Shown: piece after piece, positions 1-64,000 of the stretch
How the letters are laid out: the number at the start of each line of letters is the position of its first letter
Position numbering within the stretch: the first letter of the stretch is position 1
From: Pseudovirgaria hyperparasitica
Taxonomy: Eukaryota
DNA: 64,000 nt
Reading direction: 5' to 3' (one strand)
Assembly: GCA_010093815.1 (NCBI GenBank)
Contig: ML996569.1
Position numbers and translations under genes: made by a program
Notes under the pieces: model-generated
What the model was told of the DNA's origin: nothing
Databases searched by the model: none
Seen by the model: only the letters and a program-made list of their open reading frames with translations

Positions 1-2280
1 ACGATATACTTAGCGCTATTAAGATACTTCTAAACGATAAAGCGCCTAGGCTAGATAGAATTCCGAATCGATGCCTTAAGAGGACCATATAGGCGACCTT
101 ACTAATTATAGGCTATATATTCCAAGCGTACGCCCGTATAGGATACCACCTATAGAGCTTCCGAACTATATATATAGTTATACTCCTAAAACTAGGGAAG
201 AGTCTAAATATACTAAAGGGATAGAGGCCGATCACCCTCCTCTCCTACCTTAGTAAGGTACTAGAAGCTATAATTACTAAGAAGATAAGTATAGTAGTAT
301 AGGTATACGGCCTTCTTCTAGTAAACTAGAAGACGAAGATAGAAAGCTCTCTAATTATAGCTATTTAATATATCCTTAAGGTTATCTAGACTATATAGAA
401 ATAAGAACGAGTCGTTACGCTACTCTCTCTAGATATAATAGGGGCATTTAATAAGGTAAACTATATAAGACTTATCTATAACCTCCGGATAAGGCGAATA
501 CCTAAGTAGATTATATAATTTATATAGTCCTTCCTCGCGTAAAGGACTACTTAAATATATATCCCCGGATACCGAAGCGAATATAAGAAGACGGTATATA
601 GTATCCCGTAAGGGAGCACTATCTCCCTAATCCTCTTTCTCTTCTTTATAGTAGACCTCCTTTAGGGAATAGAATATATAGAGATAGTCGGATACGTAGA
701 TAATATATACCTCCTTATAGTCGATAGTAGTACTAGTAGAATATATACACGACTCGAACGAGACCATAAGAAATACGTCTAGTAGGTAAAGCGCCACGGA
801 GTAAAATTCGTACCTAAAAAATACTAGCTTATATACTTTATTAACCGCTATAGAGGATAGGCTACTAGGGAGGGGGTATGTCGCCCCTAAATCGACGCCT
901 TTATAGAACTACTAGTATAGAGTATACGAGCACTCGGCGTTATAATTAATAATAAGCTAAAATAGAGACTATAGGTGGCACACGCCGTCTCTAGAGCCCT
1001 CTAGGTAGAAACCGCTATATACTAGATTACGGTATCTACGTAGGGAATAGCCTAGGATAAGGCGAGATAGCTATACGTCTCCCTAGCACGCCTAGCCTTT
1101 ATATATAGATATAAGTACTAGTATACGGCCCTTATATAAGCTCGGCGAGTAAAGCTTAAGTCTATATAAAACCATATACTCCGCCTTATCTCCGGCATAT
1201 ATAAAGCTACTAACACGACGCTCCTCCAACGCGAGATAAACGTAATAAATATATAGAACTTCTACTAGATATAGAGACTTATATACTTTACTAAATAATA
1301 AGTATAAGAACGTAGAGGAGATAGGGTATATACCTTCGCCGTACTACGTACACGTATCCGCGCGTATTACTAGGCTCTCTCTACTATAGAATAAACTCGA
1401 GTATAATATAAATACTATATAGAGGCGGACTCGAGCTAGACCGTATAGGAGGTTTAAAATAACCCGGATACCGTCCTAAGCTAATAGAGCCCTAAGGAGC
1501 TTAGCCGCGTTATATAGTTATAGATCTAGAATAAATAGAGGGAGGTACTTAAAGTCTAGTAGGCCTCCTAATAGGATAGGTATCTAGAATAGATCTAAGG
1601 GCCTTAGAAGGAACCGAGTAAATAGATATATAAAGGGCTAACGAAGGCCTAAGCATCTATACTCCTCTAAGCCCGAATAGGCGCTATAGGTCTTCTATAT
1701 TACCTCTACTAGAGAGGTATCCTAGATATATCTTTCTAGTACGAGGACTACGGCCGGAGAGGTATAATACGCCACTACCTCGCGACGTGCTCTAGCCTCT
1801 ATACTCTAAGATAAGCCCTCGTCCGTATAACGAGGACCTCTAACATTACGTAATAGCTTAATAAGTACCCTAAGGACGTCGCCCGATAGATACTTATATA
1901 CCTTCCTCTCCCCTAGTTCTAGTAGACCCACGTATATATACTAGAAGAAGCCCGATATATACTAGAAGAACCCTAGTATACGTCGGAAGAACCCCGGGAG
2001 AACCGCGATTATTAGTTAAGGGTAGCCCTTAACTAATAATCTCCGTATCTACACGTGCTACCTAAGGGTAAACTATTATAATATAGGCTATAGGCCTATA
2101 GGTAGCCCCTAGGGCTATATATATATAAAGAACGAGAGGATAGATAGAGCGTAGTTATAGATATAAGGGAGTTTTTTCTATTCGTAGGTTTCTTCTTATA
2201 TAGTAGCTTAGACTAGAGGAGGCATGCGCCTATAGAGTGGTACTCTACCTAGTTTACTAATATTATTATTATTATTATTA
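1..2280 (+). mobile_element. Tad1-like LINE, copy 1 (RT and 3' end; continues left of the window), RIP-inactivated
   Basis: Degenerate RT motifs (IP*GSTISLILF ~602-640; GYVDN for GYADD ~690), C-terminal Cys/His region, (TAT)n tail 2261-2280; inverted near-copy of 7371-~9650. Confidence 0.92.
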
Positions 2281-2458
2281 TACTTCTATATAGTCTCTTA
2301 CTTTCTATTAAAAAAACTTAAGAAAAAAAGAATATATTAATTAGTTATTCTAAGAAAAGCTCTATAATTATATTTTTAAAGTATATAGGAGGGGTAACTT
2401 CTAAAGTACCGAGGTATATAGTAAAGATAGAGAGAAAATAGAGATTTTCTCTACTATC

Positions 2459-2666
2459 TATTATAGAAATACAACATATACATAGATATAAGAGTATTTA
2501 TAGAATATAGTAAGTTTAATAAGAGAGAAAGCTAGAGTCTACTCGGCTTTCTTAAGATATAGAATAGAGTATACTATTAAAAAGGGGCTTACTAAGCTTT
2601 ATTAAGTAAGGAGAGAGTAGTAGTATAGGCGTAGTATACTAGCGTTAAGTATACCTAGGGTCTACC
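2459..2666 (-). repeat. Family D left (3') LTR, interrupted 7 nt from its right end by Gypsy A1
   Basis: 208 nt colinear with 34607-34814. Confidence 0.8.
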
Positions 2667-2894
2667 TGTTAGGACTTAGCCTTAGGTAGGACCCGACCTA
2701 CATGTACCTTAGCTAACAGGGTTAGGAGGTAACGTGAAGGGCGGTAAATAGTCACGTGCTAGATAGATCGGCGTCCCTTTATATATATACTCTCAGATTC
2801 CTACCAAAAGGGTTCAGTAGTAATTCATTCTATAATAGAATACACCCTATTATTCTATCTAACTATACTACTATCTAATAACTCTATTCTTATA
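2667..2894 (+). repeat. Family A 5' LTR (228 bp)
   Basis: Starts TGTTAGGAC; matches 18769-18996 and 33972-34199. Confidence 0.95.
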
Positions 2895-5800
2895 TTCGAA
2901 TTACTCCCTATATAGTACTATAGTTAAGATAGTCTAACTAGAACTAAGAAGGTCGACACGATCTACTATAGGGATAAGTAATACTATATTAAATAATAGG
3001 GATCCTCTATAATTAGTATTAATTCTAGCCGTTTCTAACTAAGAAGTAGAAATATTAGACTGAATTACGGAGCTTTTAGATGAAGAAATGGTAGAGACGC
3101 CGAGTAACTTCTAATAATATAAAGCTAGATAACGAGTTGTGGCGGAGCCACGTAAGGTATTATAATAAACCATCGCTAAACTTTAGGAATACATCGCGAA
3201 TTAGGCTCGAGAGATTTAAACTCTTAAAGAATAGGTAGAACGCGCGAAACTCCTCGCAAAGAGATAAGAACTTAAGGAGTCTCTTAAAGAACTACGCCGA
3301 ACGATAGTAGGTGGACGACTTCCTATACCAATTCAGGCGGAATTAGTTTACCTACCATTAGAGTTATAATAATCTACTATATACCCGGCCGCTTCGTTAC
3401 CGATTTACCCTACTCCTTCCCTAGGTATACTAAAACCTAAAGACCCGACTATATTTATAGGGAAGAACTAAAAGAAGTAGAAAGACTAGAAGAGAGACTA
3501 TAAAAAGTACTTCCTCGATAACCCTCTACTCTTTTCTACTAAAGTATAACGTATTTCGTTCGGAGAACAATACCTAGACTTATAATCCCACGATTAATAG
3601 GATAGATAGAAGGAAGTATAGCTACTATCTACGATAACCTAGAAACATTTAGCTATATTTATACTAAACACCCTTAGAACGGATAGAGAACGTGAAAGAA
3701 AGGCACTATCTAAGTTAAGAAGCGTGGTATAACGACCGAACTAGACACCTACTTAACTACTATAATACCTCTAAAACCTATAGGATAATATCCCTATACT
3801 ATAGAAAAATATTTATATATTCTAGTTTTATGAAGTACTACTTCCGTTAATCCACGAAAGACTAGAAATAGTATTATTAAGTTTTAACCATCTATACGAA
3901 TTAGAGAAGAAAGCTAATAAATACTACCGCATCCTTAAGAAACGCGGCTCTCTAGGTAAAACCGACGAACTATACACGGGTTAGAAACGAGGTCGATTAA
4001 ATACGTTCGATTAAGAGTAACCTTACTACGATTAGCGCTAGAAGAGCGTAAATCGGGGTAGAAACGCGTTAAGAGGACACTAAAATAATCAAGGCGGTAC
4101 TTCTTAACACGGAAAAGAATAAGGCATAGACTTAAATATAACGCCTATCGTAAAATAGTAGGATTATAGCGCACTTCGTTACTATAAGTATAGAGAAATA
4201 GAATATATTTTACCTAACTATAAGAATCTAAAAAAAGAATAGACTAGTATACGAGACCTAACCACGTTCTTAGCTAAATTATATATACTTAGAAGGAGCC
4301 GTAGCGCCTTCCGGCGAGTAAAGACCTAATATTACTAAAAGTATCGTTACCTATAGTAAATGGTAATAAAACTATATAGGCCCTCGTGGACACTAGTATA
4401 GAAGATAACTATATTTCGTCGATTCTCGTAAAGGAGTATAGATTATTATATAATCTCGGTAAAGTTAGCCGAACTATCGTAGTTAATAGATATAAAGTTA
4501 GAACTTTAGGTAAAGCTATAACGAATTACGAAGTTCATAACTCGAAGATAATAAAATAGTAGATATCTAATAAATTTATTATAGCTAATATTAGCTAATA
4601 GAATATGATTCTAGGGATACCTTAGCTTAGACGCCTAAACCCTATCCTTAATTTTTAGAAGGAGATATTAACGTTCCAATGATACCGTAGTAAATTATAC
4701 TAGTAAGTCGTAACTATTAGTAAGGAGGCATGGAACCTCGCCGTACGGACCCGATTATCGCTAATCTATCTTACGTCCTTATCGATTATCAATAAAGACG
4801 AGGATAATAGTAATAATTAGGGCGAAGATACGCTACCTAACGTATATTCATAGTATACGGATATATTTTTAGTAGGAGATACGTTACTTCTCCCTAATCA
4901 CAGGCTATATAAGCTAAAGATTAAGCTTAAAGAGAGAGTAGACGTCCCTTATAGCCTACTTTACCTACTTTCGAGACTAGAACTTAAAGTTCTTTATAAA
5001 TATATTAAAGAATATCTCGAAAGAGGCTAGATACGTCGTAGTATGTTATCGGCCGGCGTATCTATTCTCTTTATAAAGAAGAAAGACGGAAGTTTACATC
5101 TATACGTTAACTATCAGGCACTAAATATAGTGACTAAGAAGAATCGTTATCTATTACCGCTAGTTAGTAAATCTTTAGACTAATTAATAAAGGTAAAGTA
5201 CTTTATAAAGCTAGATTTATAAGATATATATTACTAGCTTCGAATTCGTTACGGAGATGAGTAGAAAACCGCATTTCGGACTAGATATAGTTATTTTAAG
5301 TATACTATTATACCATTCGGGCTAATAAATGCGCTAGGAGCGTTTTAAGGATATATTAATACTATACTCATAGGATTACTTAATATAATTTACGTAGTTT
5401 ATCTTAATAATATACTAATTTACTCTGATAGTATATAGAATTATAAAGAACACGTGAAATCGGTACTAAATCGTCTAAGGTAGTATAAACTCTACGTAAA
5501 ATTATCTAAATGCGAGTTTCACTAATAAGAAGTTAGGTTTCTCGGCTTTATTATAATATATAGCGGCCTAAAAATAGAGCCGGAGCGTATAAAGACCATC
5601 ATGGAATAGCTAGAACCTACTACTATATATTAAATTAGAATATTCATAGGTTTCGTGAACTATTATCGTAAATTCATTATAGACTTCTTACGAATTACGG
5701 CGCCGCTTAATAAACTCATAGAGAATAGCGGTAAAATCTCTATAGGTAGGCGAGTATAGCGTAAAGCTAAGTCGGTCGAGATATAGTTAACGCCGGAAGC

Positions 5801-7370
5801 GCGAGATACGTTCTAATTATTAAAGAATTATTTTATAACTACGCCGATTCTTAGGTATTTCGATTCTAAGAAGTATATTTAGGTCGAAACTAACGCGTTA
5901 GGATTCGTAATTACTAGAATTATTAGTTAACCGTATAAAGATACGAAAGATAAGGTGTAATAGTACCTAGTCGCTTTCTTTTCCTATAAAATAGTAGATA
6001 TAGAGACGCGTTATAACACGTACGACTAGGAACTACTTATAATTATTAAGAGTTTTAAGTAATAGTAATATTATTTAGAAGGCTCCGTATATTAGATCAA
6101 ATTATTATTAGATTACATAAATCTACATTACTTTATATCAACTAAGGTCCTTAATCGCTAATAAGTACGTTAGGCTAAGTAGATATTAATATTTAACTTT
6201 AAAATCTTATATAAAGCTAGAAGAGAGAATAAAGCTAATCCTCTATCGCGGTATAAAGATTATAAGAAATCGTTATAGAATAACGTAGATAGTCGGTATA
6301 ATTTAGACTATACTATACTTTAGATACTATAAGACTAGTTATCTAATAGAATACTAGAAGCTAGGACACTTTCGGCGATTCTCCGCAAGAATTAGAGCGG
6401 GTATTAAGTAATCTAAATAAACGTCTAAGAAACTAAGAAAACCCTTAAAGACTTAATTAAATCTACCTAGAATTCCGATATATTAGTAAAGAAAGTTATA
6501 AGCATGAAAGGAAGCGCTATAGATCCGCCGTAGTTATTAAGGTAGGAACGATAATTAGATACGATCTACTTCTAAGGCCGACTCTACGTACCGGAAGGCG
6601 GCTTACGAATCGATATTTTAAGGGAATAGCATGATTACGCGTTAGTAGGGTACTTTAGCGTTATAAGGACGGTTAATTTAATCTAAAGGACGTACGACTA
6701 GCCGGGTCTTTATAAATATATAAAAGACTACGTAAAAACGTATAACGTTTACTAGTATACAAAAGTATATAGACACTTACTATATAGCGAATTAAGGCCA
6801 TTACCTATGCTAAAGGAGGTATAGAAGGAATTATCGATAGATTTTATTATAGATCTACCTCTAAGTAAGTATTCTAGGTATATTTATAATAGTTTACTTA
6901 TAGTTCTAGATAGATTTATAAAGATATTATACTATATCCCTATAAGGAAGACGATCTAAGTACCGGATCTTATAGATATACTACTCCGTGACGTAGTCCG
7001 GCTCTATAGTATACTAAACGGTATAGTTTCGAATAGAGGTCTATAGATAACGTCTAAATTTTAGAAGGATTTCTACTATACGCTAGGAATTAAGCGGAAA
7101 CTTAGTACTATATTCTATCTATAAATAGATAGGTAGACGGAGCGGTAGAATTAGATAGTCGAGGCGTATTTATATATATATTATAACTATAAGTAGAATA
7201 ACTAGGTAAGGTTAGTCTATGTCGCGGAATTCGCGTATAATAATAGCCGATATATATTAACCTACGTAAGTCCGTTCGAAGTAAACTTTGGTCGGAACTA
7301 TAATATATAGTTCTTAGGGACTTAGTTTAAAGTAGAACGACCTAATATTAAAGTAATAGAAATTACTATA
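2667..7370 (+). mobile_element. Ty3/Gypsy retrotransposon family A, copy A1 (5' LTR, gag, PR, RT, RNase H, most of IN; 3' end missing)
   Basis: LTR 2667-2894; RIPed zinc knuckle ~4175-4222; protease ALVDT ~4380; RT YLNNILIYS (YLDD) ~5400; RNase H VETNA ~5883; integrase motifs 6630-7300; colinear with 18769-22695 plus 30744-31520. Confidence 0.95.
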
Positions 7371-10300
7371 ATAATAATAATAATAATATTAGTAAACTAG
7401 GTAGAGTACCACTCTATAGGCGCATGCCTCCTCTAGTCTAAGCTACTATATAAGAAGAAACCTACGAATAGAAAAAACTCCCTTATATCTATAACTACGC
7501 TCTATCTATCCTCTCGTTCTTTATATATATATAGCCCTAGGGGCTACCTATAGGCCTATAGCCTATATTATAATAGTTTACCCTTAGGTAGCACGTGTAG
7601 ATACGGAGATTATTAGTTAAGGGCTACCCTTAACTAATAATCGCGGTTCTCCCGGGGTTCTTCCGACGTATACTAGGGTTCTTCTAGTATATATCGGGCT
7701 TCTTCTAGTATATATACGTGGGTCTACTAGAACTAGGGGAGAGGAAGGTATATAAGTATCTATCGGGCGACGTCCTTAGGGTACTTATTAAGCTATTACG
7801 TAATGTTAGAGGTCCTCGTTATACGGACGAGGGCTTATCTTAGAGTATAGAGGCTAGAGCACGTCGCGAGGTAGTGGCGTATTATACCTCTCCGGCCGTA
7901 GTCCTCGTACTAGAAAGATATATCTAGGATACCTCTCTAGTAGAGGTAATATAGGAGACCTATAGCGCCTATTCGGGCTTAGAGGAGTATAGATGCTTAG
8001 GCCTTCGTTAGCCCTTTATATATCTATTTACTTAGTTCCTTCTAAGGCCCTCGGATCTATTCTAGATATCTATTCTATTAGGAGGCCTACTAGGCTTTAA
8101 GTACCTCCCTCTATTTATTCTAGATCTATAACCGTATAACGCGGCTAAGCTCCTTAGGGCTCTATTAGCTTAGGATAGTATCTAGGTTATTTTAAACCTT
8201 CTATACGGTCTAGCTCGAGTCTACCTCTATATAGTATTTATATTATACTCGAGTTTATTCTATAGTAGGGAGGGCCTAGTAATACGCGCGGATACGTGTG
8301 CGTAGTACGGCGAAGATATATACCCTATCTCCTCCACGTTCTTATACTTATTATTTAGTAAAGTATATAAGTCTCTATATCTAGTAGAAGTTCTATATAC
8401 TCGTTATATTTATCTCGTGTTAGAGGAGCGTCGTGTTAGTAGCTTTATATACGCCGGAGATAAGGCGGAGTATACGGTTTTATATAGACTTAAGCTTTAC
8501 CCGCCGAGCTTATATAAGGGCCGTGTACTAGCACTCGTATCTATATATAAAGGCTAGGCGTGCTAGAGAGACGTATAGCTGTCTCGCCTTATCCCGGGCT
8601 ATTCTCTACGTAGATGCCGTAATCCGGCGTATAGCGGTTTCTACCTAGAGGGCTCTAGAGACGGCGTGTGCCACCTATGGTCCCTATTTTAGCTTATTAT
8701 TAATCATGACGCCGAGTGCTTATATACTCTATGTTGGTGGTTCTATAAAGGCGTCGATTTAGGGGCGATATACCCTCTCCCTAGTAGCCTATCCTCTATA
8801 GCGGTTGATAAAGTATATAAGCTAGTATTTTTTAGGTGCGAATTTTACTCTATAGCGCTTTATCTACTAGATATATTTCTCGTGGTCTTATTCGAGTCGT
8901 GTATATATTCTACTAGTACTACTATTAACCGCGAGGAGGTATGTATCGTCCGCGTATCCGACTACCTCTATATATTCTATTCTCTAAAGAAGGTCTACTA
9001 TAAAGAAGAGGAAGAGGATTAGGGAGATAGTACTCCCTTACGGGATGCCATATACTATCTCCTTATATTCGCTTCGGTATCCGGGGATATATATTTAAGT
9101 AGTCCTTTACGCGAGGAAGGACTATATAAATCATATAATCTACTTAGGTATTCGCCTTATCCGGAGGTTATAGATAAGTCTTATATAGTTTACCTTATTA
9201 AACGCCCCTACTATGTCTAGGGAGAGTAGCGTAACGACTCGTCCTTATTTCTATATAGTCTAGATAACCTCGAGGATGTGTTAAATAGCTATAATTAGGG
9301 AGCTTCCTACCTTCGCCTTCTAGTTTACTAGGAGAAGACCGTGTACCTATACTACTATACTTATCTTCTTAGTAATCGTGGCTTCTAGTACCTTACTAAG
9401 GTAGGAGAGAAGGGTAATCGGCCTCCATCCCTTCGGCGTATTTAGGCTCTTCCCTAGTTTTAGGAGTATAACTATGTATATAGTTCGGAAGCTCTATAGG
9501 TGGTATCCTATACGGGCGCACGCTCGGAATATATAGCCTATAATTAGTAAGGTCGCCTATATGGTCCTCTTAAGGCATCGATTTAGAATTCTATCTAGCC
9601 TAGGCGCTTTATCGTTCGGGAGTGTCTTAATAGCGCCGAGTATATTATTATCTATAATTTCCCTAGGGATACTCACGGCTTCCGGGTATTCCGTGCCGTT
9701 AATATCTAATAGGTCTACGGGTTCTAGGAGAGGGAATATAACCTCTTATAGGATCTCTATTTTCTCGAGGCTCGTAGAGTACGTCTTTTCTTAATATATA
9801 AGGGGGGGTATAAGTAGTATAGGTGTCGGGGAGGCGGTACTTTTAGCCTATTTTACCATATGCCATAGTCTAGTAGTATTACGTGTGTGTCTATCCGTGA
9901 CTATATACTACTATTTATATCGCTCGTTACGGAGGACCTTATCTCGTTATCTTCTCGCCTCTCTCTATTTATTCTACGCTTTAGATATATAGTTATAGTA
10001 TACACGTATATATAATCTCCGGACTTCTCGCCTATGCTCTTATACTTAAGGTATGCTTTTTAGGTCTAGGGGTCTATATATTCGGTACGGTACGTGTTTA
10101 TCTCTTACTCCCTAGTACGCCTATAGGAGTATATTCACGGCCTGGTTAATGGCCGGGCCATTAGATACGTCGACTATAGACGGGTCTAGGATCGTTAATT
10201 CCAGGTCCTTTAGGTACTTTTCCTAGTTAGTATCCTTCTATAGCTATCGCCCTCGTTAGTCTTAAGGGGTAGATACGTCTATTACGGTCTCTATATATTT

Positions 10301-12653
10301 ATAGTTGGAGTCTATCTATATAAGGCTTGGGCGGTAGTATTAAGTCCTATTATAAATATATCTAGTAGCTAGGGTAAGGTCGAGTATGGATCCGCCCTTA
10401 TCTTATTTATATTTTCGCTAGGTAATCTATCCTACTAGTATAAGAAGGTATAGGAAGCCGTGGTATTAGATATATAGTTCTCTAGCTCGAAGCTCTTCGC
10501 GGGTAATGGTTAGTCTACCCTACTAGCTATAATAGAGGTTAAAGTCTCCTAGGAGGATATATTATCCTAGCTTAGTAGTACCCTTAAGTATATTATCCGC
10601 CTAAAGCAATCGGTTCTAATTATATATATTATGTATATGGAGGGGTCCGATATTTATCTAGAGGTGTAGTATTATCCGGAGGTTATCCCGTTTAGTATAC
10701 GACTATAATAAGAGTAGAATAGACTTATAGACATGGAAGAGGACTCTCCTCTCCGGTCCTAGGGGGTGTATTATATAATATCCTAGGTGTGTTATTAGTT
10801 TATTCGTCTAGTAGTGTTTATATAGCTTCTATATAGCGAGTATTATAGCTCCGGTCTCCTTAAGGAGTGTCGCCTAGTTCTTACGTTTATACTATACGTT
10901 TACCTATATAATTAGGAGTATATCTTAGTCTCTTATTAGGTGCTAGGGAATATATAGGCCTATATATTTATTCCTCTAAGACGCGACTATCCTCGTACGG
11001 CGGCGGCCTTAGTAATTCCTTAGGGCCGTTCTATTATTAGCTTTCTCGGGACGGTTTACTATTCCTAACCGCTTCCTCGTGAGGAGGTAGTCTATAGTAG
11101 TAGTATTATAGTAAAGAGAGGAATGGTAGTAGGTCGCATCGTTTATAGCTACCTTACTCCCTTTATCCGGATTAAGTAGATATATTTAGTAACCTATTTA
11201 TGTTTCGCGTACGTAGCCGACCACGACGGGTACTTACCGTTATAGTTAGAGTACTTCGCCGTGTCTCTATCCCTCTAGCCCTCTTCTTATATCCCGTGGG
11301 GATACTCCTAGGTACTATGTTCTTATTAATACTACCTATACCTAGTCTTTTAGGAGTACCGCTATGCCGTGTACCCGTATCCCTAATAGTTAAAGTACTA
11401 TGTTATCGCCTATGCTCTATCCCATGGTTCCACTATAAGAAGCTCCCCTTCCGCTAGGAATCCCTCTTACATGATTTAATACGCGAGGGCGGGGTCCTTA
11501 AGCTCTACTATTATAGTAGAGTATACCTTTAATCTAGTTTTAATCCCTTATATATTCTTCTACCATGCTCTTACGATCTTAATCCCTAGGTATTTTTGCT
11601 CGTTTAACTATTCTATCCGCGTAATGTCCTCTTCTCTAATAACCTATCCGCTTATAGATATAGAGTATATCTATATTAGATATATAGCCGCCCTAATAGA
11701 GGCGCCTAGAAAGATACTACTAATCGCGTTCGGATCACGCGAGATAGTCTACTATATAATATTTATTATCGTGGTAAGTACTACTCCTTCTAGCGTGAGT
11801 TTGGCGGTAATAACGTTTAACTTTATTCTCTTTTATTCGTTAATCTTACTTACTATATCCTTTAGGGATGCTTACTAGACCTATGCTAGGGTATTCTTAT
11901 CCTAGATTACGACGCGTATACTATACGCCGCGTCGCCGGTCTAGGGGGCCCGTAGTATAGCCTCCGATATTACTACTATTTATATCTATATACTAGGGCG
12001 CTTACCTTAAGTAAGTTCCTCCTAGATTCTACGTAGGCTAGCCTCTATTCGGTTAAGTCTATCCTCCGGTCCTTCTAGTTATATCTTCTTCTTCTCCTCC
12101 GTAATTCCCTTTAGATTCCGGATAAGGTCCTAGAATATATATAGAAGGGTCTTCTAGCCCTCTCCGGCTTCCTTCTCTATATATACTATCTAGTAGTTAA
12201 TATAATCTAGGAGGGTTTCCCCTCTTAGGGTCCCCTTTATTCTATCTATCTATAGCGGCGTACGCCTTTAGGTGTATTCTACGTTTTAGATAGGTGTATA
12301 GTTACTCTCGGTAATGTCGCTATATGGCCTTTTCTATCGTACCGGTGGGGGTATATCCGGTATATACCGGGGTATATCGGTACCTAAGGCCGCTATATTT
12401 ATTAGTTAAGGGCTACCCTTAACTAATAAAAGGGGGTCGGCGTATTAGCGTTCTAGTAGCGTGGTCCGTACCTCTATCTCCGTGAGGATTTTAAGAGGGT
12501 ATGTATATATCTTTACACGGCGATAACGTCTTGGTTTCGACGCTACACGTACGTGCGTGTAGTAGTAGTTAGTGTACTCGGTATACTCTATCGATTAAGG
12601 TATGTATCTCGCTATATTACCCCGAATGGACTAAGTTGGCCTCTTAGGGATGT
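7371..12653 (-). mobile_element. Tad1-like LINE, copy 2, apparently full length (ORF1 gag-like, ORF2 APE endonuclease + RT), RIP-inactivated
   Basis: (ATA)n tail 7371-7390; RT GYADDT ~8942-8960; APE motifs ILLGDFNL ~10535-10558 and GSILDL ~10377-10394 on minus strand; ORF1-like region ~11000-12350; 5' boundary approximate. Confidence 0.92.
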
Positions 12654-14511
12654 AAAAGAAGTTTTTATTAAAGAATATTAATAGCGGAGTATAGTCTAAT
12701 TTTATCTCTCTAAACATAGTAGATAAACTAAAAATACCTTATAATAGTAAAGAAGAACTATATAAGCTATCTACGTTTAAAGAACTTAATATAGAATATA
12801 CTAATAGAATAGTATACTTAGAAATAGAATCTCTAGATTTCGTCTTAATAGTAGGACACTAGTAATTACGACTAGATATAGCGGAACTAGAATAATATAA
12901 CTTAATCCTAGGAATACTATAGCTCGAAGAAGTTAACCCCACGATTAACTAGAAAACCAAGGAAATTATACCCTAGGGAATATTAAGACCCTTAGAAACT
13001 ATTAAAGAAGAAGTAGAGATTAATAAACCTATAAAGGCGCTAACGACTAGAAAGTCTATTTACTATATTTAGAAGCTTAACGATAAGTAAAGTAATATAA
13101 AGAGCGGACCCTTACGTAAGAAATATATAGTATAATAAGGTACGTCTATAGATAAATAGATTTAAAAAATAAATAACGTACTTATACTAAAGGAATACTA
13201 CTAATACTATATTATCTTTAAAGAAGAACTTAAGACGGGACTACTAAAGCGTAGGCTATATAATTATATAATAATACTCTAACTAGAAATAGTACCTACG
13301 TTTAAAAGTATATACTAACTTACTAAAAAATAACTAGAGATAACGCGATAATATATTAAAAAAATAGAAGTAAAGGGATATATCCGACCCTCTAAATTAT
13401 CTACCGGATATCTAATACTCTTTATACTAAAGAAAGATAGGAGCGAACGACCCTATATAGACTATTAATACTTAAATAATATTACCGTTAAAAATAGATA
13501 CCCTCTACCCTAAATTAATAAATTATAGAACTAATTCGCGGAAGCTTAGTACTTTACTATAATAGACTTACGAGGAGCCTATAACCTTATATATATAGTA
13601 GAAGGAGATAAATGGAAAATAGCTTTTCGGACTTAATACGGCCACTATAAATATCTAGTAATACTATTTAGGCTAACTAATATACTAGCTATATTCTAAG
13701 TACTAATTAATAACGTGCTAAGAGAATACCTCGACTACTTTATAATCGTCTACCTAGACGATATATTAATTTATTTAAGAAACCTATCGGAGTATAGAGA
13801 ATATATATATAAGGTACTTTAGAAATTATAGATAGTAAATCTACTAGTAGAGTTAAAGAAGAGTATCTTCTATATATAGAAAGTTATATTTTTAGAATTT
13901 AAGATAATATCTAGAGAAATACGAATAGACCTAAAGAAAATTAAGGCTATTAAAAACTAGAAGTAACCTAAGATAGTTAAGGAAATCTAAGGATTTACCG
14001 GATTCACGAACTTTTATAGAAAATTTATATATAACTATTCTATAAAAACGGCCCTACTACACGAGCTTATAAAGAAAAATATAATATTTAAATAGGGACT
14101 AAAGTAAGAATAAGCATTTTAATAATTAAAAGAGTCTATTATAACTAAACCTATATTAAAGATATATTAAATAGAAAAACCCTATAAAGTTAAGATAGAT
14201 ATATTAGAATTTACTATCGGAGGGTAGTTAACCTAGATAGACGAATAAGGGAAAAGATACTCTATAGTATTTTACTCCCGAAAGTTCCGAGGGTTAGAAA
14301 TAAACTAGCTAATCTATAAAAAAGAACTCTATACTATTATTAAATACCTTAAGGAATAGAGAAGCTACCTCTATAGATTAGGCTATATAGTAAAGGTATA
14401 TACTAACTATAAAAACCTAACTACCTTTACTACCACGAAAGAACTCCGAAAGAAATAAATTAGTTAGTATAAGCTTCTTATAGAATTTAATATCTAAATT
14501 ATATACTATAA

Positions 14512-16257
14512 TAATAATAATAATAATATTATATAACTAGGTAGAGTAGTACTCTATAGGCCTATGCCTCCTCTAGTCTAAGCTACTATATAAGAAGAAA
14601 CCCTATAGGGAAAAACTTCCTTATATCTATAACTATATCTTATTAAACCTCTATTTCGTCTTAAGTATATAGCTATAGAGTACGCCTATTAGTCTATAGC
14701 CTATATTACCGTTATTTCGCTCTTAGGTAGTACGTATAGATACGGAGGTTATTAGTCTAGGGCTGCCCTTAACTAATAATCGGGGTTCTTCCGGGGTTCT
14801 TCCGGTATATATCGGGTTACTACCGGCGTATACCGGGTCTCTTCTAGTATATATTTCCGGGTCCACTAGTACTAGAGGAGTAGTAGATATATAAGTATCT
14901 ATCGGGAGACGTCCTTAGGGTACTTATTAAGCTATTATATAATATCTAAAGTCTTCGTGACGTAGATAAGCTATTACCGTTATATATAGAGGTTAGGGTA
15001 TATAGCTAGATAGTAGCGTATTATACCTCTCCGGCCGTACGCCTTATACTATAGGGAGGTATTAGGAACGCCTCTCTTATAGATATAGTATAGGAGTCCT
15101 ATAGCGCCCGTTCGGGCTTAGATAAGTATAGATACTTAGGCTTTCGTTAGCCCTTTATATATCTATTTACTTAGTTCCTTCTATAGCCCTCGAATCTACT
15201 CTAGATATCTATTCTACTAGGAGGTCTAGTAGGCACGGAGTGCCTCTTTCTACTTATCTTAAGTCCACGACCGTATGTTTTTTATAAGTTCTTAAAGGCT
15301 CTACCGGTCTAGAAGAGCGTCTAGGTTATCTCGGACTTCTTATACTACTTAGCTAGAGTCGGCTTCTATTAAGCACCTATACCGTATTCGATTCTAGCCT
15401 ATATATAGGAGTGCGTGGTAATATATACTAATTCGTGCACGTAGCGCGGCGAAAGTATATTCTACGTTTCCTATGCGTTCCTATACTTATTATTTAGTAA
15501 AGTATACTACTCTCTATATCTAGTAGAAGTTATATATACTTATAACGTCTGTCTCGCGTCGTAGTAGTACTATATTAGTAGCTTTATATACGCCTAATAT
15601 AAGACGGAGTATACGGTTCTATATGGATTCGAGCTTTATTCGCCTAGTCTATATAAGGGCTATATACTAGTACTCGTGTCCGTACGTAAAGGCGGGTCGT
15701 GCTATAGATATATATAGCTAGCGTGCCTTATCCCGGGCGGTTCCCTACGTGGAGGCTATAATCTATTATATAGCGGCTTCTACCCGGAGGGCCCTAGAGA
15801 CGGTATATACTACTTATGGTCCTTATTTAAGCTTACTATCTAGTATAACTCTAAGCGCGCGTATGCTTTATGCTAGTAGTTCGTTAAATACGTTAATTCG
15901 GGGGCGTTATTTGCCTTCCCTAGTTGCCTATTTCCCTTAATAGTTAATGAAGTGTATAAGCTGGTATTTCTCTAGGGCGAACTTTACTCTATGGCGTTTT
16001 ACCTACTAGAGGTACCTCTCGTAGTCCTATTCTAGTCGTCTATACGTTCGGTTAGTATTATTATTAATAGCTAGGAGGTATGTATTATCGGCGTATCCGA
16101 CTACCTCTATATACTTTATTCCTTAAAGAAGGTCTACCGTAAAGAAGAGAAATAGAATCGGAGAGATGGTACTCCCTTGTGGGATGCCGTATACCGTCTC
16201 TTTGTATTCGCTCTAGTACCTAGGGATATGTATCTAAGTTGTTCTTCCTATAAGGAA
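14512..16257 (-). mobile_element. 5'-truncated Tad1-like LINE, copy 3 (diverged subfamily) inserted in Gypsy B RNase H
   Basis: (ATA)n tail at 14511-14530; homologous to but diverged from 7371-9110; 16-bp TSD AAATTATATACTATAA at 14496-14511 and 16258-16273. Confidence 0.93.
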
Positions 16258-17789
16258 AAATTATATACTATAAAGGATCCGAAAATAGAAGAGCTAACGC
16301 CCTTAGCTAATAAGTAGAATACGAGTAAAAAGAACCTACTATAGAATAGGCTATATTAGAGATTACTAAAGATAGAAACCTTAGACTAACGCGATATATT
16401 ATAGTAATACGGAAAGAATTTATACTTAAGGACTCTAAGGGAAGGAGTATAATCCCGAGAGATAAGGCCTACTATTTTATTAAAGAATTCTATAAAGATC
16501 CGATATACGGATATTAAGGAGAAATAAAAACTTATAAAAGATTTAAGAGATACTATATAACTTATAAGGAAAGATAAGTTATTAAGGAAGTTATATAAGA
16601 CTATATCTTATATAATAAAAGCTAATCTAATAGATATAAACTATACAGAGAACTCTAACTAATTCCCCTACTATTACATACTTAGAAAATAATCTCTATA
16701 GACTTTATAATAGATCTACTACTCTTAAGGGAACTAGTTTCGCAAGTATAGTATAACACTATACTAGTAGTAGTTAATAAGCTCACGAAGTACGCCTACT
16801 TTATACCCTATTAGAAAGATATAGACATAGAAGAAATAGCCTATGTATTTCTATAAGTAGTTATAGCGAACTATAGTTTATCTAATAGTATTATATCTAA
16901 TAGAGATAAGCTCTTTATATTAAACTTTTAGAAAAGCCTAGTATAATAGCTTAGAACGAACCACCGACTATTAATAGTCTATTATCTATAGATAGACGGA
17001 TAAATAGAGATTCTAAATAGAATACTAGAATAATACCTCCGATACTATATTAACGAATAATAAGATAATTAGGTAGAACTACTACTATTAGCTTAATTCA
17101 CCTATAATAGCGCGATAACCTTAATAACTAAAACCTTACTATTCTACGCGAACTACGGATTTAACCCTATAGCTAGCTATAATTATAGACTAGAATAGTC
17201 TATACCGAAAGTAAAGATTAAGGTAGAATAGCTATATAAGCTATACTTAGAGCTATAGACCGAACTTTCTTTTATAAATAAAAGAATAGTAAAATATATA
17301 AATTAAAAGAGGATAAAGAGACCATCCCTAAGGGGGGGAGACCTAGTATTCCTTATACGGAAAAATATTAAGATATAATAACTAAATAGTAAACTAGACT
17401 TTAAAAAGATTAGACCTTTCTAAATAAAACGAAAAATTTTAGAAGTAAATTATAAACTATCTTTACCCTAGAATATAAGGATATATCTAGTATTTTATAT
17501 CTTATTACTAGAACTAGCACTACGTAATATAAAAATTAAAACTAATATTAAAGCTATAGATGAAGAATTTAAAGTCGAAAGGATTCTAGAATCTAGAATT
17601 AGTAATAAAATACTAGAATACCTAATTAAATAGAAGGGCTACGGACACGAATTAAATACTTAGAAACCTAGGGAATATTTAATAAACTACTAGTAACTAT
17701 TATAGAAGTTCTATTAAATAAACCTAGATTCGCCTAGTTCTCTATACTAAGCTAAGAATCGTTAAAATCTAAGGGAGAATTCGGAACCT

Positions 17790-18343
17790 CCTTAATAGTA
17801 ACTCTCCGTTATTATTCGAGTCGCTTCTTCTCCTTCTTAAGGTCTATTATTAATAGATTCTAATAAAGTATATTATTTTAACGATACTCTAATAGCTTCT
17901 ACTATTTCTCTAGACGCTCTAGACGCGTAAAGGCGGTCTAAGTATCCTACTAAGCTTTTCGCTAAGTAGCGGCTATATATTCTTTCTCTAACTTAAGATA
18001 AGCCTTTTTAAAATAAATCTTCTCGTCTAGAAATATTACTTACTAGCCCTAATAAGAGGAAAGGGAACTTATAAGATAATTTACTTAAAGTCTTAATCCT
18101 ATACTTACTTACTGAGCGACCCCGCTAAATATACTCTAAATACTTATTAGACTTCACGAATACCGCCCTATAAGTTAAACTATATTTCTTATAGAACGAG
18201 TAAGGGAAAGGTATTTTATTACCTTTATAATTAATTAAAATAGATAAAGTAACTCTCTGTTTCGCCGGATTAGATTTAGGAGACTTAACTAATTTTATAA
18301 CTCTAGATATAATAGAAGAAAAGGAAGAAGGGCTCCTTACCAA
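17790..18343 (-). pseudogene. Antisense accessory gene of Gypsy B: Zn2Cys6-like + coiled-coil protein, RIP-degenerate
   Basis: PYSFYKKYSLTYRAVFVKSNKYLEY = Y-x2-Y-x6-Y-x9-Y-x2-Y, canonical zinc-cluster spacing if TAY came from TGY; downstream FTRLERLEK**KLLEYR coiled-coil-like stretch; sixth Cys not resolved. Confidence 0.65.
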
Positions 18344-18768
18344 AGAAAATTAGAATAACCCTCTACTTATAAGTAACTACGGAAGTACTTTAGGATAAAG
18401 TACCTTAGGAGAGGTATTATATAATAAATTACTAGCTAGAGCTATAGAAGGATATATAGACTCTAGTATAAGTGGCGTAAGAGGTAGTATAGTATATAGG
18501 AGAGGTGCCTATAATATAATAGGTAGCCTTAGATAGTAATCTAAGGCTAAGATAGATACCTATAGGAAGAGCTAATTATAGATACTTAGAATAGGTATTC
18601 TAAGTAACCTATATAGTAATTAGAAATAGAATATTAGTATTCTAAGTAACACTCTAAATACTTAGAATAAGTATTCCGATTAGAGGACCTTAGTAGAACT
18701 ATATAGACCCTTTAGACCTAACCTCTAGAGATAGTTCTATAGTAATTAATTTAAACTTATACTAATAT

Positions 18769-18996
18769 TATTAGGACTTAGCCTTAGGTAGGACCCGACC
18801 TATACGTACCTTAGCTAACAGGGTTAGGAGGTAACGTGAAGGGCGGTAAATAGTCACGTACTAGATAGATCGGCGTCCCTTTATATATATACTCTCGGAT
18901 TCCTACTAAAAGGGTTCGGTAGTAATTTGTTCTATAATAGAATACACTCTATTATTCTATCTAACTATACTACTATCTAATAACCCTATTCTTACA
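18769..18996 (+). repeat. Family A 5' LTR of A2
   Basis: 228 bp, ends CTTACA, matches the other two A LTRs. Confidence 0.95.
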
Positions 18997-21900
18997 TTCG
19001 AATTACTCCCTATATAGTACTATAGTTAAGATAGTCTAACTAGAACCGAGAAGGTCGATACGATCTACTATAGGGATAAGTAATACTATATTAAATAATA
19101 GGGATCCTCTATAATCGGTATTAATCCTAGCCGTTTCTAACTAAGAAGTAGAAATATTAGACCGAATCACGGAGCTTTTAGACGAAGAAATAGTAGATAC
19201 ACCGAGTAACTTCTAATAATATAAAGCCGGATAACGAGTCGTGGCGGAGCCACGCAAGGTATTATAATAAACCATCACCAAACTTTAGGAATACGTCACG
19301 AATTAGGCTTAAGAGATTTAAACCCTTAAAGAATAGATAGAACGCGCGAAACTCCTCGTAAAGAGACGAGAACTTAAGGAGTCTCTTAAAGAACTACGCC
19401 GAATAATAGTAGGTGGACGACTTCCTATACTAATTCAGGCGGAATTAGTTTACCTACCATTAGAGTTGTGATAATCTACTATATACCCAGCCGCTTTATT
19501 ACCGATTTACCCTACTCCTTCCCTAGGTATACCGAAACCTAAAGACCCGACTATATTTATAGAGAAGAACTAAAAGGAGTAGAAAGACTAGAAGAGAGAC
19601 TACGAAAAGTACTTCCTCGATAACCCTCTACTCTTTTCTACTAAAGTATAACGTATTTTATTCGGAGAACGATACCTAGACTTATAATCCCGCGATTAAT
19701 AGGATAGATAGAAGGAAGTATAGCTACTATCTACGATAACCTAGAAACATTTAGCTATATTTATATTAAACACCCTTAGAACGGATAGAGAATATAAAAG
19801 AAAGGTACTATCTAAGTTAAGAAGCGTAGCATAACGACCGAACTAGACACCTACTTAACTACTATAATACCTCTAAAACCTATAGAATAATATCCCTACG
19901 CTATAGGAAAATATTTATATATTCTAGTTTCGCGAAGTACTACTTCTATTAATCCGCGAAAGACTAGGAATAGTATTATTAAGTTTTAACTATCTATACG
20001 AATTAGAGGAGAAAGCTAATAAATACTACCGCATCCTTAAGGAACGCGGCTCTCTAGGTAAAACCGACGAACCCTATACGGGTTAGAAACGAGGTCGATT
20101 AAATACGTTCGATTAAGAGTAACCTTACCGCGATTAACACTAGAAGAGCATAAATCGGGGTAGAAACGCGTTAAGAGGACACCGAAATAATTAAGGCGGT
20201 ACTTCTTAACACGGAAAAGAATAAGGTATAGACTTAAATATAACGCCTATTATAAAATAGTAGAATTATAGCGCACTTCGTTACTATAAGTATAGAGAAA
20301 TAGAATATATTTCGCCTAACTATAAGAATCCGAAAAAAGAATAGGCTAGTACACGAGACCTAACCGCGTCCTTAGCTAAATTATATATACTTAGAAGGAG
20401 CTATAGCGCCTTCCGGCGAGTAAAGACCTAATATTACTAAAAGTATTATTACCTATAGTAAATGGTAATAAAACTATATAGGCCCTCGTGGATACTAGTA
20501 TAGAAGATAACTATATTTCGTCGATTCTCGTAAAGGAGTATAGATTATTATATGATCTTAGTAAAGTTAGCCGAACTATCGTAGTTAATAGACATGAAGT
20601 TAGAACTTTAGGTAAAGCTATAATGAATTACGAAGTTCATAACTCGAAGATAATAAAATAGTAGATATCTAATAAATTTATTATAGCTAATATTAGCTAA
20701 TAGAATATGATTCTAGGGATACCTTAGCTTAGACGCCTAAACCCTATCCTTAATTTTTAGAAGAAGATATTAACGTTCTAATAATACTATAGTAAATTAT
20801 ACTAGTAAGTCGTAACTATTAGTAAGGAGGTATAGAACCTTACCGTGCGGACCTAATTATCGCTAATCTATCTTACGTTCTTATCGATCGTTAATAAAGA
20901 CGAGGACGATAGTAATAATCGGGGTAAAGACACGCTACCCGACGTATATTCGTAGTATACGGATATATTTTCGGTAGAAGATGCGTTACTTCTCTCTAAT
21001 CACGGGCTATATAAGCTAAAGATCGAGCTTAAAGAGGGAGTAGACGTCCCTTATAGCCTACTTTATCTACTTTTAAGACTAGAACTTAAAGTTCTTCGTA
21101 AATATATTAAAGAATACCTTAAAAGAGGCTAGATACGTCGTAGTACGTTATCGGCCGGCGTACCTATGCTCTTCGTGAAGAAGAAAGACGGAAGTTTACG
21201 TCTATACGTTAACTATTAGGTACTAAATATAGTAACTAAGAAGAATCGTTATCTATTACCGCTAGTTAGTAAATCTTTAGATTAATTAACGAAGGTAAAG
21301 TACTTTACGAAGCTAGATTTATAAGATATATATTACCGGCTTCGAATTCGTCGCGGAGATAAGTAGAAAACCGCATTTTAGACTAGATATAGTTATTTTA
21401 AGTATACTATTATACCATTCGGGCTAATAAATGCGCTAGAAGCGTTTTAAGGATATATTAATACTATACTCGTAGGATTACTTAACGTGATTTACGTAGT
21501 TTATCTTAATAATATACTAATTTACTCTAATAGTATGTAGAATTATAAAGGACACGTGAAATTAATGCTAAATCGTCTAAGGTAGTATAAACTCTACGTA
21601 AAATTATCTAAATATAAGTTTTACTAATAAGAAGTTGGGTTTCTCGGCTTTATTATAATATATAGCGGTCTAAAAATAGAGCCGGAGCGTGTAAAGACCA
21701 TTATAGAATGGCTAGAACCTACTACTATACGTTAAATTAGAATATTTATAGGTTTCGTGAACTATTATCGTAAATTCATTATAGGCTTCTTATAAATTAC
21801 GGCGCCGCTTAATAAGCTTATAGAGAATAGCGGTAAAATCCCTATAGGTAGGCGAGTATAGCGTAAAGCTAAGTCGGTCGAGATATAGTTAACGGCGGAA

Positions 21901-22695
21901 GCGTAAGATATGTTCCGATCGTTAAAGAATTACTTTATAACTACGCCGATTCTTAGGTATTTCGATTCTAAGAAGTATATTTAGGTTAAAACTAACGCGT
22001 TAGGATTCGTAATTACTAGAATTATTAGTTAACCGTATAAAGATACGAAAGATAAGGTGTAATGGTACCCGGTCGCTTTCTTTTCCCGTAAAATAGCGGA
22101 TATAGAGACGCGTTATAACACGCACGACTAGAAACTACTTATAATTATTAAGAGTTTTAAGTAATAGCGATATTATTTAGAAGGCTCTATATATTAGATT
22201 AAATTATTATCGGATCACGTAAATCTATATTACTTTATATCGACTAAGGTCCTTAATCGCCGATAAGTATGTTAGGCTAAGTAGATATTAATATTTAACT
22301 TTAAAATCTTATATAAAGCTAGAAGAGAGAATAAAGCTAATCCTCTATCACGGTATAAAGATTATAAGAAATCGTTATAGAATAACGTAGATAGTCGGTA
22401 TAAGTTAGACTATACTATACTTTAGACACTATAAGACTAGCTATCTAATAGAATACTAGAAGCTAGGATACTTTCGGCGATTCTCCGCGGGAATTAGAGC
22501 GGGTATTAAGTAATCTAAATAAATGTCTAAGAAACTAAGAAAACCCTCGAAGACTTAATTAAATCTACCTAGAATTCCGATATATTAGTAAAGAAAGTTA
22601 TAAGTATAAAAGGAAGCGCTATAGATCCGCTATGGTTATTAAGGTAGGAACGACGATCGGACGCGATCTACTTCTAAGGCCGACTCTACGTGCCG

Positions 22696-22933
22696 TATAA
22701 AGAGTAAAGACGTAGAATAGTAGTCTAATAGTTCATAGAGAGACATAGGAATGTATTTATAGAGTAATCTTACTCTCATACGAGGTTGATTCCTAATAAG
22801 CAGGAATCGGTTTATGCGGTCTACTTATATAGTGACCTCGCTTAACTTAGCTAACTTAACCCAGCTCTGGCCACTACGTGGCTACATGGATTAGAATAGT
22901 CCATATAGATCTATTATAGTTCCCGTCCTAATA
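22696..22933 (-). repeat. Family C 3' LTR
   Basis: Direct repeat of 30501-30738, adjacent to the polypurine tract. Confidence 0.95.
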
Positions 22934-23412
22934 ATATCCTTCTTCTTTTTATGCTTCGCCCCGAAGCACTTAAGTATATATAATTCTAAGTCTCTATAAT
23001 CTATCGTGTATCTATATATCCGTAACTAAGTTTCTATAACGTTATAACTATCCTTAATATAGGTGAACTCGAGATTCTAGTTTACTTTTACTAGTTCATG
23101 CACGCGCTCATCCCTTGCTTCGTGGCTACTACCTAGGACACGTAATTACTACTTTAGTTAAGTATATATTTAGCTCCGCTCGCCTTTAATTTTATTCTCT
23201 AGTATATCTATCTCGCTCTTAAGGTAAGTCGTTAATTCATATACTATCTTTCCTAGTTTAGGTTTAGAAGGGTCTATAGTAGTCTATTCTTATTAGAACC
23301 GGTCTAATATGACCCATTCGCGTTATTACGGTCACTAATTTAGCTTTATTAATCGCCGTTAAGGGTAGACGAATATTCCTTCCTTAGATCTCTAGCTAAC
23401 GTATATATATAG

Positions 23413-24790
23413 ATGTCTAATACTAGTCCTATCTCTAAGCCTGCCTCCTCCTCTCGTAAGACTCGCTCTAAAGGTATCGCCTCCTCCCCGGCCACGCCGG
23501 CTAAGAAGCCTACCTATCGCGGTGGTATAAAGGCGCGCTCTAAGTCGGAGAAGAGAGTAGCGAGGGCTACTACTACTACTACCTCTACTACTAATATAGC
23601 TACTAGTCGCTCTAATCTAGGTAATTCTAGTACTAAACTTATGGATGAAGTAGTCGTAGGTTCCCCTCTCGCTCTAAAGTACACGCCGCCTACTCTACCT
23701 CCTCTAGAGAATAAAGAAGATCTCGTTATAGATGATAATCGCGAGCCCTCGCGCTTACCCACGCCGCCGCCTCGCCGCTCTTCCTTCCGGTCTAACATAG
23801 ACTAATTTAATTACTCTAGGTCCTTTTAGGACCTTAATATTCGCTCTAAACCCTAGCCTACTAATAATAAGGCCTAGGTCGCCGAGGATACTAAACGTAG
23901 TCGTGGTTTACGCCATAGAAAAACGGCGAACTACGGTTTAATATACTATAAGTATATTAAGGGCTATGCGGCCGGCTCTAAATATCTCTTTCGCTCTAAC
24001 TCTAGCATTAGCTACTACTCTACTAACCGCGATGGGCCTATACACCCTATTTTTACTCTATCTACCCGCTACCGCCGCTATACCGTAACTAGTAAGACTT
24101 GTCTATAGGTAAGTATAATAGGCTATCTTAATCTAGTGTAATCTAAAGTGGTCCGCGCTAATACATTCTTAGGTTCCTATATATATATAAGATATATATA
24201 ACGACCTTCGCGTCCGCGAGACCCTCGGGGGTCCTTATAGCCGCCTACCTACTATATAGAGGGAGTTTAGGGAGCGCTATAAGCTCTTCCTAGAGGTTAT
24301 TAAAGTATAAGTTGTAAGCACGTTAATTATTTTTAACACCTATTGATTTTTCTAGCCGCCGCGAGATCCCTAGCGCCTAGGCTACCTATTCTAGAGAGTC
24401 TATCCTAGCTATAGAGGCCGTAGAGAGGATTCGCTCTATCCCCCCCTATCCGTCTTACGCTACTAACGGATCTTATAAGAGGTCTACTATTTCTCCCTCT
24501 AAGTCGCCTCGTAAGAGGGTATATATTCCCTTCTAGATTATTCTAGATTATATTAGCTAACTTTAGACCTAGTCGCTACGCTCCGGCGCTTAAGGCTCTT
24601 CCCTCTAGGCTCTAATGGATTAGGTTATTACTCTAGAGGCTAAGGTCGTCGTCCTCCGCCGCTATATCGTGTAGTTAGAGAGAACTATACTAGAGGTTAG
24701 GACGGATAATAAGATAGAGGAGTAGCTCTATAGTTCTAGCTCTATGTATTAGCTCTATACCTGGCTCTATATATTCTAGATCTGCTATAG
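23413..24790 (+). pseudogene. Antisense accessory gene of Gypsy C: basic/Ser-Pro-rich N-terminus, Cys-cluster domain, spliced helical C-terminus; RIP-degenerate
   Basis: ATG 23413 in frame with YYKY (23944-23955) and YRRYTVTSKTCL* (24070-24108); introns GTAAGT 24109...GCTAAT...TTAG 24172, ~24314-24355, ~24519-24566; probable 5' UTR intron 23224-23412 (GTAAGT...CTAAC...TAG); 3' end approximate. Confidence 0.7.
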
Positions 24791-27700
24791 GTGGTGCGCG
24801 CCAGCTCTGTTTACCTGGCTTTTATCCGTTTTAGTCCTTTTTAGATCGTTTAGATACCCGTTAGCTAGTTTCTAGTAATTTAATTCTTAACTTAACGATA
24901 TTATGTGTGCGCTCGCTTAGCTTATGACTATCGGTTTCTACATTCTAATTTTCCTTAAGTCACCTAAGTGTGGGCACCGTATATAAATTAGTTTATCTCT
25001 ATAAATTCCATTAGAGCACCCGAACCAGTGGCCTAGTAGTTATTAGTTCGGGTACTCTAACCTTTTATATTTCGTGTTAAGAGTTTAATTCTATGGTGGG
25101 GTACCTTTTTTTAGGTTCTTAGTCCTATGTTTTTCTTATGTATAATGGTCCGTGTTGGTCCATTCTAGACTCTTCTATGTTATTCTATTATAGTATATCG
25201 CGTCGCGTTCCTAAAATGGTTGTTTACGCTTTCTTCGCGTCTAGTAACCGTGCGACGCTTAAATTATAGGGCTGCTATATAGAGTTTTCCTAGTGCGCGT
25301 CTAGATTTCCTAGTTTGGTACTTCGTTCTCTACGGTATCCTTCTTCTTTTTACAATAACCGTAACGTCGCTATACTTATATTAATAATATACTATTCTAC
25401 ATCTTTTACTTATACGCAGCTATTATAGAACTTAAGATATATACTACTAGTTCCTAGGTATCCTCGTCCTTAGTGTAGTCCTTCTAACGGATTCTATATT
25501 TCTAAACACCGTCTTTATTAATCCTATGTTCGATAATATAGTCCACTTCGAACATATCTAGTCTATCTTAGGGTATAATAGAGTGTAACTACACGTTCGT
25601 GCGGCCATACACGTTAGGTCGAAATCTTTCGAGTAGTAAGACGTGGAACACCTTATAGATTCTTATATCGCTTCCTAAGTCGAGCTCGTAGGCTCTTATA
25701 CTAATATAACGTTTAATTCGGAAGGGACTAGCTATTTTATAATCGAGCTTCTTATTTACTCGCGATGTTCGTATGTTATAGATGTTAAGAAGGACCTCGT
25801 CGCCCTCCTCGTACGTCTAATCCTTAGTTAACCTATTATAGTACTTCGTATACGAGTCGTTTACTTATTAGATTATAGCGCGATAGTTACGTGCGGTTTC
25901 GAAGATTTTAATCGCTAATTTCTAAGCGTGGACGTTCACGTCTATTATTCGATTAAATTAGACCGTCTAAGGCTTAAAACCTATCCTTAGACTGCGTCCG
26001 AGGTTCGCCTAGAAAGATATAATACCTATCGTACTATAATAACTATTATTATATACGAACTCTACTATACTTAGTAGGAAGGCCTAGTCGTCCTACTCGA
26101 AATTATAGAATACGCGTAGGTAGGCCTCGAGCGTCTAGTTCTATCGCTCTATCTAGCTATCCGTCTAAGGATGAAATACTATAGATATATTTCTATTTAT
26201 ACTTACTATTTCGTAGAATAATATCTAGAATTTGGACGTGAAGGTACTTCCTCGGTCTATAACGATCCTTTTTAGTATACTATGGACCTTAATAATCTCG
26301 TTCTAGAACACCTACGCTAGTTCTTTAGATGTAATCGTCTTCTATACCGGGATATACCTAGATATCTTTATAAGTCTATCTATAATAATAAGAATAGAAT
26401 TATAACTTATCCTAAGTATCTCGCTTAGAGATAAGTTAACTATAAAGTCTATAGTAATATCTTTCTATATAAAGAGGGGGGCTAAAAGAGGCTATAAATT
26501 CCTATATAGCTTATGTCTAGGGGCCTTCGTTCTTTAATAAATCGGATAAGTAGCTATCTATTCTTTAACGTACTTAGGTATATCTTCCTAAAAATAGTAC
26601 TAACGAATTAAGCTTAGGGTACGTACATACCTAAAGTATCCTACTAGGTTAGCGTTATGGTATTAGCTAACTATATTAAATCGCGTGTTATCTATCGGTA
26701 TATAGTACTTTCTATCGTAGTAAAGTAAGCCGTCCACGAAGGTCTACTTATAGTCCACTTTAGTCTATAATAATCTATCTTACTATATTTTACGTAACTT
26801 TAAAACTATCGGGTCTATCTTCTATAGATCTACGATTAACTAGGTGAGGTTAATTAGATATTCACGCTAGGCATTATCACCCTTCCTAATAGCGCTAATA
26901 AACGGCCTACTAGGGACTTCGGTACCGCGTCTTTAGTCACCGGCTTTAGTCTTAGAGATTCGATTACCGGCATTAACGTTAGCATCTCGCTAATCGCCTA
27001 ATAACTTAAAATCCAACCTCGTCCTTAAGAGTTGGGCCTATAGCTACTCTAGGACCCTATAGCTACTATAATCCTAGGCGCCTTCTTTATAGTTAGGTCT
27101 TCTTAACATTCTATTAGCTAGGTTTATACTTCTAGATCGATAGTAGATTATAAAGTGAAAGTTTGTAAGCTACTTAGCCTATCGGACCTATTAACGGTTT
27201 AAAACCGTCGTGCTTATAAACCCCTTTAAGTTATAGTAATTAGTTAGTAACTCGACGTCATGCATGGCACCTTTAAGATAATATCGCCACTGTTTAAACG
27301 ACTCTACTATTACTAGTAGCTCTTAGTTATAGATAGTGTATCTAGTCTTAATATCGACCATTTTACGTGAGAAGAACGTAACTAGATACCATTAGACCTT
27401 TTTAGACTTAGTTAGTCTAGGCTAGGAGAGAATATCTAAGATTATAAATTCTAACGCGTCGGTTTCGACGCGGATAGGTTTGGTTAGGTTAAAGTATACC
27501 AGTAATAGGGTAGTTATAAATGCCTCTTTGATTTTCTCGAAGGAGGCCCTTTTGCCTTCTGATAATTCTATAGGCTATAATTTAATATTATGCTATTTCT
27601 GTCTACCACGGACCGTAATAGACGAATCTATAGTAGTAGTACGCGCGTTAAGCGGTGCTACTAGCCGGGAGAAATGCTTAACGAATTTTCGGTAGTAATT

Positions 27701-30500
27701 AGCGAATCTAATAAAGACATATATATCTCGAACCGATTTTAGTTTAGGCTAGTCCACGATAGTAGCGACCCTATCCCTTTCTATGGTTATACCTTAATTA
27801 GTAATAATAAAGCTAAGGAAGTTAACGTGGTCCTAGTGGAACTCGTATTTAGATAGCTTAATATATAGCTTATGTTTTTCTAGTCTATCTAGAACTACGC
27901 GTATATGCTAGATGTATTCTTCTTCGTTATTAGAGAAGATAAGGATGTTATCGAGGTATATAATGCACGTCATATCGAGTAGGCCTACTAGCGCGTTATT
28001 AATATACGCTTAGAAGGTTCCTAGCGCGTTAGTTAGTCTAAAAGGGACTACTATGTACTCGAAGTGTCTATAACGGGTCCTAAACGCCGTTTTCCACTTA
28101 TCGCCCTTCTTAATACGTAGGCGGTAGTAGGCATCGCGTAGATCGAGCTTGGTAAAGATCTTCATGCGCTCTAGTCTATTAATAGACTCGGAGATAAGAG
28201 GTAGTAGATAATGATTCTTTCGCGTGATATTATTTAGGCTACGGTAGTCGATATATAGACGGAGACTCCTATTCTTCTTCTTTATAAAGAGGATTAGAGC
28301 TCCGGCTAGGGATATACTAGGCCTAATCTATTCTCGCGTAAGGTTCTTTTCGATATATTCTCGGAGGACCTATAGCTCGGGTTCTAATAGAGGGTATATG
28401 GGTCCGTGTAGGGGTTATTAACCGTCTTTAAGATTAATAGTAAGGTCGGTAGATTGGTGTTAAGGTAATTCGGACGAGTCGATCGCTAACGCGATATGTT
28501 AGTATATTTTATACTAATATAGTAGGTTTTCGTCTACTTTAATACTAAGCTCTCTATTTTAAGTAAGTAAGAGGATATAGATAGCGGAGATTACCTTTTC
28601 GTAGTCCTTCTGGAATTATTCGTCGTCGACTAGCTATACTAGGTTCTATTATAGTGGGTACATGCGCTAGCCAGCTGTTTTCTAGATGAAGTCTAGTTTC
28701 GGGTTATATTTTTTAAGCTACGGTATACCGAGGATCATATTAAAGGGACTATCTACTACGATGAAGGTTAAGTAGTAGGGTTTCTACTTCCCCCCGCTAT
28801 CCTAGATACCGTATTTAATAGTATAGATACCCTACGATTTAATAGGACTATCGATACCATAGAAGGTAGTATCTATTAGTACTTAAATATCGATATTAAG
28901 TTCTCGTGCTCGTTAAGTCGATATAATGTTAGTAGCTAAACCGCTATCGAGTATTACGGTCTAATGTTATCCACGAGAGACCTTAATGGGCCTAGCCTAT
29001 AGTTTAATATACTAGTTAGCTAGTTATCCCTCTATTTTAGTTGCGCCTATAAGTCGCGAGGGTTCCTTATAGGTAGTTAGTTTTTTATATTATATACCGG
29101 GTAGTTAGGCGCGATATATTCTAGCTACTAGTACTTATAGTATATAACTAACTTAGTATCTATATTAGTATTCGGTGGTTTCCCTAAGCGGTACTCGGGT
29201 ACTATATAGCCTATTCTACTATAGGTATAGTAGGTGACTTTAGGTCGTTTATACGAGTCGTTTCTCGCGTCTTAATATATCGACTAGTGGAAGGATCCGC
29301 GGTACGGGCCTCGTCTTCTCGAGTTCGTAGAGTAGTAGCGCCTATAAGGTATTCCGCGCGATCTATTACTAAACCGGTCCTCTTTAGATGATTTCGTATC
29401 GGATTAGATTAATAGGGATAGTCATGCGCCTATACGACGTTGGTTATTTATTATATGCTAATATCGTTCTATGAGATTCGCGAGTGCCTAAAGGTTAGTA
29501 GGGATAGACGTTATAAGGTCGATACGTTCCTTTACGCTCGGGTTAAGGGACCTTTTAAAGTTATTATATTATTGAACCATGCGATCTTCCTTAGCTTCTC
29601 TCTAAAGAGGTCGGAGGTATTTAAGGAGTTATAACGGGGATTATCTCTCTCGCTATTAAGTCTTAAAGATATAGCTCTAAGCCTATTCGCGTCGCTCGGC
29701 TCTATTACCGAAGTATTAAAGAAGGAATTCGGTGAACGTGTCCTAGTTATACGTATCCTTAGGGTATTTAATTCGATATGCTATCTAACGTTTAGATAGC
29801 GTTAGGTCTAGGTAGTTCTATGCGAACCTAATCTTATTACTATCGTTCGTGAATAGGTGGAAGAATCGGCTATACTAGTAAGCCCATTCGTGAAAGCTCC
29901 TTCTGGTTTTACCGTTAAAGTAAGGTAGTTTCTTAGGCTGAGGCAACTAGGATAGTAATAGACTTAGTTAGACTATTTCGGCTTAAGTTAGTCCATATTA
30001 GTATAGGTTAGTTACTACTAGTACTAAAGCGCGTAGTACGGCTTCGAGTCTAGCGGTTTATTCTTACGCTTTATTAAGTTCGCGAAGTTACTACTCGAGC
30101 TAAGCCTAACGCTACCTCTTCGCGTGTAGCTTAGTATATACGTCGTCGTAAGGCGTGGTTAACGTTAGTTAGTTCTAACGAATTAATTCGTTAACGTTAA
30201 TAGGGTCTAGTCTTATAGTAAGGATGGGTCTAGTATAGTATAAACTAGACCACGATAGAGTATAATAGACTCCTTCATTATTATCTAGGTAATCTTCCAC
30301 GGTTATACGGAATACCGTACTAGTTATTAGTATAATGGCCTATAGAGTATACTTATTAGTAGAGGTGGTCGTAGGGAGACTATTCTCTTCGTTTAGATTT
30401 AGAGAGAGTCTCTCGTATAAGGTAGTGCCACGGGTATTATAGCGCGTAGTAGGAGCTATCTCTATAAGCTACCGTCGTACTATATAGAGAGGAATTAAAA

Positions 30501-30738
30501 TATAAAGAGTAAAGACGTAGGATAGTAGTCTAATAGTTTATAGAGAGATATAGGAATGTATTTATAAAGTAATCTTACTCTTATATAAGGTTAATTCCTA
30601 ACGAGTAGGAATCGGTTTATACGGTCTACTTATATAGTAACCTCGCTTAACTTAGCTGACTCAACCCAGCTCTGGCCACTACGTGGCTGCATGGATTAGA
30701 ATAGTCCATATAGGTCTATTATAGTTCCCGTCCTAACA
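30501..30738 (-). repeat. Family C 5' LTR
   Basis: Begins TGTTAGGAC on minus strand; TATA-like CTATATAAG ~30629-30637. Confidence 0.95.
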
Positions 30739-32449
30739 TGCCGGAAGGCGGCTTATAAATTAATATTTTAAGGGAATAGCACGATTACGCGTTAGTAGAG
30801 CACTTTAGCGTTATAAGGACGGTCGATTTAATCCGAAGGACGTATGACTAGCTGGGTCTTTATAAATATATAAAAGACTATATAAAAACGTATAACGTTT
30901 ACCAGCATACGAAAGTATATAGATACTTACTATATAGCGAATTAAGGCTATTACCTATGCTAAAGAAGGTATAGAAGGAATTATTAATAGATTTTATTAT
31001 AGATCTACCCCTAAGTAAGTGTTCTAGGTATATTTATAATAGTTTACTTATAGTTCTAGATAGATTTATAAAGATATTATACTATATCCCTATAAGGAAG
31101 ATAATCTAAGTACCGGATCTTATAGATATACTACTCCGTAACGTAGTCCGGCTCTATAGTATACTAAATAGTATAGTTTTAGATAGAGGTCCGTAGATAA
31201 CGTCTAAATTTTAGAAGGATTTCTACTATACGCTAGGAATTAAGCGGAAACTTAGTACTACGTTCTATCTATAAATAGATAGATAGACGGAGCGGTAGAA
31301 TTAGATAGTCGAGGCGTATTTACGCGTATATTATAACTATAAGTAGGATAACTAGATAAGGTTAGTCTATATCGCGGAATTCGTGTATAATAACAGCCGA
31401 TATACGTTAACCCACGTAAGTCTATTTAAAGTAAACTTCGGTCGGAACTATAATATATAGTTCTTAGAGACTTAGTTTAAAGTAGAACGACCTAACGTTA
31501 AAGTAATAGAAATTACTATAGAACTATTCTAAACGTAAAGAAGCGTTATAAAGTTACTATAAGATACTATGAATTATAGTAAATCGTACTATAATAAGGG
31601 TAGAAAACCTATAATCTTTAATGTTAGGGATAAAGTTTTACTAAATAGTAAGAATATTCATAGTATTAGGCTAAAGAAGAAGCTTAACTATATAATAATA
31701 GATCTATATAAGATTACTCGTGTAATTAATAACTAGGCGTACGAGTTATAACTCCCTTCTACGTTAAAGATATATAATATATTCTATATTACGCTTCTCG
31801 AGCCATTTTATGTCTTATTATTACCGGATCATTCCGAATAGATACGATATAAAGTAGTTATATAAGAAGGTATAGATATCTACGAAGTTAAGTAGATACT
31901 TAGCTAGTAACGCGCCGAAGATAGCACGTGGCTATATAAAATTCATTAGAAAGGATATAATTCTAATAAAGATACTTAGGAACCTATAATAAATATTAGT
32001 AAAGTAGCGATATTAGTATATAAGTAGTAATTAGTAAAGGAAGCCGCGGAATCGTAGAGAATTATACTAAAGTATAGCGATTCGATATTTTTTAGTATAG
32101 TTTAGCGCTAAGGACGGCCGCCTAAAAGAAAGAAGGTAAAAGAGATATAGATCTTTAAAACATTCTAAGGAATTAAGGAACTTCCTTAGAAAGTTCAAAC
32201 TTAGAACTTTAAAAATTTAACTAAAAAAGAGACTTAGAAAAATAATTTACTAAGAGAAATAGACATTGAAAGTCGGTGCCGATCGGTATAGATCGGTATA
32301 GATTACTAAAGAGATTAAAGAAGTTATTATTAAAGAAAGATAAAATTAAGAAAGCTAAAAGAAAATATAAAGATCTATATAGATCTATATAAACTTATAC
32401 TAATCTATCTAGAAGAAGTAAGATCGCTTTAAAATTAAAACCGAAAAAC

Positions 32450-33610
32450 CAAAAACGCTAGATAAAAGAGATATATTAGTACTAATTAGTATAGATCTAA
32501 ACCGATTAAGTCGGAGTAGGAGTAGAAGTACTAATTACCGCGATGGTTATATCTAATTCCTTCCGCTAGTTCTTATTTAGTATAGTATAGAGCTTTATAA
32601 TATAAGTCTCTAGCCTTTCGTTCCGACGCTATAAATTCTATATAGCGCGCCTTATAGCTATAAACTCCTCTATAGAAACCTATAGAGTAGCGGGACCTAG
32701 AACGGAGAGGGACGGACCGGTGTAGGCACGCTAAGAATTATATAAATTAGTGAAAAGATTTAACGATCGGTATAGAACTATATACCTTTAGTATAGAAAC
32801 TTCTAGATTAGAGCTATCTTCCCTAAATTTATAGCTCTTTAGCACGCGCGAGGAAGGAACCTTAGCCTTTTTACTAGAACCTTTTCTAGGAATTCTAATA
32901 TCGCTGGTATATAGAAAGAAGTCCGAAGTAGTAGAGATTTTAGTACTATTATAGAGATTAATATATATTAGTAAGAATCTATAATAATTTAAGAAAAATA
33001 ATATTACCTAGTAATCGCGGTAATAATAGCTATAGTAGATTCCGATAAATCCTTATAGATCTTATTAGAATCGTACTCCTAGGCGTAACCCTTACCTTAG
33101 ATATATAGCTTATAGAAAGCCTTCTCTAAGGCGTTATAATTAGTAGTACCACGCTCCTTATTAGTAGGGGTTACTAGAGGCCTAGTAGTAATCTATACTA
33201 ATATAAGTAAATCTATATAAAGTTCTTCGAACTTACTTAAATACCTATAAGTAATAACGCTTCTTAGTTATATAAGTACTATATATTATAGATTTAGTAC
33301 TACCGTGAGTAATATACGACGGAAAGTAATAACTATAATAATATATAGCTAGATTATTAGAGCCCGGCCTAGGTCGGGGTAGATTAATAGCTTTCGATAT
33401 ATTAGTAACGTATATAAGATAGGGATTATTCGAAGGCGCCTATTTCCGCGCCGATTACTTTAGAGCGTTAAGATTTCGGGAAACTATATTAAGATTATTA
33501 TTAATTTATATAGATTATTATAAATTATATTATTACTAGCTAAGAATAGTACGAAAATTAGTAAAATGCGTAAATCGTACTAAATTATAGTAAATCTATA
33601 TAAATCTATG
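32450..33610 (-). pseudogene. Antisense accessory gene of Gypsy A: Cys-cluster domain plus spliced C-terminus; RIP-degenerate
   Basis: Minus frame PYLIY...YSTYITKKRYYL* (33424-33245) followed directly by a GT donor at 33244; two more GT...CTAAT...AG intron-like segments downstream; ends approximate. Confidence 0.65.
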
Positions 33611-33971
33611 TCTATAAGGATTAGATGATATACCTAATAATCTAAAAAACTCTATAAAGAGTTAAGAAGTTTTTTAAAGAAAGGAATATTTCTAAGAAAA
33701 GATTTTAATATAGGTAGTACCCGGGCTTATCTAATTATATTACATAATACGCTAGGCCTAATTAGGTAATCTTACCTATATAAGAAGTTAAGATAGATAA
33801 AATTTAGTTTATTAGGAAAACGCTTATATAAATCTTAGATTAGTGAATATTAGTAAGTATCTAAGACGAAGCGTAGAGAATAACTAAGGTCTTATAAGAC
33901 TTAGAATAGGGATATAGAGATAGATAACGATCTAGGTCGCTAAGGGTAGCTTCCTAGAGGGAAGGGATAAT

Positions 33972-34199
33972 TATTAGGACTTAGTCTTAGATAGAACCCG
34001 ACCTATATATACCTTAGCTAATAGGGTTAGAAGGTAACGTAAAGGGCGGTAAATAGTTACGTACTAGATAGATCGGCGTCCCTTTATATATATACTCTCG
34101 GATTCCTACCGAAAGGGTTCGGTAGTAATTCGTTCTATAATAGAATACACCCCATTATTCTATCTAACTACACTACTATCCAATAACCCTATTCTTATA
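33972..34199 (+). repeat. Family A 3' LTR of A2
   Basis: 228 bp, preceded by PPT, followed by TSD AATAT. Confidence 0.95.
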
Positions 34200-34606
34200 A
34201 ATATAATTACTACTTTACTCGCCTACTAGCTAGTTACTATTTATACTCTATTAATACTTACTATAAACCTACTTATATCTCTTAGAGCCTTCTAAGTACC
34301 CTTTACCTTTAGAAAAGCCGGAATACTCTATAGAATGGACTACTTTAGGGATAAGCCGCACCCTTATCTAGGAAGGTTTATTATAAGTAGGGCTTAATTA
34401 ATTCTAGAAGACTTAGTTTCTTATAGTAAGGATCTCTCGTTTAAGGGCTTACTAGTATTATAGTAGATTAAAGATCGCCTCTTTGGCGCTTTATAACCCT
34501 ATATTTAGACCCGGGTCTTAGCCCGGCTCGCCCCTAGTATTACTCTATATATTATCTCTAAAGTCTATAGTAAAGTACTTAGAGAGCGAAATAGAATTAA
34601 ACTTAA

Positions 34607-34821
34607 TATTATAGAAATATAACGTATATATAGATATAAGAGTATTTATAGAATATAGTAAGTTTAATAAGGGAGGAAGCCGGAGTCTACTTAGCTTTCT
34701 TAAGATATAGAATAGAGTACGCTATTAAAAAGAGGCTTACTAAGCTTCGTTAAGTAAGGAGAGAGTAGTAGTATAGATATAGTATACTAGCGTTAGGTAT
34801 ACCTAGGGTCTACCCTTAATA
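34607..34821 (-). repeat. Family D right (5') LTR, 215 bp
   Basis: Direct repeat of 2459-2666, followed by CTATC. Confidence 0.8.
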
Positions 34822-35041
34822 CTATCTATCTCTTTAAGATTCTTTAGTCTTTAAAAGAACTTAATAACTATTCTTAAGAGATAAATAGAAGTATATAGGA
34901 TCTTTTAATATCTTCTAGAGTCTTAAATCTAGAGCTATTTAGAAAAATATAAGATTCTAAGAATTAGAGGTACCGGTAAAAAAACGTATGTATTACGTAT
35001 GTAATACGTACTAAGAGTTACGCTAAAAAAGTTACGGATAG

Positions 35042-35542
35042 ATCTATCGTTTTCCTAGAACCTAATAAGCTAGAACTTATATACGCGTGTTCTTACCCCT
35101 ATCTATCTACCTAGAGCTCTTTCTACTTTTATATCTATTCTAAGAAGATAAGAGCTTTAAAAAGTAGCTATACTTAGTAATTAGATATATATCTATCCTT
35201 CTATAAGTTTATTTTATTCTAATAAAGTCTCTTTAGAGAGATAGAGAGATATCTTAAAAGGTTCTTAGAAGAGGGCCCGTGTGAAAACCGCGTTAGGTTC
35301 TAGGAAAACTACCTTCTTCCTCTTCTCTAAGAAACTAAACCCTCTTATAATAGACTTAATTAGAGAGTTTAGAGCTTAAAAATTATATAGGAATAATTAC
35401 CTTACTCTACTCTATAAGTCTATATAAATATTATTAAATATAGGCCTTTATATATAGGTAGAGAGGTGAAATAACTATTAAAGATTGGGTGTAAGAACAC
35501 TAGTAAATGCCAAGCTCGTCAGGTTCTAGGAAATCGACGGAT
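35042..35542. repeat. Imperfect ~60-bp inverted repeats enclosing ~380 bp (possible MITE/TIR relic)
   Basis: 35042-35104 vs reverse complement of 35482-35542 share TTTCCTAGAACCT and GTGTTCTTAC blocks. Confidence 0.45.
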
Positions 35543-37713
35543 GAGTCGTATCCCGAATAGGCAACGGCTGCGATTGCTTTGGCTCGCGCTCGCCTCCAAT
35601 TCGCCCCTAACGCCGGAGATGAGTCAGAATGCTTCGACTCTCTGGTGGATCTGGCAACTGTGGGTAATCGTTAGGTAACGGCTTAGGTTTCATGGTGATA
35701 TTAAAATCACACTGTGACGTTAGGTCTACTGTCAGTTCTCTGGAAAGAACTAAGCCATTTTGACTACTTCACACATAACAAGCGGCGGATACGCCGATAT
35801 TAAGAGGCACGAGCATCGTATTATATGATAGCTATCTGATACTTAGTGGCTTCAAAGCCGAGAACCTCCATGCTTTCCAGCTTCGCAAAGAGGTCATACT
35901 TCAAGCGCCGCAGAGATAGGTAGGCGCCTATAGAATAAGATGCCGGAGTTCCACCTAGTTTCCCCTTTCCAGTCTGCGAAGAATGCAACATCTGCCCTGT
36001 GGCTACTGCAAAATGGCGAATGAGAGATATATCCAGCTTTGAAACCTACTGGGACCTCGGTGGACACGTCTATATCAGAAGTTCTGTGTGGAGCACGCGC
36101 TCAAGTCGAGTGGAAGGATCGTCCGTCGAATTTGCGAGGCGGGATCCACAGCCATGATATGGATATTATAACAAAAGACCTTTCCAGTAAGTTTATTCTG
36201 TTGAGATGCGGTACTTGTATGCTAAGATGTCTTACACTGACATCCTTCGACTGTTTCTAGTCCAAGGACTTCGAGTGAAGCATCCCATCATCAAAGACAA
36301 CGTAAGTGAAACTTCGCACTCCAAGCTCCATATGATATCTCCAATACTATTTTTATCAACAGAAACCATATCCATAAGACTAGTGGTTTCGAATACCATG
36401 ATCTGAACCAGGCAATAGCACCGCATTCTTTTTCTTTATCTTGCCGCCACAGTAAGACTACGTTGTGTGCGACACTCCAGCTGGCAATAGCACGTCTCTT
36501 AGCCTTCAATCCATCTGACAGCTCTTTGAGAATCTTTAACTCATAGGCATTCGAGAGTTAGGACTCGGAGAAATAGAATGTTATTGTGAGAATGATATCG
36601 ATGTCTTCATCTCCGGCTACGTCATCTTTCTAAATATCGATATGGAGATCTGTGCGGTGCCGAGTGGAGTATTATTGAGTACCGAATGGATGATCATTAC
36701 GACTTTCGCCGAAGATCTTGTCATGGGGAAGGTAGAGAGCTGTTGGACGGCGTGGAGAGGTTTGGAAGTCGTCGTTCTAAAAGAGCATGTCAGTGAGTTT
36801 TCCTCGAGTTGAAAGGGAGGCTCCGAAATGAGCTCTAGCTATCTCCCATACATGAAGCATAGAGCTTATAGATCTTGAGCAGGATATAAATGGAATAGCT
36901 TATAGTTAATACGCTCCTTTGTAATTTTCGTGGTCGTGTCCTTTGTTCCCGATGTTGAAGATTTTTAAGTCAGGAAGTGAGCCCCGCGATATGGTCAGTA
37001 TCTACGTCGAAGAGATCGTGATAAATCTTATGGATAGTTTTCGCCTTGTGTCCTGTGCTATCTTCGCTTTTGACGTCTTTGACAGCATTGAACCAATCAC
37101 TGTGTAAGCAACAATGATTCTCTTTGACCCTGCCACTCAATAGCTGTCTGTTTGTCCACCACTGAAATAAACATAGAAGTAATAGGACCATTAAGTGTAC
37201 TACAATATTTTCGACCGTACTGACGTGTTATGATTTTGACGCGGTCCTTGGTTGCCGTTAGGCTACGAGACGAGTCTGTGACTTGAGCTATGAAGCCGCA
37301 ATTAAAGTGCTGTAGTATGTATAAGAGGAGTCGAAATCCTGGCCCTAGAAGACTAATTCCATGTATATAGCGAATTGAAGAGACAGATCCTCACGAAGAC
37401 GCTGCAATCATGATTAATGCAGAGGGTGGTGCACAGGTGTCAGCTGTTCTATAGCGTGGCGAGGAAGAAGGAAAACTTACTATGTCGCCTATCATTGTTT
37501 ACCTCCACCAGTTCAGATCAAGCTCTTTTACGCGCGACCCAGAACTGATTCACATCTTTCCCCCGCAGACCGTGGAATATCTTCTCCGCCTCCACATCGC
37601 CCTCCTATCCACACTCTTTGCATTACCAAGCGTGTCAGACCACAATTGCACCTTCACTTATGGGAGATCCCCTCCCACGGTCGCAGAGCTCCAAGCAGAG
37701 ACTGAAAGTCATC

Positions 37714-38643
37714 ATGGCTCCCAATGGATCACCACCAAACGGTGGAAAAGTCAAGCTCAATCAGATCGTGCCAGGAGTCTGGCTCGGCAACTTGTACTGT
37801 GCCACCGACGAATCTGTGCTATACACCAGTGGCATCACAGCCGTATTATCCGTCGTCGATGACGGGGATGTTCTGTACGCACCGCGCTTTGCGGCCAATC
37901 TCCCAAGCTTCATTCATGGCGAGCGACACCGATCCATCAGGGCGAGTGACAGCAGAAGCGTGAATCTCCTGAAGCATTTTGACGAAATATACGACTGGAT
38001 CGATCGTATGAACGCGGAACCGGCGCGCAAAACGCTCGCGGATCTGGATAGACAAAACCACATCAGAAAGACAATGGGTGATGGTCTGTTGAGGAAGTAC
38101 TACGATAGGGACGGGAGAATCAATCATAAGCGCACGATGAGATGGGTCGAGATACGCATGAGACTGGATCAATACGATATCCAACAGTCTGCCAAGGAGA
38201 CCAGCGATTGGCAAGTAGCATTCCTTACGGGCAAACGGCAAACGCCACCACTCGTACCAATAGCCGATATTCGAGATGACTCACAAACATACGTGAAGTC
38301 GGAGCGCAACAATGTTCTGGTTCATTGTAGAATGGGACTCTCGAGATCGGCTACAATAGTTGTGGCGTATGTGATGAAGAAGTTTCGGACGTCATTCAGT
38401 GCGGTGCTTGATTACTGCAAGCAGCAAACCAGTATCAACCCCAATTCAGGCTTCAGGCGGCAATTACAAGCCTACGAAGAGATGGGATACAGCATCTGGG
38501 AAGACGATCAGCGCACGAGACATAAAAAAGAGTATAAGGAATACCTAGCTCAGGATTTGAGGCTAAAAACTCGTGTGGATGCGAGTGGGCGGATCCATCC
38601 GACAACAGGCTCACTATCGGTGCGCTCTAGCTCAACTAAATAA
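37714..38643 (+). CDS. Dual-specificity protein phosphatase (DSP family)
   Basis: NQIVPGVWLGN, GITAVLSV, general-acid Asp (ASD..NLLKHFD), P-loop VLVHCRMGLSRSATIVVAYVM, INPNSGFRRQL; first ATG in the frame at 37714. Confidence 0.9.
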   Translation: MAPNGSPPNGGKVKLNQIVPGVWLGNLYCATDESVLYTSGITAVLSVVDDGDVLYAPRFAANLPSFIHGERHRSIRASDSRSVNLLKHFDEIYDWIDRMNAEPARKTLADLDRQNHIRKTMGDGLLRKYYDRDGRINHKRTMRWVEIRMRLDQYDIQQSAKETSDWQVAFLTGKRQTPPLVPIADIRDDSQTYVKSERNNVLVHCRMGLSRSATIVVAYVMKKFRTSFSAVLDYCKQQTSINPNSGFRRQLQAYEEMGYSIWEDDQRTRHKKEYKEYLAQDLRLKTRVDASGRIHPTTGSLSVRSSSTK

Positions 38644-40916
38644 ATAATATTTGGTTTGTGTTTCATAGACGCCATCGAATAGGCTATTCTCAAAGCGAAT
38701 ACGGTATCAGGTCCCGATAGCGACCGTTGCGATCTTCCAGATTAGCTGTTTTTGCAGAGATGAGTTATGATGAGGCAAATGAGCTTGTTGCAATTAATGC
38801 AAGAATGGAAAAGCATTACAACCAGGTCGAAGAGTGACGTTGGCTACGATGATTCGAGCATTCAGTCGTCCATTTTCTTGATGATTCGAGCTATAGATAC
38901 TGGGACTGGTAGTCGAGACTGGCATTGCAACATTCTTGAACTAATCACGCGAAGCATTTGACTACCCACTTGAACCAAAATGCTCGTTCTGGCGATACCG
39001 TCCGTATTCGAAGCGAATGCTGGACTTACATACCTCAAATTCATGTTTTATACAAAATGACGCCCACTTTTATATCCTCGAGAATATGTGACCGTGATGA
39101 AGAAATGCGAGACCGTAATATCAGCAAGATGTATAACCAAGGCTTCCAGAGATATGCGGACGGAGAACGTACTGACACACAACTAGCCAGGTACTATGAG
39201 GCTATTTCTTCAATCATGTACCTGCCGATGCGGGTGTCAAGTGTTCGCTTTCCCTGTGCTTGAATCGCCGTGTGCTCTGGAGTGAGATAAGTGAAGGAAC
39301 GAAATGGGAATTGGAACAAAGTGGTATTATGCAATTGACGGGTTGTATGGAATGCATGGTGACCTAGATCAGGAAGGGCTCAACCAGACCACCTTATGAA
39401 CGCGGATAGATCTTGGTGGCTTTTTGTGCGAACGCTATCGAGGACAATCATAAGCAAAATTAGACATGCGTGAGTCTCGCGGGCAAACATTCGCTTTGTT
39501 GCCACAGGAGAGGGCCACCCACGCAACAGATACATCGGGTTCGCTAGATATATCCTCGATTCCTTTTCGATGTTGGCTCTCGTGGTCTACTTGGCGAACT
39601 GAACCGGTCTCTCTCATTCTCCCTCATCTTATGTATATTGGTCGGTCGTGTTGCAGTTACCGCAATTCTGCTGCTGTTGCATCTGTCATCTCTCAGTAAA
39701 GCTTAGCTGCGTCTTATTTGCGTTGTTTTTTGGTCTCTACTACCGATACTGGTATTCCTGTAACGAGACTTGTCACTCTTGTTGATATCCAAATGGTGAC
39801 CCGTCGTGTGGCATCCGGACGCAACCTTTTCCCAATTCCAGCAATATCCATTTAAGCTGAGAGCTCGCCAAGCTTGTGCTTCGCATGGTCTGTAGGGAAC
39901 TTGTCCGCGACGTTACAGTATAGCCCACCCGTGTTACCATACACGTCTGCCTTATATCTTTATGGCGAGATGTCCAGTGTTAGTTGTCTAGTTCAACCTT
40001 CAACTGACATGCTACGAGTACCTCAGAACGAACATCTCTCACAATGCAACCAGTGGTAACAACTCATGACGAGTCGGTGTTTTTTCTGTGCAAGCTCATC
40101 TGAGCCACGGGACAAGATTTCTTCCCGCGATCCTTTGGAAAATGAGACCGGTGGAAAACCTATAGCTATAGGTCCCCGAAGATCAGAGGTGATGCCGACG
40201 CTAATAATAATAACGCTGCTGCTGGCATATTTGAATGCCATCTTCACTGGCTCGCCCTCGGTCTAATGGGCAGCGCAATGGGACGTACCCTAATTCCTCG
40301 CTGCGTGCCATTTGTCATATTAAATGGTCTGGGATCTTAGGTTGTCCCATATAATCTGGTGTAACAACCTTTGGAAAGGATGGCTTTCCACTTGTGTTAG
40401 CAGTAATCTGTTTCCTCCACCAGATCGAAACTTACTGCTTACAAGAAACACAGTTCGATGATCAAGAAATGCGACCGACCCGTATTCATAAGCTAGGCTT
40501 GTCATCATAAACCTTGTTCATACCCTTTCCGCGGTATATAGTGATACATCAACCTCGCGCACGTTCCTCGCCTGGCATATTAAGTTAAAGTATGAATGTC
40601 CGTGGAAATCATTGCGCGTCTGGTCGCCGGTGGAACATCTCCTAGATGCCTAACTCAACACGAACTGGAACTCAATACAATGAAGAGCAACCCTTGCCAG
40701 CTGATACAATATCACACAAACAGCAAGTCTTATCCATCGGATCTTGAGACTGGCTGCGGGAGCGTCTGCCAAGTTGATCGTTGCACTTCGTTCTCCCTGA
40801 TGTCGCGTAAGATAAATTCATATGTACGCACAACATGGTCCCGATTGTCTGGTCATTGCGTATAGGTGTCAACCCAGTCAGATCTGCTGCATACCAGGTA
40901 TGATCCCATACCTTAT

Positions 40917-42062
40917 TCAAGTGGTCAAGACATCGGTATTGGTGTCCGATAGCCTCCACATGTACCACATGAAAAGGCTTCTGTACGGAGCGAACTTGGA
41001 GCTCATCTCTACCATCTCCTTCTCTGTCATGTACTTCCATTTCCCACCTTTCGTGCGAAGCTTATTAACATCTCGTCCTGCAAGTACTGCCATTCCTCTT
41101 TGTATGCCCAAGTCTCCAGTACTGAAAACATCCATGCGCTTCAGAGCAAATGTTGCGAACATCTCAGCACTCCATGGTCCGATACCGCGGACTGTAACAA
41201 GCATGTGCATGACTTCTTGATCTGTAGCCGAGACCAATTTCTGCGCACTGAGCTCGCCGCTGTTGAATTTCTCAGCAAGACCCTGGATGTACTCGGCCTT
41301 CCGTTGCGACAGCCCTGCAGTACGGAGCTTCTCGATTGAGGTCTTGGCTATAGCTTCCGGCGATGGAAAGTAGTCCTTGGGAGGATTGGCATCAAAGAGA
41401 AGGACGAATTTCTTGCGAATCGATGAGGCTGCTGCCCCAGAGACTTGCTGGCCAATGATACCACTTGCAAGGCTCATGAAAGGGTCAATCACCTCCTTCA
41501 GTCCATCTGGACTGAATATTTTGCAGTGATTACGTTCGATGATCGTTCTCAGTCTTGGGTCAATCTCAATCAGATGCTTGCAACCTTCTGCAAGCAGCGT
41601 TTCTGTTGAAGATGTCGGTGTCGGTAGAGGGACTGACCACTTCACTGGCGTCGTATTTGAGTAAGCAACAACTCGTGAACCACGGGGAGTCGAAAGGGGA
41701 GCATTCGCGGCGTGCGGATCGGCCGGTCGCGGTTGCAGGCTACTACTGCTTTGATTGACGGTGGGAAGAGCACCAGCGGCCATAAAATGCACATTTGACA
41801 GAGTTGGCGTAGGAGGTGGTGGCTTTGATGGTGACTCTTTCACAGTACGCCTACGTTTTGGATTGGGCGTTAATTCAGCTGCTAATTCCGACTTCACATA
41901 TCCAGTAGGTATACTTGAAGAGTCTTTACGCTTCTTGCTTGACGCAGCCTTCTTCATTGAGGCCCGATCAGTCTTCGACCTCAAGACTATGTCTTCTACG
42001 GGCAAGTCGTCCGCTGATTTGATCACATTCGTCGAGAGACGAGCTGAGCGACGAGTTGACAT
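40917..42062 (-). CDS. MAG1: DNA-3-methyladenine glycosylase (HhH-GPD, AlkA/Mag1 family)
   Basis: SGIIGQQVSGAAA, LRTAGLSQRKAEY, HhH VRGIGPWSAEMF, DVFSTGDLGIQRG, PYRSLFMWYMW; start chosen at MSTRRSAR (upstream ATGs to 42143 possible). Confidence 0.93.
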   Translation of the reverse strand: MSTRRSARLSTNVIKSADDLPVEDIVLRSKTDRASMKKAASSKKRKDSSSIPTGYVKSELAAELTPNPKRRRTVKESPSKPPPPTPTLSNVHFMAAGALPTVNQSSSSLQPRPADPHAANAPLSTPRGSRVVAYSNTTPVKWSVPLPTPTSSTETLLAEGCKHLIEIDPRLRTIIERNHCKIFSPDGLKEVIDPFMSLASGIIGQQVSGAAASSIRKKFVLLFDANPPKDYFPSPEAIAKTSIEKLRTAGLSQRKAEYIQGLAEKFNSGELSAQKLVSATDQEVMHMLVTVRGIGPWSAEMFATFALKRMDVFSTGDLGIQRGMAVLAGRDVNKLRTKGGKWKYMTEKEMVEMSSKFAPYRSLFMWYMWRLSDTNTDVLTT

Positions 42063-42765
42063 GGTTGCAGCACGAATCCGGAAATAGCCAGGGATTATTA
42101 AAGAGAGTTGTTGTAGAAGTTGATGAGGCATGCAGACGTTCATGCGACGAGAGAGACGCGGGACTCAGGAAGCTTGAGGCCGCCTGCAAGTAAGACGGGT
42201 ATGACGCACGCAATCACCAATGCACGGGTGTCGCGTTAAAAGCCGACATGGAAATCTAACACGGTCTCGCGAAATCACGTGACAGCGTTAGATACTCAAT
42301 CCAGCGTGGCATGTAACGGTATGCTTTAGGTATGAGCTATTTGTGTGGGCATTTTAAAAATACAGCTTGATATAAGTGCTGGCACTTATTGGTAGTCTTT
42401 ACGAACTAGCTGGCCATTCCTTTTCTCGATGAGATGTAATGCTCCTGTTCGAAATAATTACTCTTCATGACCGACACATGCCAGAGTCATCCAGAACACT
42501 GGTGCCTACTCCTACTTTCTACACCCAATAATTTGACAGTTTGTATGACCCACGTTTTCCCGTCCCATTGATGGGTAACGGACTCTTGCCGCGGACTGGC
42601 CTCGCGCTCGCGTGCTCAGTCGTGCCAATTAGGCGTGTGGGATTGAGGTCCTTGGCTGAACATATGCTAGACTCGTGATCTCCGCTCGATGTGATATTGC
42701 CCTGGACGCCCAGTAATTGTCCTCCAGACAGAGCTCGACTGTATTCATTGGGACGTTATCTTTTC

Positions 42766-43386
42766 TCAAGTAGGATCGGCCTCCTCAGCCTCTTCAGCCT
42801 CACGCTCGCGCTTCGCCTCCTCCTCTTCTTCCCTCTCACGCATATGCATCGCTTCTACCAAGACGTTCCCTTCCATTCCGACGTCTTCGTCTCCGTCCGC
42901 ACTTTTGACAGCTTTGGCCTTCTTCGAAGCCTCAATCCTTTCCTTTACCAGTCTTGCAATCGCGTTGTCGGTTCTTGTGTTCAGTACTTCGAGTTTTTTG
43001 TCCAGATCCCGCTTCAGGTCCCAGTTTGGCTTCTTCGGCTGGAGTTTGAAGAGATCGAGCGGTTGACCAGCCTGCTCCTCGGCCTCAGCCGCAGCTCTCG
43101 TTTGCTCTGCAAGCGCTGCAGCTTGTTGCTCCAACGTGATGTTGTCACCAGCAGGATTGAATTCAAATCCTAATTTTGGGCCTCGTATCTCGGGGTCGTA
43201 GTTCCGACCTGACAGATAGCTGCTTGTTGAGCTTAGTGCTCCTGACACAGTCCCAGTCAGAGCAGTTGAGGTCCCATCTTCGTCACCGCGCTCATCGCTA
43301 GGTTGCTTACGCTTCAAAGATCCTAATTTGGCTAGTCGGGCTTTTCGTTCTTGGGCAGCAGCGTCGAGTGTGGAGATCGACGACAT
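42766..43386 (-). CDS. cwf18: Pre-mRNA splicing factor Cwf18 (CCDC12 family)
   Basis: ERKARLAKL, LSGRNYDPE, DLFKLQPKKPNWDLKRDL, RTDNAIARLVKERI. Confidence 0.92.
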   Translation of the reverse strand: MSSISTLDAAAQERKARLAKLGSLKRKQPSDERGDEDGTSTALTGTVSGALSSTSSYLSGRNYDPEIRGPKLGFEFNPAGDNITLEQQAAALAEQTRAAAEAEEQAGQPLDLFKLQPKKPNWDLKRDLDKKLEVLNTRTDNAIARLVKERIEASKKAKAVKSADGDEDVGMEGNVLVEAMHMREREEEEEAKREREAEEAEEADPT

Positions 43387-43662
43387 TTTGCATCAAGGTT
43401 CGTCGAGTTTTGGCAGTGGAGGAGCTTGAATTAGGTCTAACATGACTGGAGAAGAGTTTCGTGCCGCGGTGCTCGCTGGCCCGTGCACGCGACTCGAAAG
43501 TTCAGCGCTTCAAAACCTCTGCTGCGTTACCTTTGAACACTGCAATGCGCTCGCGACGCAACATTCTAACCTCTATTCACAACATCTACCATGCTATAGT
43601 GATCGTGGTAGACTACTTTGTATATACACAAATGCGACACCGACCTTCTCTGTCCGTACCTC

Positions 43663-46269
43663 ATGCCCCGAGGTCCTGTTCCAGCAGTGTCCAGTCTTTG
43701 TGGCCATGACTTGCAGACTGTATCATTCCTTGCTCCCCGACTCACTTTGGGACGTCCATCGACTCCCAGATCTTCCATACGACGCAACATCGATAATTGT
43801 CAACACGAAAATGGTCCAATCCAGCCGCACCACCAGTCACAGCGGAATGCAGCTGCTTCAAGCTTCATTAATATTTCCACATTCATGCGCAGAACATTCT
43901 GTCGTTCTCTGACAAATGCTCCCGCGAGACGATACACACATTCTGATGTTTCTTCGAAGATCAGACGTACGTTCACTGGAGTATCGCCTATAGGCAATCA
44001 GAAGGCGACTGTGATGAAACGACGAGCTACTTTTGAAGAGGGGCTCAGGCCCGGACAATCACGAACTTCGATTCCATTCCTCTCGGATAGGCAACGCTTG
44101 TGGCGTGAATGCATTGAAATACTTTCGAAAGGAGGAACGACCGAAGAGCTGCGTCTCAAATACAATCTCAAGGACGGTTACAGCTGGAGATGGACTAAAG
44201 GATATGGGGCCTTGAATTCGATCTGGGATCCTTGGCCCCTGGACCGCCCATTCGTAACTTCTCCCGAATTCCACCCCAAGGTTAAGCAGTGGGTGCAGCT
44301 TCTGTGGGAAGGCGAGCCAGACCGTGAAACTTTTGCTGGGAGATGGCATACTTTGGTTGTAAATTGGAAAGCAGCTAACGGCTATAGCAATGCGGAAGTT
44401 GTCGAGCTCCTTTTGTGGCTGCTCTATGATGACATTCCGCGAGCAATGCAATTGCTCGAAATGTGGACCGCAAGCAATTCTAGAGCTCCCGCTCATGTCA
44501 TTGCGGATGCCATTTGGTACATCGCAAGAGTCGAAAGAGCTCGCCAAGTACAAGGCCATGCTCATGATGAGAGATTCATTCCGACGTTCTGGACACTATG
44601 GAAACAATGTCAACTTCTGCCTTATCGCATGCATCCCAACCTATTATTTCTTCTAGACTTATTGTCATCTGAGGAACAAGCTCAGAAACTTTATGATGGG
44701 CCGGATTCCAAATATATCCCTCAGTATCCCAATATGCAACTCAGGCTGGCGAAAGAACATGCGCTTCTCGGTCATGTTCCACAATGTATGGGTGCCCTGA
44801 AAAGGGCGTTTGACGCAGGTTTGGACAAACGAAACCCCTGGATTCTTCAATCCTGTTCGTTTGTAGTCAAACATCTTCCTCTGTCGTTGGAGGATCGATA
44901 CGAGTCCATTTCTGAAATTGTGGCTTTGCTCGAACAGTACGAGCTGAAGCACAATATAATGTATTATAATAACATCATGCTGCAGGCCATCCGGGCTGCA
45001 GAGAAAGCTCGAGGCCCTTTCGAAAGGTATCAGCAGAGCACTAATATCCCCGATGGTCTTGCAACGGCATTGGAAACTTTCAACATGATTAGGGACCACG
45101 GCATCGAACCAGATGATTGCACGTATGGCATTGTTCTCAGAGGGTGCAACCTGTCCGATCGCAAGGATCTTCACGACGGCATAGTACAAGTCTGTGCGAA
45201 AGAGGCTCGAAAGTCGGGTAACGTGCAGACTGCTATCGAGTACTTTCACTACCTTTTTCGATATCACAGGATCTGGAAAACTCCCGGGATTTTCAAAGTC
45301 CTGGTGGAAGAATATCGTAAATTCTTCCACTTGTCCCCACTTAAAACTCTCGGCTTCATCGGCGACAAAGAATATGAGAACACGCAGGACCAACAAGCGC
45401 CCAAACCTGTCATCTTGATAATGCTTCTTGCGCGCCTTGGTGAGACCGCAAATGACCCATCTGCTGAAAAATGGCTTTACAGTCGCTACCTCGACTTCCG
45501 CGCCGCCATCACCACTGCAAACCAGGATCTTGCCCCCCTGATCGAAACACCACACGCACACAACGCGTACATGCATGCCTGGTGCCGCCACCCAGGCCTC
45601 CTCAAACAAGCCCCATCCATCATCCAAGACATGTCTGCCGAGATCCCGTCTGCCAACCTATACATAAAAAGCCTAGGCCGCCACTTGCGCCCTGCAAAAG
45701 CAGACATCGTCAGCTGGAACATACTCATCAACGGCTTTATGCAACACGGCCAGCCCGCCGTTGCAGAGAAACTGAGAGAGATGATCAAGGACCGTGGCTT
45801 GGAGCCTACGGCCGTGACCTGGAGCACGCTTGCGACAGGCTACGCGGCGCTGCAAAACGCAGAGGCCGCGGCGCACATGCTTCGGCTGGGCGAGGCCGAT
45901 GACAAGTTGGACAATGAGCATATGTCGTTTGCGCTGTGGCTTGTCATGAAGAAAATTCGTGATCGTCCGGCGCTTATGAAAGCGTTGGACAATACTGCGA
46001 CCCAGAAGCCGAGACCTGTCCTAGATATGAGCAGCGTGCAGATATCGGTGCCTTCTGAATGTGTGGAAGGAGACAAGAACCTAGGTGACGAAAAACCAAG
46101 TGATCAGCGACCAAGTGACAAAAATCTAGATGACGAGGGATATCATGTTGAAGACTTCGCTGAGGTTGCCGGGACTTACTTTAACAGGCATGATAGCTTG
46201 TCGACAGGTGAACATCAGGAAGCGTTTGAGTCGGACGTGTCAGTGCCGAGATCATTTGATAGTGTATAA
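43663..46269 (+). CDS. Pentatricopeptide-repeat protein, probably mitochondrial
   Basis: PPR-like motifs (YYNNIM..., FNMIRDHGIEPDDCTYGIVL, DIVSWNILINGFMQHGQ...MIKDRGLEPTAVTWSTL); Arg/Ser-rich N-terminus; start at first ATG is inferred. Confidence 0.85.
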   Translation: MPRGPVPAVSSLCGHDLQTVSFLAPRLTLGRPSTPRSSIRRNIDNCQHENGPIQPHHQSQRNAAASSFINISTFMRRTFCRSLTNAPARRYTHSDVSSKIRRTFTGVSPIGNQKATVMKRRATFEEGLRPGQSRTSIPFLSDRQRLWRECIEILSKGGTTEELRLKYNLKDGYSWRWTKGYGALNSIWDPWPLDRPFVTSPEFHPKVKQWVQLLWEGEPDRETFAGRWHTLVVNWKAANGYSNAEVVELLLWLLYDDIPRAMQLLEMWTASNSRAPAHVIADAIWYIARVERARQVQGHAHDERFIPTFWTLWKQCQLLPYRMHPNLLFLLDLLSSEEQAQKLYDGPDSKYIPQYPNMQLRLAKEHALLGHVPQCMGALKRAFDAGLDKRNPWILQSCSFVVKHLPLSLEDRYESISEIVALLEQYELKHNIMYYNNIMLQAIRAAEKARGPFERYQQSTNIPDGLATALETFNMIRDHGIEPDDCTYGIVLRGCNLSDRKDLHDGIVQVCAKEARKSGNVQTAIEYFHYLFRYHRIWKTPGIFKVLVEEYRKFFHLSPLKTLGFIGDKEYENTQDQQAPKPVILIMLLARLGETANDPSAEKWLYSRYLDFRAAITTANQDLAPLIETPHAHNAYMHAWCRHPGLLKQAPSIIQDMSAEIPSANLYIKSLGRHLRPAKADIVSWNILINGFMQHGQPAVAEKLREMIKDRGLEPTAVTWSTLATGYAALQNAEAAAHMLRLGEADDKLDNEHMSFALWLVMKKIRDRPALMKALDNTATQKPRPVLDMSSVQISVPSECVEGDKNLGDEKPSDQRPSDKNLDDEGYHVEDFAEVAGTYFNRHDSLSTGEHQEAFESDVSVPRSFDSV

Positions 46270-46332
46270 TAGTATATGTGTACAGCGGACATAGACACAC
46301 TTTTGTCAAATATGAATCACACCTGAATTATC

Positions 46333-48537
46333 TCATAGCCTGAACGCCCCCGCAGTCCGCCTCGTATCATTGCCCTTGACCTGGCTCCCATCCACGTTAG
46401 TCAGTTCACCTTTCTTCCCAATAATCTTGACGCCACCCCTCTTCAGAGCTCCTACGACCTCCTTCTCCTGCTCCTTCTTTCCTGCTTTCTTCACAACCTC
46501 CTTCCCGTCCCGCCCTACCATGACAACCGCCTCATTCGCCTTTTCCTTCTTCGCCCTCTCCTTCGCCCGCCTCCGCCGCCTTGCCTTGTCTTCCCGTTCC
46601 ATCTCCTCTTGTGCAACAGGCATCCCGCCCCGCGTGACAATCTCGCCACCAATCTTCTCCTGCCCAGGCTTGTAGACTTCCTGTGGTGCGAGCTGACTTG
46701 CGGAGCCCATGTCCGTACCTGCCGTCGGCCGCGCGTCTTCCAAGGATAGCGCAGGCGCGTCGACACGGATCTCGAGCGAGGGAGCGGCGGGCTTGGGCCG
46801 GTAGTGGTAGCTACACAGAGCATCCAGGCTGCGACTTACACTATTCCATAGATTGCTGATCTCGTCATGTGCAGCTTCGATTTTTGCATCGGCGGCGGAT
46901 ACATATGCCGGGTCTGTCTTGGCGAGATGTTCTTCCTCGTAGATTTCGCCGAGGCCTTTTGCGCTCTTTGTGTCCGGAAGATCCACCAGTCCTCGGCGTT
47001 TGGGGCCTGTAGCGAGGTCATCGGGTCTGCGACGTATGAGTTCGTCGAATTCTGAGGATAGGATGCGGCGCTTGATCAGCGCCTCAATATCTTCAGATAC
47101 TTCGGCGGTGATTACGGGCACGGGCTTGCCAGCTCGCTCGAAGTCGAGATCTTCTTCGAGTAGGGAATTTATTGGGCGATCAGTCGCACGAGCTTCACCT
47201 GACAGTGTCCAGGAACGTTTTGCGACGTTTTCGGCTTCCAGTTTGCGAATTTCTTCGGCGATTTTAGCTTGCCGTCGCTCATGGGTGGAACGGCGTGATA
47301 CTGGGTCGCCAGGATCCAGCTCTTCGAGCTCCGATTCTTCGCCTTCGTCGTCTTCATCTGAGAAGAGATCACGATGAACATCGGCCATAGCGCGTTCGAT
47401 ATCAGCTTGATCATTCTCTGCTGTCGTACCATCCGTGATAGAGCCAGCCCCCTCCTTGGCAGGGAAATTGTGCGGATTTGGCCGACCACGTTTTTTCTTG
47501 TTTTTGCCCCCTTTCTTGGAGGCCGGAGGAGCAAAGAAATCGGCATACAGGATATTATTAGCATTAGTAAGACCATTAATGTCTCCTGCATCCATATCCT
47601 CATCATCGTCGTCCATATCGCTTGCTCCTTCAGGAGCATCAAGGTTCATGTTACCGAAAGCTGGAGCACCCTCGTCTTCGTCGTCCCCGTCATCGTCAAG
47701 TTTCATAACACCATTCGTAAGAGACACGTTCCCTCCAGCAAGCGGGTCAGCAAAGAAATCGATCTCTTCGTCCTCGTCGTCTTCTTGTGGATTTTGCTGT
47801 TCCATGAGTTGTGACTGCTTATTGAAAGTGTCTATCGAAAAGAAGCCATCGTTCAGTCCAAATTTGTCCGATACAAATTCTTCCGCTGGTGTGTCATCTA
47901 CGTCTTCTTCGTCTGATAGACCGTTCTCGAGTCCTTCCATTCCGTCCATGTTTTCCTCGTCGCTTTCGTTGGAACCATCGATTAGATCTCCAGCATCCGA
48001 GGCAAGGACTTCTTCCTCCTGTTCCTGTTCACCATCCCCAAGCTCGTCAATAAAATCCTCGCGATCAGAACCATCTTCTTCGCCATCATCATCCTGATCT
48101 TCTGAAACTGAATTTACCGCCCCATCGGCGTCCAAATTCTGCTCAGCCAACGCCCTGACAACCTCCTCCTGTGTAGCATCGATGACCCTCCTCGCCTGCT
48201 CCCACACTTGCTCACACTTAAATCCCTCCACATATACCTTTTTCATCCGCAACATATCCTCTGTACTACCATTCTCGCCCCTCTTCCTCTTTTTACGCAT
48301 CTCATTCTGGCGTTGCTCTTGCGCCGCAGTAACACCTGAAGCTAGTGGATCAAGCAATTGCTTCGCGAGCGCAAGTGCAGACGCGTGTAAATTTTTGTGC
48401 GGCTGTAGGAATTCAAGAGGTTGCTGGGAGAGAGTGGTGAGCAGTACATCGGCGAGCGGGCTACGGATGTCCATGGTTGCGGCAGACAGGGTGTGGGAGG
48501 ATGTTGATGTGGGCGGGGAAAAGGATGGGGCCGGCAT
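46333..48537 (-). CDS. MPP10: U3 snoRNP protein Mpp10
   Basis: GF..EQVWEQ, acidic tract, LNDGFFSID, WTLSGEARATDRPINSLLEEDLDFERAGKPVPVIT, LDALCSYHYRPKP, LAPQEVY. Confidence 0.96.
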   Translation of the reverse strand: MPAPSFSPPTSTSSHTLSAATMDIRSPLADVLLTTLSQQPLEFLQPHKNLHASALALAKQLLDPLASGVTAAQEQRQNEMRKKRKRGENGSTEDMLRMKKVYVEGFKCEQVWEQARRVIDATQEEVVRALAEQNLDADGAVNSVSEDQDDDGEEDGSDREDFIDELGDGEQEQEEEVLASDAGDLIDGSNESDEENMDGMEGLENGLSDEEDVDDTPAEEFVSDKFGLNDGFFSIDTFNKQSQLMEQQNPQEDDEDEEIDFFADPLAGGNVSLTNGVMKLDDDGDDEDEGAPAFGNMNLDAPEGASDMDDDDEDMDAGDINGLTNANNILYADFFAPPASKKGGKNKKKRGRPNPHNFPAKEGAGSITDGTTAENDQADIERAMADVHRDLFSDEDDEGEESELEELDPGDPVSRRSTHERRQAKIAEEIRKLEAENVAKRSWTLSGEARATDRPINSLLEEDLDFERAGKPVPVITAEVSEDIEALIKRRILSSEFDELIRRRPDDLATGPKRRGLVDLPDTKSAKGLGEIYEEEHLAKTDPAYVSAADAKIEAAHDEISNLWNSVSRSLDALCSYHYRPKPAAPSLEIRVDAPALSLEDARPTAGTDMGSASQLAPQEVYKPGQEKIGGEIVTRGGMPVAQEEMEREDKARRRRRAKERAKKEKANEAVVMVGRDGKEVVKKAGKKEQEKEVVGALKRGGVKIIGKKGELTNVDGSQVKGNDTRRTAGAFRL

Positions 48538-48903
48538 GAGTTTTGTAGATTACAGAGCCCAGCTATGTGCAAGCTGAGCAATTTCTCGAAAGTGTCCCGG
48601 TCGTAAAATTCGTCGAAAGTGTATTGTATTAACATGTAGACGAGCTGGGAAAAAGTTCATGGCGGAAATTTTGAAGTACCGCCGAGAAATGCCCGTGCGC
48701 CGCCCAAGAGCTCAGTCGTCCTCGACGGCGATGGATAGCCGCACTTTATTCTACAGCTCCATATACGACTTTGACCTGCTCTACTTGATGACCCGCATAG
48801 CCACCAGCGTCTGGTTGCTCGCATAGAGACAATTGGCCAAAAGTATTGCCGCTTACTGCACCCTAAATCGAGCATCGAAGGGAAAAGACCCTTCTCTCAC
48901 GCT

Positions 48904-49334
48904 ATGGGCTTCACAACAGGCTTCGTACGTTCATGTCCCTCAAACCTCGAGAAGATCGAGGTCTAACCATAGTTGTATAGCTCGGTGGTGTAACCCTCAC
49001 GACCTCAATTCTTTATCTCGCGTCCGCGCTTCATACACAGACCCGCGCGCGCCAACGCGAACTTCTCCGGCAGCAACGCCTTGTACTCTACAACATTGTC
49101 GACCCACAACCCGAAATTGAACTACCCACGCGGCGAGAAGTCCAGGTAGGTGTCGTGGAACAAGCGAAGGACGGTTGGAACCGCGAACTGGAGAAGGCCG
49201 TGCGGTGGGCACAAGAGAAAGACTGGGCACTACTCAGACAGGGGCTCGAGGAGGATGTGGCTCGATTATGGAGCAGGGTGAAGGCGAGTACGGAGAAGAA
49301 GGCGGGTGAGGTCGTGGAGAAGGCTACGAAGTGA
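48904..49334 (+). CDS. MIC12: MICOS subunit Mic12-like protein (2 exons, 124 aa)
   Basis: Exon 1 48904-48924 MGFTTGF; intron 48925-48980 (GTACGT...CTAAC...TAG); exon 2 LGGVTLTTSILYLASALH...AKDGWNRELEKAVRWAQEKDW...; absent from the ORF track. Confidence 0.85.
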
Positions 49335-49840
49335 GGATGAAAGGGGCAGTGGATTCTCGCAACTTTACAATTAGGGGTCAGCAATGCAGTGAAGTCTTCA
49401 CAAATTTAGCTATACATCATTATCTGCACAAGTGTCTTCATCATTGCTTAACATGCAATTATAGTATTCATCACAGCTATAACCAGGTCACACATGGCGA
49501 TATGCAGAATCACTTAGGTAGGTGTGCAGGAGATGGAATAAATGACGCAGTACGAATTGCATATGTAGTTTTTCCCGGGTATCGATATCCATGGAATGAT
49601 TCGCAATCGTGCATGAAGAAAAGTGAAGAAAACTCGTATCAACTAACTAAGGGTAGCCCGGGTAATTTACCCATTCTAACCACACGAGGCCAGTTCCGGT
49701 GTCATCAGCGCCAGAAATGCAGCGAAATCGAGTTACTTTTGGGCCATGCGATGGATGCTGTCCCAGTCCCGGACGCCGTGTATTGACAACTCCATTAATA
49801 ATCTACTCATGTGGTAGTCCAATTCGAAAGCATCAGACGC

Positions 49841-52487
49841 TCAGTGATGTCGGCCTGTAGCTGTAGCTACAGGAGCTGGTGCCGGAAGTCGTGCAGCGGC
49901 AGGGTGATTTTGCCCAGGTAAAGAGAACTTGGGTGGTGGGATCGAAGCGGGCGGTGGTGGCTTTGGTGGCAGATGGGAAGGTGTGCCCCATTTTGCAATA
50001 CTACTCTCATTCGATGTGAGCGACTGAGCACTATGGTTTGGTCCAGTAGGGACATTGGACGCTTGTGTCATGGACGAGGTTGATGCAGGCTGCGGTAGCA
50101 TGCTAGGCCGACTGCCATTGCTTGGTTTCACCGTGCTAGGAATATTTTGCAGGAAATGCGGTGAAGCGAATGCACTTGACTGCTGAGACTGAGGAGGACT
50201 TGGTCGTGCCACATGACCTTGTGAAGACATCGCATACGACTGGCTCGGATAGCTATGCATTGCAGGTGGTGTCATCTGAGCGTGCTGAGCTTGCATTGAG
50301 AAAGAAGCTCTGCCCCCAGGGATGAATGCTTGGATCTGAGGGTTGAATTGATTACGGTTGTAGCTGCCAGGGAGCGGGTGCTGATTTTTATTTTGCTTTC
50401 CGTTGGCGAGAGAAGGTGCAGGCAGCTGTCCATACGCATAGTTGCTTTGGTAGCTCGCCTGATTCATGGGAGATCCTTGTGGCTGATATTGGTTCTGGGA
50501 GGGCTGATAGCTTGACTGATGTGGCATTGTCGTCCAGTTCTGGGCCATGGACTGCTGTGGATGATGCTGAAGTGCATGATGAGCTTGATATCCGCCCATA
50601 AGGACCGGGCTAGCTTTCGGCATCTGTGGCGTGATGTTAGGTGCCGACTGAAAGGATTGCATACCCCTTTGGAATTCTGCACTCAGGTCGTAGCCCATCG
50701 GTTGACTAACACCATAGTTTAAAGGCTGACCCTGTTGATAGACTTGGCCCTGCCAGACATATGGCTGAGAGGCCTCCTGCTGCATTTGATAGCCATTTTC
50801 GTAGGTCATAGGCTGCTGCACATGTTGGGGCATCATAGAATATTGATGCTGCGGTATACCGTTGGAAGCATATTGTCCGTAAAGTATGCTGCTGCTGTCT
50901 GGTTGATAGGAGGCCGCTGCAGGGTATGCCTGTGGTGGATAGGCATTAAAATGAGCACGTGACTCAAATTCTTCATCGTCATAGTTGCGACTCTTCTTTT
51001 TCGTCTTCTTCCCAGATGCGGAGCTGGAGCGCGAGGTATCATTCTCGTCAGCCTTCACGCCTTCGGCTTGTTCAACAGCATCAGCCGCTTGGCCAAATAT
51101 GCGCTGTCTCACTTCATTATATTTTGCCATTCTGACTTCATGCGACGACGGTTGTTTGCCTTTCCCATCGCTGTCTCCATCGCTTCCCACTGAGGTCGCG
51201 TTTGAGGGCCCATCAGAGTTTGCTGTAGTGTTCGTACCAGACGTTGCTTTTCCGTCTTCACCACGCCGCATTATTTTACGTGTCGGTGCATCAATCGGCG
51301 GGGTATTTACGACTCCATTGTTGGATGAGAAACTCAATAGAGGCGGTGGAATCCTGCAGTATTCAGTCTTCGAGACCCTTACGCCGGTCATTGACTCGTC
51401 AACTGTGTGAGCAAGAATGTAGTAGTCTGCAAGCTTATGTGCAAGCATCCGATAGAAAGCATTGCAACTCGGTAGAGACAGCTGGCATTCCTTCGGATCC
51501 TTGACGAAATCGATCAGGTCTTGCTCTAGCTTCAGGACCCAAACGCGATCACGTTGAGATTCTAAAGCTTCCAGAAGCTTTTCGTCTGGTAGTGGACCTG
51601 TATGACCGTAATCCGCACGCAAGCCGTTATTCAAGGTCATATGTGCAGATACTGACGGCGCAGCCGCGCTGAGAGGGCGACTATTCACAAACTGCGTACC
51701 ATTAGGCACAATTCCAGGAGGCAGTCTTCCTGGTGGTGCTCCACGAAGTGCTGCAGGACCGAGCGTTCCGATTTCGCGCAACTGCTCGCTGAAGGCCCTC
51801 GCTGCACCCACATCCGACCCCATCCTCGAGTCCGCAGCAGTAGATCCGGGAGGAGAATTGCCATCTTCATCAGCAGCTCTGAGGCTTGCGCTATCATCGG
51901 GTCGAAGGGACTCTTTTTCATCAAGGGCAAAGGTAGTGCCGGAAGCTACGCTCTTGCCATCCAGGCTTGGCGGTTTTGCTGAATCGCCAGATGATGAAAG
52001 TCGAGTAGAGACTTCTTCAACAGTCGGCTGTCTGCCGCTCATAGATCTCGCAGGTTGGCTAGGATCGATGCGGCGCTGTACAATGGAGGTGGTGGCAATT
52101 GAGTTACCTGTTGTTGACCATTGCTCGCTATGAAGCTCAAAGTCTTCAGGTTTGGCAAGAATAGTCTGTCGACGTTCGCTTGGGCTCTCGGTCGAGTCTG
52201 TTGGATCTACTTCATCTTGAGGAGTGGTAGTGACAGCGTGTGTGGCAGAAGAGGAAATCGCGTGTTGAGGGTCAGATGTCGTGGTTGCATTAATTTCTTT
52301 TGTGATATGAGGTTTGTAAGATGACGATGCAACCTACAGCAGGTCAGATCCGGAGAAAAAATCTGCCTGAACGCGGCTCGAGAAAGAAAGCTACGTCAAA
52401 GAGATTACAACGACACGAACTCACTTTCGCAAAGGAAGGCTTATTGAGAGCCTGTTGCTCGACAGGTGGCGAAGCCATGGAAGCCAT
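49841..52487 (-). CDS. R3H and SUZ domain RNA-binding protein with Q/P-rich C-terminus (2 exons)
   Basis: Exon 1 52487-52425 (MASMASPP...KPSFAK), intron 52424-52334 (GTGAGT...CTGAC...TAG), exon 2 open to 49841; R3H motif CNAFYRMLAHKLADYY; SUZ-like KIMRR...RMAKYNEVRQRIF. Confidence 0.9.
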
Positions 52488-53307
52488 GTTGAAATGTAAG
52501 TCTCGTGCCTATACGAGCGCAACGAAGGATAGTCTACAATAGTCGTTGTGTAATCGTAGAGTGACCTGTCGCAAGAAGGCGCGGCGCGGGCGCAACGAGA
52601 GTAAGAAATGAAGAGTTGGTTGAAGATCGATTCTCAGGAGAGAGGCTGCTCAAGGAAAGCGTCGAGGGCTAGAGCCACAGAGCTGGACATGATTGAACTG
52701 ACACATAGGCCGTGGTCGTTGTTGGTGCGACGTTGTGTGCAGAGGTTGAGGGGTCGGTGGACGGGCAGACAGAGAGGGATGGAAAGTTGTGGGAAGGTTC
52801 TCAGGGCGCAGGGCTGACTTTAACAGACGACGAGCCACACGCGCAACCCACACAGCGCGTAGAGTCGATTTAGATGCCAGAAAGGTCAGCTGCAGATAGT
52901 TTGTTGGACGAGAATACTCGGTGTGATGTTACGGACAGAGTCGCCTTAGGAAGTTAAAGCGAGATGGGGGGACAGAGTGAAGATGGAGGACTGGGCCTTC
53001 AATCGATGTGTGGTGCGGTTTGGGATACAGATTTCGATCTGCCCAGCCGGACATTTCGATTGTTCCGAAGTTGAGCCGATGCAGCCTCCCATTGGTCTGC
53101 GAAATAGACCTCTCCGTTCTTCCTTCTGCTGTTCCAGGTTCCAGGTTCTATTAGGGCTAATTCATTCTCTCCAAGTCTGACTCTGACGGTCGGCCCGCAA
53201 GGCCTTTGCTCTGATCAACTGTACGATCTCGCTACTTGTCAACTTACGTCACTTGAAGTCAACTCTGTCATGAGCACGAACTTTTCTACAACACACGCAC
53301 GGCACTT

Positions 53308-54258
53308 ATGAAGCCATATCGTCCTCCAGGCCGCTCGCGTGCTGCCCCCAGCACCCTGTGCCAAAAATGCTTAAAACGAGGCCACTTTAGCTATGAATGT
53401 TCTGCAAAGGCTCAAGAGCGTCCATATGCAGCAAGACCGTCACGAACACAGCAGCTCTTCAATCCGACACTAGTCCCAGAGCTGACCAACGACGTACCGG
53501 CTGACCTGCTACCAAAGAAAGGTGTGGCTGATGAGCAGCTGGCAAAGAAAGAGTTGGAGCGCACAAGGAAACGATCCAGAGATGAAAGAGAGCGAAGGCA
53601 CCGCCGCAAACGGTCGCGTTCAATGTCCTCGCGCGCTTCGTCTGTCTCGACCATCTCAACAAACCGTTCGCGGTCACCGTCGCCGGAGCATACGTCAAAA
53701 CGAAAAAGATTGTCGGGTACAATGCCCAATGTCCATCTAGGCCGAGATGAACAGATGGGTGGGAAGAGAAGGAGAAGCCCGAGTATTTTATCGTCAGACT
53801 CGCAAGTCTCGCGGGTATCTGACGGCATGAAGGAGGTTCGCAATCACGACCGCAACACCAGAAGGCGACTCAGCTCATACAGTCCGTCACCCAGGGGCCG
53901 GCGCAGAAGGAGGGAGATGATCCACGACGATATGGAGCGTACACCCAGCAGAAGTCGGACACCGCCAAGGAGAAGATCACGCTCGCACTCAACACCACGA
54001 GGTCTGCGAGCACGGAGAAGCCCGTCGTTACGGTCTCGGTCACGCAGTCCCGTCTACGCGAATGGCAGTCGCGGTGGTGACTCTGTACCGGATAGGCCAG
54101 CTTTACGCAATGGTTTCGACCGACGACCAAGTTCACCTCCTTTACGAAAAGAACGAAGCCTTAGTCCTTTCAGCAAGAGACTGGCCATGACTAGAGCTAT
54201 GAATTCAGGGCAGGGAGATAATCGCATGAACCAAGTCCATCCCCCTCCATGGCGCTGA
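53308..54258 (+). CDS. Zinc-knuckle (CCHC) protein with Arg/Ser-rich tail (ZCCHC10/SREK1IP1-like)
   Basis: CQKCLKRGHFSYEC, RPYAARPSRTQQL, RS repeats, RERSLSPFSKRLA-type C-terminal motif. Confidence 0.88.
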   Translation: MKPYRPPGRSRAAPSTLCQKCLKRGHFSYECSAKAQERPYAARPSRTQQLFNPTLVPELTNDVPADLLPKKGVADEQLAKKELERTRKRSRDERERRHRRKRSRSMSSRASSVSTISTNRSRSPSPEHTSKRKRLSGTMPNVHLGRDEQMGGKRRRSPSILSSDSQVSRVSDGMKEVRNHDRNTRRRLSSYSPSPRGRRRRREMIHDDMERTPSRSRTPPRRRSRSHSTPRGLRARRSPSLRSRSRSPVYANGSRGGDSVPDRPALRNGFDRRPSSPPLRKERSLSPFSKRLAMTRAMNSGQGDNRMNQVHPPPWR

Positions 54259-55949
54259 TACTCACATTGGGCTAGCCCAAATTTGTATCATATGGTTCTT
54301 CGTGTATCGCCACATGAACTTCTCTTCATGAACCACAATCGTATGGAATCTGGAAGACAATTTGCCCACTGATCCCTTTACTCAAATATAGATCAGTTTT
54401 CCCGTGTCGTCATTTCAGGTTGAGAAAAGGACAACATATTTCCTCTAATGGAGTCACTTCCCATAGAACCTGCTCTCATCAGGCCCCGGGACTACCCATC
54501 TGAGTCGATTCGGTACTTTCGCTTATGCTGCAGCGAAGCCATAGAGGCAATATAACCGAGTTAGGCATCTGGGCGCAGGCGTTACGAGCAGAAAAAAGAA
54601 TTACAATGCGGCAAATGACAAAATCAAATTTTGCTATAGATTCCACAATCGTATCTGAGTTCTTCTTTTCCCGACGACTCGACGATTGCATCGAGTATCA
54701 AATCCTACGCTAAATTACTCCCTGGATGAGACGAACGAGTTCATAATTGAGGGGGACTAAAACGACTTTTCTGGTGAATCCAAGCGTAGTTTCATCATAC
54801 CACGCGTGCCATGTACCTAGATACCGTCCTTACAGTCTCTATAATCTGGCAGAACGTTTCCTGAAATTGCATCAAAGGCTCAAGTCGTATGAGGGCCCTA
54901 TACAGAGATATTGAATGGCTTCGGCGCGCTTCTTTGAGAAAGCTCTACTTGGGAAGGTTGTCGGTGCGAATGTGTTGCAACATCTGTTCTACGCTACGCG
55001 TGTACAGGCTCGATTGAAAACAATAAGTTACAGTGGTCCTTCTAGGTATATTCTTGGATATTTAATGCTAAGATGCTGGTTCTGCGAAGTTTAAACGTGC
55101 ACAAAATGCTGGAAGTGATTCTGGACAAGATATTCAATCAAATTCGAAGAACGAAGCGGATTGACAACTTTTAATGCATGACTGTGAGCAAACATGTCAC
55201 GATCGACCCTTGTTCAATTACCCCGACATCTTCATTCGCATCTTTTAGTTTACCCACTAAATACATAAAGATGTGTCCATCCTAAGTCTTACGATTGCAA
55301 AAAGGTCATCAGTAATCAGTCATGGCGAGTGAGGCTAGGAGCAACTTGGCAATCAAAAGCCACAATTGACCGCAGTATTCAGTGAGAGAGCTTAGGACTC
55401 GGGCACTGAGCATGTATGAGTAAAACAGCATGAGCGCTGTAAGTGATATACTGGAAGGGTTCGCTATTATCTGCCATCCATGCAAGCTTTATAGTTCTCC
55501 AGACATATCCTCACCGGTGGTACATTCGTTCGAATGGGATCCTGTGCCAGAGATTACTGGATGAAACCCTATTTCGACGTATATTAGGCGCCGTACCAGA
55601 ATTCAAGAGTCCAGGGTGGGTATGCTTGCAGAAGTGACGGCTCTTTTACAGTCACGTATCTATCACTTAGTTGCCCAGAAGGCATTCGCCGATGTAAGAG
55701 TGAACGAAGCTCATATTGTTTCACAGAAGTAAGTGGATTCAAAAAAACAGGTTCGAAAGCTGCGCGGTATACAAGGAGGTGATCCAATTTAGGGAAATAG
55801 GTTTCGATCTTCATTGCTTAAAAATAAACATATCTCATATATATCTGTTACACTTGTTTTACATGGATGTTGTACATCTATAAGAATCGCAGAATCAAAG
55901 AAGTTGCAACGAACGATGTCTACGGTGCTTAGGTGGTTTCGCCACACAA

Positions 55950-56609
55950 TTAGTCGCAGAAAACACTTGCGATGGACAGCCCTGCACCGACAACAGCGCC
56001 AGGAGTACCAGCCAGGCCAGCCACAGCAGATCCAATTCCCAGGATATCCGCGCAAACACCCTCCACCGGGTCTTTCTCGACGGCAATTCCCATGACGATG
56101 GCATACTCGGGCTTGTCAAACATGGCGATGGTGACGCTGGAAGGGATGGTCGCAACAGTCTTGCTGCCGCCCGCCGGGCCTTCGCCTGTGACGGTGTTCT
56201 TCTTCGTGGCACCTTTCAGAGCAGCCCGGAATGCATCGACCATGAGGTTCTCGGCCCAGGTCTCGTAGCCATTCGAGTTGAGGTTGATGGTGATTGTGGC
56301 CTTGTCGCCATTCTCGAGCACGGTATCAAGCTCGTAATCAGATGGCTTGCACTGTCTGATACCGGTTCCGTAGCAGTTTGCGGCAATTGCGTCCGTCACT
56401 TTGTTCAGGTCGATATCTCCAATCTCGAGGTTGTCGGGCTTGAACGCTACCGTGACTGCCATGTTGCCGCAACTGTTGTCTGCAACGCAGTCGGAGCACC
56501 AGGCGCCTGGTCGATCTGCACACTCGCCCCGGCGTGCGAGAGTGTTTGGAAGAGCCGCTGCGGTACTGAACGCGGCTAGGGAGCTGACAAGGAAGGCTTG
56601 AGTGAACAT
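55950..56609 (-). CDS. Small secreted cysteine-containing protein (219 aa, 8 Cys), unknown function
   Basis: Signal peptide MFTQAFLVSSLAAFSTAAA, propeptide ending LARR (Kex2-like site), coding-like codon usage, TATATAAG ~150 nt upstream. Confidence 0.85.
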   Translation of the reverse strand: MFTQAFLVSSLAAFSTAAALPNTLARRGECADRPGAWCSDCVADNSCGNMAVTVAFKPDNLEIGDIDLNKVTDAIAANCYGTGIRQCKPSDYELDTVLENGDKATITINLNSNGYETWAENLMVDAFRAALKGATKKNTVTGEGPAGGSKTVATIPSSVTIAMFDKPEYAIVMGIAVEKDPVEGVCADILGIGSAVAGLAGTPGAVVGAGLSIASVFCD

Positions 56610-58496
56610 TTTGTGCTGATTGATGCTTGGTGGTATGGTGTGAAGAGGGATGTGCAATAAGGTAGTAGAGTTGGTTTATAGTTCGTTCGTTTGTTTGGTT
56701 TTGGCTTCGAAGTGGATAGTTGTGAGTCTGAATGTTCATCTGATGGCAGTCAACGGGTCACTCTTATATACTTCATCAGGCATCTCCCTTTCCCCAGCTG
56801 CTCTTTGGCCTGAGCAAGAGTAAAACTTCCTCATTGCATGAAGAACTCCATCAGCCCGCAACAACCAACATGACGATCAAATTCCTCGTCGATCGCTCGT
56901 CATTGAGGTTGGAGGTATGTGATCTAACGGTTAGAATGGGTCCATAAGAAGAATGCTCGCACGAAATTCCTTTAGTGGGCAAGGTCGCACAACCTGGTCT
57001 AACAGGATGGCCAACCTTACTCTTGACGTACGCAAGAATCACGAAGAGAGCTTGATGAGCTGAGCGTAGCGAGCTTGGCGGCCTGCTCTGATTCAGGTCG
57101 TCATGAGTTTCACGGTTTATCGTCGCGCCTACGAGTCAATATCCAACGGTTGGCGGCTGTGGCTTGGCGGTCCCCTGCATAAATGGACCCCAAATGACGT
57201 TCTGCCAAGGTGTGGTTGGTGCGTTAAGGTTGATCGAACGATCTCGGAATCACTTAGCGAGAGGTCTCCTTAACCGATTGCGTATTAGCTCGATGGTCAA
57301 GTGCTCCTTTTGCCTGGTATATCCACATTATAATGCATCAATTCTATATTTGGCCTTAAGACAGAATTCTTCTTTCGCTGCACTACTATCGCAACATATG
57401 CCACCCTTGATCACGACGAAACCGTATATTCCTTCAGAGTACCTTCGTGGTTCTGGAGTCTCGAATCCTACATTCGACATAATAGATAGTTCCGAAACAG
57501 TACCTAGCTCCAGCCCTGTTCCAACTCCACTGTCTTATTATGCCAAGCTTCTGCTACTAGCTCAGACCCATCTCTATAGCATTCATCTCACGATGGCCCT
57601 GTCAGTGACGTCAATTCGTTTTCCTCAGGCCAGATTCCTGCAATCGTTGGCTCAGACTGCGTCCTGTATTTTTGCTTGTATAATTAGTCTGAAGGATACC
57701 TTTATTAGCATATCCGCGCTGATCAAACATAACTAAAAGCATACTATAGTCTTAGACCTTAGCGGTTCAGCTTACGCTCGTTATAGTGTACATGCTTGAC
57801 ATGGACGTGGCGTTACAGATCTGCAAGGCTTTAGTTTACCTCGCATCTTGGCCTTGCAACAACTTATGATGTTAGCATCAGCAGCGTATTTCAGATTCTT
57901 AATCTTCAGTGGACTCCTTCCGCGCTAAGTCAGATGATCTACTGAATCTGGGTAGTCTTACGGCAGTGATAAGCGGACCCACTCTATCTCTTGAATATAT
58001 GATCGTCGGCTAAGTAAAACATAGTCCAAAGTGCAAACCAAACCCTCCCTTTGTTGTTATTATTATCCAAACTGGGGCTATTATTGAATTCTAACAAAAG
58101 TTACATTTTTGGGGGGTCCATGACTCTGAGTGTCTTCTTGATCTTCCGAAGAAGATCAGCCCAATGACCGAGCTGTTATCCAACCTGCCGCATTGACATG
58201 GAATTAGCAATGTGTTGTGTTATGATGGTGATCATGGTGTTGTATTTCGTCATCATCATGGTTGTGCTGAAAATAGCCACTCACACAATCAAACACGCAA
58301 TAATGTAACAGGGAGAGTTGGAGAGTTATGTTTGGCTTCTAGTGAGTTCGAGATATATAATGCGAGTCTTGCTACCCTTAGTTCTGGCTTCATTCAGCTC
58401 AACTTCAACACTTTCCCAATCAACTTGAATACCCAGTACTCTATCATTCCCACCCGACAAACAACAATACTACAGACCAATCCCAACTTTACCACA

Positions 58497-59029
58497 ATGC
58501 ACCACATGAAGTTCCTCTCAGTCGCTGTAGCTGCTCTCATCAGCTCTACCTTCGCTGCGCCAGTAGCCCAGGAAGAAGTCGACCCAGTCGATGCTGCGCC
58601 GTTCAAGGGCGGCCAGTGTGGCGTTCACATCAAGCAAGATCGCCTGGAGAACGGAGTGGACTACTATCCCTACTTCAGGATGACCATGAGAGACGGCAGC
58701 GGCGAGGATGTCGGCGATGACTGCTCTACATACGTCGCCAACGTCGATGATCCAGACTTGGAGAAATACCCGGGCACTCTTACATGCCAACGAGGAGACT
58801 TCCCACACGGCGTTGAGTGTCAAATTGCGAATGACTCTAAGTCTTGTAAGCAGCTGCCTGTATACTCTGTCTTGGGTTTCACTGATCACTCTTAGGGCAT
58901 TGCACGTACCCAAGTCCTGAGGGACCATATACTTTTGGCTTCGAAGATGGCAAAGGCCAAGGATGTTCAGTTGGAAAGGTGGACGGAACATCGGGCACTC
59001 AAGACTTCGACTGTGGTTTCAACTGCTAA
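58497..59029 (+). CDS. Small secreted cysteine-rich protein (2 exons, 160 aa, 8 Cys) ending DFDCGFNC
   Basis: Signal peptide MKFLSVAVAALISSTFA; intron 58846-58895 (GTAAGC...CTGAT...TAG) restores frame WHCTYP...GCSVGKVDGTSGTQDFDCGFNC*; TATATAA ~58353. Confidence 0.88.
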
Positions 59030-59516
59030 ATTACTGTGGTGGACTTTGTATGATTATCTGACTCTTAAGACCTGCTTTTATGTACAATATATAAACGACC
59101 GGTGTATGAATAGATATATTGTCAATTGCTTATTTTCGAATTCGCAGTCTTTTTAGACATATCATGCCGATACATATGGCTGGCTCCCTCTCGTATCCAT
59201 GAAGCTGGTTTCGGACTCGTTATAAGTGCATCGTGCAAAGTCCTGTCACAAGCAGTGATAGAGTCTGTTCTGAGCAGTATACCTCTTGCATCGGATGTTT
59301 CACGGGCCTACCAGTGTGTTTGTTCACGACCTTATTAGCTAGAAACGAGGACCATGAGTAATGCCACGAGATAATGTCCCTGGTGATTTCTTTATCTCGC
59401 AACCTATCCACTGGTCTGCACAAAGAACATAACAGACTACCAAGTTGTTCACCATGTAGAGTTGTGTCGTCAACCCTTTTTCCAGACGACAGCTCTGACA
59501 TCACCTATTTGAGAGC

Positions 59517-60704
59517 TCATAATATCCAGGACTCCGGACCAACACTCAACATTCCAGTCTTCGGATGACACCCAATATACTCAAAATCTTGTTGCTCCTG
59601 CTGCAACACCAGAACCTCATTGAACAGCCTCAGGGTATAATCGTTGTCCAATTGCTTTACATACTTAAGAAACCCTCCAAATATCTCCCTGTCAACCAGT
59701 TAGCCGATTTCGTTGCAGATCTCTTTCTCACTCACATATGCGTCGGATGCTCCCGACTCCACTTCTCCAGACTTTCCATACTGTCAAAATATCCCAGTCC
59801 AAATGTCTTATCCGTCCCCGTAGTCAACTTCTCCGGGTCGAGCACAGTCATCAGCCTGTTTTCAAGACATCCAATCTCACCTCCTTCGTCGCGCAGAAAC
59901 CACATCCCCTTCTCGAGCACAGGATGCATAGTCTCGAGATACAGCTTGCGCTCCTCAGGCCTCGTATCTACCCGAACGATCAGCATATCAGGCAAGATTC
60001 ACACCCCAGCCTTTCGACTCACCAGACCAATCCTGCCCGGATCGTATCACGCACAGATTTCTCTGGCCCCGGACCCGGACCCGCCTCTCAGCCGTGTCTA
60101 CATCACCATCCGCCTCTCCCATATGTCCATCCCCCTTTCGCACCTCCCCTTCCAACGCATCCGTCTGTGCCACGGGCATCCGGTCACGCATACTGCCCCA
60201 ATACACATGCTCGCGCATCTCCCCACTCATGTCCTCGCGCATATGCGCCACGCCCTCAGGCACTACGCGGTCCGAAAACACAGTCTCGACACGGTCAATC
60301 GGTGGGGTGAAGACCTCTTTGAACCAGCCGACTGGACCGGGTTGCAGGTCGGCCCACCACGCCTCGAAGCCGCTCGCTGCAGACCATGCAGCGTGCGCGG
60401 TGCTGCTGTGCCAGTATGCGATGACGACGTGGGTTTGATAGCCGAGACTGTCGGTGCTAGAGGCGGTATCCCAATGTTCCGGGGCGGAAGTAAGGGTGGA
60501 ACGGATGAATTTGAGGAGAGGGTGGAGGGAGGAGGCAGGGAGGGATTTTGTTTGGGCGCCGTAAATGGCGATGACGAGATGCTTTGTAGATTGAGGGAAG
60601 CGGGCAGTATAAGCTGGAACGGGAGGTGTGTAGGATGGTGGAGTGTTGAGGGGTTGGGAGCGTGTGGTGCGGAGATGGGGTGGGATCGCAGCTTCAAGGG
60701 ACAT
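59517..60704 (-). CDS. oxd: Aldoxime dehydratase homologue (heme-containing Oxd family; 3 exons, 361 aa)
   Basis: LEAAIPPHL, RVETVFS, EHVYWGSMRDR, NLCVIRSGQDWS, LEKWSREHPTH, FEYIGCHPKTGML; introns 60022-59968 and 59735-59689 with GTGAGT donors and branch sites. Confidence 0.93.
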
Positions 60705-61314
60705 TATGTCTAGTGAGGTGTTCAGGGTTGTCGAATTACACTGAGGGTGTATCTATGGTGGTTTTGAAGTAAAAGCCTTGCTTTAGGTATACATCTTTCA
60801 GCGAGGATTGAGAAGATATATACGACTCAGATAACCTGCCGATTGCTTCGGAAATGTTCCGCTTGCCAATGCGATAGGCATATTTGTGGAGCTATCGTGA
60901 GACTAGACAGCGGGATTGATGGTTTAGCCAACCTTTCGATTTGTGTTGTGACATGGGGTAACGCCTGTAGTCGAGTTGACAGGTCTTGTTGCCGTAGTGT
61001 ATGTGCTAAAGGTAGTGACCTCGGGTACTGATATGGATGTCCTTACAGCCCTCGGGTACCCGTGATTCGCTCGACCTTAGCTTTCAACGGTGGACATGTA
61101 GTACACATTCCCCTGATTCAAGATCCTTCTTGTTGCCAGTCCAGAGTGGTTACTTGTATCGATCTTTTATGGGTTATCAAGAAAATGTGCACTTCCAAAC
61201 GCACAGGAGACATCACTAGCAAGAAAATAAGTGATTCAGTCTGAGGGCAGTCACACACACTATTGTTTAGCAATGGATTAGTGTACCCGCAACCTGGGTG
61301 TTATGCTTAGCTGC

Positions 61315-62381
61315 TTATACCTCATTAACAAACTTGTTTACAAGCGTCCCAATATAGGGCAGGATCTCAACACCAAACTCGTCGCCATGCTTCAGCGTTA
61401 TCTTCGGACTCCGCATTGCTCCGACGCCAGCCGGAGTACCGGTAATGACGATAGTCCCAGCTGGAAGCGTGGTCCCCTGAGATAAGAACGAGACAAGCTT
61501 GGGGATCGAAAAAATGAGGTCACTGAACAGAGCGTATTAGTTTGAATAATCTTGTGCGGAAAGCACTATTGAGAGAAGCATACTTGATACCACAGTCTTG
61601 CACAACTTTACCATTATGTAGTCCCCTCAAATGTAACTTCGCTGGATCGGGAACTAGATCTTTACTGACCACTACAGGGCCAATTGGGCAACTCTCATCA
61701 AATCCTTTCGAGTAACTCCATTGTGTTGTAGCAAATTGCGCACTGCGACTAGACACATCATTGGCGGCCGTGTATCCGAGGACGTAATTCATAGCATCTG
61801 CCTCCGACACATTTTTACATGATTTGGAGATTATGATTGTGAGTTCAGACTCGTAATCGCCCGTCATGGTGCTCTGAGTTTCGTGTGGGAGGGTCGTGAG
61901 CTGGGTTGGGTAAGGATTGGAGAGAGCGGTAGATGGCTTCATGAAGACTGTAGGCACGGTTGGAATGGTCATTCCGGCTTCCTCTGCGTGTTGCTTATAC
62001 TATATATTTTATAAGTCTCAAAATTCATATCCATGAAATAGGGGTGAATAACCTACGTTGAGACCAATGCAGCGAATCGTGCCAACCTCCTCTTGTGCTA
62101 AGGGACTAAGCAATTGCCCAACAACAGCTTCTTCAGTAGTCTCTTGGCCCGGAGAAAGCACTGACGACCCGCTCCAGATTCTTACTTGCACGACCTCATT
62201 CTTTGATACAGCTAGCCCTATATCTCGCTCAGCATCGAATGGTTGGCCGATCAAGGTTTTGCTTCGGTCGGATCTTGGGTGGAAGCGAAGGAGCCCTGCA
62301 CATCATCAGTGACTGGCTCCAAGGTCCGATGTCGAGCCATCGCAAAGCTAGCTGCACAGCAAACATACGTTGCCAGGCCAT
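61315..62381 (-). CDS. Fumarylacetoacetate hydrolase-family protein (4 exons, 291 aa)
   Basis: Exons 62381-62369, 62295-62057, 61999-61584, 61522-61315; IRCIGLNYKQHAEE, VFMKP, DYESEL, GYTAANDVSSR, SKGFDESCPIGP, ITGTPAGVG. Confidence 0.93.
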
Positions 62382-63013
62382 GACGGGAGTTCTGGAGAAG
62401 AATCTTGCAGATGTAAACGCACACGAAAGTTCGTGAACAGTTCTGGTGCGTCTCGATATGAAGCCCGACGAAGATATGAGTGGCAGCAAGTGACTTCTGC
62501 AGTTGATCATGGATTTTTCGATATGGAATAGAGATTTCTACGACGCGTAAAGATCTGTTCTCGGATTGTCCGCAGAAGGATGGGGGGTTCAAATGCCGAA
62601 GTGCCCCACCCCCACAGCTTCCCACTGCACGGGCCACGTGTACGAACCAGGGACCACGCGGTTCTCCGGGCGGCAATTGTCTACTTAGGTAGTGTGGCCT
62701 TCGTAGCGAGTGTATTGTTATATTGTGGTATCACCATTCAATACGGGTTCCATCACTTTATTCTCCACAGATTTCCTTTCTAGACGAAGATGCTACAGAG
62801 GCGACTACAAATTCCCGTTGCCCAGACCATTGCACCAACCTGGCTATACGCATCCACATTTTGCCCAGCTACGAAGCACTTTACCGTGCTGTATGTGCTC
62901 CACACAGTTGGAGCTGTCCTGCACTTGTGCTATACTCCATCACTTTGTCAAGTACTCGAACAATCGAGAAGGAGGAAATGCTATTCTTCGGACCGTTCGC
63001 AGAGCGTCTAAGT

Positions 63014-64000
63014 TCATGCCTGCTCTATGGCACTTACAAGAGGCAGACCCCAATAACCAAACAGTTCTTCAATAGATAGTTTATCGGGACAGGCTACGTC
63101 GACAGCGGGGACTGGAGGCTGTGTCTCTTTCATCAGCTTTTCTGTGTCGGGATCCGCTTCGACCGGCTTACTCTTTCCCTTCTTTCCCTTTTTCTTCTTT
63201 GCTTTAGTCGTAGGTTTAACCTCATCCACCGCTTCAGATGCCAAGGCCACTTCCGGGGCAACGTCACAATCTGTAGGAACTTCGCACGTTGTAGGAACTT
63301 CGCACTCTTGAGCTGATTCATACATCTTCTTTCCCTTGTTCGTCTTCTTCTTGGTCGTGGTTATACGACCCCACGCCCACGTATCACCCCAGCCGTCTCC
63401 TTCCTCGCAAGCTTTAGGTTCAACCTCATCCACCGCTTTAGGTGCCAAGGCCACCTCCGGGGCACCGTCATACTCTGTAGGAACTTCGCACTCTAGAGCT
63501 GGCTCATACATCTTCTTTCCCTTGTTCGTCTTCTTCTTGGTCGTGGTTGTACGACCCCACGCCCACGTATCACCCCAGCCGTCTCCTTCCTCGCAAGCTT
63601 TAGGTTCAACCTCATCCACCGCTTCAGGTGCCAAAGCCACCTCTAGAGCAACGTCACGATCTGTAGGAACTTCGCACTCTAGAGCTGGCTCAGACTTGCG
63701 TAGCCATACAGAGTCGTCTGCAGGCCTGGCCGTGCTTGAATGGGACCCTGGTATTGACTCAGGTTCTGGTGCTGGCTCAGGCTCGGGAATTAGCTGAACC
63801 TCCTCAAGGACCAGCTCAGGATCGGAGGTAGGCCCAATATCAGAAATCGCCTCATGAATTGAACCAGGCTCAGGCTCAGAACTGAGTACTGACCTGTTAA
63901 CTGGCTCGTCGACAGTCCCCCAGCACTCTTCAACCCGTGGTTGCCGAGCAGAATCTTCCTCCATGGGGAGATCAGTCTCTCTCACAGGGCTACTCGAAGC
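63014..64000 (-). CDS. 3' part of an acidic/Pro-rich protein with internal 62-aa repeats (gene starts outside the window)
   Basis: Open frame of more than 320 codons with EP-rich tract and repeated EEGDGWGDTWAWG...KKK units; true 3' end may be spliced (GTAAGT at 63037). Confidence 0.7.
   Translation of the reverse strand, partial: ASSSPVRETDLPMEEDSARQPRVEECWGTVDEPVNRSVLSSEPEPGSIHEAISDIGPTSDPELVLEEVQLIPEPEPAPEPESIPGSHSSTARPADDSVWLRKSEPALECEVPTDRDVALEVALAPEAVDEVEPKACEEGDGWGDTWAWGRTTTTKKKTNKGKKMYEPALECEVPTEYDGAPEVALAPKAVDEVEPKACEEGDGWGDTWAWGRITTTKKKTNKGKKMYESAQECEVPTTCEVPTDCDVAPEVALASEAVDEVKPTTKAKKKKGKKGKSKPVEADPDTEKLMKETQPPVPAVDVACPDKLSIEELFGYWGLPLVSAIEQA
63215..63692. repeat. 186-bp tandem repeat (~2.5 copies) within coding sequence
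   Basis: TGTAGGAACTTCGCAC recurs at ~63290, 63476 and 63662 (period 186), plus an 18-bp local duplication at 63271-63306. Confidence 0.9.

Follow-up and report, generated by a model that had tools for sequence, protein, structure and literature searches.

A probable RIP-degraded homologue of an antisense six-cysteine gene behind the chromodomain of one of three nested fungal chromovirus families

Nested chromoviruses and their post-pol DNA

The window is a 64,000-nt stretch of Pseudovirgaria hyperparasitica contig ML996569.1, and its positions 1-36000, analysed here, consist of nested Ty3/Gypsy chromoviruses and LINE fragments that are saturated with repeat-induced point mutation (RIP; Table 1). 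The second copy of family A, with LTRs at 18767-18994 and 33970-34197, is interrupted by a family C element with LTRs at 22696-22931 and 30501-30736; copy 1 of family A lacks this insert. Family B is truncated, in its 5′ part by a LINE and on its 3′ side by family A at 18767, and neither B LTRs nor a repeat partner were found in these 36 kb. All three families have Pfam matches to RT, RNase H, integrase and SH3_Tf2-1; Chromo is matched in B and C, below the Pfam cut-off, and in B the match covers aa 1857-1904 of the frame beginning at 12000, with SH3_Tf2-1 immediately ahead of it. The initial annotation had noted 0.7-2.4 kb of extra DNA after pol in each family, and extra DNA is indeed present in all three: A has about 1.85 kb, C about 2.47 kb and B 1054 nt (17713 to 18766).

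Table 1. Features of the nested elements and of their post-pol DNA (positions in the window).
Feature	Position	Strand	Basis or remark
Chromodomain, end of family B pol	17568..17711	+	Pfam Chromo E 1.7e-4, 21.9 bits (cut-off 25.1)
Probable family B antisense remnant, coiled-coil part	17860..18048	- (frame -1)	Weak collinear profile match
64-nt extra stretch in B	18049..18112	-	GTAAGT...pyrimidine tract...TTATTAG; missing from intact relatives
Probable family B antisense remnant, first part	18113..18298	-	RIP-masked family profile match
Probable former Zn2Cys6-type cluster of B	18113..18202	-	Codon list, profile alignment
DNA between B antisense gene start and A insertion	18350..18766		Expected site of B 3′ LTR
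Family A element, copy 2	18767..34197	+	LTR pair 93% identity; Pfam RT, RNase H, integrase, SH3
Family C element, nested inside A	22696..30736	-	LTR pair 93% identity; Pfam RT to Chromo
Family C post-pol region, 2.47 kb	22932..25396		No coding signal outside ORF 23413-24108
Family C antisense ORF, 232 codons	23413..24108	+	3-base periodicity, few stops; ATG start
Family A post-pol region, 1.85 kb	32120..33969		

RIP turns TGY codons (Cys) into TAY (Tyr), and the conversion is seen directly at this locus, where the translated integrase C-x2-C of families A, B and C now reads Y-x2-Y. The fungal Zn2Cys6 domain has the spacing C-x2-C-x6-C-x5-12-C-x2-C-x6-8-C. From these premises, paired Tyr-x2-Tyr motifs in opposite-strand frames beyond pol had been interpreted as relics of one zinc-cluster-like gene common to the three families, and the peptides quoted in support are present exactly at 18202-18131 (minus) in B, 23944-24108 (plus) in C and 33421-33245 (minus) in A. 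The motifs themselves occur at chance level. In particular, Tyr accounts for 8.1-9.0% of codons in all six frames; YxxY is found 508 times compared to 496 in shuffled sequences; and the five-position Zn2Cys6-like Tyr pattern is observed once, where 0.73 is expected and 114 of 200 shuffles match it, while the six-position pattern has zero occurrences in the same count. Paired YxxY sites number 46 across all frames, including the wrong frames of pol and LINE, and the 36 kb contain 23 open runs of 70 codons or longer, many on the strand opposite LINE or pol coding sequence; Pfam gives the antisense frames no match at E<=10. With Tyr this common everywhere and the five-position pattern at its expectation, Tyr motifs alone carry no meaning, and those of A and C are products of chance in TA-rich, RIP-saturated DNA.

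The antisense gene of intact relatives

An antisense gene of the proposed kind does exist in intact relatives. Among 73 metagenome chromovirus loci translated in six frames, strict Zn2Cys6 patterns occur eight times, in seven loci; all eight are antisense to pol, and six lie tail-to-tail on its 3′ end. Of these loci, 32 extend 500 nt or more beyond the pol match; the strict form is present in six of the 32, and L047 has a variant whose loop is x11. The gene's ATG is located 420-490 nt past the pol stop and its 3′ end overlaps the pol 3′ end tail-to-tail by 47-122 nt in five of six loci, a measurement for which the pol stop of one locus (L023) is uncertain. The accessory ORF of the relatives lies after pol and before the 3′ LTR, on the opposite strand, and the B sequence agrees in both place and strand. 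The relatives are Ascomycota-type metagenome contigs, their fungal origin being drawn from the few database members that bear names (Sporormia, Hortaea) and from Atlas taxa.

The encoded proteins form a family of 272 database members at E<=1e-3, about 190 aa long (160-200 residues in the relatives). The six cysteines are invariant among the eight seeds, although identity elsewhere is 21-27% between subgroups, and their spacing (C-x2-C-x6-C-x8-11-C-x2-C-x6-7-C) is that of Gal4-type Zn2Cys6 domains in all eight seeds and in 119 of the best 120 of the 272 members. Those best 120, all at E<=1.2e-35, begin the strict spacing at median residue 30; no precomputed Pfam domain is assigned to any of them. 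One family member is labelled a Zn(2)-C6 fungal-type domain protein in UniRef. The layout of the protein is a short Ser/basic N-terminal helix, the six cysteines, an 80-residue helix and a short acidic tail in which a Pro and a Trp are conserved (P163 and W166, both nearly invariant). Moreover, in three pairs of relatives the ORF frame has a dN/dS ratio of 0.07-0.11, whereas the wobble-mirrored frame gives 0.14-0.22 and the other four give 1.1-5.0, as purifying selection on the ORF would have it. Overall, the antisense gene of the intact relatives is real, conserved and under purifying selection, and the part of the initial annotation that called for a retrotransposon-encoded antisense protein between pol and the 3′ LTR, Zn2Cys6-like and then coiled-coil, is borne out by them.

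Assignment of the six cysteines to the Zn2Cys6 class is divided: the nearest matches are Zn2Cys6 proteins, all of them weak, whereas the Pfam Zn_clus (PF00172) cut-off of 21 is not reached by any of the 8 seeds or 71 members searched. One seed of the eight matches, with an E-value of 0.015 (15.8 bits), and two of the 71 members score at E<=0.1. An AF2 model of the family protein (pLDDT 80.4) predicts short helices at residues 32-37 and 51-56 (pLDDT about 88-91) and a long helix at 66-146. Foldseek with this model returns nothing at E<=0.001 (best E 0.73), but 12 of the 14 matches listed, all statistically weak, are Zn2Cys6 DNA-binding domains, including Pho7 (rmsd 2.6 A over 36 columns), Lac9 (2.2 A over 32), Hap1, Leu3, Ppr1 and Put3. 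Likewise, when the family profile is compared to PDB sequences, LAC9 (E 0.1), LEU3 (0.2) and GAL4 (4.2) are its best three zinc-protein matches, weak but with the cysteines aligned. The weakness of both kinds of match follows from the small size of the domain.

The helix that follows the cluster is predicted to pair, as a dimerisation helix would. The homodimer prediction scores 0.51 compared to 0.00 for the best control, its runs share at least 89% of contacts with a partner pLDDT of at least 69, and the predicted interface spans residues 65-132 with antiparallel contacts; this supports pairing at the level of a model. On solved proteins, the mark used was reached by 21 of 30 one-chain pairs and 0 of 23 single chains; for eukaryotes, by 17 of 29 pairs and 0 of 30 single chains, and by one of seven pairs without an older solved relative. 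Since the homodimer run differed from this calibration by including zinc and leaving the alignment unused, its score is read against these rates with that difference, and the pass may reflect resemblance to solved coiled coils.

Family B, families A and C, and alternative readings

A family profile masked for RIP (C,H to Y; Q,W to X; M to I) was custom-built and run on 1,800 six-frame windows of positions 1-36000. Its top match is 18301-18113 on the minus strand, which spans profile positions 10-72 at 27.0-29.6 bits (E 2.8e-7 to 4.3e-8, values that depend on Z=1800 with the other windows serving as background); the next, unrelated match has 1.5 bits. A profile of the eight seeds whose DNA was RIPed in silico yields the same top match at 17 bits, and tblastn against one RIPed relative (L021), with composition correction, gives B an E-value of 0.002 as the sole HSP when the three extra regions are searched in all 18 frames. 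The first part of the remnant contains ATA (18298-18296), likely its start codon after RIP, then a Ser/basic N-terminus and the cluster, where Cys columns 1-5 are now TAC or TAT at 18202, 18193, 18172, 18142 and 18133, TAT (18184) stands in the conserved His column, and the sixth Cys column is GTA (18112-18110), or Val rather than Tyr. The five-position match reported for B, at chance level when taken alone, probably belongs to a homologue of the intact six-Cys family.

The rest of the gene lies beyond a 64-nt stretch that is intron-like, a putative intron or an insertion; excising it brings the reading from frame -0 into frame -1, whereas the relatives' ORFs are continuous, so that the two profile matches of B fall in different frames, separated by this stretch and a frameshift. 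The second, weak match (17973-17860; 6.2 bits) is collinear with the first at profile positions 103-140, the unmasked profile also ranks this coiled-coil part top (4.5 bits), and stops occur there at expected Gln positions. Further, seven of the nine loci that best match the B integrase bear the antisense gene. B's copy is dead: RIP would have turned five of its six Cys codons from TGY into TAY and its Gln and Trp codons into stops. Family B is thus probably a RIP-killed chromovirus with a degraded homologue of a real antisense accessory gene behind its chromodomain. The earlier interpretation is partly supported, being correct for one of the three families.

As for what the intact protein does, it would bind two zinc ions through its cluster, dimerise via its long helix and bind DNA sequence-specifically, most likely at sites in the element's own LTR, and so would regulate LTR-driven transcription. 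A first guess is a minimal Gal4-like activator, with the acidic aromatic tail as the activating part; a protein that represses, or that counters silencing, is almost equally likely. A bolder and more tentative reading is that a large, unannotated family of Ascomycota chromoviruses may encode an antisense dimeric Gal4-type factor that recognises LTR or host promoters, controlling transcription or shielding the element from silencing.

Alternatively, by analogy with HTLV-1 HBZ or plant VANC, the protein may be real but a repressor or anti-silencing factor; in one version a DNA-binding domain plus dimeriser would damp sense transcription or compete for host Zn2Cys6 sites. Host Zn2Cys6 activators have a large regulatory domain, Fungal_trans, which is missing from the family, as is any other Pfam domain, and the family protein is encoded antisense beside the 3′ LTR as a predicted dimer, all of which would suit such a repressor or anti-silencing protein; however, the conserved acidic tail with its Pro and Trp resembles an activation motif, and this alternative is somewhat doubtful. 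That the six cysteines instead form another zinc or disulfide module, contacting protein or RNA (e.g. Gag, integrase or a chromatin targeting factor), would account for the unreached Zn_clus cut-off, for fold matches at E >0.7 and for the antiparallel predicted dimer, which is atypical of Gal4-type proteins. It is nevertheless unlikely, given the exact Gal4-type spacing in nearly all of the best members, the Zn2Cys6 identity of most listed fold matches and of the leading zinc-protein sequence matches, and the UniRef name of one member.

For families A and C, the claim of one conserved gene common to all three is not supported, as neither matches the six-Cys family or the other. Their post-pol regions have no match to the RIP-masked profile and no tblastn HSP with the in-silico-RIPed relatives (three extra regions, 18 frames); the in-silico-RIPed seed profile scores at best 2.5 bits within the C ORF; and the A and C antisense frames align to each other with a score of 37 compared to a shuffle mean of 34.9 (319 of 1000 shuffles reach at least 37). 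Nor are their motifs Zn2Cys6-like, since the Y-x2-Y pairs are about 40 residues apart, outside the domain's spacing. The intact relatives tell the same: the gene is present in the kin of B and missing from the loci that best match A and C, except L047, and the nearest intact relatives of A and C carry unrelated antisense ORFs or none. As a positive control, the RIPed C pol retrieves 441 homologues (best E 6.7e-193).

The C antisense ORF is not of the B-type family; it is a different ORF, and one with strong statistics as a sequence. Its 3-base periodicity is the highest in the 36 kb (chi2 53.3 per 600 nt compared to a 99th percentile of 34.4; 44.2, p 6.9e-8, with (CTA)13 masked), with a constant phase that ends at both ORF ends, and its five stops in 232 codons, four of them internal TAA or TAG, are matched by 0 of 400 shuffles, whereas its flanks are non-significant (400 of 400 and 65 of 400). 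The N-terminal 130 aa are rich in Ser, Thr, Pro, Lys and Arg and the last 60 aa in Tyr. No homologue was found by database search, family profile or tblastn, and Pfam has no match in the C post-pol region. The A post-pol region is marginally stop-poor in one antisense frame only (22 of 500 shuffles). Its antisense open stretches are 33439-33248, which holds the motif noted initially and has a periodicity chi2 of 23.7, and 33007-32750; the longest open run, 86 codons, is matched by 17 of 400 shuffles (chi2 7.6), and Pfam, the family profile and tblastn found no homologue in the region.

Could A and C once have borne the same gene, now too diverged or degraded for detection? Each has a fewest-stops antisense frame, the tail of the C ORF is rich in Tyr, Cys and His (14 of the last 76 residues) and ends in Y-x2-Y-x6-C, and the A stretch at 33248-33439 is periodic (p 5.8e-4). 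Such a history is quite improbable, because profile, BLAST and DNA comparisons show no similarity, yet the pol genes of the same elements are easily detected; moreover, about 1.3 kb separates the end of the C ORF from pol, which family genes overlap, the Tyr-rich part of this ORF is C-terminal whereas the family cluster is N-terminal, and the nearest intact relatives do not carry the gene. Finally, that all three motif sets, including that of B, are chance Tyr patterns and open frames with no antisense Pfam match is true of the A and C motifs but very hard to credit for B, whose profile match is unique, reproduced two other ways, at the expected place and strand, collinear with a coiled-coil match and found in an element whose pol groups with gene-bearing relatives.

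Known systems and significance

An antisense gene, brtn, was reportedly described in Boty-like retrotransposons of Botrytis cinerea and Sclerotinia by Zhao et al. in Virology in 2011. It is the closest known system, compared here by its description rather than its sequence. The passages on brtn in PMC8365987, PMC7264820, PMC4227169 and PMC5987419 present it as an additional antisense gene that a fungal chromodomain Gypsy element carries between its pol and its 3′ LTR, and so as extra, antisense and post-pol like the six-Cys family gene, but make no mention of a zinc cluster. A Monilinia transcript that matches both truncated Pol and BRTN, as related there, fits a gene adjoining pol (PMC5987419). 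BRTN is absent from the names of the best 120 of the 272 family members. In plants, according to the text on them in PMC7264820, the LTR retrotransposons Grande, RIRE2, Retand and PvRetro13 have additional antisense ORFs between pol and the 3′ LTR, with the same position, orientation and within-family conservation; they belong to another kingdom and other lineages, and that text describes no zinc cluster for them.

The Gal4-type domains (PF00172) of Gal4, Lac9, Ppr1, Put3, Leu3, Hap1 and Pho7, a class that binds two Zn(II) ions and CGG-type DNA half-sites, share the six-Cys spacing, supply the best fold and sequence matches, and have two short helices at the C-x2-C turns, as does the family model. 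In those proteins a coiled-coil dimeriser is C-terminal to the cluster, and in the family a helix there is predicted to pair. In contrast, the family stays below the Pfam cut-off, is retrotransposon-encoded and lacks Fungal_trans at about 190 aa, and its coil of about 80 residues is predicted to be antiparallel where Gal4-type coiled coils are parallel. HTLV-1 HBZ, a bZIP factor, is encoded antisense, and its transcript starts from the 3′ LTR. By analogy, HBZ and the six-Cys protein would both be minus-strand, dimeric DNA-binding-type regulators at the 3′ end of a retroelement; the one is a bZIP protein of a vertebrate retrovirus and the other a zinc-cluster-like protein, making this an analogy of layout only. 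Plant VANC, raised in the initial annotation, would be the analogy for an anti-silencing role.

To our knowledge, few LTR retrotransposons carry accessory genes, and hardly any of these genes has an assigned function. For one of them a concrete identity can now be proposed, as a minimal Gal4-like zinc-cluster protein with a predicted dimerising helix, and its family, with hundreds of fungal chromovirus copies, has been missed by Pfam-based annotation. RIP-masked profiles from intact relatives, moreover, can recover genes out of RIP-ruined DNA. If the Gal4-type reading is true, this would be the first retrotransposon-borne Zn2Cys6 regulator, with a possible exchange of factors between mobile elements and the very large fungal Zn2Cys6 repertoire. 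If the protein does bind the LTR, it would be an element-encoded switch of transposon activity in fungi, bearing on the ways in which transposons evade or adjust silencing, on the evolution of RIP-prone genomes and on the origin of zinc-cluster regulators.

A conserved antisense 3′-end gene in a chromovirus lineage

One chromovirus lineage carries a conserved, selected antisense gene at its 3′ end, here called the B-type gene after family B of the window. As a positive control, the RIPed pol of family C (963 aa, 57 X) retrieved 441 homologues with a best E of 6.7e-193, and an alignment of 13 of them (A1) led to 73 metagenome chromovirus loci (L numbers), in which pol was set on the plus strand. 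A search of all six frames of these loci with the strict Zn2Cys6 expression, C-x2-C-x6-C-x5-12-C-x2-C-x6-8-C, gives eight matches in seven loci, all eight on the minus strand. Six of them, in L021, L023, L033, L039, L042 and L043, directly abut pol at its 3′ end, and intact antisense six-Cys ORFs do occur in the position where the initial annotation had proposed to look for them. The remaining two, in L035 and in the second copy of L043, are upstream of an element, presumably behind a preceding one. Among loci with at least 500 nt past the pol match, 6 of 32 have the strict form and one more (L047) a variant.

The ORFs of the relatives each start with Met, the ATG lying 420-490 nt beyond the pol stop, and in five loci they overlap pol tail-to-tail by 47-122 nt, the pol stop of L023 being uncertain. 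The six cysteines are invariant while the ORF subgroups are only 21-27% identical. Across three pairs, dN/dS is 0.11, 0.10 and 0.07 in the ORF frame; four other frames give 1.1-5.0, and the wobble-mirrored opposite-strand frame gives 0.14-0.22.

A profile search retrieved 272 family proteins at E≤1e-3. The best 120 of these, all with E≤1.2e-35, are mostly titled 'hypothetical protein', mostly come from metagenomes and read-archive assemblies, often from 6-7 kb contigs, and have no precomputed Pfam domain; the named members among them belong to Sporormia fimetaria and Hortaea werneckii, and one Sporormia fimetaria member is titled Zn(2)-C6 fungal-type by UniRef. The strict spacing is found in 119 of the best 120, with x8/x6 in 87.

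Several further features of these loci and proteins were observed. The sole spacing exception among the best 120, the database relative P0195, shows a change of the TGY-to-TAY type, with Tyr in place of Cys 2, and the L047 variant (2127-2516, minus) has a first loop of 11 residues instead of 6. L043 contains two diverged gene copies, 173-736 (minus) and 6626-7174 (minus), each behind one of two adjacent elements; over the last 193 nt, which comprise the ends of both pol and the gene, their identity is 93%, and the remainder differs. LTRs of L039, L042 and L043 were not found.

RIPed elements of the window and the remnant in family B

The AT-rich part of the window (1-36000) has a GC content of 0.30-0.40 and is saturated with repeat-induced point mutation (RIP), with CAA, CAG and TGG codons nearly absent and TGA rare in all frames; window 36000-64000 has a GC content of about 0.45-0.52 and ordinary, fungal-looking genes. 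In two DNA runs, X1 and X2, with many related contig pieces, the pieces differ from each other almost entirely by transitions, at about 1,160 variant places; X1 has 250 C>T, 319 G>A, 212 A>G and 212 T>C changes, and each transversion class has at most 9. Two other runs, X3 and X4, supply 11 and 5 contig pieces, none within the antisense ORFs.

Elements and features of the AT-rich part of the window
Feature	Position	Strand	Remarks
Family A copy 1	2669-7370		truncated in integrase, without C insert
Family A copy 2	18767-34197	+	228-bp LTRs, 93% identity
Family B	~12430-18766	+	RT from 13427, RNase H to ~14480
Family C	22696-30736	-	236-bp LTRs, 93% identity; splits A copy 2
LINE replacing B 5′ part	7364 to ~12430	-	RVT_1 E 7.6e-15
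LINE fragment in B pol	14504-16246	+	1.74 kb, between RNase H and integrase
LINE copy	4-2282	+	LINE-like
C antisense ORF	23413-24108	+	232 codons, ATG start, internal stops all TAA/TAG

Past the LINE fragment, the pol of B continues with integrase, SH3_Tf2-1 and a chromodomain that ends at 17711; no LTR of B was found in the window. The DNA after pol, termed the extra region, is about 1.85 kb long in A and about 2.47 kb long in C, and in B it comprises 1054 nt before the A insertion is reached; such a length is unusual because L052 and L057, intact relatives with both LTRs, have merely 139 and 310 nt. The three copies or fragments of the LINE-like non-LTR retrotransposon with RVT_1 include two, at 7364-12430 and 4-2282, that are inverted around A copy 1. 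After a chromodomain-like stretch, the pol frame of A runs on into a Lys/Arg/Glu-rich tail at ~32200 (plus), where the translation, read by eye, contains an AT-hook-like GRPPKRKK. A 130-nt piece of the A LTR (18773-18902) also occurs on a 2,840-letter X3 contig of depth 2,604 (run kind unrecorded); its flanks there are unlike and GC-rich, which marks it as an LTR fragment in another, highly covered context. At the far end of the window, an internal tandem duplication (63211-63695; units of ~200 nt, 87% identical) lies in the last open reading frame and encodes repeated blocks rich in Lys/Thr/Glu.

Within these elements, a remnant of the conserved antisense gene is present in B. A RIP-masked profile, made of 128 family sequences with C and H changed to Y, Q and W to X, and M to I, was scanned over window 1-36000, cut into 1,800 overlapping six-frame segments. 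The one real match is the antisense strand of B at 18301-18113, with 27.0 bits (29.6 when isolated) and E from 2.8e-7 to 4.3e-8; a weak collinear match follows at 17973-17860, in the coiled-coil part, and the unrelated runner-up scores 1.5 bits. When RIP was simulated on the DNA of the eight seed sequences, the same match was again on top, with 17 bits. Moreover, composition-corrected tblastn of the extra regions of A, B and C, 18 frames in all, against loci RIPed in silico produced a single HSP, between the B antisense strand and the L021 ORF (38% over 52 aa, E 0.002). The corresponding blastn gave 0 HSPs for B and 12 and 4 for A and C, all short and of low complexity, with 42-51 HSPs for the integrase controls.

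In the B remnant, Cys columns 1-5 read TAC or TAT, the conserved His reads TAT, the sixth Cys column holds GTA, and the likely start codon is now ATA; Ser, Lys, Glu and Gly are retained where the family conserves them. Further, the B integrase has the B-type gene in 7 of its 9 best loci; for the integrases of A and C, the best loci lack it, except for L047. A 64-nt stretch of B at 18112-18049 (minus; GTAAGT...TTATTAG) is missing from the relatives. It has the look of a fungal intron with a pyrimidine tract, and its removal restores the coiled-coil frame; it may instead be an insertion, because the intact relatives have no intron there.

Antisense frames of families A and C

The initial annotation had proposed a conserved antisense accessory gene in all three families, reading paired Tyr-x2-Tyr motifs as former zinc-cluster cysteines. 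Its peptides were found exactly where it had placed them, and its premise that RIP turns Cys into Tyr is borne out by the zinc site of the integrase, where Y-x2-Y now stands for C-x2-C: TYNVYQ in A, TYPIYX in C and DYILYN in B. The motifs, by contrast, occur at chance level and by themselves carry no weight. Per frame, 8.1-9.0% of codons in the six frames are Tyr and 8.7-9.6% are stops. Against 200 block-wise dinucleotide shuffles, YxxY is seen 508 times versus 496, the five-position pattern once (in B) versus 0.73 expected (reached by 114 of 200 shuffles), and the six-position pattern 0 times versus 0.10 expected. Pairs of YxxY that fall within 60 residues, with no stop between them, occur at 46 sites versus 21 expected, and such sites are found in every frame, including the wrong frames of pol and LINE. 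In A and C the spacing does not fit a Zn2Cys6-like motif, and the claimed likeness of their tails dissolves on comparison with shuffles: the score is 37 versus 34.9 (319 of 1000 shuffles at or above), that of the C-terminal parts is 27 versus 31.5, and the alignment made by eye was rejected as no better than shuffles.

The B-type family has no match in A or C by masked profile, RIP-simulated seeds or tblastn; the initial reading holds for B but not as a statement about all three families. The three extra regions have no mutual likeness in any frame by BLASTP; the best all-against-all hit across six frames (E 0.002 without composition correction) is non-collinear and was rejected. With stop codons read as X, Pfam searches of nine antisense frames gave no match at E≤10.

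The stop-poorest frame of each extra region is antisense (stops 20/351 in B, 44/821 in C and 40/616 in A), and 3, 6 and 22 of 500 shuffles, respectively, have a six-frame minimum as low, a result on a par with that of the pol controls (92, 1, 49 and 163 of 500). In the RIPed region, 23 stretches stay open for 70 codons or more, and several of these are antisense to LINE; since antisense frames over A-rich coding sequence are generally open, finer tests were needed. Whole-region stop depletion was accordingly dropped as a sign for all three families, as sub-region tests leave only the C ORF strong. A TGA-only test was uninformative because TG/CA is nearly absent from every frame. A pol-trained codon model set the pol frames apart and scored all antisense frames negative; it mainly tracks the A-richness of the strand and is not decisive.

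The sub-region signal of a former gene is strong in C, moderate in B and marginal in A. The longest open run of B (74 codons, 18349-18128) is reached by 8 of 400 shuffles, with a chi2 of 19.7 versus a shuffle 95th percentile of 17.6; that of A (86 codons) is reached by 17 of 400 with a chi2 of 7.6, and the 64-codon stretch of A marked in the initial annotation has a chi2 of 23.7. The C ORF has 5 stops in 232 codons, reached by 0 of 400 shuffles, and its 3-base periodicity is the highest of all 600-nt windows (53.3; median 11.6, 99th percentile 34.4). Masking its (CTA)13 run leaves a chi2 of 44.2 (p 6.9e-8); four sub-windows share one phase, the periodicity stops at both ends of the ORF, and the flanks show no coding signal in the shuffle test.

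Family C carries an antisense ORF other than the B-type gene. A HMMER search of 1.84 billion representatives returned one match (E 5.3e-7), a 7x tandem-repeat protein judged spurious, because it adds up a weak match of 35 residues across six repeats. The ORF begins about 480 nt inward of the 3′ LTR, about 1.3 kb separate its end from pol, its third codon position is host-like and A-poor, and 23763-24072 is skipped by one contig of X1 and one of X2.

In the closest relatives of A and C (L001, L020, L002, L045, L060, L010 and L066), the antisense ORFs belong to no Pfam family and are unlike each other and the C ORF. Those of L001 (6308-7000, minus) and L020 (4055-4786, minus) lie after pol, encode 231 and 244 aa and have other Cys patterns; the former has a single near-identical database relative, and the latter is likewise practically without relatives.

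Predicted protein and proposed function

The B-type protein has six cysteines, followed by a predicted long helix. Compared with Zn_clus (PF00172), as the initial annotation had suggested, it stays below the cut-off, with one of eight seeds at 15.8 bits versus 21 and E≤0.1 in 2 of 71 members. The best matches of the family profile among PDB sequences are LAC9 (E 0.1), LEU3 (0.2) and GAL4 (4.2), with cysteines aligned. An AF2 model from the 71-sequence alignment (pLDDT 80.4) predicts helices at 8-23 and 66-146, the latter long, and short ones at 32-37 and 51-56 at the C-x2-C turns. Foldseek gave no match at E≤0.001 with this model; among the matches listed, 12 of 14 are Zn2Cys6 DNA-binding domains. 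In the ESM Atlas, a search by features leads to Ascomycota 'hypothetical protein' clusters, and the structural neighbours include 'Zn(2)-C6 fungal-type' clusters, both as leads only.

A two-copy prediction, run with zinc and without the alignment, scored 0.51 versus 0.00 for the best of three controls. This mark is reached by 21 of 30 solved one-chain pairs and 0 of 23 single chains and, on eukaryotes, by 17 of 29 pairs and 0 of 30 single chains, with only 1 of 7 passing where no older relative had been solved. The runs have at least 89% contact agreement and pLDDT of at least 69, with antiparallel contacts at 65-132. The modelling supports, but does not show, that two copies bind each other, and the pass of the long helix may mirror its likeness to solved coiled coils.

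Passages of PMC7264820, PMC8365987 and PMC4227169 describe accessory ORFs that lie antisense between pol and the 3′ LTR; plants have them, and the fungal example is the brtn gene of the Boty retrotransposon, to which the B-type gene may correspond. The domains of brtn are drawn in supplementary figure S1 of PMC8365987, which may bear on novelty, and a figure legend of PMC2864245 has fungal chromoviruses with 'additional ORFs of unknown function'. The literature searched contained no paper joining an LTR retrotransposon with Zn2Cys6 and antisense, and among the papers listed on Gypsy retrotransposons with an additional ORF, none mentions a binuclear cluster.

The B-type protein would bind zinc and dimerise, recognise a specific DNA sequence and regulate through the element's own LTR. 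A role as repressor or anti-silencing factor is nearly as likely as the favoured one, a minimal activator, which is suggested by the sequence of the tail after the helix, acidic and with nearly invariant Pro and Trp. Beyond this minimal activator candidate, the antisense ORF of family C is worth a follow-up of its own.
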